Assembly (NCBI GenBank): GCA_002269645.1
Contig: NIVC01002856.1
Span: forward strand, 71,013 to 135,012
DNA from: Macrostomum lignano
Taxonomy: Eukaryota
Reading direction: 5' to 3'
DNA: 64,000 bases
The notes beneath the pieces are model-generated. The model saw nothing but the letters and a program-made list of their open reading frames with translations. It made no database searches and was not told the origin of the DNA. Positions 1 through 64,000 of the stretch are shown here, in pieces (position 1 is the first letter of the stretch; each line of letters starts with the position of its first letter). Position numbers and translations under genes: made by a program.

Positions 1-284
1 TTTGGCAGTAAATCAATGCGTTCACTAAGAACTTCAGGCCGCCAAGCCGGGCGAACTGGAACACTGAAACCGTTCGATTGAAAATGACACCAGTCTGAAT
101 GCTTGATTGATTTGTACCTAATTTTCCTAAAAAGATATTTTGACTCACCAATCATATACTTATCCATAAAGTACATGATAAATGATGGTATCAAGGTCAA
201 ATGATCGGCTATCGTCTCCATGGACAAGAAAAAATTGAGCTTCGAATCGCTTGCGATTAGCTGAACAGAAATTAAACGGAATAA

Positions 285-930
285 TTACACTAAAATAACA
301 GAGAACAAAACCAAACGAAACCAGCAAGTTCTACTTACTCTGCAGACGAACACAAGGCTATAAAACACGTTAATTGCAAAGTCAACATGAATTGCGTTGA
401 ACCGGCTGCTCGAGTGACAGGACTGCAAGCTTTTCGAGAGGCCCGGATTAGCCGATGAGAATGAGTACGTCATAAAAACGTAAACTATGAACGAAACAAC
501 GACGCACATGGAGTACAGTGCGAGCTGAAAGGTGCAGTGTGCGGCTGTTGAATATTTATTTGACAAATTAACTCAAGAATATCACCATTAGGATCGATGT
601 GTGGTGTAACTTGTTATAATGGCTCACCAGTACTTTGCCGGCATTGTTTGCTCCCTTGACAAGCGCCATGCACTCCAGATGGATTCGCGTTTGAAGCGAA
701 GATCTGTGATCTTTGCCAAACAGCTTGCGCCGATTCATGTCTTCAACCTCCTTGTTCCGCTTGGAGCACGTGTCATTAATTAGATGGAAGGCAGCTGCGG
801 TGAGCAGCGCCGCAAAGTACACACCAGCTGCGGAGCCGACAACAATCTGCCACAGGGTGGTACGGCAGTAGGGTGCTGCTGTCGCGGGTCCTGATAGGTT
901 TCCTGTAGACATGCTGAGAAGGACCTCCAA
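285..930 (-). pseudogene. Possible C-terminal (TM5-TM7-like) fragment of a 7TM membrane protein, broken by a 1-nt frameshift near 567
   Basis: ORF 568-930 has a hydrophobic helix (LWQIVVGSAAGVYFAALLTAAAF), a basic loop and HHTSILMVIFLS*. ORF 285-566 continues in the next frame with LALYSMCVVVSFIVYVFMTYSF. Removing one base at 567-570 joins them. No diagnostic GPCR motif seen. Confidence 0.25.
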
Positions 931-3470
931 TCCTTAGAGCTCGGCTCCCTCGCTAGTGTCCCAGCTGAGAGCTGTCAGTGTTCCCTCTGTGATTGGAGTA
1001 GAGGGAGTTTCACCTGCAACAGCTTTCACCTACGCGTTCTTCTCTAACATTTCTATTCCAGCCAAGCTTTTCTGTTTCTGCGCCTGGCTTACTTATTTAG
1101 GAATACGGCAGCACTTCCATATAGCCTTCTAACTGAATAGATATACGCTGGAAAGATACATGGACTGGAACACTTACACGCGCTTGTGTTGTCAAAGCGT
1201 GTGCGCATCTGTATCTGCTTCTGCGGTGAGCAAGCAAGAAAGCCAGCGTAAACCGAACTGTGCTTCTCTCCACAATGTGCTCTGCTCTTTAACAGAGAAG
1301 CGAATCTAATTGGACAGGCCGCTTGCTGAGCGAGGTGGTCGCACGACGGTGGTCGCACAAACGCACGTCAACACAATGGCGGTGGGGTTTCCCAGACTCT
1401 CTGCTGCCCCTCTTGTCTGCCACTATGTTCAGCCGGATTCAAACGCAGGACTAGTATCTGCGTCCATTTGACCATACTTTCTACACCCAGCCGAGCTCAC
1501 TGCCCTGGTGCAGCTGGCAGCTTCTCAGTGTACTCAGTGCGACCAAACTTGAGAAGCCTCAAGTCCTCCAATTTTTCTACACAGTGCACAATGACTGAAG
1601 TTTTAATACGTTTCCCCATACGGTGCACTTTGCCACTGATAGCTGCTGCATGAAAGAACTTAACCATTTAATATTCTGTTTTTGTAGGTATAGCCAGGGA
1701 AGCCTCTATGGTCGCTGCGCTAGTTTAGGCAGCATACAAGTTTAGGGGTAAAAACCCAATTGGAAAGCAGTGAATGAATATTGAGCAACGTTTTTTTCAT
1801 TTCTATGATTGATAACTTTTTAACTAAAAGTCATAGAAAGATGCGGTTTGCACTATTCAACGCAAAACATTCAGAACTTTAGGTCTCCAAGTTGATAGAG
1901 TTGGGGTACTGAGAGTTTGTTACAAAGAACCTTTCCGAAAAATGCAGCGAGCAGATCCGGTAGTTGTGCTTTGGATCGCAGAGCAACTTCTCCAACTCTG
2001 CTGCTGTCCACTTTCGGGGAATTGCAGAGATCCATTTTCCAGAAGCTCCGGCTGTGTATATATTCTTTTTCCAGTTAGCAAGCTATGAAATACGAGAGGT
2101 GTTACAAAGTTTCGCGTACAAACTGCTCTAGCGAGAAATCGATAAGCAGCCGCATCATTTCATATTCTATGCCATTCCCCTAAACTTGCGCAGCGACCAT
2201 AGAGGCTTCCCTGGTATAGCTTTTGCCATGCTAAGTTATCCGACGTATATATCCGACTTTGAAAACGTGTATAATAAAGACAGGTTGGGCCATAGACAAC
2301 ACGCAAAGTTCTGATGAGAAACCCGACTGAGAGAGAGACAACCAAGCCCGGCCCAGGATGGTCAATCGTTTTCCCTATCAATTTACTGATATTCCTACTA
2401 ACTTATTTCACCAGTAGAGAATTGCCCATTCTGTGGATTTTCTGTGTCGCCATTTTGCACAGACACAGTGAACCTTCAGTTGACTGCAGCAACACTCGAC
2501 ACTTTATAAAATCATCTAGAAAGCTATCTGAATGCTTCTGTCGAAATTTCTCAAAACTAGTCAAGAGTAGTTGCCATCACAGTCCGTCTAAAGCAGTTCC
2601 AACAAGTAGCAACTGTAATCCGATCATTTCAGAAGATAGTAGCAGCTTCTCAATGCGTCCCCCGATACTATCTCATTCTGTTTTTTAGCCTCTGTTTCAA
2701 TAAAGGAATTGAGAACTAAATAAAAGAGACGCCGCCATCTAAGTAAGCAATGAGCGCTCACTCATCTAAGAAGAATTTCGGTCCGCCTTTTCTTTTGTGC
2801 CTCGAATGGCCTTCTTCATTTCTAAGCCATGCTGCTGCTGTGGGTCAATGCAAAGCTCGAGCTTCGAGGGCGTGAGCGGTAGCAGAGGGCGGCTGGAGCC
2901 AGAACTCAGTAGAATAAGTGACTCATTCGTTGCGAACATTCTTGAAGACTTAAAGCTAATAGCGTTGTATAGAAAGGCTAGCTTCACGCCCTCTCGCGTT
3001 TAGCACCTTTAGAGTGCATAATTTCAGAATGAGCTGCTCTCACTGTACAATAGTTAGCGGCAGAACTTGCAGCCGTTAAGTCCCACTGATCGTGTTTTGA
3101 ATCAAAACCGGACTTTATGAGCTCGTATTTGCACCATCAATTTCTCAAAACTATTTAGCAAAGCTTTGAATCGTGCTACCAATCCTGTGGGTGAATTTTA
3201 GCATGCAGGCAGGATTAGCTTTTTGATTTCTTGGTAAAATGGTGAATGTATTACTCACTTAAGTAGAATTTATGAAAAATGATAGGTATTTCAAATTTAT
3301 TGTTTCTTTTTATCAAATATATTTACGTTTACTTACTGTACAAGTAGTTTAGTGAATATTATTCCTGTGAAATGAGTACATGATGCCAAAGAAATTCTCC
3401 TCGTTTCAGGGGAATAATACAAAGAATGTATCCCACGAAAGCCGGGAACGAAGATTATGAAATCGATTCA

Positions 3471-4710
3471 GCGGTGAATCTGAGTGTTGTCTATGGCAGC
3501 GGGGTGAATCTGGGTGTTGTCTATGGCAGCGGGGTGAATCTGGGTGTTGTCTATGGCAGCGGGGTGAATCTGGGTGTTGTCTATGGCAGCGGGGTGAATC
3601 TGAGTGTTGTCTATGGCAGCGGGGTGAATCTGAGTGTTGTCTATGGCAGCGGGGTGAATCTGAGTGTTGTCTATGGCAGCGGGGTGAATCTGAGTGTTGT
3701 CTATGGCAGCGGGGTGAATTTGAGTGTTGTCTATGGCAGCGGGGTGAATCTGAGTGTTGTCTATGGCAGCGGGGTGAATCTGAGTGTTGTCTATGGCAGC
3801 GGGGTGAATCTGAGTGTTGTCTATGGCAGCGGGGTGAATCTGGGTGTTGTCTATGTGGATCTGGGTGTTGCCTATGGCAGCGGGGTGAATCTGAGTGTTG
3901 TCTATGGCAGCGGGGTGAATCTGGGTGTTGTCTATGGCAGCGGGGTGAATCTGGGTGTTGTCTATGGCAGCGGGGTGAATCTGGGTGTTGTCTATGGCAG
4001 CGGGGTGAATCTGGGTGTTGTCTATGGCAGCGGGGTGAATCTGAGTGTTGTCTATGGCAGCGGGGTGAATCTGAGTGTTGTCTATGGCAGCGGGGTGAAT
4101 CTGAGTGTTGTCTATGGCAGCGGGGTGAATCTGAGTGTTGTCTATGGCAGCGGGGTGAATCTGAGTGTTGTCTATGGCAGCGGGGTGAATCTGAGTGTTG
4201 TCTATGGCAGCGGGGTGAATCTGGGTGTTGTCTATGTGGATCTGGGTGTTGCCTATGGCAGCGGGGTGAATCTGAGTGTTGTCTATGGCAGCGGGGTGAA
4301 TCTGGGTGTTGTCTATGGCAGCGGGGTGAATCTGGGTGTTGTCTATGTGAATCTGGGTGTTGCCTATGGCAGCGGGGTGAATCTAGGTGTTGTCTATGGC
4401 AGCGGGGTGAATCTAGGTGTTGTCTATGGCAGCGTGGTGAATCTGGGTGTTGTCTATGGCAGCGGGGTGAATCTGGGTGTTGTCTATGGCAGCGGGGTGA
4501 ATCTGGGTGTTGTCAATGTCAGCGGGGTGAATCTGGGTGTTGTCTATGGCAGCGGGGTGAATCTGGGTGTTGTCTATGGCAGCGGGGTGAATCTGGGTGT
4601 TGTCTATGGCAGCGGGGTGAATCTAGGTGTTGTCTATGGCAGCGGGGTGAATCTGGGTGTTGTCTATGGCAGCGGGGTGAATCTGAGCGTTGTCTATGGC
4701 AGCAGGTTGA
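3471..4710. repeat. 30-bp minisatellite (GGCAGCGGGGTGAATCTG[A/G]GTGTTGTCTAT), ~41 copies, with a few half-unit (15-bp) variants
   Basis: Direct inspection; 10-aa periodicity in ORF 3426-4721. Confidence 0.97.
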
Positions 4711-5383
4711 ATGCTTACTGAGGCTTTTCGCTAAAAAAACAAAAAACTGATTCTGCAACGACCGATAACAAGAATCTCAAAATAATATGAATTTAATCTA
4801 TTGAATCAGAGCGCATCAGAAAATATAACATCTGGATAATCATGTTTTTCTACGAGTTTTCTACGAGTAGATCGATTTTGGCGAGTTAATCTAAAGATGA
4901 TAGTAAAAGCAGCATTATCTTTCCCGAAGCAATTCTATCGGTTAAACTACGAATCGCATTTGGTTCGAAAAACCCAGTCAGAGTCCAGTATCAAGCAAAA
5001 TTACACAGAAAAAGGAATTGCCATTCAAATATTGCAAAATCAAAATGTGTAAAAATGTTCAAAAAGAAAATCTGAATGATAAACAATTCTAAAGACTAAA
5101 TGGAATGCACGAACGAGGTTAAAGAAAGACATGACGGATACTATTATCTACAAAGCTTAGAATACAAGCGTATCATCCGAAAATGATTAACGGTGCTTTA
5201 ATGGCGTGACAATGGCCGTCGAATATCTCAAGAACCCACCGGTGCGAGCACTCGAGAGGCAGTGCATGAGGGTGGCACCATTGTATCGAGTTGTTCAAAG
5301 TGCGGTAAATTTCTTCTGTTTTCAAAATTTTAAAATTGGATTTCGATGTTGTCAAGGTTGTTGTATGTTGTGTCGATGTTGTA

Positions 5384-5570
5384 CACTCGATTTTCTTAGA
5401 AATGAGCAAGAGGCCAATGAGGGACTTTTATTCGTATTATTGGTGCATTCGGGAATGAACCGGGTTCCACTGTAGACAAATTCGGTCGAGAATAGTTCAC
5501 TCTAAAAAACCCGATCCAAAAATCTCTGTTTTTGTACCGGCATCCAGCTCATTTCTAAGAAAATCGAGTG
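5384..5570. mobile_element. 187-bp MITE-like element bounded by perfect 24-bp inverted repeats
   Basis: 5384-5407 CACTCGATTTTCTTAGAAATGAGC is the exact reverse complement of 5547-5570. No TSD recognisable. Confidence 0.5.
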
Positions 5571-5646
5571 CCTTCTACTTCAGCTGTTATTGGGGTAACT
5601 TTGCTTGCTTACTGGTCAGTTGAGCTTTAAGAAACTCAGATATTTT

Positions 5647-7303
5647 TTATGAAGTAAGATCCGAATAAACTTTCTTCAATGAGCCTAGAAGAAAATAAAA
5701 CTGTTTTGTCAGCTTGCTGCGCATGTCGGGGACCTGGAAGAGTTTCGAGCCGAACTGGTTCTCCTGCGGATTGCGCGAGATTAGCGCCGTCACTCGGGTG
5801 TGCAGTTGCAGCAGATCCTCCTTGGCTCCATACGCCTCCACCACCCGGCACAGGACGCGAATATATGCCGAGCCGCTTTGCGAATCCCTGTAGGCGATGT
5901 ACTTTTCGCTGGTCGCATAGCCAAAGAAGAAGTCGACACCTTTAGGCGCGAATAAGACGCCACCCGTGTTCGGCTCCTCCGCCTCATCGTCGTCATCGGT
6001 GATCGCTGTGGCGACCTGGTCGGCAGACGCTCCCACGGCCACGGCTCGTGTGGTGGCGAAATTACGTTGCTGACGCTCGCCACGACAGGCCTGTCGGAAC
6101 AATGATTAATTATGGGAATTTGAGTTCTCTAGAAACATGTTTATACACTGGTAAAAGGAATAAAAATGAGGTTATTCGCTTTACCTGAATAAAAAACAGC
6201 TTTGGCTTGCCAGCTAGTCCGGCGCAAACGTCGCTATCGAAGAAAGATGCGATGCGGCCAAGGCTGATGTACTGCCCGTCGGAGCCCACGATCTGGTTGT
6301 TGGTGCCGTGCGACATGAGGAAGCATACGAACGAGTCGTAATTTTCATGATTCTTCAAAGCGATGCGCATGGCAGCCTTGCAGATTCCGGCTGCAGTTGG
6401 GTCAGCTATGCTTCGAACCCGGTATCCAAGTCGCTGCAATAGGCGGCTCACCCGCTCCACATCCACGAGGCTGCCGTTCCGTGTAGGGAATTCGCTGGGA
6501 TTGGCGAATCGCTCGACGTTAATTAGCAGGCAGTAGCCATGCGGACGCTGGCAGTGAGGGTAGATATTTGAGGAAGGCAGGCTGTTGATCGGCTCGAATA
6601 GAGGCTCCGACTGTGGCTGCTGCTGCTGCTGCTTAGCTGCCGTTTGCGCACGCTGCATGACTGGTCCGCCTTCCGAGCTACTCCGATGAAGCTTCTCAGA
6701 TCGGCCTTTCCAGACATCGTCTTTTACTGATTCAAATGCTTCTAAATCTTGCTGTTGCTGCTGTTGCTGCTTGGGCTTTAGCTGCTGAAGCCGAGGAGTT
6801 ACCAGCGGAAACCTGTAAAATAGTAAAGGTAACGGTACATGAGCATCCGACATACCAATCGACAGTGGATGATTGCAAAACGATACTGAGATTCGTCTAG
6901 TTTTACTCGACGACGAATCAACTTTTTTTCAGACAATTGATGAGACAATATCTTTAGAAATCCAAGCTAATAAAGTAAATATTTTATTTTCAGGCGCTCG
7001 CAATTTCACCGCGACGAAAATTAAAAAATGAGAAAGGAAAGCAGGTAATGGATGGCTGGTATATAAGAATTTAAATGCAGTAAAATACCTTAAGGACGGC
7101 TGTTTTTGTTGTTTTTGCTGTTCTTGCTGCTGCTCTTGCTGCTGTTTGCTCTGCTGTTGTTGTTGCTGTAGCTGAAGCTCTTCCACGACCTGCGAGTCCG
7201 AGGTTGTTCTCTGTCGAACTAGCGATGGCTTTCTGCGCTGGCAGCTGGAGTTGCGGCGTTCAAGCAAGGGACGGTTACTCCTGCTGAGGTTTTGGCGGGG
7301 CAT
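5647..7303 (-). CDS. Caspase (caspase-8/10-like catalytic domain) with a Gln-rich N-terminal region; exons 7089-7303 (or from 7280 if fused), 6185-6812, 5647-6090
   Basis: Motifs GYCLLIN, TRNGSLVD, FLMSHG (catalytic His), LAGKPKLFFIQ|ACRG (catalytic Cys across the phase-0 intron 6091-6184) and YIAYRDSQSGSAYI. Both GT-AG introns are phase-compatible. Confidence 0.93.
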
Positions 7304-7380
7304 TTTAATATCATTTATTCGGAGGTCCTACTGTTCATATAGCTTAAAAGATAAATGTGAGAAATTCATGCTATAGCTGC

Positions 7381-10300
7381 TCACTGAAAAAATGGCAGCG
7401 CTAGCAGGTGTTGAACTCCGGGTCGTCGTTTACGCCTGCGCTGCGTGCACAGCCGATAAAGCTCGCCAAGAGCCGCTGAGCTGTCGATCGGCAGGCTCGG
7501 CATTGAGCCAACACAGATGCTGGCGTGCAGACGGTCGAAATTGCGGCTCTGCTCTGCGTTCGGCGGCCGCCCAGAGGCCAACTCAAACACCAGACAGCCG
7601 AAAGCCCACACATCGGATTTGGTAGTGAATTCTGCGCCTGCAGAGTGCAGAACTTCTGGGGCTAGGTAGCACGGCGAGCCCCATTCGCGCGGACGAGCCG
7701 TTCGCTGCTGGCGCATGCATAGCGAGAAGCCGACCAACTTCAGACTGCTGTTCGGCTGTAGCAGAACGCTCTTGCATTTCACGTTGCGATGCACCAAAGC
7801 AGGGCGTTGTTCGTGAAGATATAGCAAAGCTGATGCTATCTGGAATATCAATTTAGTTTAAGTTGTCATGTAAAACGGGATTTTTGGAAGTTAAAAAACC
7901 CAGTAATTCGTGTATTCGTGACGAAAGTCAACGCTTTTAAACTGCTGCTGATAAGTCAGGGTTGGTGAGTGGGTAAGAGCGGAGTAATGAAACACACCGA
8001 AAGTCTAATTAAAACGATTAGTTAACTGACTAGCAATCTAGTGCGGCCCCAATCGGGCGCCCAATAAGCAAGGAGCAAAATAGTTCATAGAAAATAATTT
8101 AAAAATCATTTTTTCTTTAAAACAAATACCTTCTTCACTTTTAAAAATCACCTTATTCATGTAAAATAGTCACGGACAATGATATTTGCTATGAATTCTC
8201 TTTTTTCTAAAATTAATAAATCGACAACAAAATATAGCTTTCACAAAGATAACAGACATTCTCCCTAAATAGAAAATATTCCCAAGACAGCAAGCATCCA
8301 TCCATATAGCAAGCACCCCCTCCAAAAGTAAGCAACCGCAGATAGCAAGCATCCCCTAATACTCGTAGCAAGCATCCACCCAGATAGCAAGCATCACCCC
8401 AGATAGCAAGCATCACCCCAGATAGCAAGCATCCTGCAGATAGCAAGCATGATCCCCCAGATAGAAGCATCCACCCAGATAGAAGCATCCACCCAGATAG
8501 CAAGCATCCACCCAGATAGAAGCATCCACCCAGATAGAAGCATCCACCCAGATAGCAAGCATCCACCCAGATAGCAAGCATCCTGCAGATAGCAAGCATG
8601 ATCCCCCAGATAGAAGCATCCACCCAGATAGCAAGCATCCACCCAGATAGCAAGCACCCCCCCCCAGATATTGTAGAAGCATCCACCCAGATAGCAAGCA
8701 TCCTGCAGATAGCAAGAATCTCTGAATAGCAGGCATCCCTGGATAGAAAAAATACCATACATGTAGCCAGTACCGCCCCTCTCTCAAATAGCAGGTACCC
8801 CCCCCCCCTCGAGAGCAAGCATCCTCCAGATAGCAAGCATCCACCAGACAGCAAGTAGCTAGTGCAAATGTGTTACCTCTGCTAATGCAATAATCGCTTT
8901 CTCAGGTTGTGCAACAATCCACGTCTCAGCTAGCGCAATAATCAGCTTCTAAGCCAGTGAAATAATCATTTTCTCATCTAGTGCAATAATCATTTACTCA
9001 TCAAGTCCAAAAATCAATGTCTCTGCTAGTGCAATAGCCCTTTCTAATCTAGTGCAATAATCCTTGGCTTATCAAGTGCAATAATCCTTGGTTTATCAAG
9101 TGCAGTAATCCTTGGTTTATCAAGTGCAGTAATCCTTGGTTTATCAAGTGCAATAATCCTTGGTTTATCAAGTGCAGTAATCCTTGGTTTATCAAGTGCA
9201 ATAATCTGTCGCTTATCAAGTGCAATAATCCTTGGTTTATCAAGTGCAATAATCCTTGGTTTATCAAGTGCAGTAATCCTTGGTTTATCAAGTGCAATAA
9301 TCCTTGGTTTATCAAGTGCAATAATCCTTGGTTTATCAAGTGCAATAATCCTTGGTTTATCAAGTGCAATAATCCTTGGTTTATCAAGTGCAATAATCTG
9401 TCGCTTATCAAGTGCAATAATCCTTGGTTTATCAAGTGCAGTAATCCTTGGTTTATCAAGTGCAATAATCTGTCGCTTATCAAGTGCAATAATCCTTGGT
9501 TTATCAAGTGCAGTAATCCTTGGTTTATCAAGTGCAATAATTTTTGGCTTATCATTGCATTTCAAGTCGAAAGAGCTGCTTGACCTTTGCATAAAAACAC
9601 GTTTTTTGAATATTTAATCCCTTTAGCATCGAGCAATTTCTTAGTTACGATGCATGTACCGTCCAAGGACTACAGTACTTAACAAGGAGTTGTTAAGTAG
9701 TCCTTGGTACCGTCACGGAAAAATTTCTGATCGAACAGTGCAAGTTCGAAGAAAATCGGTTGAGCCATTTTTGCTAAAATCGATCACACAATACCTACCT
9801 ACCTACCTACCGACAGACCATTTTTAGTATATGGATGATACCTGTCGGCAGTAGGATCGGAGGTCGCCTTCTCTAAATCCGGCCTTTCGCTGAGTCAGAA
9901 TGGAGCGCAGATTGCGGCCTTCAACTAGCTCCGTGAGGACTGTCAGACAGCCGGAGCTGTCGCTCAGCACTTTCACGAGTCGAACAATGCAGTCGTGCCT
10001 CAGTTTGCGAAGAATAAGACAGCTTGCCCGAAACTGTTTCAGCGTCTCCTCTGGACATCCGGGCGTTGTTCTGTACGCAGCGGCCGGCATCCCGTGCAGG
10101 TCAGCGCGGAATACAGAGCCGAACCGGCCGCGGCCCAGCAGGCGTTCTCGATCAATTTGACAGGCCTGCGCATCCTCCTCATCTTGTTCATTTTCGTCCT
10201 CTTCGATTAATTCTTCAAAATCCGTCCCTTCCAGCTCGAAATAATCCTCATCCTCGTCGTCTGTCTTCCGGTACTTGTCCAGACCGCGGGCTCCGGCCTC

Positions 10301-10490
10301 GTCATCATCGTCCAGCTCCTCGGTGGCGTCGCTCTCTCCAAGCCGGCGCTGTTGCAGGAGGACCTCGGGTGCGCTGGCACCTACTTCAGCTCGGCCGCCC
10401 AGGAGGCAGCGATCAGATTTCACCGGTCTGAGGGCTTGCGTCGGCGTCGGAGGCGACGGCGACAGCAGAGGCTTAAGCGACTGCATCGTT
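7381..10490 (-). CDS. Pseudokinase 2 (STE11/MAP3K-like fold) with an acidic N-terminal linker; exons 9842-10490 and 7381/7385-7839
   Basis: LGRGRFGSVF, AAAYR (no VAIK Lys), LRHDCIV, LVHRNVKCKS (HRD to HRN), KLVGFS (no DFG Asp), GSPCYLAPE, KSDVWAFG, RRP..LL..PFF. Phase-0 intron 7840-9841 (CAG|GTATCA...TTCCAG|ATA). Confidence 0.9.
8340..8850. repeat. 18-20-bp degenerate minisatellite (CCCAGATAGCAAGCATCCA) in the pseudokinase-2 intron
   Basis: Direct inspection. Confidence 0.92.
9050..9555. repeat. 24-bp minisatellite (TTATCAAGTGCAATAATCCTTGGT), ~21 copies, in the pseudokinase-2 intron
   Basis: Direct inspection; 8-aa periodicity in the minus-strand ORFs. Confidence 0.96.
9656..9714. other. 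Bulged hairpin (18-bp stem, 5-nt bulge, GGAG loop) flanked by GTACCGTC direct repeats
   Basis: CCAAGGAC-[TACAG]-TACTTAACAA GGAG TTGTTAAGTA-GTCCTTGG; GTACCGTC at 9656-9663 and 9707-9714. Confidence 0.6.
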
Positions 10491-10822
10491 CTGTTTGTTA
10501 CAACAGCGGAAACAAGCATTATTATGGCATTACTTTAACAGGAAATTATTATTCAGTAATTTTTTTAGAAGAGGAAATCCTGATCCTGAAGTGTTTTTTT
10601 TAGACAATCTAATTTATAGCTCATACTTTCTAGCTCATATTTATAGCTCATAGCTCATACTTTCTTAGAATAGAATCGACTTGACATTATCGAACATCGG
10701 CCAAAACATTTTTCAGTTTTTTTTTAACCAAGACCTTGCTTTCCATGTTTTCCATTCTAAACGCCCCTCTCAATTCTGATATTTCTAAGCTTTTATTACC
10801 AGCCTCAGGCAATAGCGAGGAC

Positions 10823-11740
10823 TCACTGGAAAAATTCGAGCTGCAGCAGCTGCTCCATGCGAGGCCGCTGCTGCTCTGCGCACGCTTCGCACAGACTGCG
10901 CAGCTGGTTCGTCGAAGATTCCGGTGCCTCCTTGCAGCCGGTCCTACCGGTGGCCATCTCGACCAGAAAGCAGCCAAACTGACGGACATCCAGCGACGCG
11001 TCAAGTTCGTCCTCTTCAAGGAGGCAGCAGGCGGTGAAGCCGGCCAGCTTAGTATGGCCAGATTCCGTGATCAGTGCGGACCGGCATTTCACATTGCGGT
11101 GCAGAATGCGGCGGCTGTGCAGGTAATGCAAGGCCGATCCGATCTGCGCATCGAAGTGATTCTTACAATGCCTTTTCGGGATCAGAGTACACAGAGGGAA
11201 AGCAGATATCGACAAGAGCTCATCCATCAGTGCTTTTTACCGATAGTGAGACCATGTTTCCGTTTGCGAAGTCAATTTGTTTTTAATTGTTATGTAACAA
11301 TGTAAATTAATCAAATTAAATGACTATGTACGAATAAAACAAACCTGTTTTCCGTGCGCTCCAATCAAGGGTTCTGTCAGACAGCCGCTTCGGTCAATGA
11401 GGTCGCGTAGACTGCCAGCGCCCACCCACTCCATGAGGACGCACACCGAGGCGGCGCTGTCAGCGTCCCTGGCAGCTGCGATGAGGCGCACAATGTTATC
11501 GTGCTTCAACTGCGCTAGGATGCTGAAGCAGCTAAGCAGCTTCCTGCCGGCCTTGTCCGCGCAGTAAACTGCCGCCGTCTCGTCTGCGGTGCTTTCGCTA
11601 GTCTCGGCTGCGCTGATGCGCACTCTGAAGATGCGCCCGAACCGGCCTTGAACTGGAGCGAAGTGCCTTGGGTCGGGCCGGCAGCGAAACCGCCGTCCAT
11701 CAACCGCAAGCAGCTCGAGACTGACGCTTCTCTCTGACAT
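10823..11740 (-). CDS. Pseudokinase 1 (paralogue of pseudokinase 2, activation segment deleted); exons 11345-11740 and 10823/10827-11143
   Basis: QGRFGRIFRV, AAVYC (no Lys), LKHDNIV, LMEWVGAGSL, ILHRNVKCRS, KLAGFT, DVRQFGC. The phase-0 intron 11144-11344 is at the same position (Q|I.SAL.YL) as in pseudokinase 2. Confidence 0.88.
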
Positions 11741-12375
11741 CTCTGACAGTCTTTCCAGTTTTTTTACTGCTAAAAAGTCCAAAACAGAATATGCAGGCCT
11801 TCAGGCCCTCTCTGCTCCTACAGGTACTGTCTATTCTTTACGCAATCGGTCACTATTATGGTTGAGAAAAGCAGCTGAGCAGCTGAGACAGAGGAGAGAA
11901 AGAAGACAGTCATGTGCTTAAGATTCTCTCCGAATGACCCCAAACAGCCCTCACTCCGTTTTCTCTCCGCTCAGCATCTCTCTCACGAGATCGTGTTCGC
12001 CAAAAATAGCTCCAAGATACACGGCAACACAGCCAGTTCTTAGTTGGTTTTGAGGGCCTTCCAGCCAAGCTTGATTGTTTATCAAGAAACAGAAAGAGCA
12101 CCAAATAATAGAGCCAGGCATTGTCGGGTAGGGCAGGGAAAAACGGACTGATCGGGCCATGCGCACTGAGAGACCTGGAAACTCGTGGCCCCAACACGGT
12201 CTGTTTGCGTGTCCAGGGCCTATTGGGGTTGGCTTAAGTAGTATGTGCTCGCATTGCGTTACCTCGTGTATTTTTTCCGAAGAAAAACAAATGCTTTTTT
12301 TCCGGTCAACTTGTAAGCTTTTTCCAACATAGTGAAAGCTGAAAACATCTGTCTGAATCGGTGGCAAGTTTTCCT

Positions 12376-12626
12376 CGCTTCAGTGAGTCATTCGAGTGTT
12401 AACGCGTGTACTTAGGAAATACTCCGCGCTTCAGTGAGTCATTCGAGTGTTAACGTCTGTACTTAGGAAATACTCCCCGCTTCAGTGAGTCATTCGAGTG
12501 TTAACGTGTGTACTTAGGAAATACTCCCCGCTTCAGTGAGTCATTCGAGTGTTAACGTGTGTACTTAGGAAATACTCCCCGCTTCAGTGAGTCATTCGAG
12601 TGTTAACGTGTGTACTTAGGAAATAC
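12376..12626. repeat. 51-bp tandem repeat, ~5 copies, each with TGAGTCA (AP-1 consensus)
   Basis: Unit CGCTTCAGTGAGTCATTCGAGTGTTAACGTGTGTACTTAGGAAATACTCCC starts at 12376, 12427, 12478, 12529 and 12580. Confidence 0.95.
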
Positions 12627-12729
12627 AACAGTAGCTCAGCGATCTGACTCGGACCTCTGGATCGATTCTGTACGCATTCATTCAAGGCTTGCGTGGGAAT
12701 TGGCCAGAATTTGTCGTTAGATTCACATC

Positions 12730-12980
12730 CATCAGGACCAATCTCCTAGGCAAGGCACAGAGAGTGTACATGCTTGACGATTAGACAGTCAGGGCCGATG
12801 TACACCCTGTGTGAGCGTGTGCATGAGTGCGTGCCTGAGTACAGTATTGGCGCGCTTGTATGCTCAGGAGCCAGCGGAATGGGCAGAACTGCCGAAGGCG
12901 TTGCGCCAAAGTGTCCACAGCTTCTTGCAATTTTTTTGTACAGTAGTTCATTCGAAGACACTGTGTCGTAAATATTATAA
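12730..12980 (+). mobile_element. Copy of an unclassified dispersed repeat family (family A)
   Basis: Shares GTACACCCTGTGTGAGCGTG...GCGCGCTTGTATG...CTCAGGAGCCAGCG...GAAGGCG.TGCGCCA with the reverse complement of 32490-32690 and with other copies. Confidence 0.75.
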
Positions 12981-13999
12981 AATTAGTCAAAACGTTTAGC
13001 TTTTTCTCACGACCCTCTACGCAAATCTTAAACAACATGCTGTTGTTTGCTTTTGCCACTAAAAACTGTTTACTCTCACATCTAGTGCATGGAAGTGAAA
13101 TCAACTAGTGCATCATACTACTTAGTTAGTAGTTGGCACTTGCTGGAAAAAAAACAGAAGGAACATTTTCTTAGAGGTGTTTTACGACTCTGGGGCTGCT
13201 AAATTATTGTAGCACTATAATAGTATGATAACTGCCGTCTGTGTATTAATAACGATAGGATTAGCTAAATAAAATATCTGCTCTGCGATATGCTTAAGCA
13301 TATGCGTGCTAGTCAAGACTCACGATTAAAATGTAGCGATTCTTTTTAAAAAATCGAATGCTATCTAATATAAATTCTTCCTTATATGACTATAAAAGTG
13401 TTCTGACAAAATATGCATCGTGCGCGAGGCAAAACTAAGCAGCGATTCAGAAAATATAAATGAGGAAAGTTTATAAATAAGAGAGATAGCGAACACAGGC
13501 TAGAGTATTGAAAAATACTAACTTTTACTACTTCGGAGGACAACCTTGCCTGAACAGTTTAAAAGATCAGAGGCAAAGATGTCCCAATATTCCGATAAAC
13601 AATGTGGATCACATAGAAAATCTATAGTTCATTGTGGTGCTCTATGAAAATGGTCGTGCTAAAATAGTGAATAAACATCGCGTCCAGAAAAGGTAAAAAA
13701 TTAAAACCTATTTACAGAACTCAAAGCTGCTAGTCATTGCCAGGTGGCAGATAAGACTTGCCGATGGGTTTGCTCAAACAGCGAGTCAAGGGTTAAATAA
13801 AGTTTAATAGGAAAAGAAACAAAATGAGGTTTAAAAATGAATATATTGCCGTCGAGTGTGGTTCGTTAATTTTTTTCAGAAGTCTTTTAAGTCTCCGAAT
13901 AGCAATTTAATCTCATCCGAATGGTTCAGTTCCGGTTTAAAGTCGGCGAGCTGCCCTCGAAATGAAGGCGCTGCGTCTGTCATGAGTAGACCCCGATGC

Positions 14000-16900
14000 T
14001 CACAGGCTGGCTGCCATAGGGTTCATCTGCAGTTGCGGATTCGGCGCCCCGTCAATCTCAGGGATGTCCTTGCGAAACATGTCCTTGATGCGCTGCGGGT
14101 GACCAAACGCAAGTGAGTTGTGAGGTCAATGGGGAGGAAGTCAAATACCATGGACAGAAGCAATTCAAATAGTTTACTGATTTAACTGCCTTACAAGATA
14201 GAAATAATTTATTACTGAGACGAGTTTCTGTTTTGTCTTGACACTTGACTTGTAACAAAGCAATTTAAACACTTTTTTAGTGCTGCAATGCAGCAGCGAA
14301 ATGCGGATGTAACAGATAAGTTTTGCCACTTAGTAGGTAGCAACAAGCAAATTTTTTGAACATTAAAAATATATACCCAAACAGAATGTTCAACATGATG
14401 TGTCTTTGAGAAGTACTTTACGACTTAAAACCAATAGAAAAAGCACAAGCGGACGAGTATCTAGTAACAAGGACTATCGACGACTCCAATTGCAATTGAA
14501 ACATTCTTTATGAAACTTTTAAGGACGAAATCCGAGCAATTACCAATTTATGCAACCTCTCTGAGTGTGCTCAGTCAAGCTCACCTTAGACAGTGGCAGA
14601 TTGTGCTTATTGTCGGTGAAGCAGAGCGTCCGAATGGCATAATAGATGGCGTAGATGGGTATGGCAACCACGGACGACAGGGCCAGCATGGCCCCCAGGG
14701 CTTGGGCCCAGTCCGGGTATTTGTATGGTGGGGCCGTGGACCGCGTATAGATCAGCGGCTTAAACTCCAGCACAGAAAAGGCCAAAACGCCCTGCATGAA
14801 GGTATAGTTCAAGGTCAAATGCAAGGTCAAGTTTAAGAAAGTACTATCATTCGACTTAAACGTAAGGAACCAAATCTTGCACTCACGAAGCAACTCAGAG
14901 GGCACAGGACGGTTACACAAATCTGCCAGATAATGGGCGGCGCATGTCCAATCACCATCTTCATCTTCTCACGGAGGCGGAAAATACCTGAAAAGGTCGT
15001 TTATACATTACTTAACTTAATATAAACATTGTAAATGGGCCTTGTAACTCTTGAGTACACAGACGCGCTCAAATCTGATTTTCAGGTTGTGTACCGGGGG
15101 TTGGCGGCCCCTTGGGCCCTCGGGGGTTGGCCCGTATGATTAAGCGTTGTCTATCTATCAACAGGTCCGGAGGGCAGTGATAAAAGTATAGTAGAACAAT
15201 TTACCGAAGAACCAGGCAAAAGCGATGCACTCGAATCCGATGAGCAGCAGAAGGGCCGGGCCGCTGGCCGCGTAGCTGTCGAACATGTTAAACACGTAGG
15301 CGCCTCCCTGCGGCAGCAGCGGTTGAGGAGTTCGAGGCTGATCTGATGGTTGCAAGTCTCATCAAACTACGTTGAGTAGAGTATTGACACAAAATTCCGT
15401 TCAAATTTCCGCTATTAGCTCCGAGGGTCCAAGATTGCTCAAGATTGATTTGAGCAATACTTAACCTGCTGAGCGACTATCAATAATGTCAACTGGCCTT
15501 TCAAGGATCAGTTACTTCAAGTAACTGCATAAAAGTCATGGAGGGATTCAGAGTTCAAAGGATTAAAAATTCTGAACATCCTTGTGGAAAATTTAACGCT
15601 CTTCTCACCGTGCTGACCATGGACAGGCCGATAACGAAGGAGACCATACAGAGGACGAGCACAAACTTTTTTCTGTGCACACGCAGCAGTGGCCACTCGT
15701 CTGCCACCGCCGTGATGAAGCCTTCGACGGTGCAGAACTACAATTTGTTTAGCATTGCGCCGTTGTTAAATGATCTTGATCTAGAAACATTAACACCTGA
15801 TATAACGGCCGTCACTTGCCTGGCTGTCAATGCCAACAAAGAAGACCATCAGAAAGAACAGGACAGCCCAGATCGGAGCTGCGGGCAGCTCAGAAATAGC
15901 GGACGGATACGCCAGAAAAGCCAAGCCCGGACCTGCGGAGTGATTGGGGAGTGATTGTAGAGTGATTGTGGGGTAATTGCAGAGTGATTGTGGAGTGATT
16001 TTGGAGTGATTTTGGAGTGATTGTGGAGTGATTGTAGAGTGATTGTGGAGTGATTGTAGAGTGATTGTGAAGTAATTGCAGAGTGATTGTGGAGTGATTG
16101 TAGAGTGATTGTGGAGTGACTGTAGAGTGATTGTGGAGTGATTGTAGAGTGATGTGGAGTGATTGCAGAGTGATTGTGAAGTAATTGCAGAGTGATTGTG
16201 GAGTGATTTTAGAGTGATTGTGGAGTAATTTCAGAGTGATTGTGGAGTGATTGTAGAGTGATTGTGGAGTGATTGTAGAGTGATTGTGAAGTAATTGCAG
16301 AGTGATTGTGGAGTGATTGCAGAGTGATTGTGGAGTAATTTCAGAGTGATTGTGGAGTGATTGTAGAGTGATTGTGGAGTGATTGTAGAGTGATTGTGGA
16401 GTGATTTCAGAGTGATTGTGGAGTGATTTTAGAGTGATTGTGGCGTAATTGCAGAGTGATTGTGGAGTGATTGTAGAGTGATTGTGGCGTAATTGCAGAG
16501 TGATTGTGGAGTGATTGTAGAGTGATTGTAGAGTGATTTTGGAGTGATTGCAGAGTGATTGTATGGTGATTGCAAAGTGATTCGAGGGTGATTGGAGAGT
16601 GATGATCATGTTTTAGTGAATTTCCCCTGCAAATGAATGACAGTGTATCATATTGAGAGATTGTTGAGGCATTTCACCCAAAAGTTATGTAGAAACATCG
16701 CACTATGCTACTGTAGTTAAGTAGTTTTTGGCATAACACCAGCGAGTTATTTAAACAAGCTACTCATCTGCGAACATCTGTTTTGTTATATTTCCACTAC
16801 AAAACTGCATATGATTATGAAAAATTGGAACAAAAGAAAAATTGCAAAAGTGCTGCATTCTAGAGCCGACTAGCTGGCGGCAGCTTCTACGCCTGGAGAA

Positions 16901-19900
16901 GCGCCTACGATTTTCTATTCCATCTCCTCAACTGCATTTATTTTTAAGCTCAATGGTTTGAAGAGCTTATTGGCAGTTTATTTACTCACCTTGCTGCATT
17001 GGGCTTTTATTTTAGAGCTGAATTCCTGATTGAAAATCTGCATTTTTACCCTCGTCAAAAGCCTCACCTGACGCGGCCACCTGGCTAACACTCTTCTTCT
17101 GCGCTTTGGCCATGAATCCGATTACTGAGAAGATGACAAAACCGGCAAAGATGCTGGTACACGAGTTGATGGTGCCAACCAAAAGTGCATCTCTGCAGTG
17201 GAGCGATAGAGGGATTTTTTGGAATCGTTTTTTTACAATTCCATATGGCTTTTTCATTGCTGAAACGGAGAACTCTTCCCCAGGCCTCAGGTTGGGGCGC
17301 AATGAAGCGAGTAACGGTGAGCCCTTACTGACGGGATGAGACACCTGGCATAGCTGATATGGCTAGTTGACACTGAGGCTCGGGAGCTAACAGAATAAAC
17401 TGGGAACTGAATCCCTTCAGCTGTCTAAGCTATAGAGAACCTTTGCCTTGCGCTGAGGCTCCGTGAGTTATGACGCCTCTTCGTGGCTTCACGCGCGGAG
17501 AGACGAGGGTGGGGGTTAGAGCGGGACAGTGGAGCTATATTCAAAGAGAATACGCGATTACCTGACACTATACCCTGAAGCTACATATGTAAAGCACCTG
17601 ATGGAAAAAATACAAAAAAGTAGAACGAGAGACACAGAGACAAATGAGCCAGCTCATCACCCCTTTGCGGAAGACAGTTTGTGGTTGCAGTTGATAAAAA
17701 GCATTGACGGAATAAGCAAATAGCGTAGACCCTGGCTGCATGCAACGAAAAACGGAGCCTTGCCAGGCACTCACTTGTAGCAGTTGTTGGTTAGCGGGTT
17801 GTAACTGCCAAGAGCTATGTGCGTGCCGAGGCCTAGGCCCAGGGAAAAGAATATCTGAGAGGCGGCCTGGAGCCACACCTGCGAGTGGGAATGCAAACTC
17901 AAGTTCAGCTTCATTCGATTTGATTAACTGTTGTTGACATAACTGACTTAAAATTTAACATTGCTGGAATTATTATTGGTTAAAAATTAAAGTCCACCTT
18001 TGACTCCTGAATTTTGGTGAAGTTCGGCTTCAGGTAGTACTCGATGCCAATGCTCGCTCCGTCCAGTGTGATGCCGCGGAACAGCAGGATGATGAGCAGC
18101 ATGTACGGGAACAGAGCTGTGACGTACACTATCTGCAATCAGTTCCAAGCGGATTCTGACAGCTGTTGGACGTGGATTCCACAAGATTGCACAGCCCAAG
18201 TCATTATTAGGAATTTCAAATTCTCAATCCAAAAGCTATTAACCAGTATATCTTCCAGAAAAGCATTCAACTATTTTCTTTTTTCCCGCAGCAAAGCGCT
18301 CACACAACTAGCAAGCTCAACCAAATTAACAACCTTTCCGGTCCACTGAACGCCCTTGAAGATGCAGAAGTAGCAGACGATCCAAGCGATGCCCAGCGTC
18401 AGCACCAGCTGCCAGCGCAGCCCTCCGGCCTCTCCAATGTCGGTGGACATGCTCAGCGCTTGGCGTCTGGAGAGGTTGAAATTAATAAAATGGCTCAATA
18501 CTTCTGGACCCGTTCAGGCATGGGCCCATGCCTCCATCCGCCTGAGTAGCCCACAGTGCGCAGGCATCACACAAAACAGATTGAAAAAGCAACTCACTCC
18601 CAAAATTCGGCCACCGGCGAGTTCCAGCTGTCCTTGCCGCACAGCTGGCACTGCTCCATCTCGCTGGTTGTCCCAATCACGGAGATTGGGCCCCAGCTGT
18701 CATTGTAGCCGGATGGGATCAGGGTGGTCGGCAGCAGACCGCGGGTGAAATTCGTGGCGGAGTAGGAGATGTTGACCATGGTGCAGTTGAAGCCCGTATT
18801 GTTGGCGAAAGTGGACATGCAGCAGTGCGTATTCCAGCTTTCGTTGCACTTCTTCCAGGGCAATTCGCCCATGGTGAAACTGTTGCCAAGATAATAAAGC
18901 GCGTAGGCCACAATGACAATATAATACACGTTGAGCCAGAAAGCCATTATATTGGCGCAGAAGCCGACACCTGAAATCAAAGTTCAAAGAGCGCTGTGTG
19001 AAAAGGCCCGATTACATGAATTGACCTTTAGCTTGCGTCGATTCTGTCTGGACCGACAGTGGGCGCCTTGCAAGCATTCGCAGGCAGCAAGTCATGAATT
19101 TTGTTATTGCCAAATCGGATGGAAATCCACGATTCAAGGAACCGAGGCTGACTGGGGCTGCAAAAATTCAATTGAAAAAGCAAAACTCTCCTGACCCTCT
19201 TCGGCAGTTGTCGCAATTGTGTTTCCTGTCGGAGACAGAGCGAGTGCACGCGAAATTTGAAAGCCATTCCACTCTGTCAGAGACAATTAATTAACCCGAA
19301 TGGCTTTTTCTGAAAAAGGCAATCTCTCAAGGCTCCCTTCATCTCGTCTCTATCGCTCTGTTGCAACCCAGCTGTCGCTTCCACTGTGGCTCAGACGGGA
19401 TGCCTGCCTTCCAATTCCACGAGTTGTCCCATCCAGAAGCTAGCAGGCGGAGGAAAGCGAAGATGACAGATTCCTCATCTCAGTTGGACCGGCGCCCCGA
19501 CCCCGCAGAGACCGGTGGTGTGTAAGCAAACATTGCCAGGGGAAGATTGCATGGCTGATTGTGCCGGCTTACACTGAAAATGCCCGCGAGCGCAGAGCAG
19601 ACAGCCAAATAAAACAATGTTTAACGACGGTCGCACCGCGGCCTGCCGATGGTTTTTCTTACCCTTGAAGATTGGGCAGTACTTCCACACTCCGAGGCCA
19701 CCAACGTTCAGCATCTGGCCGAGGCTCAGCTCCAGCATCAGCATGGGGATTCCGCCGAAGAAGAGCGTGATCAGATAGGGGATCAGAAAGGTGCCTGGTT
19801 TGGCCGAAGATGGTTTGGAAGAATAAAAATAGGCATTCGCAAGTGTAAACTGCTTATGGCAAATGTCAAAGGTATCCGGTGGATCACTGACCCTAATTAC

Positions 19901-20496
19901 CGCAAAATTTTTAACTTTTTAACTAAAAAACCAAATAAGGCTACATTTGCAGTTTTTAAAGAGTAGACTGTGTGCTGACTATTGTAAAAGACCGTGGACT
20001 CCCAGATCCTCATAGAGGAGGGGCGCATCTGATCAGCCCTATCCTGACCTCCATGAGACCCTCCGCTCGCATTCAAAGTCAAATTCGAATTCCTCCGATG
20101 TTCTACGCACAGTAGTTCTACTGCCTCAGCTCTTTCTCTGTTGTCTCAGCATCCCAAAAAGTGCTCAGGCATTGAGACCCCTCCCCAAAAGCTCACCGCC
20201 GCCATTCTCATAGCAGAGGTAGGGAAAGCGCCACACGTTGCCCAATCCGATGCAGAGTCCAATGCAGCTCAGAATGAAGTCTAACTTGCTGCTCCATTTC
20301 TCTCTAACAGTGACCGGCCCTGACGCCTGAAAGAGCGAATAAAGAAAGCTCGCAGTTAGTTCAGAATATGTGCAGAAGCATCTGTGTTTAACAACCCAGC
20401 GACCTTGGCTGCTTCCGCTGTAGCTTCCTCGCCGTCTCGCAGAGGCACCTTCGCTTCGGCGACGGCGTCCTCGGCCTCCTTGCCATCGGGGTCCAT
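14000..20496 (-). CDS. SLC6 Na/Cl-dependent neurotransmitter transporter, GABA transporter (GAT)-like, 14 coding exons, 656 aa
   Basis: Exons 20404-20496, 20197-20326, 19663-19794, 18598-18970, 18334-18466, 17998-18132, 17775-17878, 17068-17192, 15820-15932, 15609-15737, 15205-15307, 14887-14987, 14585-14791, 14000-14092 sum to 1971 nt in frame. Motifs [62 protein letters not shown]. Confidence 0.95.
15936..16610. repeat. 11-bp minisatellite (GAGTGATTGT[G/A]) in an SLC6 intron, abutting the splice acceptor at 15933-15934
   Basis: Direct inspection. Confidence 0.96.
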
Positions 20497-22794
20497 GTCG
20501 GATCTGTTCGGGAGGGCGGTGTCTTAGAAACCAGGTGAACTTATTATCAAAATATCTGCTTTCAGGAGTTCCGGCGCCGTCAGGGGAGCAACAAACGGAG
20601 ATGCGGCGGAAGGATTCTGGGATAATTGGAGGGGAGATCTGCAGCGACAAGTGCATTCCCGTTTGGGGCTTTTTTATACGCCATATCCCCATGGCCGCTG
20701 CCGCGATTCCCGTGTCCTCGCCAACTCCGCTGCCATTGGCCGCCCCGGGGGTAGGGTGGGCGATCCCGGCCCACTGTCCTGGAATAAATAGGAAAAGTAG
20801 ATGCCTCAGAGGAGATACAAATGAAACTCAGGCAACCTGAGAATCGCCGAGAAGAGAATAGGGAGAAATTTCTCAGCAGAGTAGGAGAGACTGACAGCAA
20901 GGGGTTGGGACAGAATGGCAATGGATTCGGGACCCGGCTTGTCAATCTGACGCACTCCATGAGTGAGTGAGAGTTGGCCAATGCCGCCCTCGGGCGGGGC
21001 TGAGGTAGCAGCCAGCAATATCAGCTCATTGCTAATTAGCGCATCTGGACCGGACCATGGCGGTTCTCACACGGCTTTTCCGCATGTCTTGGCTGCATGG
21101 GAGGAAGGACAGCCCAGGCCCTCGCTTTTCTCACGCTGGTCCGACCACCCCTATGCGCGATACTGGCAAAGCAGAGTAGGAAAGCTTTTAAGACCGCGGA
21201 AGGACCTCGGGGAGGCCCTGAAATCTGAAATCCAGTTTGATCTGACCCCCGGTTTTCTCATTATCCAAATAAAGCGCCGGGTTCTGGGTAGAAGAGCTGC
21301 TGAAAAACACAAGACAGAGGAGGGGAGAGTGGAAGCGAGTAGGAGAGGCCAAGAAAATCAATGAGAGGCTAGCACAGAGTAGGGATCGGATACCGGCTCA
21401 AATCCGCCCTTTTTCAGAGCGCTGCGTGACAACTCGCCGGCTCAATATCCACGCGTCCAACGGTCCAAAGACCCGCAGCTCATCTGTAATTTAACTCTCT
21501 CTGTCTGCTGGAAAGGCCTTTTTGGGCTCCGTGTTGCAGAAATGGGTGAAGGTGGGGGAGGATTTTCCTGCAAGCCTCAACTCGCAGAGACACGCAACTA
21601 AGGAACTAATAGCTCCGCTTTGGTCCACTGCTTTGATTGCTGTCGCACTGAGCTGTTCTCACGCAGCGGATTAGACAATATTGCCGGCAGATTCTGCGAT
21701 ATGAAATTGTGGGATAAGTAGAAATTCTCGGCTGAGATCAACTGTGCTCAGCATTGGGACACGAGGGTTCGTATAGCTTCAGCACTGAAGGCTTGGGACT
21801 CCAGATATCGCTTTAATTTATTCTCAAGCCTTCTATCCACGGAAGGACGGAGGGGTCACGTGAGCAACAACCGCTGAGAGTGAGCCGCAACGCCTGACAG
21901 CTGTGCCTCGGGAGGGAGATGCGAGTCTGATTAGCAGCTGATTTTTCTCTCTCTAAGTAATTAATTATTTTTCCCGCTAACTGGAGAAGCGCCCAAGTAC
22001 GAGGCGATTAGAGAAGTAGAGACGCGCGTCGAAAGCTTGAGGCATTGGGGAATATTCAAGGGCTTACTATCGTATCTATGCAGCCAGCCCTTTTTTATCC
22101 TGACGATAACTAGATATACGAGAATTATAATATTAGTTTTTTATTTCATTTTTAATCTTCTACGAATTCCGCTTTCTTGCATTCCGCATCGATAAATTGA
22201 CAGGAAAAGCAGCAAATTAACACCTGCAAAGCTCAAGACGCTTTCTTTTTAACAATACGAACTTCATGTCATTTCTTACGACTATTAGGTTATTTGAATT
22301 TCAAAGGACGTCATGATGTTTGAGAATAGTTAGGCTGGCTGATTTTCATTTCATAGTACATGTAGGTTGACCCAGACTCCTGGGTTTACTTGTGCTTGAT
22401 TTTTTAGAATATTTAGCTCTTTGGAGTAGTAACAGCATACATAGGACTCAATTGTTATGAATGATTTAGTTTAGAAAAAGCTATGAGTTGTACAGTTTTG
22501 TAATTTGATCTGTGGTGCATTGTGCGTGTTTGGGAGTCAGATCCAATATACTAAAAATGGGAGTCAGATCGTATCTAAATTTCAGGTTTCACAACTCAGA
22601 ATCAGGGCCTGATTATCAGGCTTCAGGGGACCAGAAATCAGGGTTCAGAATCCACAACTAAGTATTCAGGACGAGACTAATGGTTTCGGATTAGAGGACC
22701 CGATTAATGAGGAATTAGAGTTACTGGTTCGGGACTGGGGATCGATGATACAGGACTCAGGACTGATCCACAGCTAAGGGTACAATCCGCCCTG

Positions 22795-23890
22795 GTACTC
22801 TCAAGTACTCACTAGTACTCACTAGTACTCACTAGTGGTCACTAGTACTCCCAAGTACTCACTAGTACTCACTAGTACTCACTAGTGGTCACTAGTACTC
22901 CCAAGTACTCACTAGTACTCACTAGTACTCACTAGTGGTCACTAGTACTCCCAAGTACTCACTAGTACTCACTAGTACTCACTAGTGGTCACTAGTACTC
23001 CCAAGTACTCACTAGTACCCACAAGTACTCAGGAGTACTCACTAGTACTCACTAGTACTCACTAGTACTCACTAGTAGTCACTAGTACTCACTAGTACTC
23101 CCAAGTACTCACTAGTACTCACTAGTGCTCACTAGTACTCCCAAGTACTGACTAGTACCCACTAGTACTCAGGAGTACTCACTAGTACTCACTAGTACTC
23201 ACTAGTGCTCACTAGTACTCACTAGTACTCACTAGTACTCCCAAGTACTCACTAGTACTCACTAGTGCTCACTAGTACTCCCAAGTACTGACTAGTACCC
23301 ACTAGTACTCAGGAGTACTCACTAGTACTCACTAGTACTCACTAGTGCTCACTAGTACTCACTAGTACTCCCAAGTACTCACTAGTACTTACTAGTGCTC
23401 ACTAGTACTCCCAAGTACTGACTAGTACCCACTAGTACTCAGTTGTACTCACTAGTACTCCCTAGTACTCACTAGTAGTCACTAGTGCTCACTAGTACTC
23501 CCAAGTACTCACTAGTACCCACTAGTACTCACTAGTACTCCCAAGTACTCACTAGTACTCAATAGTGCTCAGGAGTACTCCCAAGTACTCACTAGTACTC
23601 ATTAGTGCTCAATAGTACTGACTAGTACTGACTAGTACTGACTAGTACCCACTAGTACTCAGTAGTACTCACTAGTACTCAGTAGTACTCACTAGTACTC
23701 AGTAGTACTCACTAGTACTCACTAGTAATCATTAGTGCTCACTAGTACTCCCAAGTACTCACTAGTACCCACTAGTACTCAGTAGTACTCACTAGTACTC
23801 AGTAGTACTCACTAGTACCCACTAGTACTCCCTAGTGCTCAGTAGTACTCACTAGTACTCACTAGTAATCACTAGTGCTCACTAGTGCTC
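22795..23890. repeat. 10-bp minisatellite (ACTAGTACTC and variants), ~110 copies
   Basis: Direct inspection; built from overlapping palindromes ACTAGT and AGTACT. Confidence 0.97.
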
Positions 23891-25684
23891 CCTAGGCCGT
23901 ATTAATGACTCAGGTCGCAGGACTCAGCAATTGAAATCTGTTCTCCCAGATTTGACAGCCATTGAAGACAATGCTCACTATTTTAATCCCTGTCGAGCCG
24001 CTGAGTCTGGCTAAGCTCAAGCATAAAATCTAGACACAATAGCACAAAACACCAGCACGGGTTTTCGCATGCTTGACAATTATTCGTTCCAAAAATAGTC
24101 AAACATTAGACAGTCTCATCCAGGGTATCCAGGCTGACTTGCTCGCAGATGCAGCTCTCACAATTCCACGCTTGACTGCGCCCAATCTTACCAAATTGAA
24201 TTACCTGCAGTCCCTTCCACTACCCGGACGAAATGAAACAATCGTATATACACTGTACGAGCGTACCTGGATTTTGGGAAGGAAAGCTGTACACGTATAA
24301 AAAATGTCTTTTTTGACCTCAGCCCATGCATGGGGGGGGGGTAAATTAAATGCAAACGCTGGGTGATGACACGGGGCGACAACCGACAGTCCTCAGAAAG
24401 CAGATGCAGCAACAGCAACAGAGAGCGCGCACACACACACCTGTCTCATACCTGTTCAACAGGAATCCAATTCTATGCAGTCCTGTGGCTCCAGCCCGTC
24501 AGTCAGCCACACGGGAGCCGCACCGCTTCCCGGCCCTAAATTCTTCAATCAAGCGAGCCCCCGGAGTAAATTAGGCAGCTCAAGCCGGGCGCGGGAGGCG
24601 GCCAGCCATGCGCACTAAAGAGAATGGGGCAGAGGAGCGGCAAGGAAAGGTGTATTAAAATGATTAATTGAGTGAAAAACTGGACCGGCCCTCGAACTGT
24701 GTCGCGTGACTGACTGCAATACGAACTCGGGCAATGATGAAGCGACCCGGAGCGCTGTGAGTCGGTTGGGGGGGGGATGAGAAATGAAATTGAAAGCGGA
24801 GAGACCGGCGCTGGTGATTATTAAGTCTCGCTATTCGCTTTGAAGCAGTGTTGCCATGCGGAGCGCGAGTTCGCACCAGCTTAGCAGTGCCGGCAGGAAA
24901 CAAATTGACTGCTGCTGAGCATTCAGCCAGTCTAGATCGGGCATTATCTCACTATGCTCCAGTCGAACTCAGCGGATCCCAGCTGAATGACGCACGCTTT
25001 TGACAGAACTGGGAAAATTACGAGAGAGAGAGAGAGAGTTCGTGACCTGGGCCTGTCAGAACATTTCATAGCTGAGAAACTTGAAATGCGCTGTTGAATA
25101 CATTTCTAATGTTTTTAACGAATTTACTATTGTACTACTGATTTACTGAGTAGTTTAGGATATGAGCAGGCTTACTTTTTTAGTTGGTAAATACCTACAG
25201 AAAGCCGTCTTCGATCTGATGCTCTCTGATCATGAGTTTCTGACCATTTTGATTTTCTCATCCTCATTAATCTTGTACAGATCAACAGGAATTTAGAATC
25301 AAACGCGAAACACTGGCTCCTGCCATTAACAATACCTACAACTTTTAATTAAAGGGCATAATCTGCTTGCAAAGTACACTTGTTACTTGTTTACTTTAAC
25401 TGTTGAATTAAAAGTTTTGCATTTGAGCAGATAACTACTGATAATTACTTTAGTTGCTTTAAACTTGCCCAAATATTCTCTCTCGGCCACTCATTACAGG
25501 CCGGAATTCAGTGGTATTTTAATCTAAACCATACTTTCTAAGAAGTTTAAAATAAGCGCGTACACTAACTGGAACAGAATGTACATAGGCACAGGGGTGG
25601 ACAGAAAGGGGAGGGGCTGACTGTACGCTCAACTGGCCAATGTACGCACTAGGTCAAGTACGGGACTGAAGCGAGCGTTGCCTT

Positions 25685-25702
25685 GGAAAATCCGGGAATT
25701 CC
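25685..25702. promoter_or_regulatory. Two adjacent Rel/NF-kB-like motifs (GGAAAATCC, GGGAATTCC) ~240 bp upstream of the IRF-a ATG
   Basis: Sequence match to the kB consensus only; no functional evidence. Confidence 0.3.
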
Positions 25703-25942
25703 GAGGCCAAATTTTATAGCGAAAACTGAAGCTTTGGATCAAGTTAGAAAGGCTTTATTGGTATTATTACAGTCTGCCGCAAACAGAAGGAAATTCACCC
25801 GGCTTTGCCTCGGAATTTCGGGATCGGAGGGCCGGGGAAGGCTACTTTAAGAACGCATTGGAAGAATGGCATCTCCTCAGGTACCGAACCCCAGCTTCCC
25901 TGTCGCTAAGCGCTGAAGAGTCAGGCTTAAACTTCGCGGTCG

Positions 25943-27146
25943 ATGGACTCAGCAAAAACAACAGCAGCAACTGAGAAGTCCGGCTGCACCATCGACAGGT
26001 GGATTCAGCAGCACCTGCACATGGGCGACCTCGCCGACCTGCGCTGGGTCGACGAGTCGGAGGGCGTCTTCCGGATTGACTGGCCGCACATGTCGGCGGC
26101 GCACTGGGATTTGGCGCGCAGGGAGAATAATGTCTTCCTGGCGTACGCGCGGCACAGGGGTAAGTATGACGGAGGGCATGTTCTCGCTCTTCTCCAAAAT
26201 TTTAATAGGTCTTCTTTAGACACGTAGTAGAATCAAAGCCTCGCCCTTTAGAATCTCGCCCTGAGAACTTCGCCCTAAGAACCTCGACCTGAGAATGCAA
26301 GCATCGCCTTAAGATCTTCACCCTAAGAAAGAGTATCTCAGGAAAAGATAGCCCGTGATTACTCGTACCATTAGATACTTAATATCTCACATGATAATCT
26401 CGTTCTGGGAATCTCACTTTAAAAAAATTAATATTTGCGATTTGGTTTCACTCCTTTCGACCCCGAACACAACCCAAGCCACAAATGGATTAAGCACAAT
26501 ACTACAGACTAGTTCATTTGCAGGCAGGTTAAACAAAATAAACCCTATTTTACGAACTATGTCACTACCAATGATAGCATTTAGAAATTGAACTCAAAAT
26601 TGATAGTGAAATTCTGTGATAAAAAATCTAATCGCTAGATACTTGTCCACATCGTATAACTAATATTTAGTTTAAAAATTCTTAATTCTTGAACTTCTTT
26701 TAAAAAACCTAAGGCGAATCAACTACAGACTACACGGTGCTGAAGCAGAAACTCAGATGCGCCCTGACTGGCAACAAAAGCATTGACTACTTGCCTGCTC
26801 GCAGCTCCACTCGGGCAGTTCGGCCTGCCGAGTCTACCGCCTGCGAGCTCCCGTGCACTCGAGCGCTCCCGACTTGAGCACCGCACCCTCCTTCAGCGCC
26901 AGAGGAGACTCTTCAGGCAGAGACGACGTCGCGCTCAGCACCAGCGCCCTGGACCAGGCGTCTGCAACAGGCAATCCGGACGACCCGCAGTTGGACAGCA
27001 ACTGTCCGGAATCGTTGCTGAGCGGCCCCGAGTACAATGACATTGTGTCCAGCTGCAAGGACTGGCTGGAGCCGTTGCAGCAAACCGAACCTGTTGTGGC
27101 GAATGATCTCCTGTCCGACATTCTTGAGCAGAGAAACTCGAAATAA
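25943..27146 (+). CDS. IRF-family transcription factor (IRF-a); exons 25943-26159 and ~26714-27146; apparent 1-nt deletion at 26812-26815
   Basis: DNA-binding-domain pattern DRWIQQHLHMG..DLRWVDESEGVFRIDWPH...VFLAYARHRG, then LKQKLRCAL and, in the shifted frame, GSSACRVYRL. Donor G|GTAAGT is phase 1. Confidence 0.85.
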
Positions 27147-27433
27147 GAATCGGTGACGTCTGCATTCGCTTTTCCATAATTTTTTAGCCTACATAACTGG
27201 AAACTACCCCGGTATGAGAATTAGACTCGTTTTGACACTTGAAACATGTTATTTTTTCTTTGAATCTGCCATATTCTGTAATGAAATTGCTTTGTTTGAA
27301 AGCAAGTCAATTCTTTCAGCTAAATTTCAAGATATCAGGAGAGAAAATATTATTTTGACCGAAAACGTCAACATGTGGATGGTTTCACATTTTTCTTCTC
27401 TTCCGAACTTTAGGAAGGGCCAATTTGAAAACT

Positions 27434-29352
27434 ATGATGCTTTTTCCACACCATCTCCGATAAGATGCCTTTTCCACACCATCTCCGATAAGATGCTTTT
27501 TCCAAACCATCTCCGATAAGATGCCTTTTCCACACCATCTCCGATAAGATGCCTTTTCCACACCATCTCTGATAAGATGCCTTTTCCACACCATCTCCGA
27601 TAAGATGCCTTTTCCACACCATCTCCGATAAGATGCCTTTCTACACCATCTCCGATAAGATGCCTTTCTACACTATCTCCGATAAGATGCCTTTTCCACA
27701 CCATCTCCGATAAGATGCCTTTCTACACCATCTTCGATAAGATGCCTTTCTACACCATCTCCGATAAGATGCCTTTCTACACCATCTCCGATAAGATGCC
27801 TTTCTACACTATCTCCGATAAGATGCCTTTTCCACACCATCTCCGATAAGATGCCTTTTCCACACCATCTCTGATAAGATGCCTTTTCCACACCATCTCC
27901 GATAAGATGCCTTTCTACACTATCTCCGATAAGATGCCTTTTCCACACCATCTCCGATAAGATGCCTTTTCCACACCATCTCCGATAAGATGCCTTTCTA
28001 CACCATCTCCGATAAGATGCCTTTCTACACTATCTCTGATAAGATGCCTTTTCCGCACCATCTCTGATAAGATGCCTTTTCCACACCATCTCTGATAAGA
28101 AGCCTTTTCCACACCATCTCCGATAAGATGCCTTTCTACACTATCTCCGATAAGATGCCTTTTCCACACCATCTCCGATAAGATGCCTTTTCCACACCAT
28201 CTCCGATAAGATGCCTTTCTACACCATCTCCGATAAGATGCCTTTCTACACTATCTCCGATAAGATGCCTTTTCCGCACCATCTCTGATAAGATGCCTTT
28301 TCCACACCATCTCTGATAAGAAGCCTTTTCCACACCATCTCCGATAAGATGCCTTTCTACACTATCTCCGATAAGATGCCTTTTCCACACCATCTCCGAT
28401 AAGATGCCTTTTCCACACCATCGTTTTTCCACTTACGTTTTCGGAGATGGCTACACCATCTCCGATAAGATGCCTTTCTACACCATCTCCGATAAGATGC
28501 CTTTCTACACCATCTCCGATAAGATGCCTTTCTACACTATCTCCGATAAGATGCCTTTTCCACACCATCTCCGATAAGATGCCTTTTCCACACCATCTCT
28601 GATAAGATGCCTTTTCCACACCATCTCCGATAAGATGCCTTTCTACACTATCTCCGATAAGATGCCTTTTCCACACCATCTCCGATAAGATGCCTTTTCC
28701 ACACCATCTCCGATAAGATGCCTTTCTACACCATCTCCGATAAGATGCCTTTCTACACTATCTCCGATAAGATGCCTTTTCCGCACCATCTCTGATAAGA
28801 TGCCTTTTCCACACCATCTCTGATAAGAAGCCTTTTCCACACCATCTCCGATAAGATGCCTTTCTACACTATCTCCGATAAGATGCCTTTTCCACACCAT
28901 CTCCGATAAGATGCCTTTTCCACACCATCTCCGATAAGATGCCTTTCTACACCATCTCCGATAAGATGCCTTTCTACACTATCTCCGATAAGATGCCTTT
29001 TCCGCACCATCTCTGATAAGATGCCTTTTCCACACCATCTCTGATAAGAAGCCTTTTCCACACCATCTCCGATAAGATGCCTTTCTACACCATCTCCGAT
29101 AAGATGCCTTTCTACACTATCTCCGATAAGATGCCTTTTCCACACCAACTCTGATAAGATGCCTTTTCCACACCATCTCTGATAAGATGCCTTTCTACAC
29201 CATCTCCGATAAGATGCCTTTTCCACACCATCTCTGATAAGATGCCTTTTCCACACCATCTCTGATAAGATGCCTTTTCTACACCATCTCTGATAAGATG
29301 CCTTTTCTACACTATCTTCGATAAGATGCCTTTTCCACACCATCTCCGGTAA
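27434..29352. repeat. 27/28-bp minisatellite (CACACCATCTCCGATAAGATGCCTTT[T]C), ~69 copies, with a 221-bp higher-order unit
   Basis: The AAGAAGCC variant marker occurs at ~28101, 28322, 28829 and 29050 (spacings 221, 507, 221). Confidence 0.97.
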
Positions 29353-30599
29353 GATGATATTAGATATAATAATTTATAATATTTATGATATAATAAATAT
29401 TTTTCAAACGAATAACTACTACTTTAAACAAATATAATTTTGTAAAATTATTCCGCTTAAAATATACGATCGTATACTCAGTCACTTAGGTGGTATTTTC
29501 TTTCAGCGCAAAATGATCATGAGGCTTCTTTGTTGGAGTGAACTCTTTAGCCCTTTGAAGAGTGCGTGTGCACCAAAGATGAAGAAAAGGAAAGGATTGC
29601 CAAGGGCTATGTAATGTAGGGATATACCTACCTTCCTGCAGTCTTACTGGAACTAATTTTGTAGATGTGAACTTTAGGTGCCGCTTCTTGGGATTATCTG
29701 CGAAATGTCTTACACTGTTTGAGCTGAGTTGCAAAAACTACAGTTTGCATTAGTGGTATTTCCCTGAAAGTACTGGTGCCTGGAAAATCAGCCGTGACCG
29801 GAGAGAGCCATGATAGCAGCCGGGATGTCTCTTTGCGAAAGGCTTATTAGAAGCTTCCGGAGCTGATTAGAGGGTTGAGGGACAGCGCCTTTGGACTGCC
29901 TGCCGGTAGAAAATTTCGCCCAGATTGAGAGATGTTGGGTCTTGATCTACGGCCCAACGGAGGATCCAGTGGCGCCCTTTGATTACCACGCGCCCGGGCA
30001 CTCATTTAAGGGTGATTTAGTCTGTGAATCCCTGTTGAATTGTAAATAAAAAAGATGTACCGGCCAATGACGCTAGTGACGAGAAACTCCTGCGGCGCAG
30101 GAGCTGATGGCAAGGACTACGACTGTATCGGCTCTACTATGACGTTTTCTCGACATACGATTGAAAATGTCTTTCGGTCGTTAGACTCCGTGATTTTGTG
30201 CCGAATATGTATTTCTAATTTCGTGACATTCGAGTCTAAATTTAGCGTGATGATGATTATGAATTTCTTCAACCTGGAAATTCCAGAAGAGCAGAGGTGC
30301 ATTTTTTGTCTCGCCAGGTGTGCACAAGAGGAGGTGTATAAATTCAAAGCGACAGTTAATTCTGCAAATAGCTGTGGATAGCCTAAAAATAGCCCCATGA
30401 TGTCTTGGCAGCAATGCCAAAGTACGCACAAACGATAGAATATTTATATACTGTCTTCTCTTCTGTCCGTCTGTCTCATTTTACAAGGAAACGCCATGGA
30501 CTAACGGGGGATTTGCAAGCCTAGCTCAATATATTATAATTGATGTCTTCATTGCTCCCGGAGTCTCCTATTAGATTCAGCCTTAACTCGCACGCCGAT

Positions 30600-33137
30600 A
30601 TGCCAAAAGACCCGATCGACGCCTGGCTGCTGGACCGGCTGCACAGCGGCGATTTCGCCGATCTGCGATGGTTCAACCAGCAGGAGGGCCAGTTCCGAGT
30701 CGACTGGCCGCACGGCAAGTTGAAGGCCTTCAACAGCGAAGAGGCCGCCCGTCAGAGCATCTTTGCTGCCTGGGCTCGGTACAGAGGCGCTTGTGAGTCT
30801 GACTGGCCGTTTAGCGGGTTTAACTCGGGAATAATAATAAACAATAATAACTGATTACACCTGCCCTAATGGCCACATGTGCAACCGACAGCTCAGCCGC
30901 AGCTATTGCGCGGCACATCTGAAGGCTGCGTACGGCTGTTCAGTCCAAGGACTGGGGGGGGGGGTGGGTCGCCACACAGACCCTTAATTACCCCAGCTAA
31001 TGCTGGCACCCATTTAACAGCTGGGTGAACTGAAGCAATGCAGAGTTAAGTGTCTTGCTCAAGGACACAAATTGTTCCAGTGGGATCGGGAATCGAACCC
31101 CCGACCTTCAAGTCGCAAGTCCGACGCTCTGACCACTAGGCTACAACCCCCTAACACGGGAACAAGGACCACTAAAAGCTACCGTTTATCTGGACGTAAC
31201 ACTCGCGTTCGATGGAAAAATATTGGAAGGCTTGAAAATGCTTCTGTTGTTCCACTAATAAATTGTCAATACCCCCTTCAAGACTTTCAATATGCATAAA
31301 AACCTGATGTGTGTTTGACTAAATGGGTCGATCTACTATTTTTCTATAATTTTTTTTGCTAACACCTTTTAAGCGAAGTTGAGCCTCCTAATATGCTTCC
31401 ATAGAACGCGAAAGTCATGGCGGCAACGGTAACTTTGGGCGGTTCTTGAATTAGGGAACATCTTCCCATTGGTACTGAAATCGATTGGTGCTGAATTTGT
31501 TACACTAAACTCAAAAAGAATTTATATTAGTTATCTGTTCTTAGGCTCTTATCTCACCCCATGCCGACAGGCAGGTAGAAACAATCATCAGAGAATTTGC
31601 ATCCGCTTTTTTACTAGCAACAGTTTTACTAGCAATCAGGTTTAGTTTCCTAGGGTACTGAGTAAGGTGACAGTTCCCATAGCCAGAACTCACAGCAGGC
31701 TACAGCATCTCTGGCCTCATCGCCCAATCGTAATTTACAGGGTCAGTGTCTTGGGGGTCGGGTTTCAGTGGGATCAATCGAACGACACGAAAAGCCCCAT
31801 GTTAAGTTGCATACACGAACAAACCTTAAATCAATGAAATCTCGCGTGGAATCAAACCCTGAGCGATTCTTCGAGAGTGAACTCCTCGAAGATCGCAGAA
31901 GCCGCCATTGCGAGCTCCTCTTTTGCTGGCTAGGGGCGGGCACAGCCCAAAGGCCCGTCCTGGTTTCAGCCTGGGAAGTAGTAACTGTCTCGGGTTCTAT
32001 GCTTGGCATGAACTATTAACACCCAGCTGCTCTTTCTCATTGAATCAGCCTGTCCGTTACTTACTGACCTGGTTGATGGGAGCTCAAATCGTGCTGAAAG
32101 CCTTCCTTCCTAGAGATCTAACCTTCGTCGCCTGTGAAGAGCCTGGAATTAAAAAAATCTCAAATCTCTGAGGTCAAGTTGTGACGCACCCGTGGCATCT
32201 TCACCGATTTCTGTACTTTCGGAACTATAACAGTCTAAACAACACGAGAGCCCGTGAGGGAAATTCCAGTGCATAGAGTGACTTGAAATTTCAGCTGTTG
32301 CAAAAGTTTTATGACATCGCCTACTAACGAGTAGCGAGAAGAGAAAGCAAAGCGACGCCACTTTAACCGTGTCTACGGTCAAGTCCTCCAGCTCAGTGTG
32401 ACTAATGCAGGCTAACAATTATTAACGACTAAGAAACCGGTCGCTAAACTAATGCGAGTTTCGCATCTCACTTTTCGGCATTCATATTAAAGGTCACAGA
32501 GTGAATTTCTTTCACAGAGGATTTCAGAAAGAGTTTGCAGGAGGGCTGCGAGCACTCTGGCGCAGCGCCTTCAGCGACATCGTCCCACAACCAGCGCTGG
32601 CTCCTGAGCACATACAAGCGCGCCAATGCTGTACACAGGCCCGCACTCATACACGCTCACACAGGGTGTACAGGTCTAACTTAGAAAAAAGGTTGGCTCT
32701 CATGTCTGTGAATCTCACGACAACCCCTGGTCAATTTTCAAGCTCAAATAAATGCGGCCACCAGGGGTCGTGGTGCGAGAGTCAGATGCGTTTGCCATTG
32801 AGTTTCTCTGCCCTTAGCCTAATGTGATACAGTTTTTTAAGCACGACCATGTCCATAATAGTAAGCACTTTAATATTACAATCTGCAGCTCAATAAATGA
32901 ATAATATCTCAAACCTACTGCTCACCAAACTCAGGCGCCTCCGGTCACAAGCGAAGCTACTCGGTCCTGAAGCAGACTTTCCGCTGCGCGCTGAACGGCA
33001 ACCGGCGCGTCGAGTTTTGCCCGGCCGAGAGCGGCGCCGCCTTCCGTGTCTTCCGGTTCGTCGGCAACAGCAGATTCGACTCCGGCACGGGCCTGACCAT
33101 GGAGTTCGAAGACTTCCTCCGGGGATTGGTGGAGTGA
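30600..33137 (+). CDS. IRF-family transcription factor (IRF-b), essentially DNA-binding domain only, ~131 aa; exons 30600-30792 and 32935-33137
   Basis: IDAWLLDRLHSG..DLRWFNQQEGQFRVDWPH..IFAAWARYRG|..SYSVLKQTFRCALNGN..AFRVFRF. Phase-1 intron T|GTGAGT...CTCAG|GC. An upstream in-frame ATG exists at 30540. Confidence 0.88.
30828..31150 (-). mobile_element. tRNA-derived SINE with a CORE-like central domain and (TTA)n-type tail, in the IRF-b intron
   Basis: Minus strand reads: A box TAGCCTAGTGG, B box GGTTCGATTCCC, then TGTGTCCTTGAGCAAGACACTTAAC...CACCCAGCTGTTAAATGGG (resembles the MIR/CORE domain), ending TTATTATTGTTTATTATTATT. Confidence 0.8.
32490..32690 (-). mobile_element. Copy of dispersed repeat family A (inverted)
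   Basis: Reverse complement aligns by eye with 12790-12960. Confidence 0.75.
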
Positions 33138-33700
33138 TGACTCAGCCAAATGTGAATAAACTTCCGAGTGACCCCTGCCTATCGAATATTGCTGAAAAAT
33201 TGATAAAACTTGCATGCTCATGGTTGTGAAGATCATTGCAACTTGTTAGCATCAACCATCACTTGTTAGCAAGGGGATCAACAAGAATCTCATGAACACC
33301 AGAGCAAATGGCGACAACGATATCCATGAGAATCTCAGTTTTTAGATTTTGTTTCCGACCAGTCCTCTACCGGATAATGCCATAGCAAGTGCTAGGACTA
33401 GGACTAACAAGTACAAGTTGCTAAAGATTTTCAATTTACACGTTTTTATTACTTGCCATTGCCCCGTCTATAAATATAAGTTTAAGTTCAATTTACAGTT
33501 TGAACTGAATGAACTTCACCAAACTTTACTCCATACTCCAGACCAGGAGACATGTTTTGCATGGATTCTCTAGCACACTTCAAACTCATTGAACTACTCG
33601 TATTTCACATGGAAGTGTTTGTGAATTCTTCTATGTCTCAAATAAACAGCAAAGAGGTGCATTTCACCTCTTGTCGTTCGATGCTGCGAGAAAAGACTGT

Positions 33701-33815
33701 GGGCCCGTTCTATAAAGCCATCGTAAGATAAGATCGTTCTTAGCTCCTATCTCCGCCGTGTAAAAGTTCCGACGTACGATCGAACTTAAGCTACGACAGC
33801 TTTATACTACGACCC
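33701..33815. mobile_element. 115-bp MITE-like element with imperfect ~25-bp TIRs (GGG...CCC ends) and a candidate CTGT duplication
   Basis: GGGCCCGTTCTATAAAGCCATCGTA versus the reverse complement of the right end, GGGTCGTAGTATAAAGCTGTCGTA; CTGT at 33697-33700 and 33816-33819. Confidence 0.45.
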
Positions 33816-34711
33816 CTGTTTCTCTTCAAGGCTACTCCAATAGCGAGTGCATTAGCAGCTCAAAGGATCAATCAGTGGCCTCAAGGTGGGGATTAAATTC
33901 GAAGATGGGATCACCTGCGCACGGGATCCGGGTTGCATGAGCAGTTGCTTGTTCAGCCGTCTCCGCGGGAACAAGAAATTCTCAATGGATTCTGACCTCA
34001 ACAATTCTCTTTGGTTTGGGAAACTCTTCAAACAAACAGCAGAATTCATCATCTTCCCTTTTCTTCCCGCCCCATCCATTTGGTCTAATGAATCAGGCGG
34101 GATGTCGGTAATGTTTCAGGCCTGCTCAGACTCGGCTCCTGATCAAATTAATTCTGACACCATATCGACCTTTGAGCAACATTGAATCGAACTGCTTCTT
34201 GGCTTTTTCGTTTCATAAAGTTTTCTGTTGCAGAAACATCTCTACTGATCGTGACCCGAGACTAAGAGAGATCTTCGCGAATCTTTATTTTTTCGGATAT
34301 TCTCTACTGAGATCATTTCCGGAGGAAATCTCTGAGCGGAGACGATATTTCGTCTTCAACTTTACGACAAATTTAATGCCTTTTCAAGTTGGTAAAAGCT
34401 GCCAGAGTTTATGGCTGAGCTCTGCTCGGTAGCGCGCGGTGAAAAATGGAGTCAAAAGTCGAACTACGAGTAAATGAAAAGCTTCGCTTCGGCCAAGCTA
34501 AAATTAAAGGGAGCGGGGGAAACTTCAATAAAAATTTTAACCGCGTGTGTATCTCGGGGGGGGGGGTTCGTCACGCTGACGATTCAATGAATTCAGATTT
34601 CGTTGGCGCCTCAGAAGAATGCTTTGCATCGAACTGGTTTTTATTGAGGATAAAAAACTGGATAATGAGGTCATTTAAAGCATTCGATCTTCTCAAAGGA
34701 ATCGCAACAGT

Positions 34712-35070
34712 CAGGGATTCTAGCTTAAGTGTCAGGGATTCCAGCTTGAGTGTCAGAGATTCCAATTTGAGTGTCAGAGGCTCCAATTCGAGTGTCAGGA
34801 TTTCAATTAGGGTGTCAGGATTTCAATTAGGGTGTCAGGATTTCAATTAGAGTGTTAGGAATTCAATTAGAGTGTCAGGAATTCAATTAGAGTGTCAGGA
34901 TTTTAATAAAGTATCAGGATTTCAAATCGAGTGTCAGAGATTCCAGTTTTAGTGTCAGGGGTTCGATTTTGAGTGTCAGAGATTCCAGCTTGAGTGTCAG
35001 GGATTCCAGCTTGAGTGTCAGGGATTCCAGATTGAGTGTCAGGGATTCCAGCTTGAGTGTCAGGGATTCT
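34712..35070. repeat. 20/21-bp degenerate minisatellite (GTGTCAGGGATTCCAGCTTGA)
   Basis: Direct inspection. Confidence 0.9.
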
Positions 35071-35380
35071 GACACCCAAGCAGTTGCCCCCCCCCCAAGC
35101 AGTTGCTTGTAAGTTCTGATTCGTTTTGGCCACTGCGGGCCAATAGAGCACTCGATGCGAACTGTATGCTATCTACCGCAGTAGTCAAGAACAAGAGGAC
35201 TGGCATTGTGCGGCACTTTTTGAAAAATAGCTTTCAAATTTTCCAGGTAGCACGGAAAACCGATACCAGAGAAAGGTGAGTCGAAAGTGAAATAAAATAC
35301 CCAATATTTATGCATTCTGTGTTTCTGGGACGTTATAAATCTAGCTACTTCCTGAGCACCTGCTTCCCTCAGTGCTGGCA

Positions 35381-35535
35381 GTTCCGCCTTCATCCTCACC
35401 GCCGGTTCCGCCTTCATCCTCACCGCCGGTTCCGCCTTCATCCTCACCGCCGGTTCCGCTTTCATCCTCACCGCCGGTTCCGCCTTCATCCTCACTGCTG
35501 GTTCCGCCTTCATCCTCACCGCCAGTTCCGCCCTC
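35381..35535. repeat. 24-bp tandem repeat (TTCCGCCTTCATCCTCACCGCCGG), ~6 copies, ending just before the GPCR ATG
   Basis: Direct inspection. Confidence 0.93.
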
Positions 35536-35553
35536 ACCGTTGCAGCTCCGACA

Positions 35554-37557
35554 ATGCCATCAGAGAAAAACGTCACCTTCAACGATGCCAGCCAAGCGGC
35601 CATCTGGACGGCTTTCTCAGCCCTGATGATCGTATCAATCGTTGGCAACGGCGTTGTGGTCTGGATAATCCTGGCGCACGCCCAGATGCGCAGCGTGACG
35701 AACATCTTCCTGCTCAACCTGAGCCTGTCGGACATTCTGCTCTGCGCCCTGCAGGTGGTGCCGAACGTCTGCTACGCGATCGTCAGCTCGTGGAAGTTCG
35801 GCCTGTTTTACTGCCGACTGTCTAATTTTATCACAACCTTCTCCATTTCTCTGTCTGTTTTCACCTTTATGGCTATCGCTATTGAGAGGTAAGCTTCAAT
35901 AAAACCTGTGAGTATTGAATTTCATTTTAGCATTCTGAATTCGGAGCTGGGCAGAGCAGCTCAGCCGGGTTCGATTCTGCACTCGGGGGTCGTATTAAAA
36001 AAGTGGCCTGAGGGCTTGTCGTATGATTCTTGTCTACGAAGACGGAGTGGCCTCTGAGTCACCGAGCGTACATGTCTGACAAAGAGAAAGTCAAGGCCGT
36101 GGCGTTGTACACCTGTGAGTGTGCTTGGGTACGTATCCGTGGGCGTGCTCAAGGCGTCAGCGGGTAGGCCAGGACTGGCTGATGAGGGCCGACTGTCGCA
36201 TTGGATTTGCTGATGCGACCGAAGCCCTCCTACGAATTGACTTACTACTCTTAGCATCCTGCCTTAAGCCCAGTACTAAAAGCTAACGCAGTCGCTCATT
36301 CTAATCACTATCAAGGTACATGGTAATCGTCTATCCACTGCGCCCCCGGCCAAGACGTGGCACCATCATATCCAGCCTGGTTTTCATCTGGGCATTCAGC
36401 ACCCTCACAGCTGCTCCGGTGGCTTGGAACAGCAACATTGTGGACGAGCTGACAGGCTCCGTGTCCTGCAAGATGGAGGAAAACATGACAAGGACGTGAG
36501 CAGATTCTATTTTAAATTAAGATTCTACTCATATTTTAAACATCTGTTGAATGTTTTGTTAACTACAGATAAGTACATTAGGAATACGTATCAAACCGTC
36601 CAGGTACAACTGGATTCTGCTGACGCTGCAGTGCCTGGTGCCCCTGATTGTGGTCGGATTCACCTACATTGTCATCGCTATCCGGCTATGGAAGCAGCAG
36701 CCAATTGGCGAGCAGGTGTCAACACATCAGGCTGAGAATATCCGCGCCAAGAGAAAGGTGGTTTAGGCAAAGTTAATGAACACTTACAAGCATAAAAATT
36801 GCCAACAAGATGCAAAATGCACAGACTTTAAAGAGTGAAAAAAGCAGTGACACTTGACTTTAGAATTTAGAAATTTTAAAGGTGCTGTCGATAAAACAAA
36901 AAGCCATCGAATTCCTCGCCTCGCAGATTGTAAAGATGATGATCATCGTAGTGCTGATCTTCGCACTCTGCTGGATCCCCTACCAGTTGATGTTCTTCAC
37001 CGTGAAGGAGGCTTGGCAGTTCATCATTCTGTACTTCATAGCCGTGTGCAGTACTGTGCCCAACCCGTTTATCTACTGCAAGATGAATCACAAGTAAGCC
37101 AATCACCCAAACATGTAGGGCGTATCAGCCTGGGGCACTAAACTACGAAGCAATTAAAAATGACTAGGTTGGTCATAAGCTCGAATGGTTTCTCTGCAGC
37201 TTTCGCCTCGGTTTCAAGCGGGCCTTCGCCTGGTGCCCGTGCGTCACAATCGACATGGAGAAGTACAAACTGCTAAGACAGCGCCGGCACACCAACTTCG
37301 CCTACAGTTTGACTAAGAGCGAATCGCGAGCGCCTCATCATCAGTCTCTGTTTCTGGCCCAGCGCCAGCACCAGCCGCAGCACCAGCTGCAGCAAAGCCT
37401 GTTCGCTCGCGAGCGCTCCCGTAGAATGCAGTGGTCGAAGAATCTCGGCACCAACTGTCCGAACGAGGCGTTGGCCAATTCGACTGCCTCGCTGTCCGTC
37501 ATGGTGATGGTTGAAGCGCCCGCTGCTGCCGGCGCCGCCTCTGGAAGTCGCGTGTGA
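35554..37557 (+). CDS. Rhodopsin-family neuropeptide GPCR, tachykinin-receptor-like, 5 exons, 397 aa
   Basis: Exons 35554-35888, 36316-36495, 36604-36757, 36927-37093, 37200-37557 are all in phase. Motifs GN.VVVWIILAH..MRSVTNIFLLNL, ER|Y..IVYPLRP, AKRK|IVKMM, CWIPY, NPFIYC.MN.NFRLGFKRAF.WCP. Confidence 0.9.
35960..36175 (+). mobile_element. Diverged family-A-like repeat preceded by a B-box-like motif, in GPCR intron 1
   Basis: GGGTTCGATTC at ~35967; later CGTACATG...AGGCCG...GTTGTACACCTGTGAGTGTGC...GTGCTCAAGGCGTCAGCGG resembles family A. Confidence 0.45.
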
Positions 37558-39622
37558 AGAAGGCGACAGAGTTCGGAGTTTCGGGACAAAGTGGACAGAC
37601 GGTCAGACCTGACCATATGCTGAACTGTTATCATTTACCATTCATCACGTCTGCATGTCTCTATTATACAGCTCTTACAGTGATTTTATCTATGCTTTAA
37701 TTTTCGATGTTCAAGTAGTCACCAATGATTAAACAATATTCTAAACCCGATTTTGTCTTGATTTGTACAGTACAACATGGGTGTTGGATCCTTTTGCTCG
37801 CTAATAAGCTTTTAACAGCTCCCAGTCAGCAGCTGACCCTCCGAATTTTAATGCTTGTTGTGCCCAAAAATATCAAAAATCCAATTTGGCTTGAAGACAA
37901 GTCTTTGTGCAACCCTTTATTTACCTACTTATCCGAAAATACAAAGACTTGATACCGTATGCCCAACAAAGCGAAATAATTTTATGTTGTGCAAGCGGCA
38001 TTGCGGAAAAACTTTTTGTTCTATTGTTTTTATTTCCTAAATTTAGCTACACGAGCTTAGAGAGAAAACTTCATCATATTTACTATACTATTGAGTAGAG
38101 AGGTAAGTTTATAACATATTTAAATTTGAAACGAACTGAAAAAAATTCTTCGCTGTCAATTGTATTTAGCAAATGGAAGGCAGGACGGGTAGGGCGGTTG
38201 ACCCAGTCGCACGTTGTGAAGGCTGTGAAGACTTTTTATCTATTTTGCCGATTAGTTCGCTGGGTTGTTCGGCTTTGCTCATTTAGCTTACTAAGCTTAT
38301 TGAGATCAGCTGTGCTGCGCCAGAGCTTGAGTGTGAGCGAAGTGCTCAAACAACTATTTCTATGCCTGCAATCGGCTGTAGCGTTCGTTTCTGGTCGTGT
38401 TTCGCTTCGCTGCATGGGGAGAAGGGGCTTCAGGTGGACAACAGGCTTCGCTAGAGCTGAAAATGTTATCTCCAAGGCCAGCCCTCCGCCGCCTTGTCGC
38501 TGCACACCTATTTGCTTTAACAGCGGCGTGTTCCCCCCTCCCCCGGAGCCAGAGCCTGCCCGCCCTCCCCAGACTGGGGCATGCTCGAGCAGCGCTGTGC
38601 TTCGCTGGCGACCTGTCACTAAACACCGACCTGGGGGGGGGGGTGGGTGCATGGGTGGGTGGAGTGGTGAGGACATGGGAAGGCTCATTCGGCCCGTTCC
38701 ATTAGCCCGTATGCCTCGGCCACGTGCCTCACCTATGCGAACGGCCTAATTCTGTTCCTCTCTCTCCCTCTGTGTGTTTCTTATCCCGGTTTTTCACACA
38801 ACTGAGTTTGGAAGAAGCAAAGCCCATAGCAAATTTTGCCCTCTGAGCCAGCCTGTTCAGCGAGTCACTGGAGTGAATCGAGGCGTCACAGAGAGACAGG
38901 CAGACAATACAAAGCTGGCTACAAAAGCTCAAAGCATGCAGCAGCAGTGACGCGACAGGAAAAAAATTGCTTGCAGAAATCAGTGCCCCCAAAGACAGTG
39001 TTGGCCCAGGTAAGCAGTTCGAAGAAACTTCCAAGCGAAGTGAGTTTTTGATTGGAAGTTTATGTTTATTCATGTCAATATGTCAGCTTGTCTAGACCGC
39101 AAGATAGAGCTGAACAATGCCTGGTTTGTGCTGCCCCGCATTGTAGCAAGTCAGTCAGTGAGTAGAAGTAGGCAGCCATTGGCTCAGCTAGGAAATCCCA
39201 TCTTCCGGGAGGAAAGCTTTAAATTGGCAGAGACTGCTCCAAAGCTGTTCGAATATCCTCATTAGAGAAAAATTCGTTCCCGTCAGTGGAGGTCAATTTC
39301 TGTCTGACATCGTCTTCACTCCGAGGTAAGAGAATCTAAAATTACAAAATAAATTAGCTTGTAATATGCTTACCGTTCCAAGAGAGAGAGAGAGAGAGGG
39401 GTGACATCGGCTTCATGTCCGTCGCTTGTTCGAGGCTAGAATCGAAAATTGTTCTTAAATAATTTACAAACTATTGCAGTAGCTATGGCAATTACTGGGT
39501 TCAGCGAAAGAAGCGGTTCATTAAAATTTTAGTGTCAGAATTTATTCCTCATGAGCCTACAATTGTGAATCTCAACTGAAACCTTCCGTGTGAATTCAGA
39601 GGACCGAAGTCAGCCCGTAAAC

Positions 39623-42600
39623 ATGACGGACCCTCCTGAGGCAGGCGAGGCCGTGCATCCTTCGTCGGCCATTGACGAAGCCGCCGTGGAGTCCTGGCTC
39701 GAAAGCCATCCAGAGTTCTTTGAGGACTACTTCTATCGAAAGGCCACTCGCCGCCTGGTGGACACCTGGGTTTATCGACGGGTCCGCACGGCAACAACTA
39801 CGAGCTCGCACGGGGCAAGTTTCAGTTCGTTTGACTGGCACAGCATCCCGGAAACGCTAGCCCAGCAGCAGAACCAGCAGCAGCAGCCAGCCGGGGGAGA
39901 CTCCGCCATCCAGGAGGAGATCGAAAGCAGCGTGAACGTATCTCGGTCCACATCCTGCAGTAGCAACGTCATCCGTAAAGTGTCCAGCGAGTTCGTCTAC
40001 CTGGATCGAAACCAGAGCTCATCGCCGCTATTGACGAGATTTACGGACGGCTCAGCCTCCTTTATTATTGACTCCATGGTGGCGTCACCCACGCTGCCGC
40101 GAACACCGAGCGGCCTGGGAACGAGCAACAAACATCAGCAGCAATCTCAGCAGCAGCCTCTTCCACAGCCAGCGCAGCCGACTGCTGAGCAGCAGCAAGC
40201 GCCAGCGGCGGCATCGTCTGGCGCACAGGGGCTGCGTGCTTTCGCCGAGGAGGGCATGCTGCGCGAGCTGGTACTGGACATTTTCCACGAACTGGACGTG
40301 GCCACCCTCTGCCACAAGATCCTGCGCAATGTCTGCCTGCTGATAGGCGCAGATAGGTGCTCGCTATTTTTGGTGGAATCGGCACCAGGTCGGTCTCAAC
40401 TGGAGCTGGTCAGCAATCTCTTCGACGTCACTGCGGACAGCTGTTTGGAAACTATCTTGGCCAACCACAGCTCCATCCGCATCCCCATCGGTCAGGGCAT
40501 TGTGGGCAGCGTCGCTCTCACTGGCGAGCCAGTGCGCATTGCGGACGCGTACCAGGTAAGCCGCATTCCAGATAAGGGAGAATTTGAAAATGTGAGTGGA
40601 CCATTTGTAGCGCTGAGGATAGTGCGTCAGAGACAGCCTCTCATTGTGTTCGCCACTCACTTACTCACAAATCACCAGTTTCTGGATTAGATTTCGAGGG
40701 GGAAAGACCTGGGATCTTTGCGATTTAGAGCTTTGGGCCCGCTCATGAAGCCCTATCAGCAAGTGTACACTGCCTGAGGTTGAGAAAGTGTGGCAAGTGT
40801 AACATTAAACGTGAGCGTGCGCCTGTGTGCGTAGCCTTGTTCTTGTGTGTGCTCAGCGACTACCATGAAAGTCTTCACAGAAGGATCTACTATTTAGGAA
40901 TATTCGTCAGTTTAATTTGGCATTTCTCTGTCGTTACGCAGAGAGACCAATGTCGAGAGTAAACTACCCAGTTACCTGCCCAGATATTACTTGGACGATC
41001 CACTGAGCCGAGTAACAGTGCACACTGAGGCCAGAATCTTCCTCCCTTAGAAACTTCTCGATAATGAAGAGAAAGCAACTGAGAGAAATTTTCCACATTG
41101 CCAAACGAAGCCCAGCTGGTTTGACAGGAAGTAAAGGAGGTTTGCCGTGATGAATGCTGCTTTCTCCAAAGCCTTTGCAGCCTGGCAGCAGGTTTCTGAT
41201 TAATTTAATTTCTGATTAATTTAATTTCGGCTCAAACGTTCAGCCTTACAGCCGTAGCTTGGGGATTCTCTCAAACATTTCTATCCCACAAGACTTTGTT
41301 CTTATCTATTTACTTGTCCATATTCATTACTTTGAACCAACTAACCATCTTCAATCTCTTTTATTTTTCTTCTTCCTACCAACCTTGGCCTAATCGACCG
41401 TTAACTTTCTCCCGGCACATTGTCACCGCTCCTATTCGTCAAAAGCAGATTTCCCTGGAGGAGCGCTCTCACTATAGCTAATTAGCTTAGCTGTCTGGCT
41501 GATTTCCCGCAGGTAAGCTTGGAAACTGCGAGCTAATTGCATTTAGATCGCCGCAATCTGAGCTAAGGCAAGAAAAGAACCCCCTCACATGAGTCTAGCG
41601 GTAATGTGTACATACCAGTTTTATACGATCTTAGATATGCCTAAGAGCACTAGGTCCATGATGCACATTTATTCATAAAGACTCTGAAACAGTGTGAAGC
41701 AGTCCATTTAGGTTGAAGGACGAAATTATGACTCATTATATACGGTAGTGTAACGGTGTTGATATTTAGTTGTTCGTAAATAATATGGTATGATTAATGT
41801 CTCCTTAGTATTGTATTAATTTATCTACTATTCATTAGCGAATTTTACAAGTTCTTCAATATGTACGCTTACAATTTGTTTTACGGTAATCTTTCACAGA
41901 AATATTGTACTATTTAAAAGACTGTTAAATCGCTATTTTGCGCTCGGCGCGTGCTTTTCGGTTAGTCCGCCGCGTGGTGCCCGTCCGCAATAGCTTACCA
42001 CCAAGAATTTAACGGCAATGAAGTTTATCCTGTCTGTTCAAATATATAGGCCGTAAGAGAGGGTCTTAAGAGGGTCTTAAGAGAGGGCCGTAAGAGAGGG
42101 TAGGAGACGGTCTCTCACTGCGAAGACTCAATTTATTACATGGCCGTTAGTACCGAACTTAGAAGGGTCTCGTCACAGTAGCTACGAGTATGCAGCTACA
42201 ATATTAGAGAAAATTTACCTTTTTTATCATTATCGAGCCCTACAATCTAGCTCAAGATGCGTTGCTTGCGAAGAAACTTACCTGTAAGTTGCACCACCAA
42301 TCGTGGACCAAAGTATCCAGCTTCGACTTCGTGCGCGGTCACTTTAGTTGGAGGATTCGTTAACAAAAAAGACTACGAGTGTGTACATGTCGGACGATGA
42401 GAAAATCAGGGCTGTTGTACACCCCGAAGAATACCCTCTGCGATTGAAAAGCAACAAAAACAAACCGCAACCCCCCCATTCGTTAGGACGAGCGTTTCAA
42501 CGCCGAGATAGACAAGCAGACCGGCTATCGGACCAAGAGCGTCCTGTGCCTGCCCGTGAAGGACCACACTGGCGCAGTGATCGGGGTGACTCAGGCCGTG

Positions 42601-45600
42601 AACAAAAGGGACGGCGGCGTGTTCAGCGAGACTGACGAGAAGGTAATGTCGCTTTTCATTAGGCAAGGAAACAAACAGAATTGATGGCAATGATTCTACA
42701 CTGCACTCCTTTCAGACATTCGAAACCTTTCTCACCTTCTGCGGCATTGGAATTCGAAACGCCAAACTGTACAAGCAGTCGCAACTGGAGACCAAGAGAA
42801 ATCAGGTTTAATTTTTTTGGAATGATTTGGTTGTGCTTTCTACCTTCGTTAAGGATGGTAATAGATCCAAAATTTATCCATTCTTCATTGAGAATGCGGG
42901 AAATATTTTCTACTCATCAGTAATTTCTCAAGTAAAATGACAGGCTGTTTTAACTCAATTCCCAATCCTTTTGGACTTTTGGTCAGCAAAATATAGAAAT
43001 TGAGCGGTTATCCAGAATCTACCATGCATTTACTATCCGTGCGTTGAGAATGGATCTCTGACTGTTTGACAGGAATATAGTTTGCACAGCAATCAGACTA
43101 TAAAGTTAGTGAAGAGTCCTAAACTTTTGATAAGAAAATATACTGTATTTTTTTAATTATCAAAAAAAATTATCAAATTTCTTAAATTTTTGACAGTTTA
43201 CGTACCTTTTTGAGTTCATCAAATTCATTCTGAACAAAAGTTAACGAACTCTTTCTATTAAACACCTTTGAATCTCGCCCTTAAACCTCCTACGCAGGTA
43301 CTTCTAGACATGGTTCGCATAATATCGGAGCAGCAGGACAACCTTGATCCCCTGGTCAGGAAGATAATGCACTACATGCAGTTGATAACAACCTGCAGGT
43401 GGTGCCAAATTCTGCTAATCGACGATCCAACGTCAGTTGAGGTGCGTGCAAAGGATCGCAAGATATTTTTGGAGTAAAAAAGTTTAAAAAAAACCTTGCC
43501 AACTGTAGTGCATGTGGGGAAACTGTTCCTTGCAAACTGACATACAACAGAAAAACTACGCTAGGGTTTTAGATTAAGTTCGAGCTACGCCTCACCACAT
43601 ACTGAAGAATTTCCTAACGTTGTCCTGACTGCAGGGCATGTTCGATCACGCGTTCGAGCTGCGCTTCGAGGACGACGACGCAAACTCAGCGACAGTGCAC
43701 GACGGAGAAAGCCGACAGCCAGCGGCTCCTGTTGTCACCGACTATTGCAGGTTGGGCCGGTTTTGTGCTATTCAGCTAAGCCATTAAAAACGAAAGTTAA
43801 TTTGCTCTACTGGCTTCGCTTTGACTTCTGTTTTACAATTTCAGGATGCTACTTAACAGCGAACTCATAAGTCTTGTATGCGACACTGGAGAGGTTAGTA
43901 GACCTATTTTTTTATTGCTGATTTTTTATTTTCTATCTTTCAATGGTATTATATCCTTACGTTGTTTATTTACTTTGGAATTTTAGCCGCTCAACATTTC
44001 GAATCCCAGGGAAGACATGCGGTTGACAGTAAGTTCACCGTCACTGAACCTGGACGTAGTGACTGCTAGTGCGCCATCTGCGTGATGTGTAGCCGGAATT
44101 AATCAAAAATTTTCATTTCCTTTACAAGAGGGGCCAAAGTGGTAACGCGTCCGACATCAAAGTTTTCGGATGACAACCATTTCACATTAATTTGGGCTTC
44201 CGCACGGAATGCTGGCCTGAGGCCTGTGTGACTTTCAGGGCACACGCACGGGAGGGATCCTTGCAAATATTGATTCATAAGCTTTCCCTGATTTATCGTC
44301 AAGCAGTAATTCGAATCAAGTTATGATACGCCACAGTATTCGGATTCTCGGTTGTGCTCAGGGTCAGTCGACTTTGTATACTAATTAAAATCCTCGTTAG
44401 GAGCTGGAGCGCCTGAGCATCAGCGCACTGCTCTGCTTGCCAATCAAGAACGCCCAGTCGCGCGTTGCCGGCCTCTGCCTGTTGATGAACAAGTCTGACG
44501 GCGGCGCCTTCACGTCCGGCGACCAGCAGCTGGCGGAGGCCTTCGCCCTGTTCTGCGGCCTCGGCATTCACAACACGCGGATGTTCGAACGAGCCGAGGT
44601 GGCCAAACGCCGGCAGCAAGTGGCGCTGGAGGTGCTCAGCTATCACGCAGTCGCTTCCAGTGAGGACGCGCAAAAGTTGGCCAAGTGTCTGATACCGTCG
44701 TCGAGGTTCTTGGGCATCAACGAGTTTTCCTTCTCGGATCTGGCGTGAGCAGCTTTTCTATTGCTATGCTCAAAAACGGGGAATGAGATTGATGAATGAC
44801 GTACAATAACTACTAGCTCGTATTTATTTGTATGTGGATGCGGCAGTTCTAAATTTTCGACATTACGCATGCAAAAACTACACCCTCATACGTTTTTTAC
44901 GTTTCCTGCAGTTATAGATGGAAAATGAAGTAACCATCACCTAGATTGCACATTGCCCAATTTTTACGGCTTCAAAACGCCTCGTACTCTTGGGTATAAT
45001 TAGGTATGAGTATATGGACTATGAAAGTGCCAGCTTGTACTAAACTGTGAAAATGAAACTTGGGGAATATGAAGCTCGGGATATTATGTGCCCTGGAAAA
45101 AAAGCACCTTGGAAAATTGCTCCAAAAAAGCTTTTTTATCTTTCATCCATCTACTATGCTAAATGTTGAAACATAAAACATTGTCTAACCGAACCGGATA
45201 GAATGAGCGACGAGGAAACGCTGATAAGTGTGATCAAAATGTTCGAAGACACCGGCCTGTTCTCGGCCTTCAAGTTAAACTACGCCAGCTTCTGCCGTTG
45301 GATTCTGTCCGTGAAGAAAAACTACCGGGCGGTCACCTACCACAATTGGCGGCACGCGCTGAACGTGACGCAGTGCATGTTCGCCATGCTGCGGGTGAGC
45401 CGAAATAAGCATAATTCTTTTAATTAACGGCCCATAGTTCAGACTCATTTCAGCTCATAAGCACTAGCAAGAAGCGGTAGGGTAGAATTTATGACTGCCT
45501 TGTAAGATCAATAAGTGCACCTAAAAAGTGTCTAAAATACAGAGAGGGCAATATCTTGATGGCGGTGACCTGTGGCAAGGAAACGGTTATCGTCACTTCG

Positions 45601-48600
45601 CTCTCCCCAAAAAGTTTGCATCTATAATTTTAGTACCTATAAGTTTTTGACGTTAAGACAGAGCAGCTCAGCGTCAAAACGAAAATTTGTGTTGTCTTGC
45701 AATGAGTGCCTTGAGGGCCTACATAACAGGATACGAGCTATCCGTGTGCCTGCATGTGCTCAGGTGTCAGCGGAATGAGTAGAATTGCCTCAGTGCTGGT
45801 TGTGAGATGATGTCACCGAAGGAATTGCGCCAGGGTGCCCCACAGCCTTCCTGAAATTATTTTTAATATTATGCTTTGATGCTGATTCTGTACCATAAAA
45901 CCCAGCGAATCAGTCTGCTCAAATAGCCTCAATAGCATAATCTTTCGACTATGTCCGAGGCTAATGCTTAACTTCGTTATCAATGGATTCAAGTGCTTGC
46001 TCTATAGCATTTTGCCGCTGTATTTACTCCAGGAAAAGAATACGAGCATATCGCTGCTGCACGACAATGCATTTAGTTACAGAGAAATCCTACATCTTAT
46101 ACATTGTTATTACATTCGTGCCATGTGAAGAACCGAGCCTTGCATGCAGTTTGTCGTACAATCAGCAAAAAATCGAGTCTTCTCGTCAGGCTTGCACGCA
46201 AATCTTTGCTAGTATAATCACGACTTGATTTGATCCCTATTGGAGGCTGCGGGATCCCTTCGGTGACGGATCGGATAGGCAGAGCTGGGTGCTCATGCTC
46301 TTATCAGACAATCCTCAGCAGCACAAGACGCTGCTTGCCTGCAACCGAATGCAACTGCAGCTTAGCAGTGCACGGGGATCATATTTTCCTCAAATACTGA
46401 GCCACGCAGAATTGCCTTTGCTTCCTCTTCAGGAATAAAACAGTGGAGTAAAGAGGCTTATATATTCTGATAAGAGCAATTGAATAGAAGGTAATATGGA
46501 AATATACACGTGACTGAGCTGCGGTAAACTTTAGGTAGAAGAGCATTGAGACAGTTCGACAAAGCAAGCAGTAGGAAACGCATGGCAGGGTACGCCTTCC
46601 AACTCCGTTTCGACCCGTGTGGCACTCCTGAATTGAGCTTACCTTTCTCTAAACAAGCTTCTTCAATTAAACGAGCTTTCCTCCTTAAACAAGCTTCCCT
46701 ACTTGAACGAGCTTCCCTACTTTAATAAGATTCTTGCGTTAAAAGAGCTCTCTAACTTGAATTAGCTTCCCATCACCTTCATCGGACTTTTCTTCCTGGA
46801 CCAGCTGCCTCCCACGCTAATAAAGCTTCTCCTGTCTACCTAAATAAGATGGCTTCCTTCTTTCTAACATTCTAAAAATGTATTTCCATGCACAAATTTT
46901 TTCTTTTATTCGCATCAATTTCATTTCAGACATCGCCAGAGCTCAGAGGCCTCAATCGTCTGGACAAGCTGGCCCTGCTAGTTGCTTCAATCTGCCACGA
47001 CCTGGACCATCGAGGCACAGACAACAAATTTCAACGGCTGACCCTGTCCCCGCTCGCCCAGCTATACTCGTCATCAATGCTGGAGAGGCACCATTTCAAC
47101 CACACACTGCTCTAGAAGGGCACCGAGGGTGAAAAAAATGTACAGAAGAAAATTTTTGAATTTTTGCACTCAGTGGACTGGCCCTTATACCTGGGTGTAA
47201 TATAAAAAAAATCTGCCAATTTGCTTCCAGAAAATTGGCCTTTTCTGCTTTTTCTGCAACAGTCTGCTTTTAGTTGTCAAAAATCTGGAAATTAAAAATG
47301 TTGTGCTCAATTTCTTGACTTTTTGGATACGTGGCATTGATCAAAATGTCACTACACAGTAATGACCTCTTTGATGACTGCTATAAGCTGCCAGGATGTT
47401 TCAGCCATAGACAATTTAATAAATTCCATACCTGATGATATTTTCATTATGTACGCTCATAATTCACAAGAAATTAGGAAAATGCGCAAATATTAGCCTT
47501 ATTGCTTTCAAAAAGTTGGCTCTGCCATTTTGCGAAAATTCCGCATTTACATGTATTTCAAACAAAGCTATAAATAAAAAAAGTAGGTATATTATCATTA
47601 TTAATTTGCAAATACTTTTGCTTAAACTGAATGCAAAAAAATAAAGGAAGCATTTTAAAGAAATAGTATTAGATGATTTAACAGAATTAGAAGGTAAAGT
47701 TAATATAGGTGAATTGAAAGAATATAAAAGCATTGTCATTTTTTCATTGCATGTGGCTACCAAGGTGACGCAAGAATTCATCACATATGTCTCGAGTTGT
47801 ATATGATAGTGCATCGCAGCAGCCGTTGTGGATACTCTGGATGCGTTAAAGCTGTCCGAAAGCCTCTTGTCCACAGCTGGCCAAAGTCACTATGGACGGA
47901 CTCGCTCGCCTGTTCGGACCAAAAGCCAAGGCCGCGATATCGAGGCTGCTTCCCATTCTCCATGTGACGGTTTTGGTGCTCAATTTCTGCCTGAAGAAAC
48001 TCTGGAACATGTGCTAGTAGCGCATGTACCTTTGGACTAATGTTGATGTCCAAGCTCATAAAAGCGCTGGAAAATTCCGAAATGGCTTGCTCAAATCCAG
48101 GCAGCAGCTCATTGCCAAAGCACAGTCGCTTTACATTGCTGAAGCAGCGCATAGAATGGAGAACTGGCATCGAACTGAAAGCACAATGGTCGGTCAGGAT
48201 CTGCTCAAGGATATCGACTCCTTCAAGTAGCTTGCTGCATTCATTACCATTGAATGTTCCACCATGCTGCTTTGAACGGCAGATGTTCAGCTGTCTTGTC
48301 CAGGCTGCTGCAGTCACTACGCCACCAGTGTCTGTCGTCAAGCGTGAATCAAGCTCATCATACAGCCTATTAACGATTCCTAACATTAGATGGAGCTCCA
48401 TTGGTGGGATCAGCTGTAGAACAGGAACGCTGTCATCTGCATCCAATAGAGGTTGGTGAACACAGTTTTTGAAGCATGCAGCAGAAATGCTTTGACATCT
48501 GCTTTTTTGATCATTTGCCTGCTGGAACTCTGTTGCTAATTGTCGAATCCGACCAAGTGTGCGCGAGTTTGCTCCCGAGTTTTGCTGCACGAACTTTGAC

Positions 48601-51600
48601 TTGGGCTGCTCGCACCATGGGCAGGGATGCGTGCTGCTACAGGCCTGTAGCCCTAGGATCAAATTCGCCAACTTCATGTCTACGGCACAGATAAATGTTA
48701 CAGCTTCAAGTCGCAAAAGTGCAAGAACTTTCTTCAGGTTGTAATAGCTTTCGCAAACATTTTCAACTATGGCTAGCAAGATGAGCTTCTTAACTCCGCT
48801 GGCTTGTGGCTCAGAAGATGCTGCACGTTTCTCTACCTGTGCTTCTGGAAGAGAAACATCAATGATGTTTGCGCAGACTTTTAAAAAACCTCCGCCTCCA
48901 TCGATTCCGATCTTTACTACAGACTCAGCGGGATTGATCTGGCGGTTCTCCATTATTCGAGACAGCAGCAGACCAACATCTGGGCAGTACGCAACGGTGC
49001 GCAGCTCTTGTTGGTCTCCCTTAATTTGCAGCGGAAGCTGTGCAACTTGGAAAAACTCTTGAAGAATGATGTCAATCTCTCGAAGTTTTTGCTCAAGATT
49101 TGGCTCAAATGCATTGCGCCCTTGCCATTCGCGTATCTTCTGCGCTGCCTGCTTAGTTTGCCGCTGGCTTAGCCTTAGATCCCGCTGAAATTGGCTGAAC
49201 TGCTCTGCAGAAATGGTATCCGCTTCCCTACTATTCAAAGATTGACGTTTCTGCTGCCCAAAACTTACTGTTAAAGATCTTCCACGAGTTGCCAGCTGGA
49301 CATTCCTGCTTTCAAAGGGTCCGCTAGAAGCTTCAACCGTCTTCAGTATGTCTGAAGCCTGGATCTCAGCCCCACGCTTGTCCATTAAGAGCTGCTCAGA
49401 CAGATTGGCACGCCTTTGTGTAATCGTGCAAGCGTGGCTCTTTCCTCTGCTAATTTTAGAATGGCAGCGTCCGCAAATGGTGACCGGATTGGCAGACGGC
49501 AGTGGGTCCAAACTATCAATCGGCGGGCGCCCGATGGGATGCGGTCGATGCTTAGCCGTTCCTAATCCTTGACCAATAGGATTTTCGCGTGCAATCACAC
49601 AGATTTTGCACTCACATCGAGGACTTTGTCGCGTTAGTGGTGCTAGCAAGACTGACTTCATATTTAAAGCTGCTGGTAGACAATCTCGGGTCTTAATTCC
49701 AACGTCCACATCGTGCAATAAATGTCGGCACCTTGAGCAGATGGCAGTAGGTAGACGAGCATCTTCAAGATCAGCTTCAAACTGCAGCAGACGACAGATG
49801 CGATCAGAGATTTTCTCAGTGATTGGAGAACATGAGCTACCTTTTTTGAAGCACAGTAGGCAAACTTTGAGCCTGTTTTCATCGTGAGACTTGTGGCTAG
49901 CCATTTTGGTGGGTTGATTTATCCATGAACCAAAAACGTATATATATATATATATACACAATATTACTTACGCGACTCACCTGGAGTACACTTCACTTGG
50001 CTACTCAACAAATTGAAATTCTGATGCAATAAATACACTAGCAGTAGGAAGAGTTGAAATAAGAAGTAGAAAATGTACATCTGTACGTGGATTATGGGTC
50101 CAATTGATTTTAATTTGTCTACGAGCGTATTCTGTTGTATCAGTCATTGTACTCAATCAGTCAAATAACAAATTTTCCTTTAAACTGATTGTATACATTG
50201 ATCAAATTATGGTTATGACTCAGCTCCAAGCTATATATTGCCAAATGCATGCAAAATTATAATGTTCAGCATTTGTGACCCTCAAGCCAACTTTTATATT
50301 GCGCAATTCCCCTAAATTCACGAATTTACATTTGAAAATATTATCACGTATCCAAAGAGTCAAGAAATTGAGCACAACATTTTTAATTTCCAGATTTTTG
50401 ACAACTAAAAGCAGACTGTTGCAGAAAAAGCAGAAAAGGCCAATTTTCTGGAAACAAATTGGCAGATTTTTTTAATATTACACCCTGGTATAAGGGCCAG
50501 TCCACTGAGTGCAAAAATGCAAAAATTTTCTTCTGTACATTTTTTCACCCTCGGTGCCCTTCTAGAGCAGTGTGACCAGTGCATCATGCTGCTCTCCATC
50601 AACGGCTGCGACATCCTGTCGTCACTGTCCCAGTCGCAGTACGAGCGCTGCATTGCCACCATAGAGAAGTGCATTCTAGCTACAGATTTACAGAAGCACA
50701 TGGCCGCCAGGTGAAATTGTTGATGCAAACTTTGTCAACGAGTATCAGAACCAGTGATTCTAAATCAATTTTGATAAACATTGCAGAATTGTGAATTTTT
50801 GCAATTCCGTTCTGTTGCAGGAAAGTTCTACAGCAGCTCGTCACCGACAGAGCATTCAACTGGTCGGAGACGGCCCACCAGGACCTGCTGCTGGGACTGT
50901 TGATGACCGCAGCGGATCTCAGCGCCATCACGAAGCCCTGGTCGGTGCAAAAAAAGGTCGCCTTTCTGGTGGCCAGCGAGTTCTACGAGCAGGGCGACAG
51001 GGAGAAGCAGGAGCTGCACCTGCAGCCTGATGTAAGTTTTGGATTGAAGCTTTGGGCTGGAGCCGAGGTCAGAGTGGCTCAGCGGCAAACGCGTCTGAAC
51101 TTCGAATCACGAACAGTTGAAAATTCAATTCTTACTGGTTCTAGATGTTTAAAAGTTACACTTTTAACATCCTATATACTAAATTTCAACACTAGTAAGA
51201 AATGAGGTAGCTGGATTTGATGGCCAAACTTCATCTTGAAATGAATGAATTATGAATGAAAGAGGAGCAAAGTACAGCACCCGTATCAAATATCCCGGGT
51301 TTGATTCCAACATTTGTGGGACTTCTGCATTCTCCGCTGATGAGGGCCAGAATACAACATCTGCGTGACAATTAGAGAGTCGGGGGGATATGTTTACGTG
51401 CTGTGTGACTGCTCGGGTGTAACCAGCGAACTTCATTTCTGTTGGGTCCTGAAAGTCCTGATCGAAAAGCTGGGCAGCAATCTCTCAACTTGTGCCTTTT
51501 CAGGATCAGAAGGATCGCGCCAAGCAGCAGAAGCTGCCAAAGATGCAGGTGGATTTCATCGATTTTGTCTGCCTGCCCGTCTACACTGTGAGTCAGTCAT

Positions 51601-52417
51601 CAGTAGTTTGAATCGGGCATACCGAATGGGATAAACTCCGGTCGGTCAGCGGGTGCGGCAACTCTGGCCCACAGGTCACGTACGGCTTCAATAGCAATCT
51701 GGTTCACTCAAGATTGGTGTCTTATCTCAACTCTCTTTTCTCTCTAATTTCCTCTCCCCTCTCCTCTTCTTTCTCTCCACTCTCCACCCCTCTTCTCTTC
51801 TCCTCTTCTCTCCTCTGTGTGGTCCGCAGTCACGCGCTAGATTCCAAATCTGTCCCTCGCTAGATTCCAAATCTGTCCCTCGCTAGATTCCAAATCTGTC
51901 CCTCGCTAGATTCCAAATCTGTCCCTCGCTAGATTCCAAATCTGTCCCTCGCTAGATTCCAAATCTGTCCCTCGCTAGATTCCAAATCTGTCCCTTAAGT
52001 TAAAAAGTTTGCCGACTCCTGAACTGAACTCAAAATTGATGCTATAGTTGATCAACAGTTAAAAGAGTGATTATGACAATCAAGGCTGACTGAAAATGCA
52101 TACAAAACACATAAGGGATTCTTGGAATTCTTTTTTCTGTAGATTACGGATACGAGGTAGAAACTCCTGTATATGTACCTGGTTACATTAATTCCGACAT
52201 CTCTGCTGCGGCGTACAGATTGCAATCGTTGAATACATCTAGAGTACATCTAGTAGAAAAAAATTATTCGAACTATACGCTACTACAAGTAGATTGCCGG
52301 CTCATATTATTTCAATTGCAATTTCAGCTGCTGTGCGAAATCTGCAGCGAACTGCACGAACTGCGCAACGGCTGCCTGAGCAATCGAGCCCAGTGGGAGT
52401 CGCTGACCGGGCAGTGA
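39623..52417 (+). CDS. GAF-GAF cyclic nucleotide phosphodiesterase (PDE5/PDE6/PDE11 group), 13 exons, ~918 aa once the transposon is removed; disrupted in this sequence
   Basis: Exons 39623-40555, 42487-42642, 42716-42805, 43298-43441, 43635-43750, 43845-43893, 43987-44028, 44401-44744, 45202-45394, 46930-47102 joined to 50579-50710, 50821-51031, 51504-51587, 52328-52417 sum to 2757 nt. Motifs ESWLESHPEF..YF.RKATRR.V.TW, two GAF domains with NK motifs, YHNWRHA, CHDLDHRG, ATDL, AADLS, MQVDFID. Confidence 0.92.
45738..45865 (+). mobile_element. Partial copy of dispersed repeat family A
   Basis: GTGCTCAGGTGTCAGCGGAAT...GCTGGTTGTGAGATGATGTCACCGAAGG..TTGCGCCAGGGTGC matches the other copies. Confidence 0.7.
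47103..47333. repeat. Left terminal inverted repeat (231 bp)
   Basis: Reverse complement of 50345-50574, with about 5 substitutions and one homopolymer indel. Confidence 0.97.
47781..49904 (-). CDS. DDE transposase (707 aa) with N-terminal zinc fingers and a RAG1-core-like catalytic region
   Basis: H-x7-C-x2-C...P-x3-C-x2-C; KIGIDGGGGFLK; VDMKL..L.GLQ..SSTHPCPWC; PPMELHLMLG; GGTFNGN; SPKVHALLAHVPEF; GLGFWSEQASESVH. Confidence 0.92.
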   Translation of the reverse strand: MASHKSHDENRLKVCLLCFKKGSSCSPITEKISDRICRLLQFEADLEDARLPTAICSRCRHLLHDVDVGIKTRDCLPAALNMKSVLLAPLTRQSPRCECKICVIARENPIGQGLGTAKHRPHPIGRPPIDSLDPLPSANPVTICGRCHSKISRGKSHACTITQRRANLSEQLLMDKRGAEIQASDILKTVEASSGPFESRNVQLATRGRSLTVSFGQQKRQSLNSREADTISAEQFSQFQRDLRLSQRQTKQAAQKIREWQGRNAFEPNLEQKLREIDIILQEFFQVAQLPLQIKGDQQELRTVAYCPDVGLLLSRIMENRQINPAESVVKIGIDGGGGFLKVCANIIDVSLPEAQVEKRAASSEPQASGVKKLILLAIVENVCESYYNLKKVLALLRLEAVTFICAVDMKLANLILGLQACSSTHPCPWCEQPKSKFVQQNSGANSRTLGRIRQLATEFQQANDQKSRCQSISAACFKNCVHQPLLDADDSVPVLQLIPPMELHLMLGIVNRLYDELDSRLTTDTGGVVTAAAWTRQLNICRSKQHGGTFNGNECSKLLEGVDILEQILTDHCAFSSMPVLHSMRCFSNVKRLCFGNELLPGFEQAISEFSSAFMSLDINISPKVHALLAHVPEFLQAEIEHQNRHMENGKQPRYRGLGFWSEQASESVHSDFGQLWTRGFRTALTHPEYPQRLLRCTIIYNSRHM
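50345..50574. repeat. Right terminal inverted repeat (230 bp)
   Basis: See left TIR. Confidence 0.97.
51835..51995. repeat. 23-bp perfect tandem repeat, 7 copies (CGCTAGATTCCAAATCTGTCCCT), in the last PDE intron
   Basis: Direct inspection. Confidence 0.97.
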
Positions 52418-53807
52418 TTCGACATCGAAAAACGTTTTTGTGCTGAATATAGCTAACAGTCTCAGGAGCTGTGACACCGGAATGGAACCTTTAAACCCCT
52501 ACTTTAATAAAATAGCGCTTAACTAATTATATAAAGCGATAAAAATTGTTAAAATGCACTCGTGAGATCGGGAAAAAATTTAATACACAAATCTGGTAAC
52601 CTTGTACCAGAAATTTGTGTCGTATTTTCTTGACCACAGTTCAAGTTGCGAGAATCAAATAATTGTGCCGTCAGCGACTTCTTTTTTTATTTTGTTATAA
52701 ATTCGCTTTGATTCTTTTGAGTTTGTTCACATAATTTTGGCTTTTGACACTTAATTACTCCTTATAATTAAATAAAAATGTTAGCTAAGAAATTTTTTTA
52801 GATAATTTGTAAATATTATCTAATATTTAAATGTTTTAGTTACCTACCATATCTTTACAAACATTATCTGAACTCCCCAAATTCAAAACTAATATGCAAT
52901 AAACTATTTTCTCGTATATAAACTCTCAGACTTTCGTCACTATATTATTTTACTATAACTAGCTCGTATCACGAAAATTATTGAAATTCTATTTTTCAAA
53001 TGCTTGTCTGCATAACTTAATGAAAGAATTTATAAGTTTTCGATTATTTGCTTACTACCTTTCCAGCTTTTGACTTCAAAATTACTTTATTAATTAAAAG
53101 TACGATCGTAATTATGGAGGAGAAAATATCCGAAGGTAGAGAAGGTAAATTTAATGTAGTGCTAGTACGAGCAGTAAAAGTACATTAATCCATCTACCTA
53201 AATAAATTTCTATGCACACATAATGTACTTATTTCATAATGAAATAAGGATGTTTAAGGATATTTCAATACTTACACATTATCGATGGTTAATCCTCAAC
53301 AACTGGGTCAGTTTCAAAATAACAAATCTATTTTAATGCTGAGGCAATTCCTGATAAAATCATTTAGACATCCCAAGAGAATGTAGTCTCGCAAAATTTC
53401 AGTCTTTATTCTTAGCTACTCACAGCGAAACTGATTTTTTATGCGTGAATCGACGGCGTCTTCCAAGTTGGTGTATTTCTTCAATAGCGGCATTTATGGA
53501 CGCCTCGAGCATTCACAGCAAAACGAAAATGCCTAGCAAAAGTTAAGAGCATTAAAACAAAAAGTTTGAAGCGTCATCCGCGCGTGCTTTGTTCGTCGGA
53601 AATGGTAGTCGGTATAAGGAACGCATGAACCCTGTGTAAAACTCTGCGCTTATTGAAACGATTCCCTAGACCTGAGAAACCGGGGTTGCTTGCACAAATC
53701 AGGCGCTGCTAACTCAGAAGTGCTAGGGACCTAGCGTGCTGCTTTGCGTCATCTATTGGGACGGCAGTTTTATTTTAGTTTTATCCGGGATGACTGCGAC
53801 AGCTCCA

Positions 53808-56800
53808 TCAGGTTGACCTTGGCTGCGCGTCCTCCTTCTTGAACATGTCCATGAGCTCGTCAACCATGGAGGCCACCTTCTGCGGATTGGCCTCGCTGAT
53901 GGGGATTCCCTTAACCAGCTGGCGTTTCACCCGCGGTTGTACGCGGCTCTTCGGCTCAGTGACAACGATGTCTTCGTAGGGGTCGAATTGCGGGTTGAAG
54001 AAGCCCTTCACGTTCGAGTACCTGGCGGTGGAGATTTAGTCATCGCATAAGTTCAAAAGCAGTCACTCGGTCAAACATTCAAATACGCGCATAGCGGAGA
54101 GACTATTCAGAAAAGACCAGCTCAATGCAATCCAAAATATTTATAGTTTCCTATCTGATATAGATTGACTTGAAGATCTTTTTGCGGATTTCATACCATA
54201 AAGTTCTATCACTGCTTCGTCTGAAAGGACCTGTTTTTTAAATGCCCGAAACTATGAAAAGAGGGAATCTTTGTTCTCTAATCTCCTCTTTTTTGTTGAT
54301 ATCATGATTGCTTTCTCTTCCTGGGTGCTATCTGTTTGCATTTCTTCGTTCTTTGAGGTGCTATTTTGTCTTTTTTCCCGTTTTACTGTGCGTCAAATGT
54401 TAGCCTTTCAAAACTTCTCTATGAATTTTTACGCATTACGCATACCCTTTCGCATACTCTTAATTATATACAAATGTTAAAACGAATTATTTACCAGTTA
54501 AAACAAATATTTAAAATGCTAATTGTAATACGGTTATATGTGCTTTGGTATATTGACATAAAATACGGTTATTTATCGTTATCCTTATTCGCGATCATTT
54601 TAAAACTAGTGTACACCTTTTTTTCGATTTTTTCGTTCCAACTTCATTCGTACCTTATCTCGCAATTTCGAAATCAAAGCAATACCTCGTAATTCGTACT
54701 CATTTTTGTACTCATATTTATATTCATCCATACTCATATTCATAGTCATATTATAATTCCCTCATTTAAATACTTTAAATTTGTCGTTTCGTTGTTGGTT
54801 GTCACTTTTCGTCCAAAAATTCCGTAAAAAATTCTGGTGCGCTTTCAAATACTTTATATTTTACAATAACGTCGAATCGTCTTTATAAACTTCTATTTCG
54901 AAAAATTTTCCAAATACATTGCCGTATAATATATTGGCCAAACAGGCTAATTAACTGAGCCAAATTCTTACTACTACTACTACTACTACTACTATTTGTT
55001 TTAAGTGCTCAGGGTGACCCATCTAACAGAAAAACTCACTTGTCCTTAAGCGTCCGGTGCACATTCAGTCGAGTCTTGACCTCCTCGAAGATATTGTCAG
55101 TTCGGCCGACCAGAGACCGCCAGCCGGGCACAATCTTATCCACGTTCTTGGCGCTGATTCGGTCCTTGCCTAGCAGATCCTCCGGATCGTTACCAGCAGA
55201 TATGGCGTCCTGCGTGAGCTTGTCTTTAAACTCGCTGAACGAGACTACGGCAATGTTGGACTTGTGATCGGGCGTCGACTGCTGGGACATGTCCGATTTG
55301 GCTTTGGCACGCTTACCGGACTGCCCAGAGCCGGTGCCACCGCCGCTGCCGCCGCCGGTTGCGGACTTCTCCGACAGGGTCTGGCTGGCCATACCCACAT
55401 CGCTGCCGGCCTGGCCAAGCATCTGGAAACGCTGGTTGAGCTCGTCGCGTCTGTCCTTCACAAAGTCGAACTTGATCGGGCCTGTTTGCCGGTTGATCGG
55501 TGTAATTAATTTTAGTACGCCGCTTATTAAAAGACTATATTTTTGACGAAAAAAGATAAAATCTATATAAAAATTCTAATTAGGCTGCAAAAACAAAGCA
55601 ATCTCCCCTAAAAAATAGCCAACAGAAGAACTTATAAGAAGTTTCACCAGGCCGATGCACAAGAAGTTGCAAGCATATTTTCAATTCAGTGGCGGCCTCA
55701 ACTGATACCGCACTGTTAGTTAGTCTGTGGCTTTTTCTATAATCAGGGACTTTTAGACACAGAAAATGGACTGGAAGCTTTTTGCTCATGTGAGCAACAT
55801 ATCCGAATTTCATATAAAGTTTATTTATATAACAAAGGCCGCTAATTCTACGTTGTACTACCTGCGCATGAAGTCTGATGCATGAAGTTGTTAACTTTGT
55901 TAAGATAATATTGGTAATTATTGTTCTTTTTAAGCTCAGCTAAGATAATGTTTAAGCTATTTAAGCTATTCTTAGAATTGTTCCGTAAAGTGCGACAAAT
56001 TAATAATAAATAATTGATTTCACCTGCCCCAACGGGCTGATGTGCAATCGACAGCTCAGCTGCAGCTATTACGCGGCGTCTCTGAAGGCTGGGTACGGCT
56101 GTTCAGTCCAAGGACTGGGGGATCGCCACACACACACACAACAAAACAGATTTGATTCTAATCAAGTTTGGACACCATTCCCTAAATCTCATTTCTGTGA
56201 GTTACCAGAGTGGGTAGAATAAAAAACTAAATCTGCAAATTTGCATTCGGATGAAATCGGTTTGAATCAGAACATCCTGAGAAATTTCAGCTGAAGGTTA
56301 TTACTTTGGGTTACACATCGAAATGGCCGTAGAGTACGCAAACACTATTCAGAATGGAAAATGGTAAAACCAACGATGCGCCCTCACCGATGTAGACCTT
56401 GTTCACGTTGACTCGCTCGGCAAGCTCTCTGCCGGGCACCAGAGAGCGCGGATATGGCGATATCGGATTCCGTTTTAGGTGCTCCTTCTCGAAGCAGTAC
56501 TCCATGTAGATGTTGTCCTCGTTGATGAATCGGATGTTGCGTATGAGAATCTCAGCTCGCACCTTCTTCTTGGTCTTCTTACCCTTGGAGCTGGCGTCCT
56601 CCTTGCCTGGTTGAAACAGAAAGCGACAGAGCAGTTGGAGATTTGTACTTTAGAAGCAGAATTTTGAGCAGGAAGTGAATTAGCAAAAATTACGCAGCAG
56701 GCCTCAGCTTACGAGTCAAAGCGCGATTCTCCGTAATGGAGGTTGTAGGAAGCAACACCTGGGGGTAAGGCACGCCGAGCTGCTTATTACCAAAAATCCA

Positions 56801-59800
56801 CTCTCGTCTCCGGTTCATAATGAGCTTCATCTTCTTCAGCTTGAATTTGGCTTTCATTTCTCGGTCGGCCAGGATGAAGTGAGACGAATCCAGGATCTCC
56901 TCCTCCTCGGAGGCGTCCTCCTAAGTAAGGATTTTTTAGATAACCACTTATATCAACACGAATTTAAAACGGACTTTAGAACTGATTAACTCTTGACCCT
57001 ATTTACGAATACTAAAGCGATGCTCTGTTACATTGATTTACCTGTCCTTCATAGCTTGCCTTCAACCTGCAATGTTTATTTACGTTCAATGCAGGTCGGT
57101 CGGAGGATAGATTACATGTATCTCCAAGTCCCGCACAAAAAGTTCATAGACTGGATTCCCCGTCTGGAGGATCTGTTTTATTAGAGGCAGGGGCTGTGAG
57201 CACCCTGGCACAAATTATTAGACATTGTCCCACAACCGGATAGAGGCATTACTGCCTATTCCACCGACACCCCTGAGCAGGCACACAAGCGCGCGGATAC
57301 GTGCACAGTCATACGCACAGGCGCACACTCACACAGGAGTGTTCAGCGGCCCTAAATATGTTTATCTTAAGGCATGTACACTTCACTGTGACTTCGAAGT
57401 TGGCGCTCAAGGCCGTTAATTGCACGAGCAGAGCCAAGCCGAGATTCCAATTAAGCAACAAGTTAAGGTGACTGCACTTGTAATCGAGCCTGAGCCGCGC
57501 TGGCACATCAGAGCCGCCGCGCAAGACCACTGGGCTACGCCCCTGCGTCTGAAGGATTCTGTGATTCACAACTATGAGAGCCAACCCCTCAGGCACAGGC
57601 TGTGTGCAGGCCTGACGATCAGAAAGCTACTAATTGGAGGTCAAGCTTGTGTTCGCAACATTCCATAAAATCGGTCTTCCAGCACAGCCTTTTCTTTCAG
57701 CATAAAAACCTATGAAAGCGGCTAAAAAAACCAATCACCTGCTGCTCTTCCGAATCGTCTTCGCCACCTTCGGCACCTTTGTCGTAGTACAGCGGATGGC
57801 TGGGATAGTCCGGGCCGCACACGTTGCTTGGCGGGTAGCCCATGTTGCTGCGCATTTTAAACGACAGCGGCGGCTCGCGCAGGCCGAACTGGCTGCGGAA
57901 CTGAAATCGATCGTGCGGCCCGAGCGGATGATAGGCGTACACGTAGCTTTGCACGTTCTGCACTGGGCCATTGTTTGGCAGCAGGTTGCCAGCCGCGAAC
58001 ATCTTGTTGTTGGCTTTCCAGGCTGTGCTCAGAGCCGTACGAGACTCGGTAGCGCCGTAGGGCGTCTCGCAGGGCAAATCGCCGAAGCTGGTGGCGCACT
58101 TACCGGTGCGCTGGTAAGGAAAGTACAAATCAACGTTGTCCACCACGCTCTCGTTTGTGTAGATGCCGAATTTGTAGCTGTTTGGAATGGTACAAGTAGA
58201 TTAGACTCTGTTATTACGTGTAGGGTAAAGAACTACTACTTTACTTTCTCCGACCAGTGCATAAAAATAAGAACGAAACAGAGCCCGAAATTCATAGCCC
58301 TGTTATTTTCTACCTCAACAATTTTCCACTTCGTTAGCAGAAGCCAAAAATTGCCAATGCAGTCCCAGTTTTCCCATATTTTTGCTTGGGTCCATCTCGA
58401 TCCTGTCTGTGTGAAAAACCCGTAGTTTGTTAATGAGAGGAGAGGAGAGAAAGAAGAAAGAGTATAAATGAGAGATGAGAGAGTAGAGAGGAAAGAGAGA
58501 GAATAGAGCAGATAAAAGAAGAGAGAGAGAGAAGAGAGTAGAATGAAGAGAGGAGATAAGAGAGGAGAGAGAGAGATCAGATCAGAGTGGAGAGAAAAGG
58601 AGAGGAGAGGAGAGAATTTTCAAAGGACTCAAATCTTAATTTAACACGAATTTACTCCAGGTTTGCTTACTTCTACCCGAAGTAATAATAACTAATAACT
58701 TTTTGTTTGAGTATGACTTCGGATTTAAGAATGTATGCATAATAGTTCCGGGATTGGAATTCATCGGGTTCAAAATCCGCGGGTTTCAACAGCTTGTCTA
58801 AATATAAATAAATGCATAACTAATGTTGTTTGCCAGGGCAATAGCTATCATTTCAATGTTGTTATTGTCTACGAGTGAGTAGACGTGGCAATTGTTTCTA
58901 CAAATTTTGCGATGACTTTAAGGCAGTATTCATAACGATTTCTTAAAGTTATGTCGGGATAGATGTATGACGTAAAGATGAGATTCAAGACTGAAACCGA
59001 GCGTTCGTCTCTTCGACGCTTTGGCAGTGTCAATAGCTGCTACATTAAAAGGACATTAACATAGCTCATGTTTGTCTATTGAACTTTTATTATCTGTGGA
59101 CCGGCCGTTGGCAGTAGCAGCATGGTGCCGGTGGAGAGAATTGATTCTCTAAAAAGGCAAGAGCAAGAAGAGAGACAATAAAGTACAGCAGCAAGGCCGA
59201 GAAACCTCTTTATAAGTGGCTCTTTGTGTTCGTCATTTGAGACTAGACGGTAGCTATCAGCCGCCTTAATTAATGACATCTTCAGTCAATAAAGATAACG
59301 CGGATCGCAGATAGCATTTACCGCAATTTCTTCGCATCTGTTTCCAGCGTTAGGGATAATTGCTTAGCGTGCATGACTCCGTCGCTCGGAAACAGTGCAT
59401 GCACGAGCGTAGAAAGCATTGTACAGAAAAGTTAGCTTCTTAAGATTAAGATGCTTAAAGCAAACAAGCATCAGCCCTAAAACCGAGTTAACTGGCCAAA
59501 GATATCAGCATCCCCTGTGAGCTTTGACATCAAAACCTCCCATTGACTCTCGACATCTCAGAATCTCCCCTAAAGCCATGGCCTAACCCTAACTCTCCCG
59601 ACTGATGCTTGGCCAGCAACTCCCACTTGAAGCTTGGTATATCAGCATTAGGGATAATTATAACGCGCATCCTGCTTATTCTGTTATAGCACATTCCTCA
59701 GTATGCTACATGCTAGTTAAAGGATACATCAACCAAAATGCCTACAGTTCTATATTTGACCTAAACTGTTATTGCCTACTTCGAATGTTTATTCCCATCG

Positions 59801-61320
59801 ACGCATCCTCACCGCTGCTTGTTGTAGACAACTCGCTGCTTGTACTCGGGAAACCAGCGTTCCAGCATGGTGTTGCAAACCTTCACCATAGTGTAGTCAG
59901 GGCCTTGAATCTGCACAATCAAATATTTGATCCATTTAAATTTGCCAACCTGCCGATTCAAGATTCGATTAGTGATTAGGATGAAACACTTGGTGCGTCG
60001 CGAGCACTTCTTGATCATGGCGGCGAACTGCGGCTTCAGCAAGTTCAAGCTTTCGTCTGCGGATTGGTGAGGTGCGAATAGCTTGTGTGCAGTGAGGTTT
60101 GTTCAGTGAGGTGTGTTCAGTGAGGTGTGTTCAGTGAGGTGTGTTCAGTGAGGTGTGTTCAGTGAGGTGTGTTCAGTGAGGTGTGTGCAGTGAGGTGTGT
60201 TCAGTGAGGTGTGTGCAGTGAGGTGTGTTCAGTGAGGTGTGTTCAGTGAGGTGTGTTCAGTGAGGTTGTTAGTGAGGTGTGTTTAGTGAGGTTTGTGCAG
60301 TGAGGTGTGTTCAGTGAGGTGTGTGCAGTGAGGTGTGTTCAGTGAGGTGTGTTCAGTGAGGTGTGTTCAGTGAGGTGTGTTCAGTGAGGTTTGTTAGTGA
60401 GGTGTGTTTAGTGAGGTTTGTGCAGTAAGGTGTGTGTAGTGAGGTGTGTGCAGTGAGGTGTGTTCAGTGAGGTGTGTTCAGTGAGATTTGTGCAGTGAGG
60501 TGTTTTCAGTGAGGTGTGTTCAGTGAGGTTTGTGCAGTGAATCAGTCTCACCCTTCATAAACAGCAGGTACTCCACTACAACGCCTTTATTCTCGTGGTG
60601 CCACTTGGCCGTGTTGCTGCCCAGTTTCACCGCCGCATCGAATTGTCGCTTAAGCTCCGGCGTGAGGCCTGGCGGCTCCTGCCTGGACTGGAATGTCTCC
60701 CTTGGATCGGCCATGGTGATGGTCTCCCAGTAGGGCGCAACCTGATTCTCGCCTATGAATTGGAGGGAGCAAACGGGGAGCAATTAGCTTGAGAAATATA
60801 GTCAGCTGATTGCCGAACAGGGGCTGGCTGCAAACAGCAAAGTAGTTAATTATAAGCCCACTTAGCAAAAAGTGAACAATTATAAAGCATGGCCTTCGAC
60901 TGTTAAAGTTACAATCGCATTCATAAGATCTTAATAATAATATTATTCTGGTAACAATGATAAGGAGAGAAGTAAAGTGAAAAGGCAGTTAGTGAGGAGA
61001 CAATCGGTTATACAAGTGTGACCGACATCGGGCTCGCACAGGCGCACAGCCCTCTTGCATAACACATTTAACATTGAGCAGCACTCACTGGCCGTGAACA
61101 TTCGCAGGTTGCTGGGATCTTGCAGCTTCTTTTTGATGAAAGCCTGCCGTTTGGCCGCCTTGGCATCCGCCTCAATATCCGCCTGCGTCTTCTTCTGCCC
61201 CGCGCCCTGGGCATTGTTATTGCCCTGCGAGTTTAGCTGCCTCGCAAACGCTTCCATAGTGACGGATTCCGCGGCCACGGTTTCCATAGTAACGGTCTCC
61301 ATAGCGGCAACTGGCTCCAT
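53808..61320 (-). CDS. Uncharacterised multi-exon protein, ~724 aa (737 aa if the 39-nt intron 59911-59949 is retained)
   Basis: Exons 61023-61320, 60552-60752, 59950-60056, 59813-59910, 59322-59337, 57739-58110, 56713-56920, 56388-56606, 55040-55481, 53808-54021 join in frame with GT-AG ends and GC3-rich codons. No family recognised. Confidence 0.75.
55998..56125 (-). mobile_element. 3-prime fragment of the same SINE as 30828-31150
   Basis: CACCTGCCC..ATGTGCAA.CGACAGCTCAGC.GCAGCTATT.CGCGGC...CTGAAGGCTG.GTACGGCTGTTCAGTCCAAGGACTGGGG is shared, as is the AAT-rich tail. Confidence 0.8.
57185..57420 (-). mobile_element. Copy of dispersed repeat family A (inverted)
   Basis: Reverse complement contains AGTGTACATGC...AGGGCCG.TG.ACAC.CCTGTGTGAGTGTG...GCGCGCTTGTG...GCTCAGGGG...GGTTGTGGGACAATGTC...GCCAGGGTGCTCACAGCC. 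Confidence 0.7.
58430..58615. repeat. AG-rich low-complexity polypurine tract
   Basis: Direct inspection. Confidence 0.9.
60088..60540. repeat. 14-bp minisatellite (CAGTGAGGTGTGTT), ~32 copies, filling almost all of intron 60057-60551
   Basis: Direct inspection. Confidence 0.96.
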
Positions 61321-61699
61321 GTCGACTAAATTCAGAATTGAAAGCAATCCCAGCAAAAAATGACGCCTTCGCTTTCAAGAAGAAAGAAAGCTGACTAGAA
61401 AACAAGCGACTTAGGCAGACAAGTTGAGTTTTGCGCATACCGCACCCATCTTCCTACTTTGCTAGCCAACTGATTTTGCCGCCTGACCCATAGAGTGAAG
61501 ACGATGATTGCGACCATAGACTATTGATTGATGCAGAGTCTTGATCCGCTAGCCCGTAGCTTGGTTAGTAGTCTCTTCTATATTAATAAACAATACATAA
61601 TACGCTCGTAATGGCTATATTTAATGTCACTAATTATACATGTGTGGAGAGGGTGGTATTCCAAAAGAAATTAACAGCTTTACAGCGATTCCAGAGGGG

Positions 61700-62170
61700 C
61701 CAGCTGTGAGCTGGAGTCATTAGTGAGTAGCAGGTGTGAGCTGGAGTGATTAGTGAGTGGCAGGTGTGAGCTGGAGTCATTAGTGAGTAGCAGGTGTGAG
61801 CTGGAGTGATTAGTGAGTAGCAGGTGTGAGCTGGAGTGATTAGTGAGTAGCAGGTGTGAGCTGGAGTGATAGTGAGTGGCAGGTGTGAGCTGGAGTGATT
61901 AGTGAGTGGCAGGTGTGAGCTGGAGTGATTAGTGAATGGCAGGTTTCAGCTGGAGTGATTAGTGAGTAGCAGGTGTGAGCTGGAGTGATTAGTGAATGGC
62001 AGGTGTGAGCTGGAGTGATTACTGAGTGGCAGGTGTGAGCTGGAGTGAATTACTGAGTGGCAGGTGTGAGCTGGAGTGATTACTGAGTGGCAGGTGTGAG
62101 CTGGAGTGATTAGTGAATGGCAGGTGTCAGCTGGAGTGATTAAGTGAGTGCAGGTGTGAGCTGGAGTGAC
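61700..62170. repeat. 30-bp minisatellite (GTGAGCTGGAGTGATTAGTGAGTAGCAGGT), ~15 copies
   Basis: Direct inspection. Confidence 0.95.
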
Positions 62171-63449
62171 TGGCTGAAACTTAGGGTAAAAAAAGAAGAA
62201 AAATCAAGCTACTGCAATCCTTAGCAGTTAAAATTCAGTGGTAACACAGCAATAAGGAAATATAATAGACAGAAAAAAGCTCAATTATTTCAAAATCTAA
62301 AGAATAATCCATATAATTTAATTAATCTGACAGAAAACAAGACAAGAAGTTGTAAGCGGCAAAGTCGAAGGACCTTACAAAGCGAAGAGAAAGTGCGCTG
62401 TGACTGAGTGTAGAGAATAGCAAAAGCAGAAACATAATTGACCAATAAAGAGTAAAGTTGAATAATTCCAGCAAAGTCAAAATGTCACGCCTTGTAGACA
62501 GACGAGTTAAGAGGCAACTGCGCTTAGCACTCGAGAACTGGCTGACTGGATTATAAAGCATTCTGAGTAGGTAAAAGCAATTATTAAAGTTGAATAATTG
62601 AGACTTTGCTATTAATAAACAGAGGAATTAATAAATACGGGGATACAACTGCTGTTTATTGCAAATATTATTATTAATAAAGGCATTTTATTGCGAGAAA
62701 ATCGACTAGGGGTAAAAATACACAAATCAGATAGTATGATACATTGGCTATAAATTAGCAATCCATTCTTTCCTTCATTTATGAGCTATAGAATAGCAAT
62801 CCATTTGATTTCTGCCACCATTGATTATATAGAATTATTCGCAATAACTTTAGTACGTTAATATTTTAATAATAAGATTCTTGTCATCATTGAATGAACA
62901 GGAGACAAAAAACTGAGGCAGAAAGTCAAATTAATACACAAAGAGTAGTTTTTCATGATAACTGAGTTCTGTGTACAAGACTAGTGCATAAATACTGCTC
63001 ATACTTAACTCATCTATAAACCTGTAAGCCATCTAAGCCATCTAGTAATCAAACCACGAATTCCGTATACTAATATAAAATTAATTTGGAGTACAAAATC
63101 TCAAATAAGAACACGACAGCAAATGGTACAACACTGAGCTGTATAGGAAAAGCTTTAATGTATGAAACGGGGGTCGTTAAACGGGCATAAATGGATAGAC
63201 AGAAAACGCGCAAAGAAAAACTATTATAAATAAAAAATCACATGGCACAAAGAGCGCAAATATATATTTGATTTTAGGCCTCTCTACAACATAATTTTGG
63301 TGTAAACTGATTAAATAGTATAACAAGTTTTACACCGCTATATATAGTAACCTATGTTCTAACTGCACAGAGGGAAAACGTTTTAATTAACTTTATTAAT
63401 TCGCAGTTAATTGAGATACCTTAATTTTGTCCTCGATTATAGAGGGACA

Positions 63450-63745
63450 GACGTGCGACGGGCGTAAAGTGAGGTGCGGAGGGGCAGGGAGTGAGGTTGC
63501 ACACGACGGGCGGGGGCGTAAGTGGGGTGCGGAGAGACAGGGAGTGAGGTTGCACGCGACGGGCGGGCGTAAAGTGGGGTGCGGAGAGGCAGGGAGTGAG
63601 GTTGCACGCGACGGGCGGCGGGCGTAAAGTGGGGTGCGGAGAGGCAGGGAGTGGGGGTCGCATGCGACGGGGCGTGCCTAAAGTGGGGTGCGAAGGGCAA
63701 GGAGCGGATGGGTGGGTGCGCGACGGGTGGCAAGCGTAAAGTGAG
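63450..63745. repeat. ~52-bp G-rich degenerate tandem repeat, ~5-6 copies
   Basis: Unit GACGGGCG..CGTAAAGTGGGGTGCGGAGAGGCAGGGAGTGAGGTTGCACGC. Confidence 0.88.
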
Positions 63746-64000
63746 GTGCGGAGGGGGCAGGCAGTCAGTGGATGTAACCCATAGATTGGAGCTGGTGTCG
63801 AGCTCTGCGTATGGTTCAGTATACGAACTGTTATAACCAAAGGCGGTCAGATAGAAAAATGTTAAAATTTTTCTTTTATTCAAAAATGTTGAAAAATGTT
63901 TTGAGTTTGTTTTGACTACTGCTTTGGCCCAATAGCCGGTGCTTCTATACAGTTCTCCAACTGTTAATAACTATTTATCTGAGTTGAGCATCCTGCTGGT

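Follow-up and report, generated by a model that had tools for sequence, protein, structure and literature searches.

A Macrostomum lignano gene predicted to fuse two catalytically dead kinase domains with a caspase-3-like protease

The window analyzed here is a 64,000-nucleotide stretch of contig NIVC01002856.1 from Macrostomum lignano. Its minus strand carries, at positions 11740..5647, a gene of seven exons encoding two kinase domains (PK1 and PK2) followed by a caspase. Pfam identifies two Pkinase domains and one Peptidase_C14 domain in the protein; it detects no ankyrin repeat and, as anticipated when the locus was first read, neither a CARD nor a DED. The same seven-exon model is present in GenBank at this locus (BOX15_Mlig031106g1; PAA54824.1, 1027 aa), and the window CDS, 3084 nt with the acceptor at 7283, matches PAA54824.1 residue for residue. 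A second, syntenic copy (L002; PAA75167.1) has the same architecture, junctions, and neighbors. The original prediction, made from the letters alone, held that the locus is a single PK1-PK2-caspase gene with one open frame of 3081 nt and 1026 aa. Translation of its seven exons does give one frame with a single terminal stop, and the sole difference from PAA54824.1 is the use of the upstream CAG of a tandem acceptor (7283), which results in FFHRS instead of FFQS. The GenBank deposit of this gene model dates from 2017.

Exon 1 (11345..11740) starts with the ATG at 11740 and covers the N-lobe of PK1, including a degenerate G-loop (VQGRFG, 11647-11627), and it terminates at a phase-0 donor, CAG|gtttgt. 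Exon 2 (10827..11143) encodes the PK1 C-lobe with HRNVKCRS (11101-11078) and AGFT replacing DFG (11044-11033). PK1 has lost its activation segment, APE included, along with the alphaG region, and the exon closes with ...EFF and the nucleotides CA. Intron 2 (10491..10826; 336 nt, phase 2) has the donor GTGAGT, which holds an apparent stop (TGA, 10825-10823), an AATAAA at 10797-10792, and the acceptor AACAG. Exon 3 (9842..10490) encodes a Pro-rich and then acidic linker (residues 239-345), in which Pfam finds no domain, and the N-lobe of PK2 (GRGRFGS, 10135-10115). It is separated by intron 3 (7840..9841; 2002 nt, phase 0, with two tandem-repeat arrays inside) from exon 4 (7385..7839), which encodes the PK2 C-lobe with HRNVKCKS (7791-7768), VGFS replacing DFG (7734-7723), a retained APE, and a terminal ...PFF and CA. 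Intron 4 (7284..7384; 101 nt, phase 2) again has an apparent stop (TGA, 7383-7381) inside its donor, GTGAGC. It also carries an AATAAA at 7319-7314 (originally placed at 7313-7318), an in-frame ATG (7303-7301), and the tandem acceptor CAG|CAG (7284/7281). Exon 5 (7089..7283) is a basic and then polyQ linker (polyQ at 7168-7100), likewise with no Pfam domain. Exon 6 (6185..6812) contains a Q-rich linker and the caspase large-subunit region, with the catalytic His in SHG (6313-6305); its last residue is the Q of QACRG and its AF2 pLDDT is above 90. Exon 7 (5647..6090) provides the catalytic Cys (ACRG, Cys codon 6087-6085), the intersubunit linker, the small-subunit region, and the TAA stop (5649-5647).

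Pfam aligns PK1 at 76.8 bits (profile positions 10-152) and PK2 at 132 bits (profile positions 3-263). The same five catalytic residues are replaced in both: the beta3 Lys, the alphaC Glu, the HRD Asp (HRN), the catalytic-loop Asn (Ser), and the DFG Asp (GFT in PK1, GFS in PK2). Judged by their sequences, the two domains are thus confirmed as catalytically dead, in keeping with their earlier description as pseudokinases. PK1 is nevertheless predicted to fold as a kinase (AF2 pLDDT 81.9). The two domains share HRNVKC and an intron position (Q|I.SAL.YLH, that of both intron 1 and intron 3, and also found in the relatives P0197 and P0209), and they are sisters in a crude NJ tree, features by which they appear to be each other's closest relatives. 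Beyond these, the nearest kinases belong to generic STE/TKL/WNK types, and nothing pointed to a specific resemblance to RIPK or MLKL.

SHG, QACRG, and the S1 arginines (RNG and YRD) are all present in the caspase, and it aligns to caspase-3 at an E-value of about 1e-34. Foldseek with the AF2 model returned caspase-7 and caspase-3 at TM 0.85-0.92; outside the caspase the full-length model is poor. With the His, the Cys, and the Asp-binding arginines present, the catalytic domain is intact and caspase-3/7-like, and the executioner caspases-3/-7 (peptidase family C14A) are its best matches in both sequence and structure. In the intersubunit linker, ASAD|Q (6030-6016) aligns with IETD|S of caspase-3, placing an Asp opposite that of IETD175, and a DDDD run follows at 6000-5983. 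In contrast to the prodomain of executioner caspases, which is about 20-30 residues long, about 745 residues precede the catalytic domain here.

The apparent stops are central to the gene structure. Both kinase ORFs finish with FFQ-stop, as first noticed: the ORF at 10823..11227 with ...LEFFQ-TGA and the ORF at 7381..7851 with ...LPFFQ-TGA. The phase-2 donors proposed at these sites, CA|GTGAGT (10827) and CA|GTGAGC (7385), are both found on the minus strand. An unspliced phase-2 intron with a GTGAG donor always reads xxG-TGA, and the in-frame TGAs are therefore no coincidence. Within the gene, only these two donors fully match the species consensus GT[G/A]AG, the most enriched donor motif in M. 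lignano (PMC8629364). Both proposed acceptors, AACAG|AACGATG (10490) and the tandem CTCAG|CAG|GAGT (7283/7280), are likewise present, but the GenBank CDS uses 7283 and not 7280. The Mlig_3_7 annotation was built from STAR/StringTie/TACO assemblies and de novo transcripts, which were split at read-supported spliced-leader and poly(A) sites (PMC5730564). Since this gene set was derived from RNA-seq and transcript assemblies, both junctions derive from spliced transcripts, and the claim that the TGAs are splice donors agrees with their removal as introns at two loci. Collectively, we consider it about 75% probable that the locus is a single gene encoding a 1027-residue procaspase with a tandem-pseudokinase "prodomain", the TGAs being donor cores that are spliced out.

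Junction 1, between PK1 and PK2, is joined in four deposited models from two assemblies: PAA54824.1, PAA75167.1, and two older, independent models, P0055 and P0177. This bears on a reading in which PK1, PK2, and the caspase are three independent genes, the TGAs true stops, and the fusion an annotation artefact. Every segment can in principle be read as an ORF of its own: each has an ATG (11740, 10486, 7303) and a stop with an AATAAA behind it. However, each TGA lies inside a perfect CAG|GTGAG donor. Moreover, exons 3 and 4 sum to 1104 nt, a whole number of codons between phase-2 introns, which fits the expectation for an in-frame internal duplication, and the relative P0181 has tandem kinases within one continuous exon. 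The three-gene reading is accordingly highly improbable.

Junction 2, between PK2 and the caspase, was expected to be the weaker one, and its support does come solely from the Mlig_3_7 annotation, one pipeline, though at two loci (PAA54824.1 and PAA75167.1, both via acceptor 7283). A rival reading keeps PK1-PK2 as one gene and makes the caspase a separate gene downstream, which would either belong to a spliced-leader (SL) trans-spliced operon or start independently at ATG 7303; the annotated junction would then be a rare read-through or chimera. The ATG is in frame, 20 nt before the acceptor, and has an AATAAA at 7319. The 101 nt of intron 4 are near the roughly 100-nt mode of M. lignano operon spacers (PMC8629364), and operons contain about 15% of M. 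lignano genes, while polycistronic precursors make up about 7% of assembled transcripts (PMC5730564, PMC8629364). On the other hand, the deposited CDS is spliced 7385>7283 rather than being an unspliced precursor, the second locus likewise, and TBONE would have divided the unit at an SL site (PMC5730564). The acceptor CCTCAG/CAGCAG does not match the SL acceptor motif [T/C]TNCAG (motif from PMC8629364), the AATAAA is only about 30 nt before the acceptor, and M. lignano has at least three more gene families in which a kinase is joined to a caspase. A separate caspase gene is thus unlikely, and the same points count against three genes.

The single-gene reading leaves room for regulated alternative processing. 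The in-frame ATGs near the acceptors (that of acceptor 1 lies 4 nt after it) and the AATAAA past each TGA (by 26 nt for PK1 and 62 nt for PK2) make separate or truncated products physically possible. Truncated forms would also arise if intron 2 or 4 were retained, or if transcripts were polyadenylated at the AATAAA inside the intron, with translation halting at the donor TGA. These forms, PK1 only (238 aa) or PK1-PK2 (606 aa), could be decoys or regulators of the full-length procaspase. In each donor the stop comes directly behind the final kinase codon, the ends of exons 2 and 4 coincide exactly with those of the kinase domains, an AATAAA follows downstream (10797, 7319), and P0055 and P0177 terminate inside the locus. 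Nonetheless, the TGA is automatic for such donors, and an AATAAA occurs in intron 5 as well as in intron 2, so that the one in intron 4 is not specific; in AT-rich introns the motif is expected by chance. Furthermore, TBONE split transcripts at experimental poly(A) sites but left the deposited gene whole (PMC5730564), and the older models resemble fragments (with read-through into intron 3, or without a start Met) rather than isoforms. We regard such processing as conceivable though rather doubtful; it would add to the single-gene explanation and not replace it.

Comparison of the window with its second copy over the seven exons (3084 nt) gives no gaps other than an in-frame indel of 9 nt in the polyQ and a single column at the stop, versus 517 gap columns in total in the introns. 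Small counts give pN/pS values of 0.10 for PK2 and 0.09 for the caspase; the copies are 97-99% identical and the comparison consequently has little power. No orthologue was found outside M. lignano.

How the protein might work can be outlined as follows. The dead kinases would act as a scaffold for protein interaction or oligomerization, standing in for the CARD or DED of initiator caspases, and would gather caspase domains so that proximity induces their activation. Self-cleavage of the protease might then follow at an Asp of the intersubunit linker, with ASAD|Q and the DDDD run as candidate sites. Flexible tethering would be the role of the low-complexity linkers, the acidic one joining PK1 and PK2 and the basic/polyQ one tethering PK2 to the protease. 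That a pseudokinase scaffold drives caspase activation is purely inferred. The initiator caspases (caspase-2/-8/-9, CED-3, Dronc) and the ANK caspases of parasitic flatworms likewise have a long N-terminal region with possible recruitment and proximity-induced activation; here, in the absence of CARD, DED, and ankyrin repeat, the interaction module would be the pseudokinase pair. The suggested sensor or scaffold role, likened to plant tandem kinases and RIPK1/MLKL, may be viewed in the same light. JAK (JH2-JH1) and the plant tandem kinase immune receptors (WTK1/Yr15, Rpg1) also have two kinase-fold domains in one chain, at least one of them dead and working by binding or allostery, whereas here both appear dead and the output would be a fused protease. 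No homology to these proteins beyond the kinase fold was seen, and the likeness is one of analogy. In the ripoptosome and necrosome, RIPK1/RIPK3/MLKL and caspase-8 bring kinase or pseudokinase modules and a caspase together in cell-death decisions; these are separate proteins linked via DD, DED, and RHIM motifs, and Pfam detected none of the three in the present protein.

The view that no such caspase architecture was known does not hold. Horkan et al. 2024 (Genome Biol Evol 16:evae204; PMC11463336), who worked from the GenBank PAA proteins as well, report for M. lignano a caspase whose pro-domain is kinase-like, N-terminal to the caspase and without CARD or DED. The mention runs to a single sentence plus a place in a tree, where it is sister to the ANK caspases, and that treatment mentions neither two kinase domains, dead sites, gene structure, nor a family. 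Given at least four kinase-caspase gene families in M. lignano, the caspase in question could be the present gene or another one. With the model already in GenBank and a kinase-prodomain caspase already described, the gene structure, though supported, does not count as a new discovery.

The original prediction also pointed to a search for this domain architecture. Among the best 150 matches from 1.84 billion representative proteins, kinase and caspase do occur together beyond this gene, but in M. lignano only; the additional architectures number at least three, and some of them include ankyrin repeats. These matches show what seems to be a lineage-restricted family that repeatedly combines kinase, caspase, and ankyrin modules: kinase/pseudo-caspase/Ank/caspase in PAA89054.1, Ank/kinase/caspase in PAA47029.1 and its copies, and kinase/caspase-like in PAA70070.1 and PAA94590.1. 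The relatives belong to the same lineage-specific kinase family, sharing the intron position noted above and clustering in the NJ tree, and as in this gene the kinase is N-terminal to the caspase and an intron lies just past the kinase domain. Unlike PK1 and PK2, which do not keep the Lys, DFG, or HRD Asp, they retain the beta3 Lys, DFG, APE, and HRD Asp (except PAA89054.1, with HRQ), and most may for this reason be active kinases. A further difference lies in their ankyrin repeats, accompanied in some cases by a pseudo-caspase that lacks the Cys. In the caspase domain they resemble the present protein less (about 38-78 bits) than ordinary caspase-3-like proteins do (about 140 bits).

The two minus-strand ORFs that encode the kinase-like domains end alike, in LEFFQ-TGA (10823..11227) and LPFFQ-TGA (7381..7851), and both TGAs are positioned within CA/GTGAG donors (introns 2 and 4, phase 2). 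The in-frame TGA at these junctions arises because an unspliced phase-2 intron with a GTGAG donor always reads xxG-TGA. The F-F-Q ending common to both ORFs reflects the common descent of the kinase domains. The original prediction had read the apparent stops as splice donors of a single seven-exon gene, and its ORF ends, donors, and open frame (3081 nt, 1026 aa) are borne out on the minus strand. Within this gene, only introns 2 and 4 have donors with a full match to GT[G/A]AG, which ranks first in enrichment among the donor motifs of M. lignano (122,399 of 187,627 regions; Ustyantsev and Berezikov 2021, PMC8629364). Reading of intron-rich genomes by ORFs will routinely meet such "stops" at phase-2 GTGAG donors. 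The predicted coordinates hold with one correction: the AATAAA close to the junction between the second pseudokinase (PK2) and the caspase (junction 2, intron 4) lies at 7319-7314. The AATAAA downstream of each TGA was considered as evidence of termination and rejected as non-specific, as the hexamer is present in introns 2 and 5 too.

A protein search returned a full-coverage match, 100% identical, to PAA54824.1 ("hypothetical protein BOX15_Mlig031106g1") of Macrostomum lignano, a free-living flatworm, whose gene on contig NIVC01002856.1 (assembly GCA_002269645.1) has exactly the 6094-nt extent predicted. With the acceptor at 7283, the CDS in the window equals PAA54824.1 residue for residue (1027 aa). 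The choice of acceptor is the sole difference from the predicted protein: the prediction takes the downstream CAG (exon start 7280, ...PFF-Q-SNRP), and the GenBank model the upstream one (7283, ...PFF-HR-SNRP, +3 nt), which puts His-Arg in place of Gln. The two form a tandem NAGNAG acceptor, CAG/CAG (7281-7286, minus strand), and both sites may be used.

The Mlig_3_7 gene set behind PAA54824.1 is not an ab initio prediction; its inputs were STAR-aligned RNA-seq, StringTie and TACO assembly, and a de novo transcriptome, and the TBONE pipeline split transcriptional units at read-supported trans-splicing and poly(A) sites before ORFs were called by TransDecoder (Wudarski et al. 2017, PMC5730564). 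Since the set was built from RNA-seq and transcripts, the CDS without introns 2 and 4 derives from spliced transcripts. At two loci, the GenBank CDS, which derives from transcripts, lacks both introns, and the Mlig_3_7 unit was left uncut between the kinase and caspase domains. Apart from the tandem acceptor, the predicted one-gene structure, in which two pseudokinases (PK1 and PK2) precede a caspase, agrees with this transcript-derived model and is thereby indirectly supported.

The M. lignano genome is partly duplicated, and the second, syntenic copy of the gene (L002; PAA75167.1, contig NIVC01000899.1) matches it in architecture and in every splice site. When the seven exons of the two copies are aligned, the only gaps are an in-frame polyQ indel of 9 nt and a single column at the stop, as against 517 gap columns in the introns. 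The copies are 97-99% identical, which makes them too alike for strong evidence on constraint at splice sites or linkers; pN/pS, calculated from only 38 substitutions in total, is 0.47 in PK1, 0.10 in PK2, and 0.09 in the caspase. One candidate paralogue with 87% identity (P0057) was rejected, as it is a mis-spliced model of this second copy. Two older gene models of the locus from an earlier assembly (P0055 and P0177) carry the PK1-PK2 junction (junction 1, intron 2) as EFFQ-TMQS and then break off in intron 3, and the matching caspase models are headless fragments. As these models span PK1-PK2 only, junction 1 is independently supported, while for junction 2 the sole source is Mlig_3_7, at two loci.

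Truncated isoforms with pseudokinases only, or separate expression of the caspase, may also occur. In-frame ATGs lie 4 nt downstream of the first acceptor and 20 nt upstream of the second, and intron 4, at 101 nt, is near the typical M. lignano operon spacer (PMC8629364). The spliced-leader (SL) acceptor motif [T/C]TNCAG, which is itself present at only 9551 of 21754 SL sites, is unmatched at both acceptors (AAACAG; CCTCAG/CAGCAG). We consider that the product is most likely a 1027-aa procaspase with a double-pseudokinase prodomain.

Pfam identifies two Pkinase domains and one Peptidase_C14 domain in the full protein. The latter (PF00656; MEROPS C14A) scores 170 bits against a cut-off of 21.4 and covers profile positions 2-233 of 233, with both the p20 and the p10 region included, and the C-terminal 280 residues align with caspase-3 (PDB, E 2.7e-34), CED-3, and caspase-6. 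Caspases are defined by a His-Cys dyad together with an Asp-binding S1 pocket made of two Arg and one Gln. Here, the dyad is kept (SHG, His839; QACRG, Cys882), and the Arg residues of RNG and AYRD align with the S1 arginines Arg64 and Arg207 of caspase-3. The Asp in ASAD/Q aligns with IETD175/S of caspase-3, and a DDDD run follows downstream. Moreover, the AF2 model has pLDDT >90 in the caspase region, for which Foldseek gives TM 0.85-0.92 to caspase-7/-3. By sequence and model, the caspase domain thus looks active. Intron 6 splits the catalytic pentapeptide QACRG between Q and A (6085-6187).

The region N-terminal to the protease sets the protein apart from initiator, executioner, and ANK caspases. 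Recruitment of caspases normally proceeds through death-fold domains, and initiator caspases of the CARD/DED type carry a death-fold prodomain, whereas CARD, DED, and Death gave no match in the full protein (E 0.01) or in the linkers (E 1), nor did Pfam detect any domain in the linkers. Executioner caspases have a short prodomain and their zymogens are constitutive dimers activated by linker cleavage; the N-terminal extension here is ~745 residues. The platyhelminth ANK caspases have ankyrin N-terminal to the caspase (PMC11463336), whereas no Pfam Ank family matched the full protein. Among the matches listed in the caspase-domain search, the nearest caspases outside Macrostomum are caspase-3-like proteins of sponge and schistosomes (~33-36% identity, without a kinase domain), and no kinase domain was found in the 120 of 149 matches listed.

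Both kinase-like domains fall within the protein kinase superfamily. PK2 matches Pkinase with 132 bits over profile positions 3-263, while PK1 (76.8 bits) matches within the first 152 positions only (10-152) and further lacks the activation segment, including APE, and the alphaG region. In alignments to WNK3, BRAF, MAP3K2, JAK, and active kinases from the protein search, the beta3 Lys is replaced by Tyr in PK1 and Ala in PK2, the alphaC Glu by Cys and Ser, respectively, and the DFG Asp is lost in both (GFT in PK1 and GFS in PK2). In addition, both have HRN in place of HRD and Ser in place of the catalytic-loop Asn. With these five catalytic residues replaced, both are therefore pseudokinases and, as judged from the alignments, catalytically dead. 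The full-length AF2 model has pLDDT <50 in the kinase regions, which we attribute to a shallow, caspase-dominated alignment rather than to disorder, because PK1 modeled alone with a kinase alignment gives a compact kinase fold (pLDDT 81.9, pTM 0.81). Foldseek places this model near Aurora A, MST2, and PLK (TMq 0.72-0.79) and shows no particular resemblance to MLKL, RIPK, or any other known pseudokinase.

The two pseudokinases are 30% identical to each other (E 7e-26), have the hexapeptide HRNVKC in common, are both interrupted by an intron at the Q/I.SAL.YLH position, and are sisters in a crude NJ tree. Exons 3 and 4 add up to 1104 nt; this length is divisible by three and is enclosed by two phase-2 introns, the pattern that an in-frame internal duplication would be expected to leave. 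With plant-type tandem kinase immune receptors they have in common the tandem arrangement alone. In the crude NJ tree, PK1 and PK2 group with a family specific to M. lignano.

The original prediction had proposed a search for architectures combining kinase and caspase. The full protein was compared with 1.84 billion representative proteins in an exhaustive HMMER search, and the best 150 matches were domain-scanned locally, with Pfam and source look-ups; among these, both domains occur together only in M. lignano. The architectures include kinase/Cys-less pseudo-caspase/ankyrin/caspase (PAA89054.1), ankyrin/kinase/caspase (PAA47029.1 and two more copies), kinase/caspase-like (PAA70070.1 and PAA94590.1), and kinases/pseudo-caspase/ankyrin (UniRef A0A1I8GSE8), and ankyrin is present in the kinase-caspase relatives P0197, P0209, and P0204. 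The kinase intron position is common to the M. lignano relatives, and in the crude NJ tree they cluster with PK1 and PK2. They keep the beta3 Lys, DFG, and APE, and all except PAA89054.1 (HRQ) keep the HRD Asp. Tandem-kinase proteins also occur (P0179, P0181, and P0189). Of these, P0181 (PAA71750.1, locus L005) combines ankyrin with two kinases whose HRDIKCSN and DFG motifs are intact, and is, at 34% identity, the kinase relative nearest to PK2. A single exon of this protein (aa 717-1031) covers the end of the kinase 1 C-lobe, the linker, and the beginning of kinase 2, so the existence of tandem kinases in the family does not hinge on a splice prediction. In their caspase domains, the kinase-caspase relatives resemble PAA54824.1 less than ordinary caspase-3-like proteins do.

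Two further candidates were rejected. An intron straight after the kinase domain does not constitute a conserved "shuffling" boundary in the family, since its position and phase vary and P0181 lacks it. The top-scoring long multi-kinase proteins (oomycete, bird, plant, and chytrid) come from unrelated organisms and are not relatives; they score high only because of their many kinase domains. A word-indexed protein search with the full-length query gave the self cluster and generic kinases only, missing the relatives seen by the exhaustive search. Other kinase-caspase-ankyrin architectures lie at loci L003 (NIVC01000166.1), with two kinase-caspase genes head to head, and L004 (NIVC01004603.1); the relatives concerned are P0197, P0185, P0209, and P0204. 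The Cys-less pseudo-caspase and intact caspase on one M. lignano chain are reminiscent of a fused FLIP/caspase-8 pair.

Horkan et al. 2024 (PMC11463336) have already published a kinase-prodomain caspase for M. lignano and report a kinase-domain caspase in the annelid Eisenia andrei, with the caution that such models could be chimeric predictions. Their M. lignano gene may be PAA54824.1 or another of several candidate genes in the species. A search with the caspase domain of P0209, aimed at Horkan's gene beside ANK caspases, gave four weak matches. The ankyrin kinase-caspases of M. lignano sit uneasily with the claim of that paper that free-living flatworms have no ANK caspases. For caspases of the kinase-prodomain kind in M. 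lignano, the literature search gave no other paper, and the gene IDs Mlig031106 and Mlig010610 appear in no paper of the searchable literature. Neither the gene model, publicly available from 2017 onward, nor the class of architecture, noted in 2024, is new. Beyond Horkan et al. 2024, the present data add that there are two kinase domains, both catalytically dead duplicates, with the protease intact, and a whole M. lignano kinase/caspase/ankyrin family, including a pseudo-caspase and a caspase on one chain.

It is established that induced proximity activates caspases with long prodomains and that pseudokinases have roles as scaffolds or allosteric partners. By analogy, recruitment or self-association of the pseudokinase pair may activate the fused protease, which would then be cleaved in the Asp-rich intersubunit linker. 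If functional, such a prodomain would provide a different route from sensing to proteolytic cell death. A more specific scenario, which we regard as improbable, is that the tandem dead kinases act as an integrated sensor or decoy. Within the kinase-(pseudo)caspase-ankyrin family, the kinases here would have lost catalysis while retaining their fold. Binding or modification of the pair by a ligand, by a pathogen effector, or by an active kinase of the family would then release or oligomerize the caspase-3-like protease. In this scenario, pseudokinase-only antagonists could come from intron retention at the two stop-containing donors. If true, an animal would possess a cell-death or immune switch built on one chain and independent of death folds. 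M. lignano is amenable to transgenesis and RNAi, so the function of the procaspase is directly testable, and the locus is a moderately interesting, experimentally tractable oddity of cell-death evolution.

The gene is flanked upstream by a sodium:neurotransmitter symporter family (SNF) gene (~14000-20496, minus strand) and downstream by a Slo/BK potassium channel gene truncated by the start of the window (1-912, minus strand), and both are in the same order at the second copy. Intron 3 contains two tandem-repeat arrays (8285-8720, 19 nt x ~23 copies; 9047-9554, 24 nt x ~21 copies). Both give rise to long but spurious ORFs, and their length is not the same in the second copy (484 gap columns for this intron). 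Between the pseudokinase-caspase and BK channel genes, a 30-nt minisatellite of ~42 copies (3473-4712) gives a spurious 431-aa ORF of GSGVNL(S/G)VVY repeats. An intronless 726-aa ORF (47781-49961, minus strand), with a zf-AD-like N-terminal match only, below threshold, may be a domesticated gene or one derived from a transposon. A GAF domain is encoded by an ORF of 366 aa (39590-40690, plus strand), which resembles the first coding exon of a gene of the cyclic-nucleotide phosphodiesterase type. Other long arrays of micro- and minisatellites, with 10-30-nt units in up to 110 copies, are located at 15938-16603, 22795-23895, 27436-29356, 60084-60540, and 61701-62169, consistent with the reported simple and tandem repeat content of 15% in the M. 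lignano genome.
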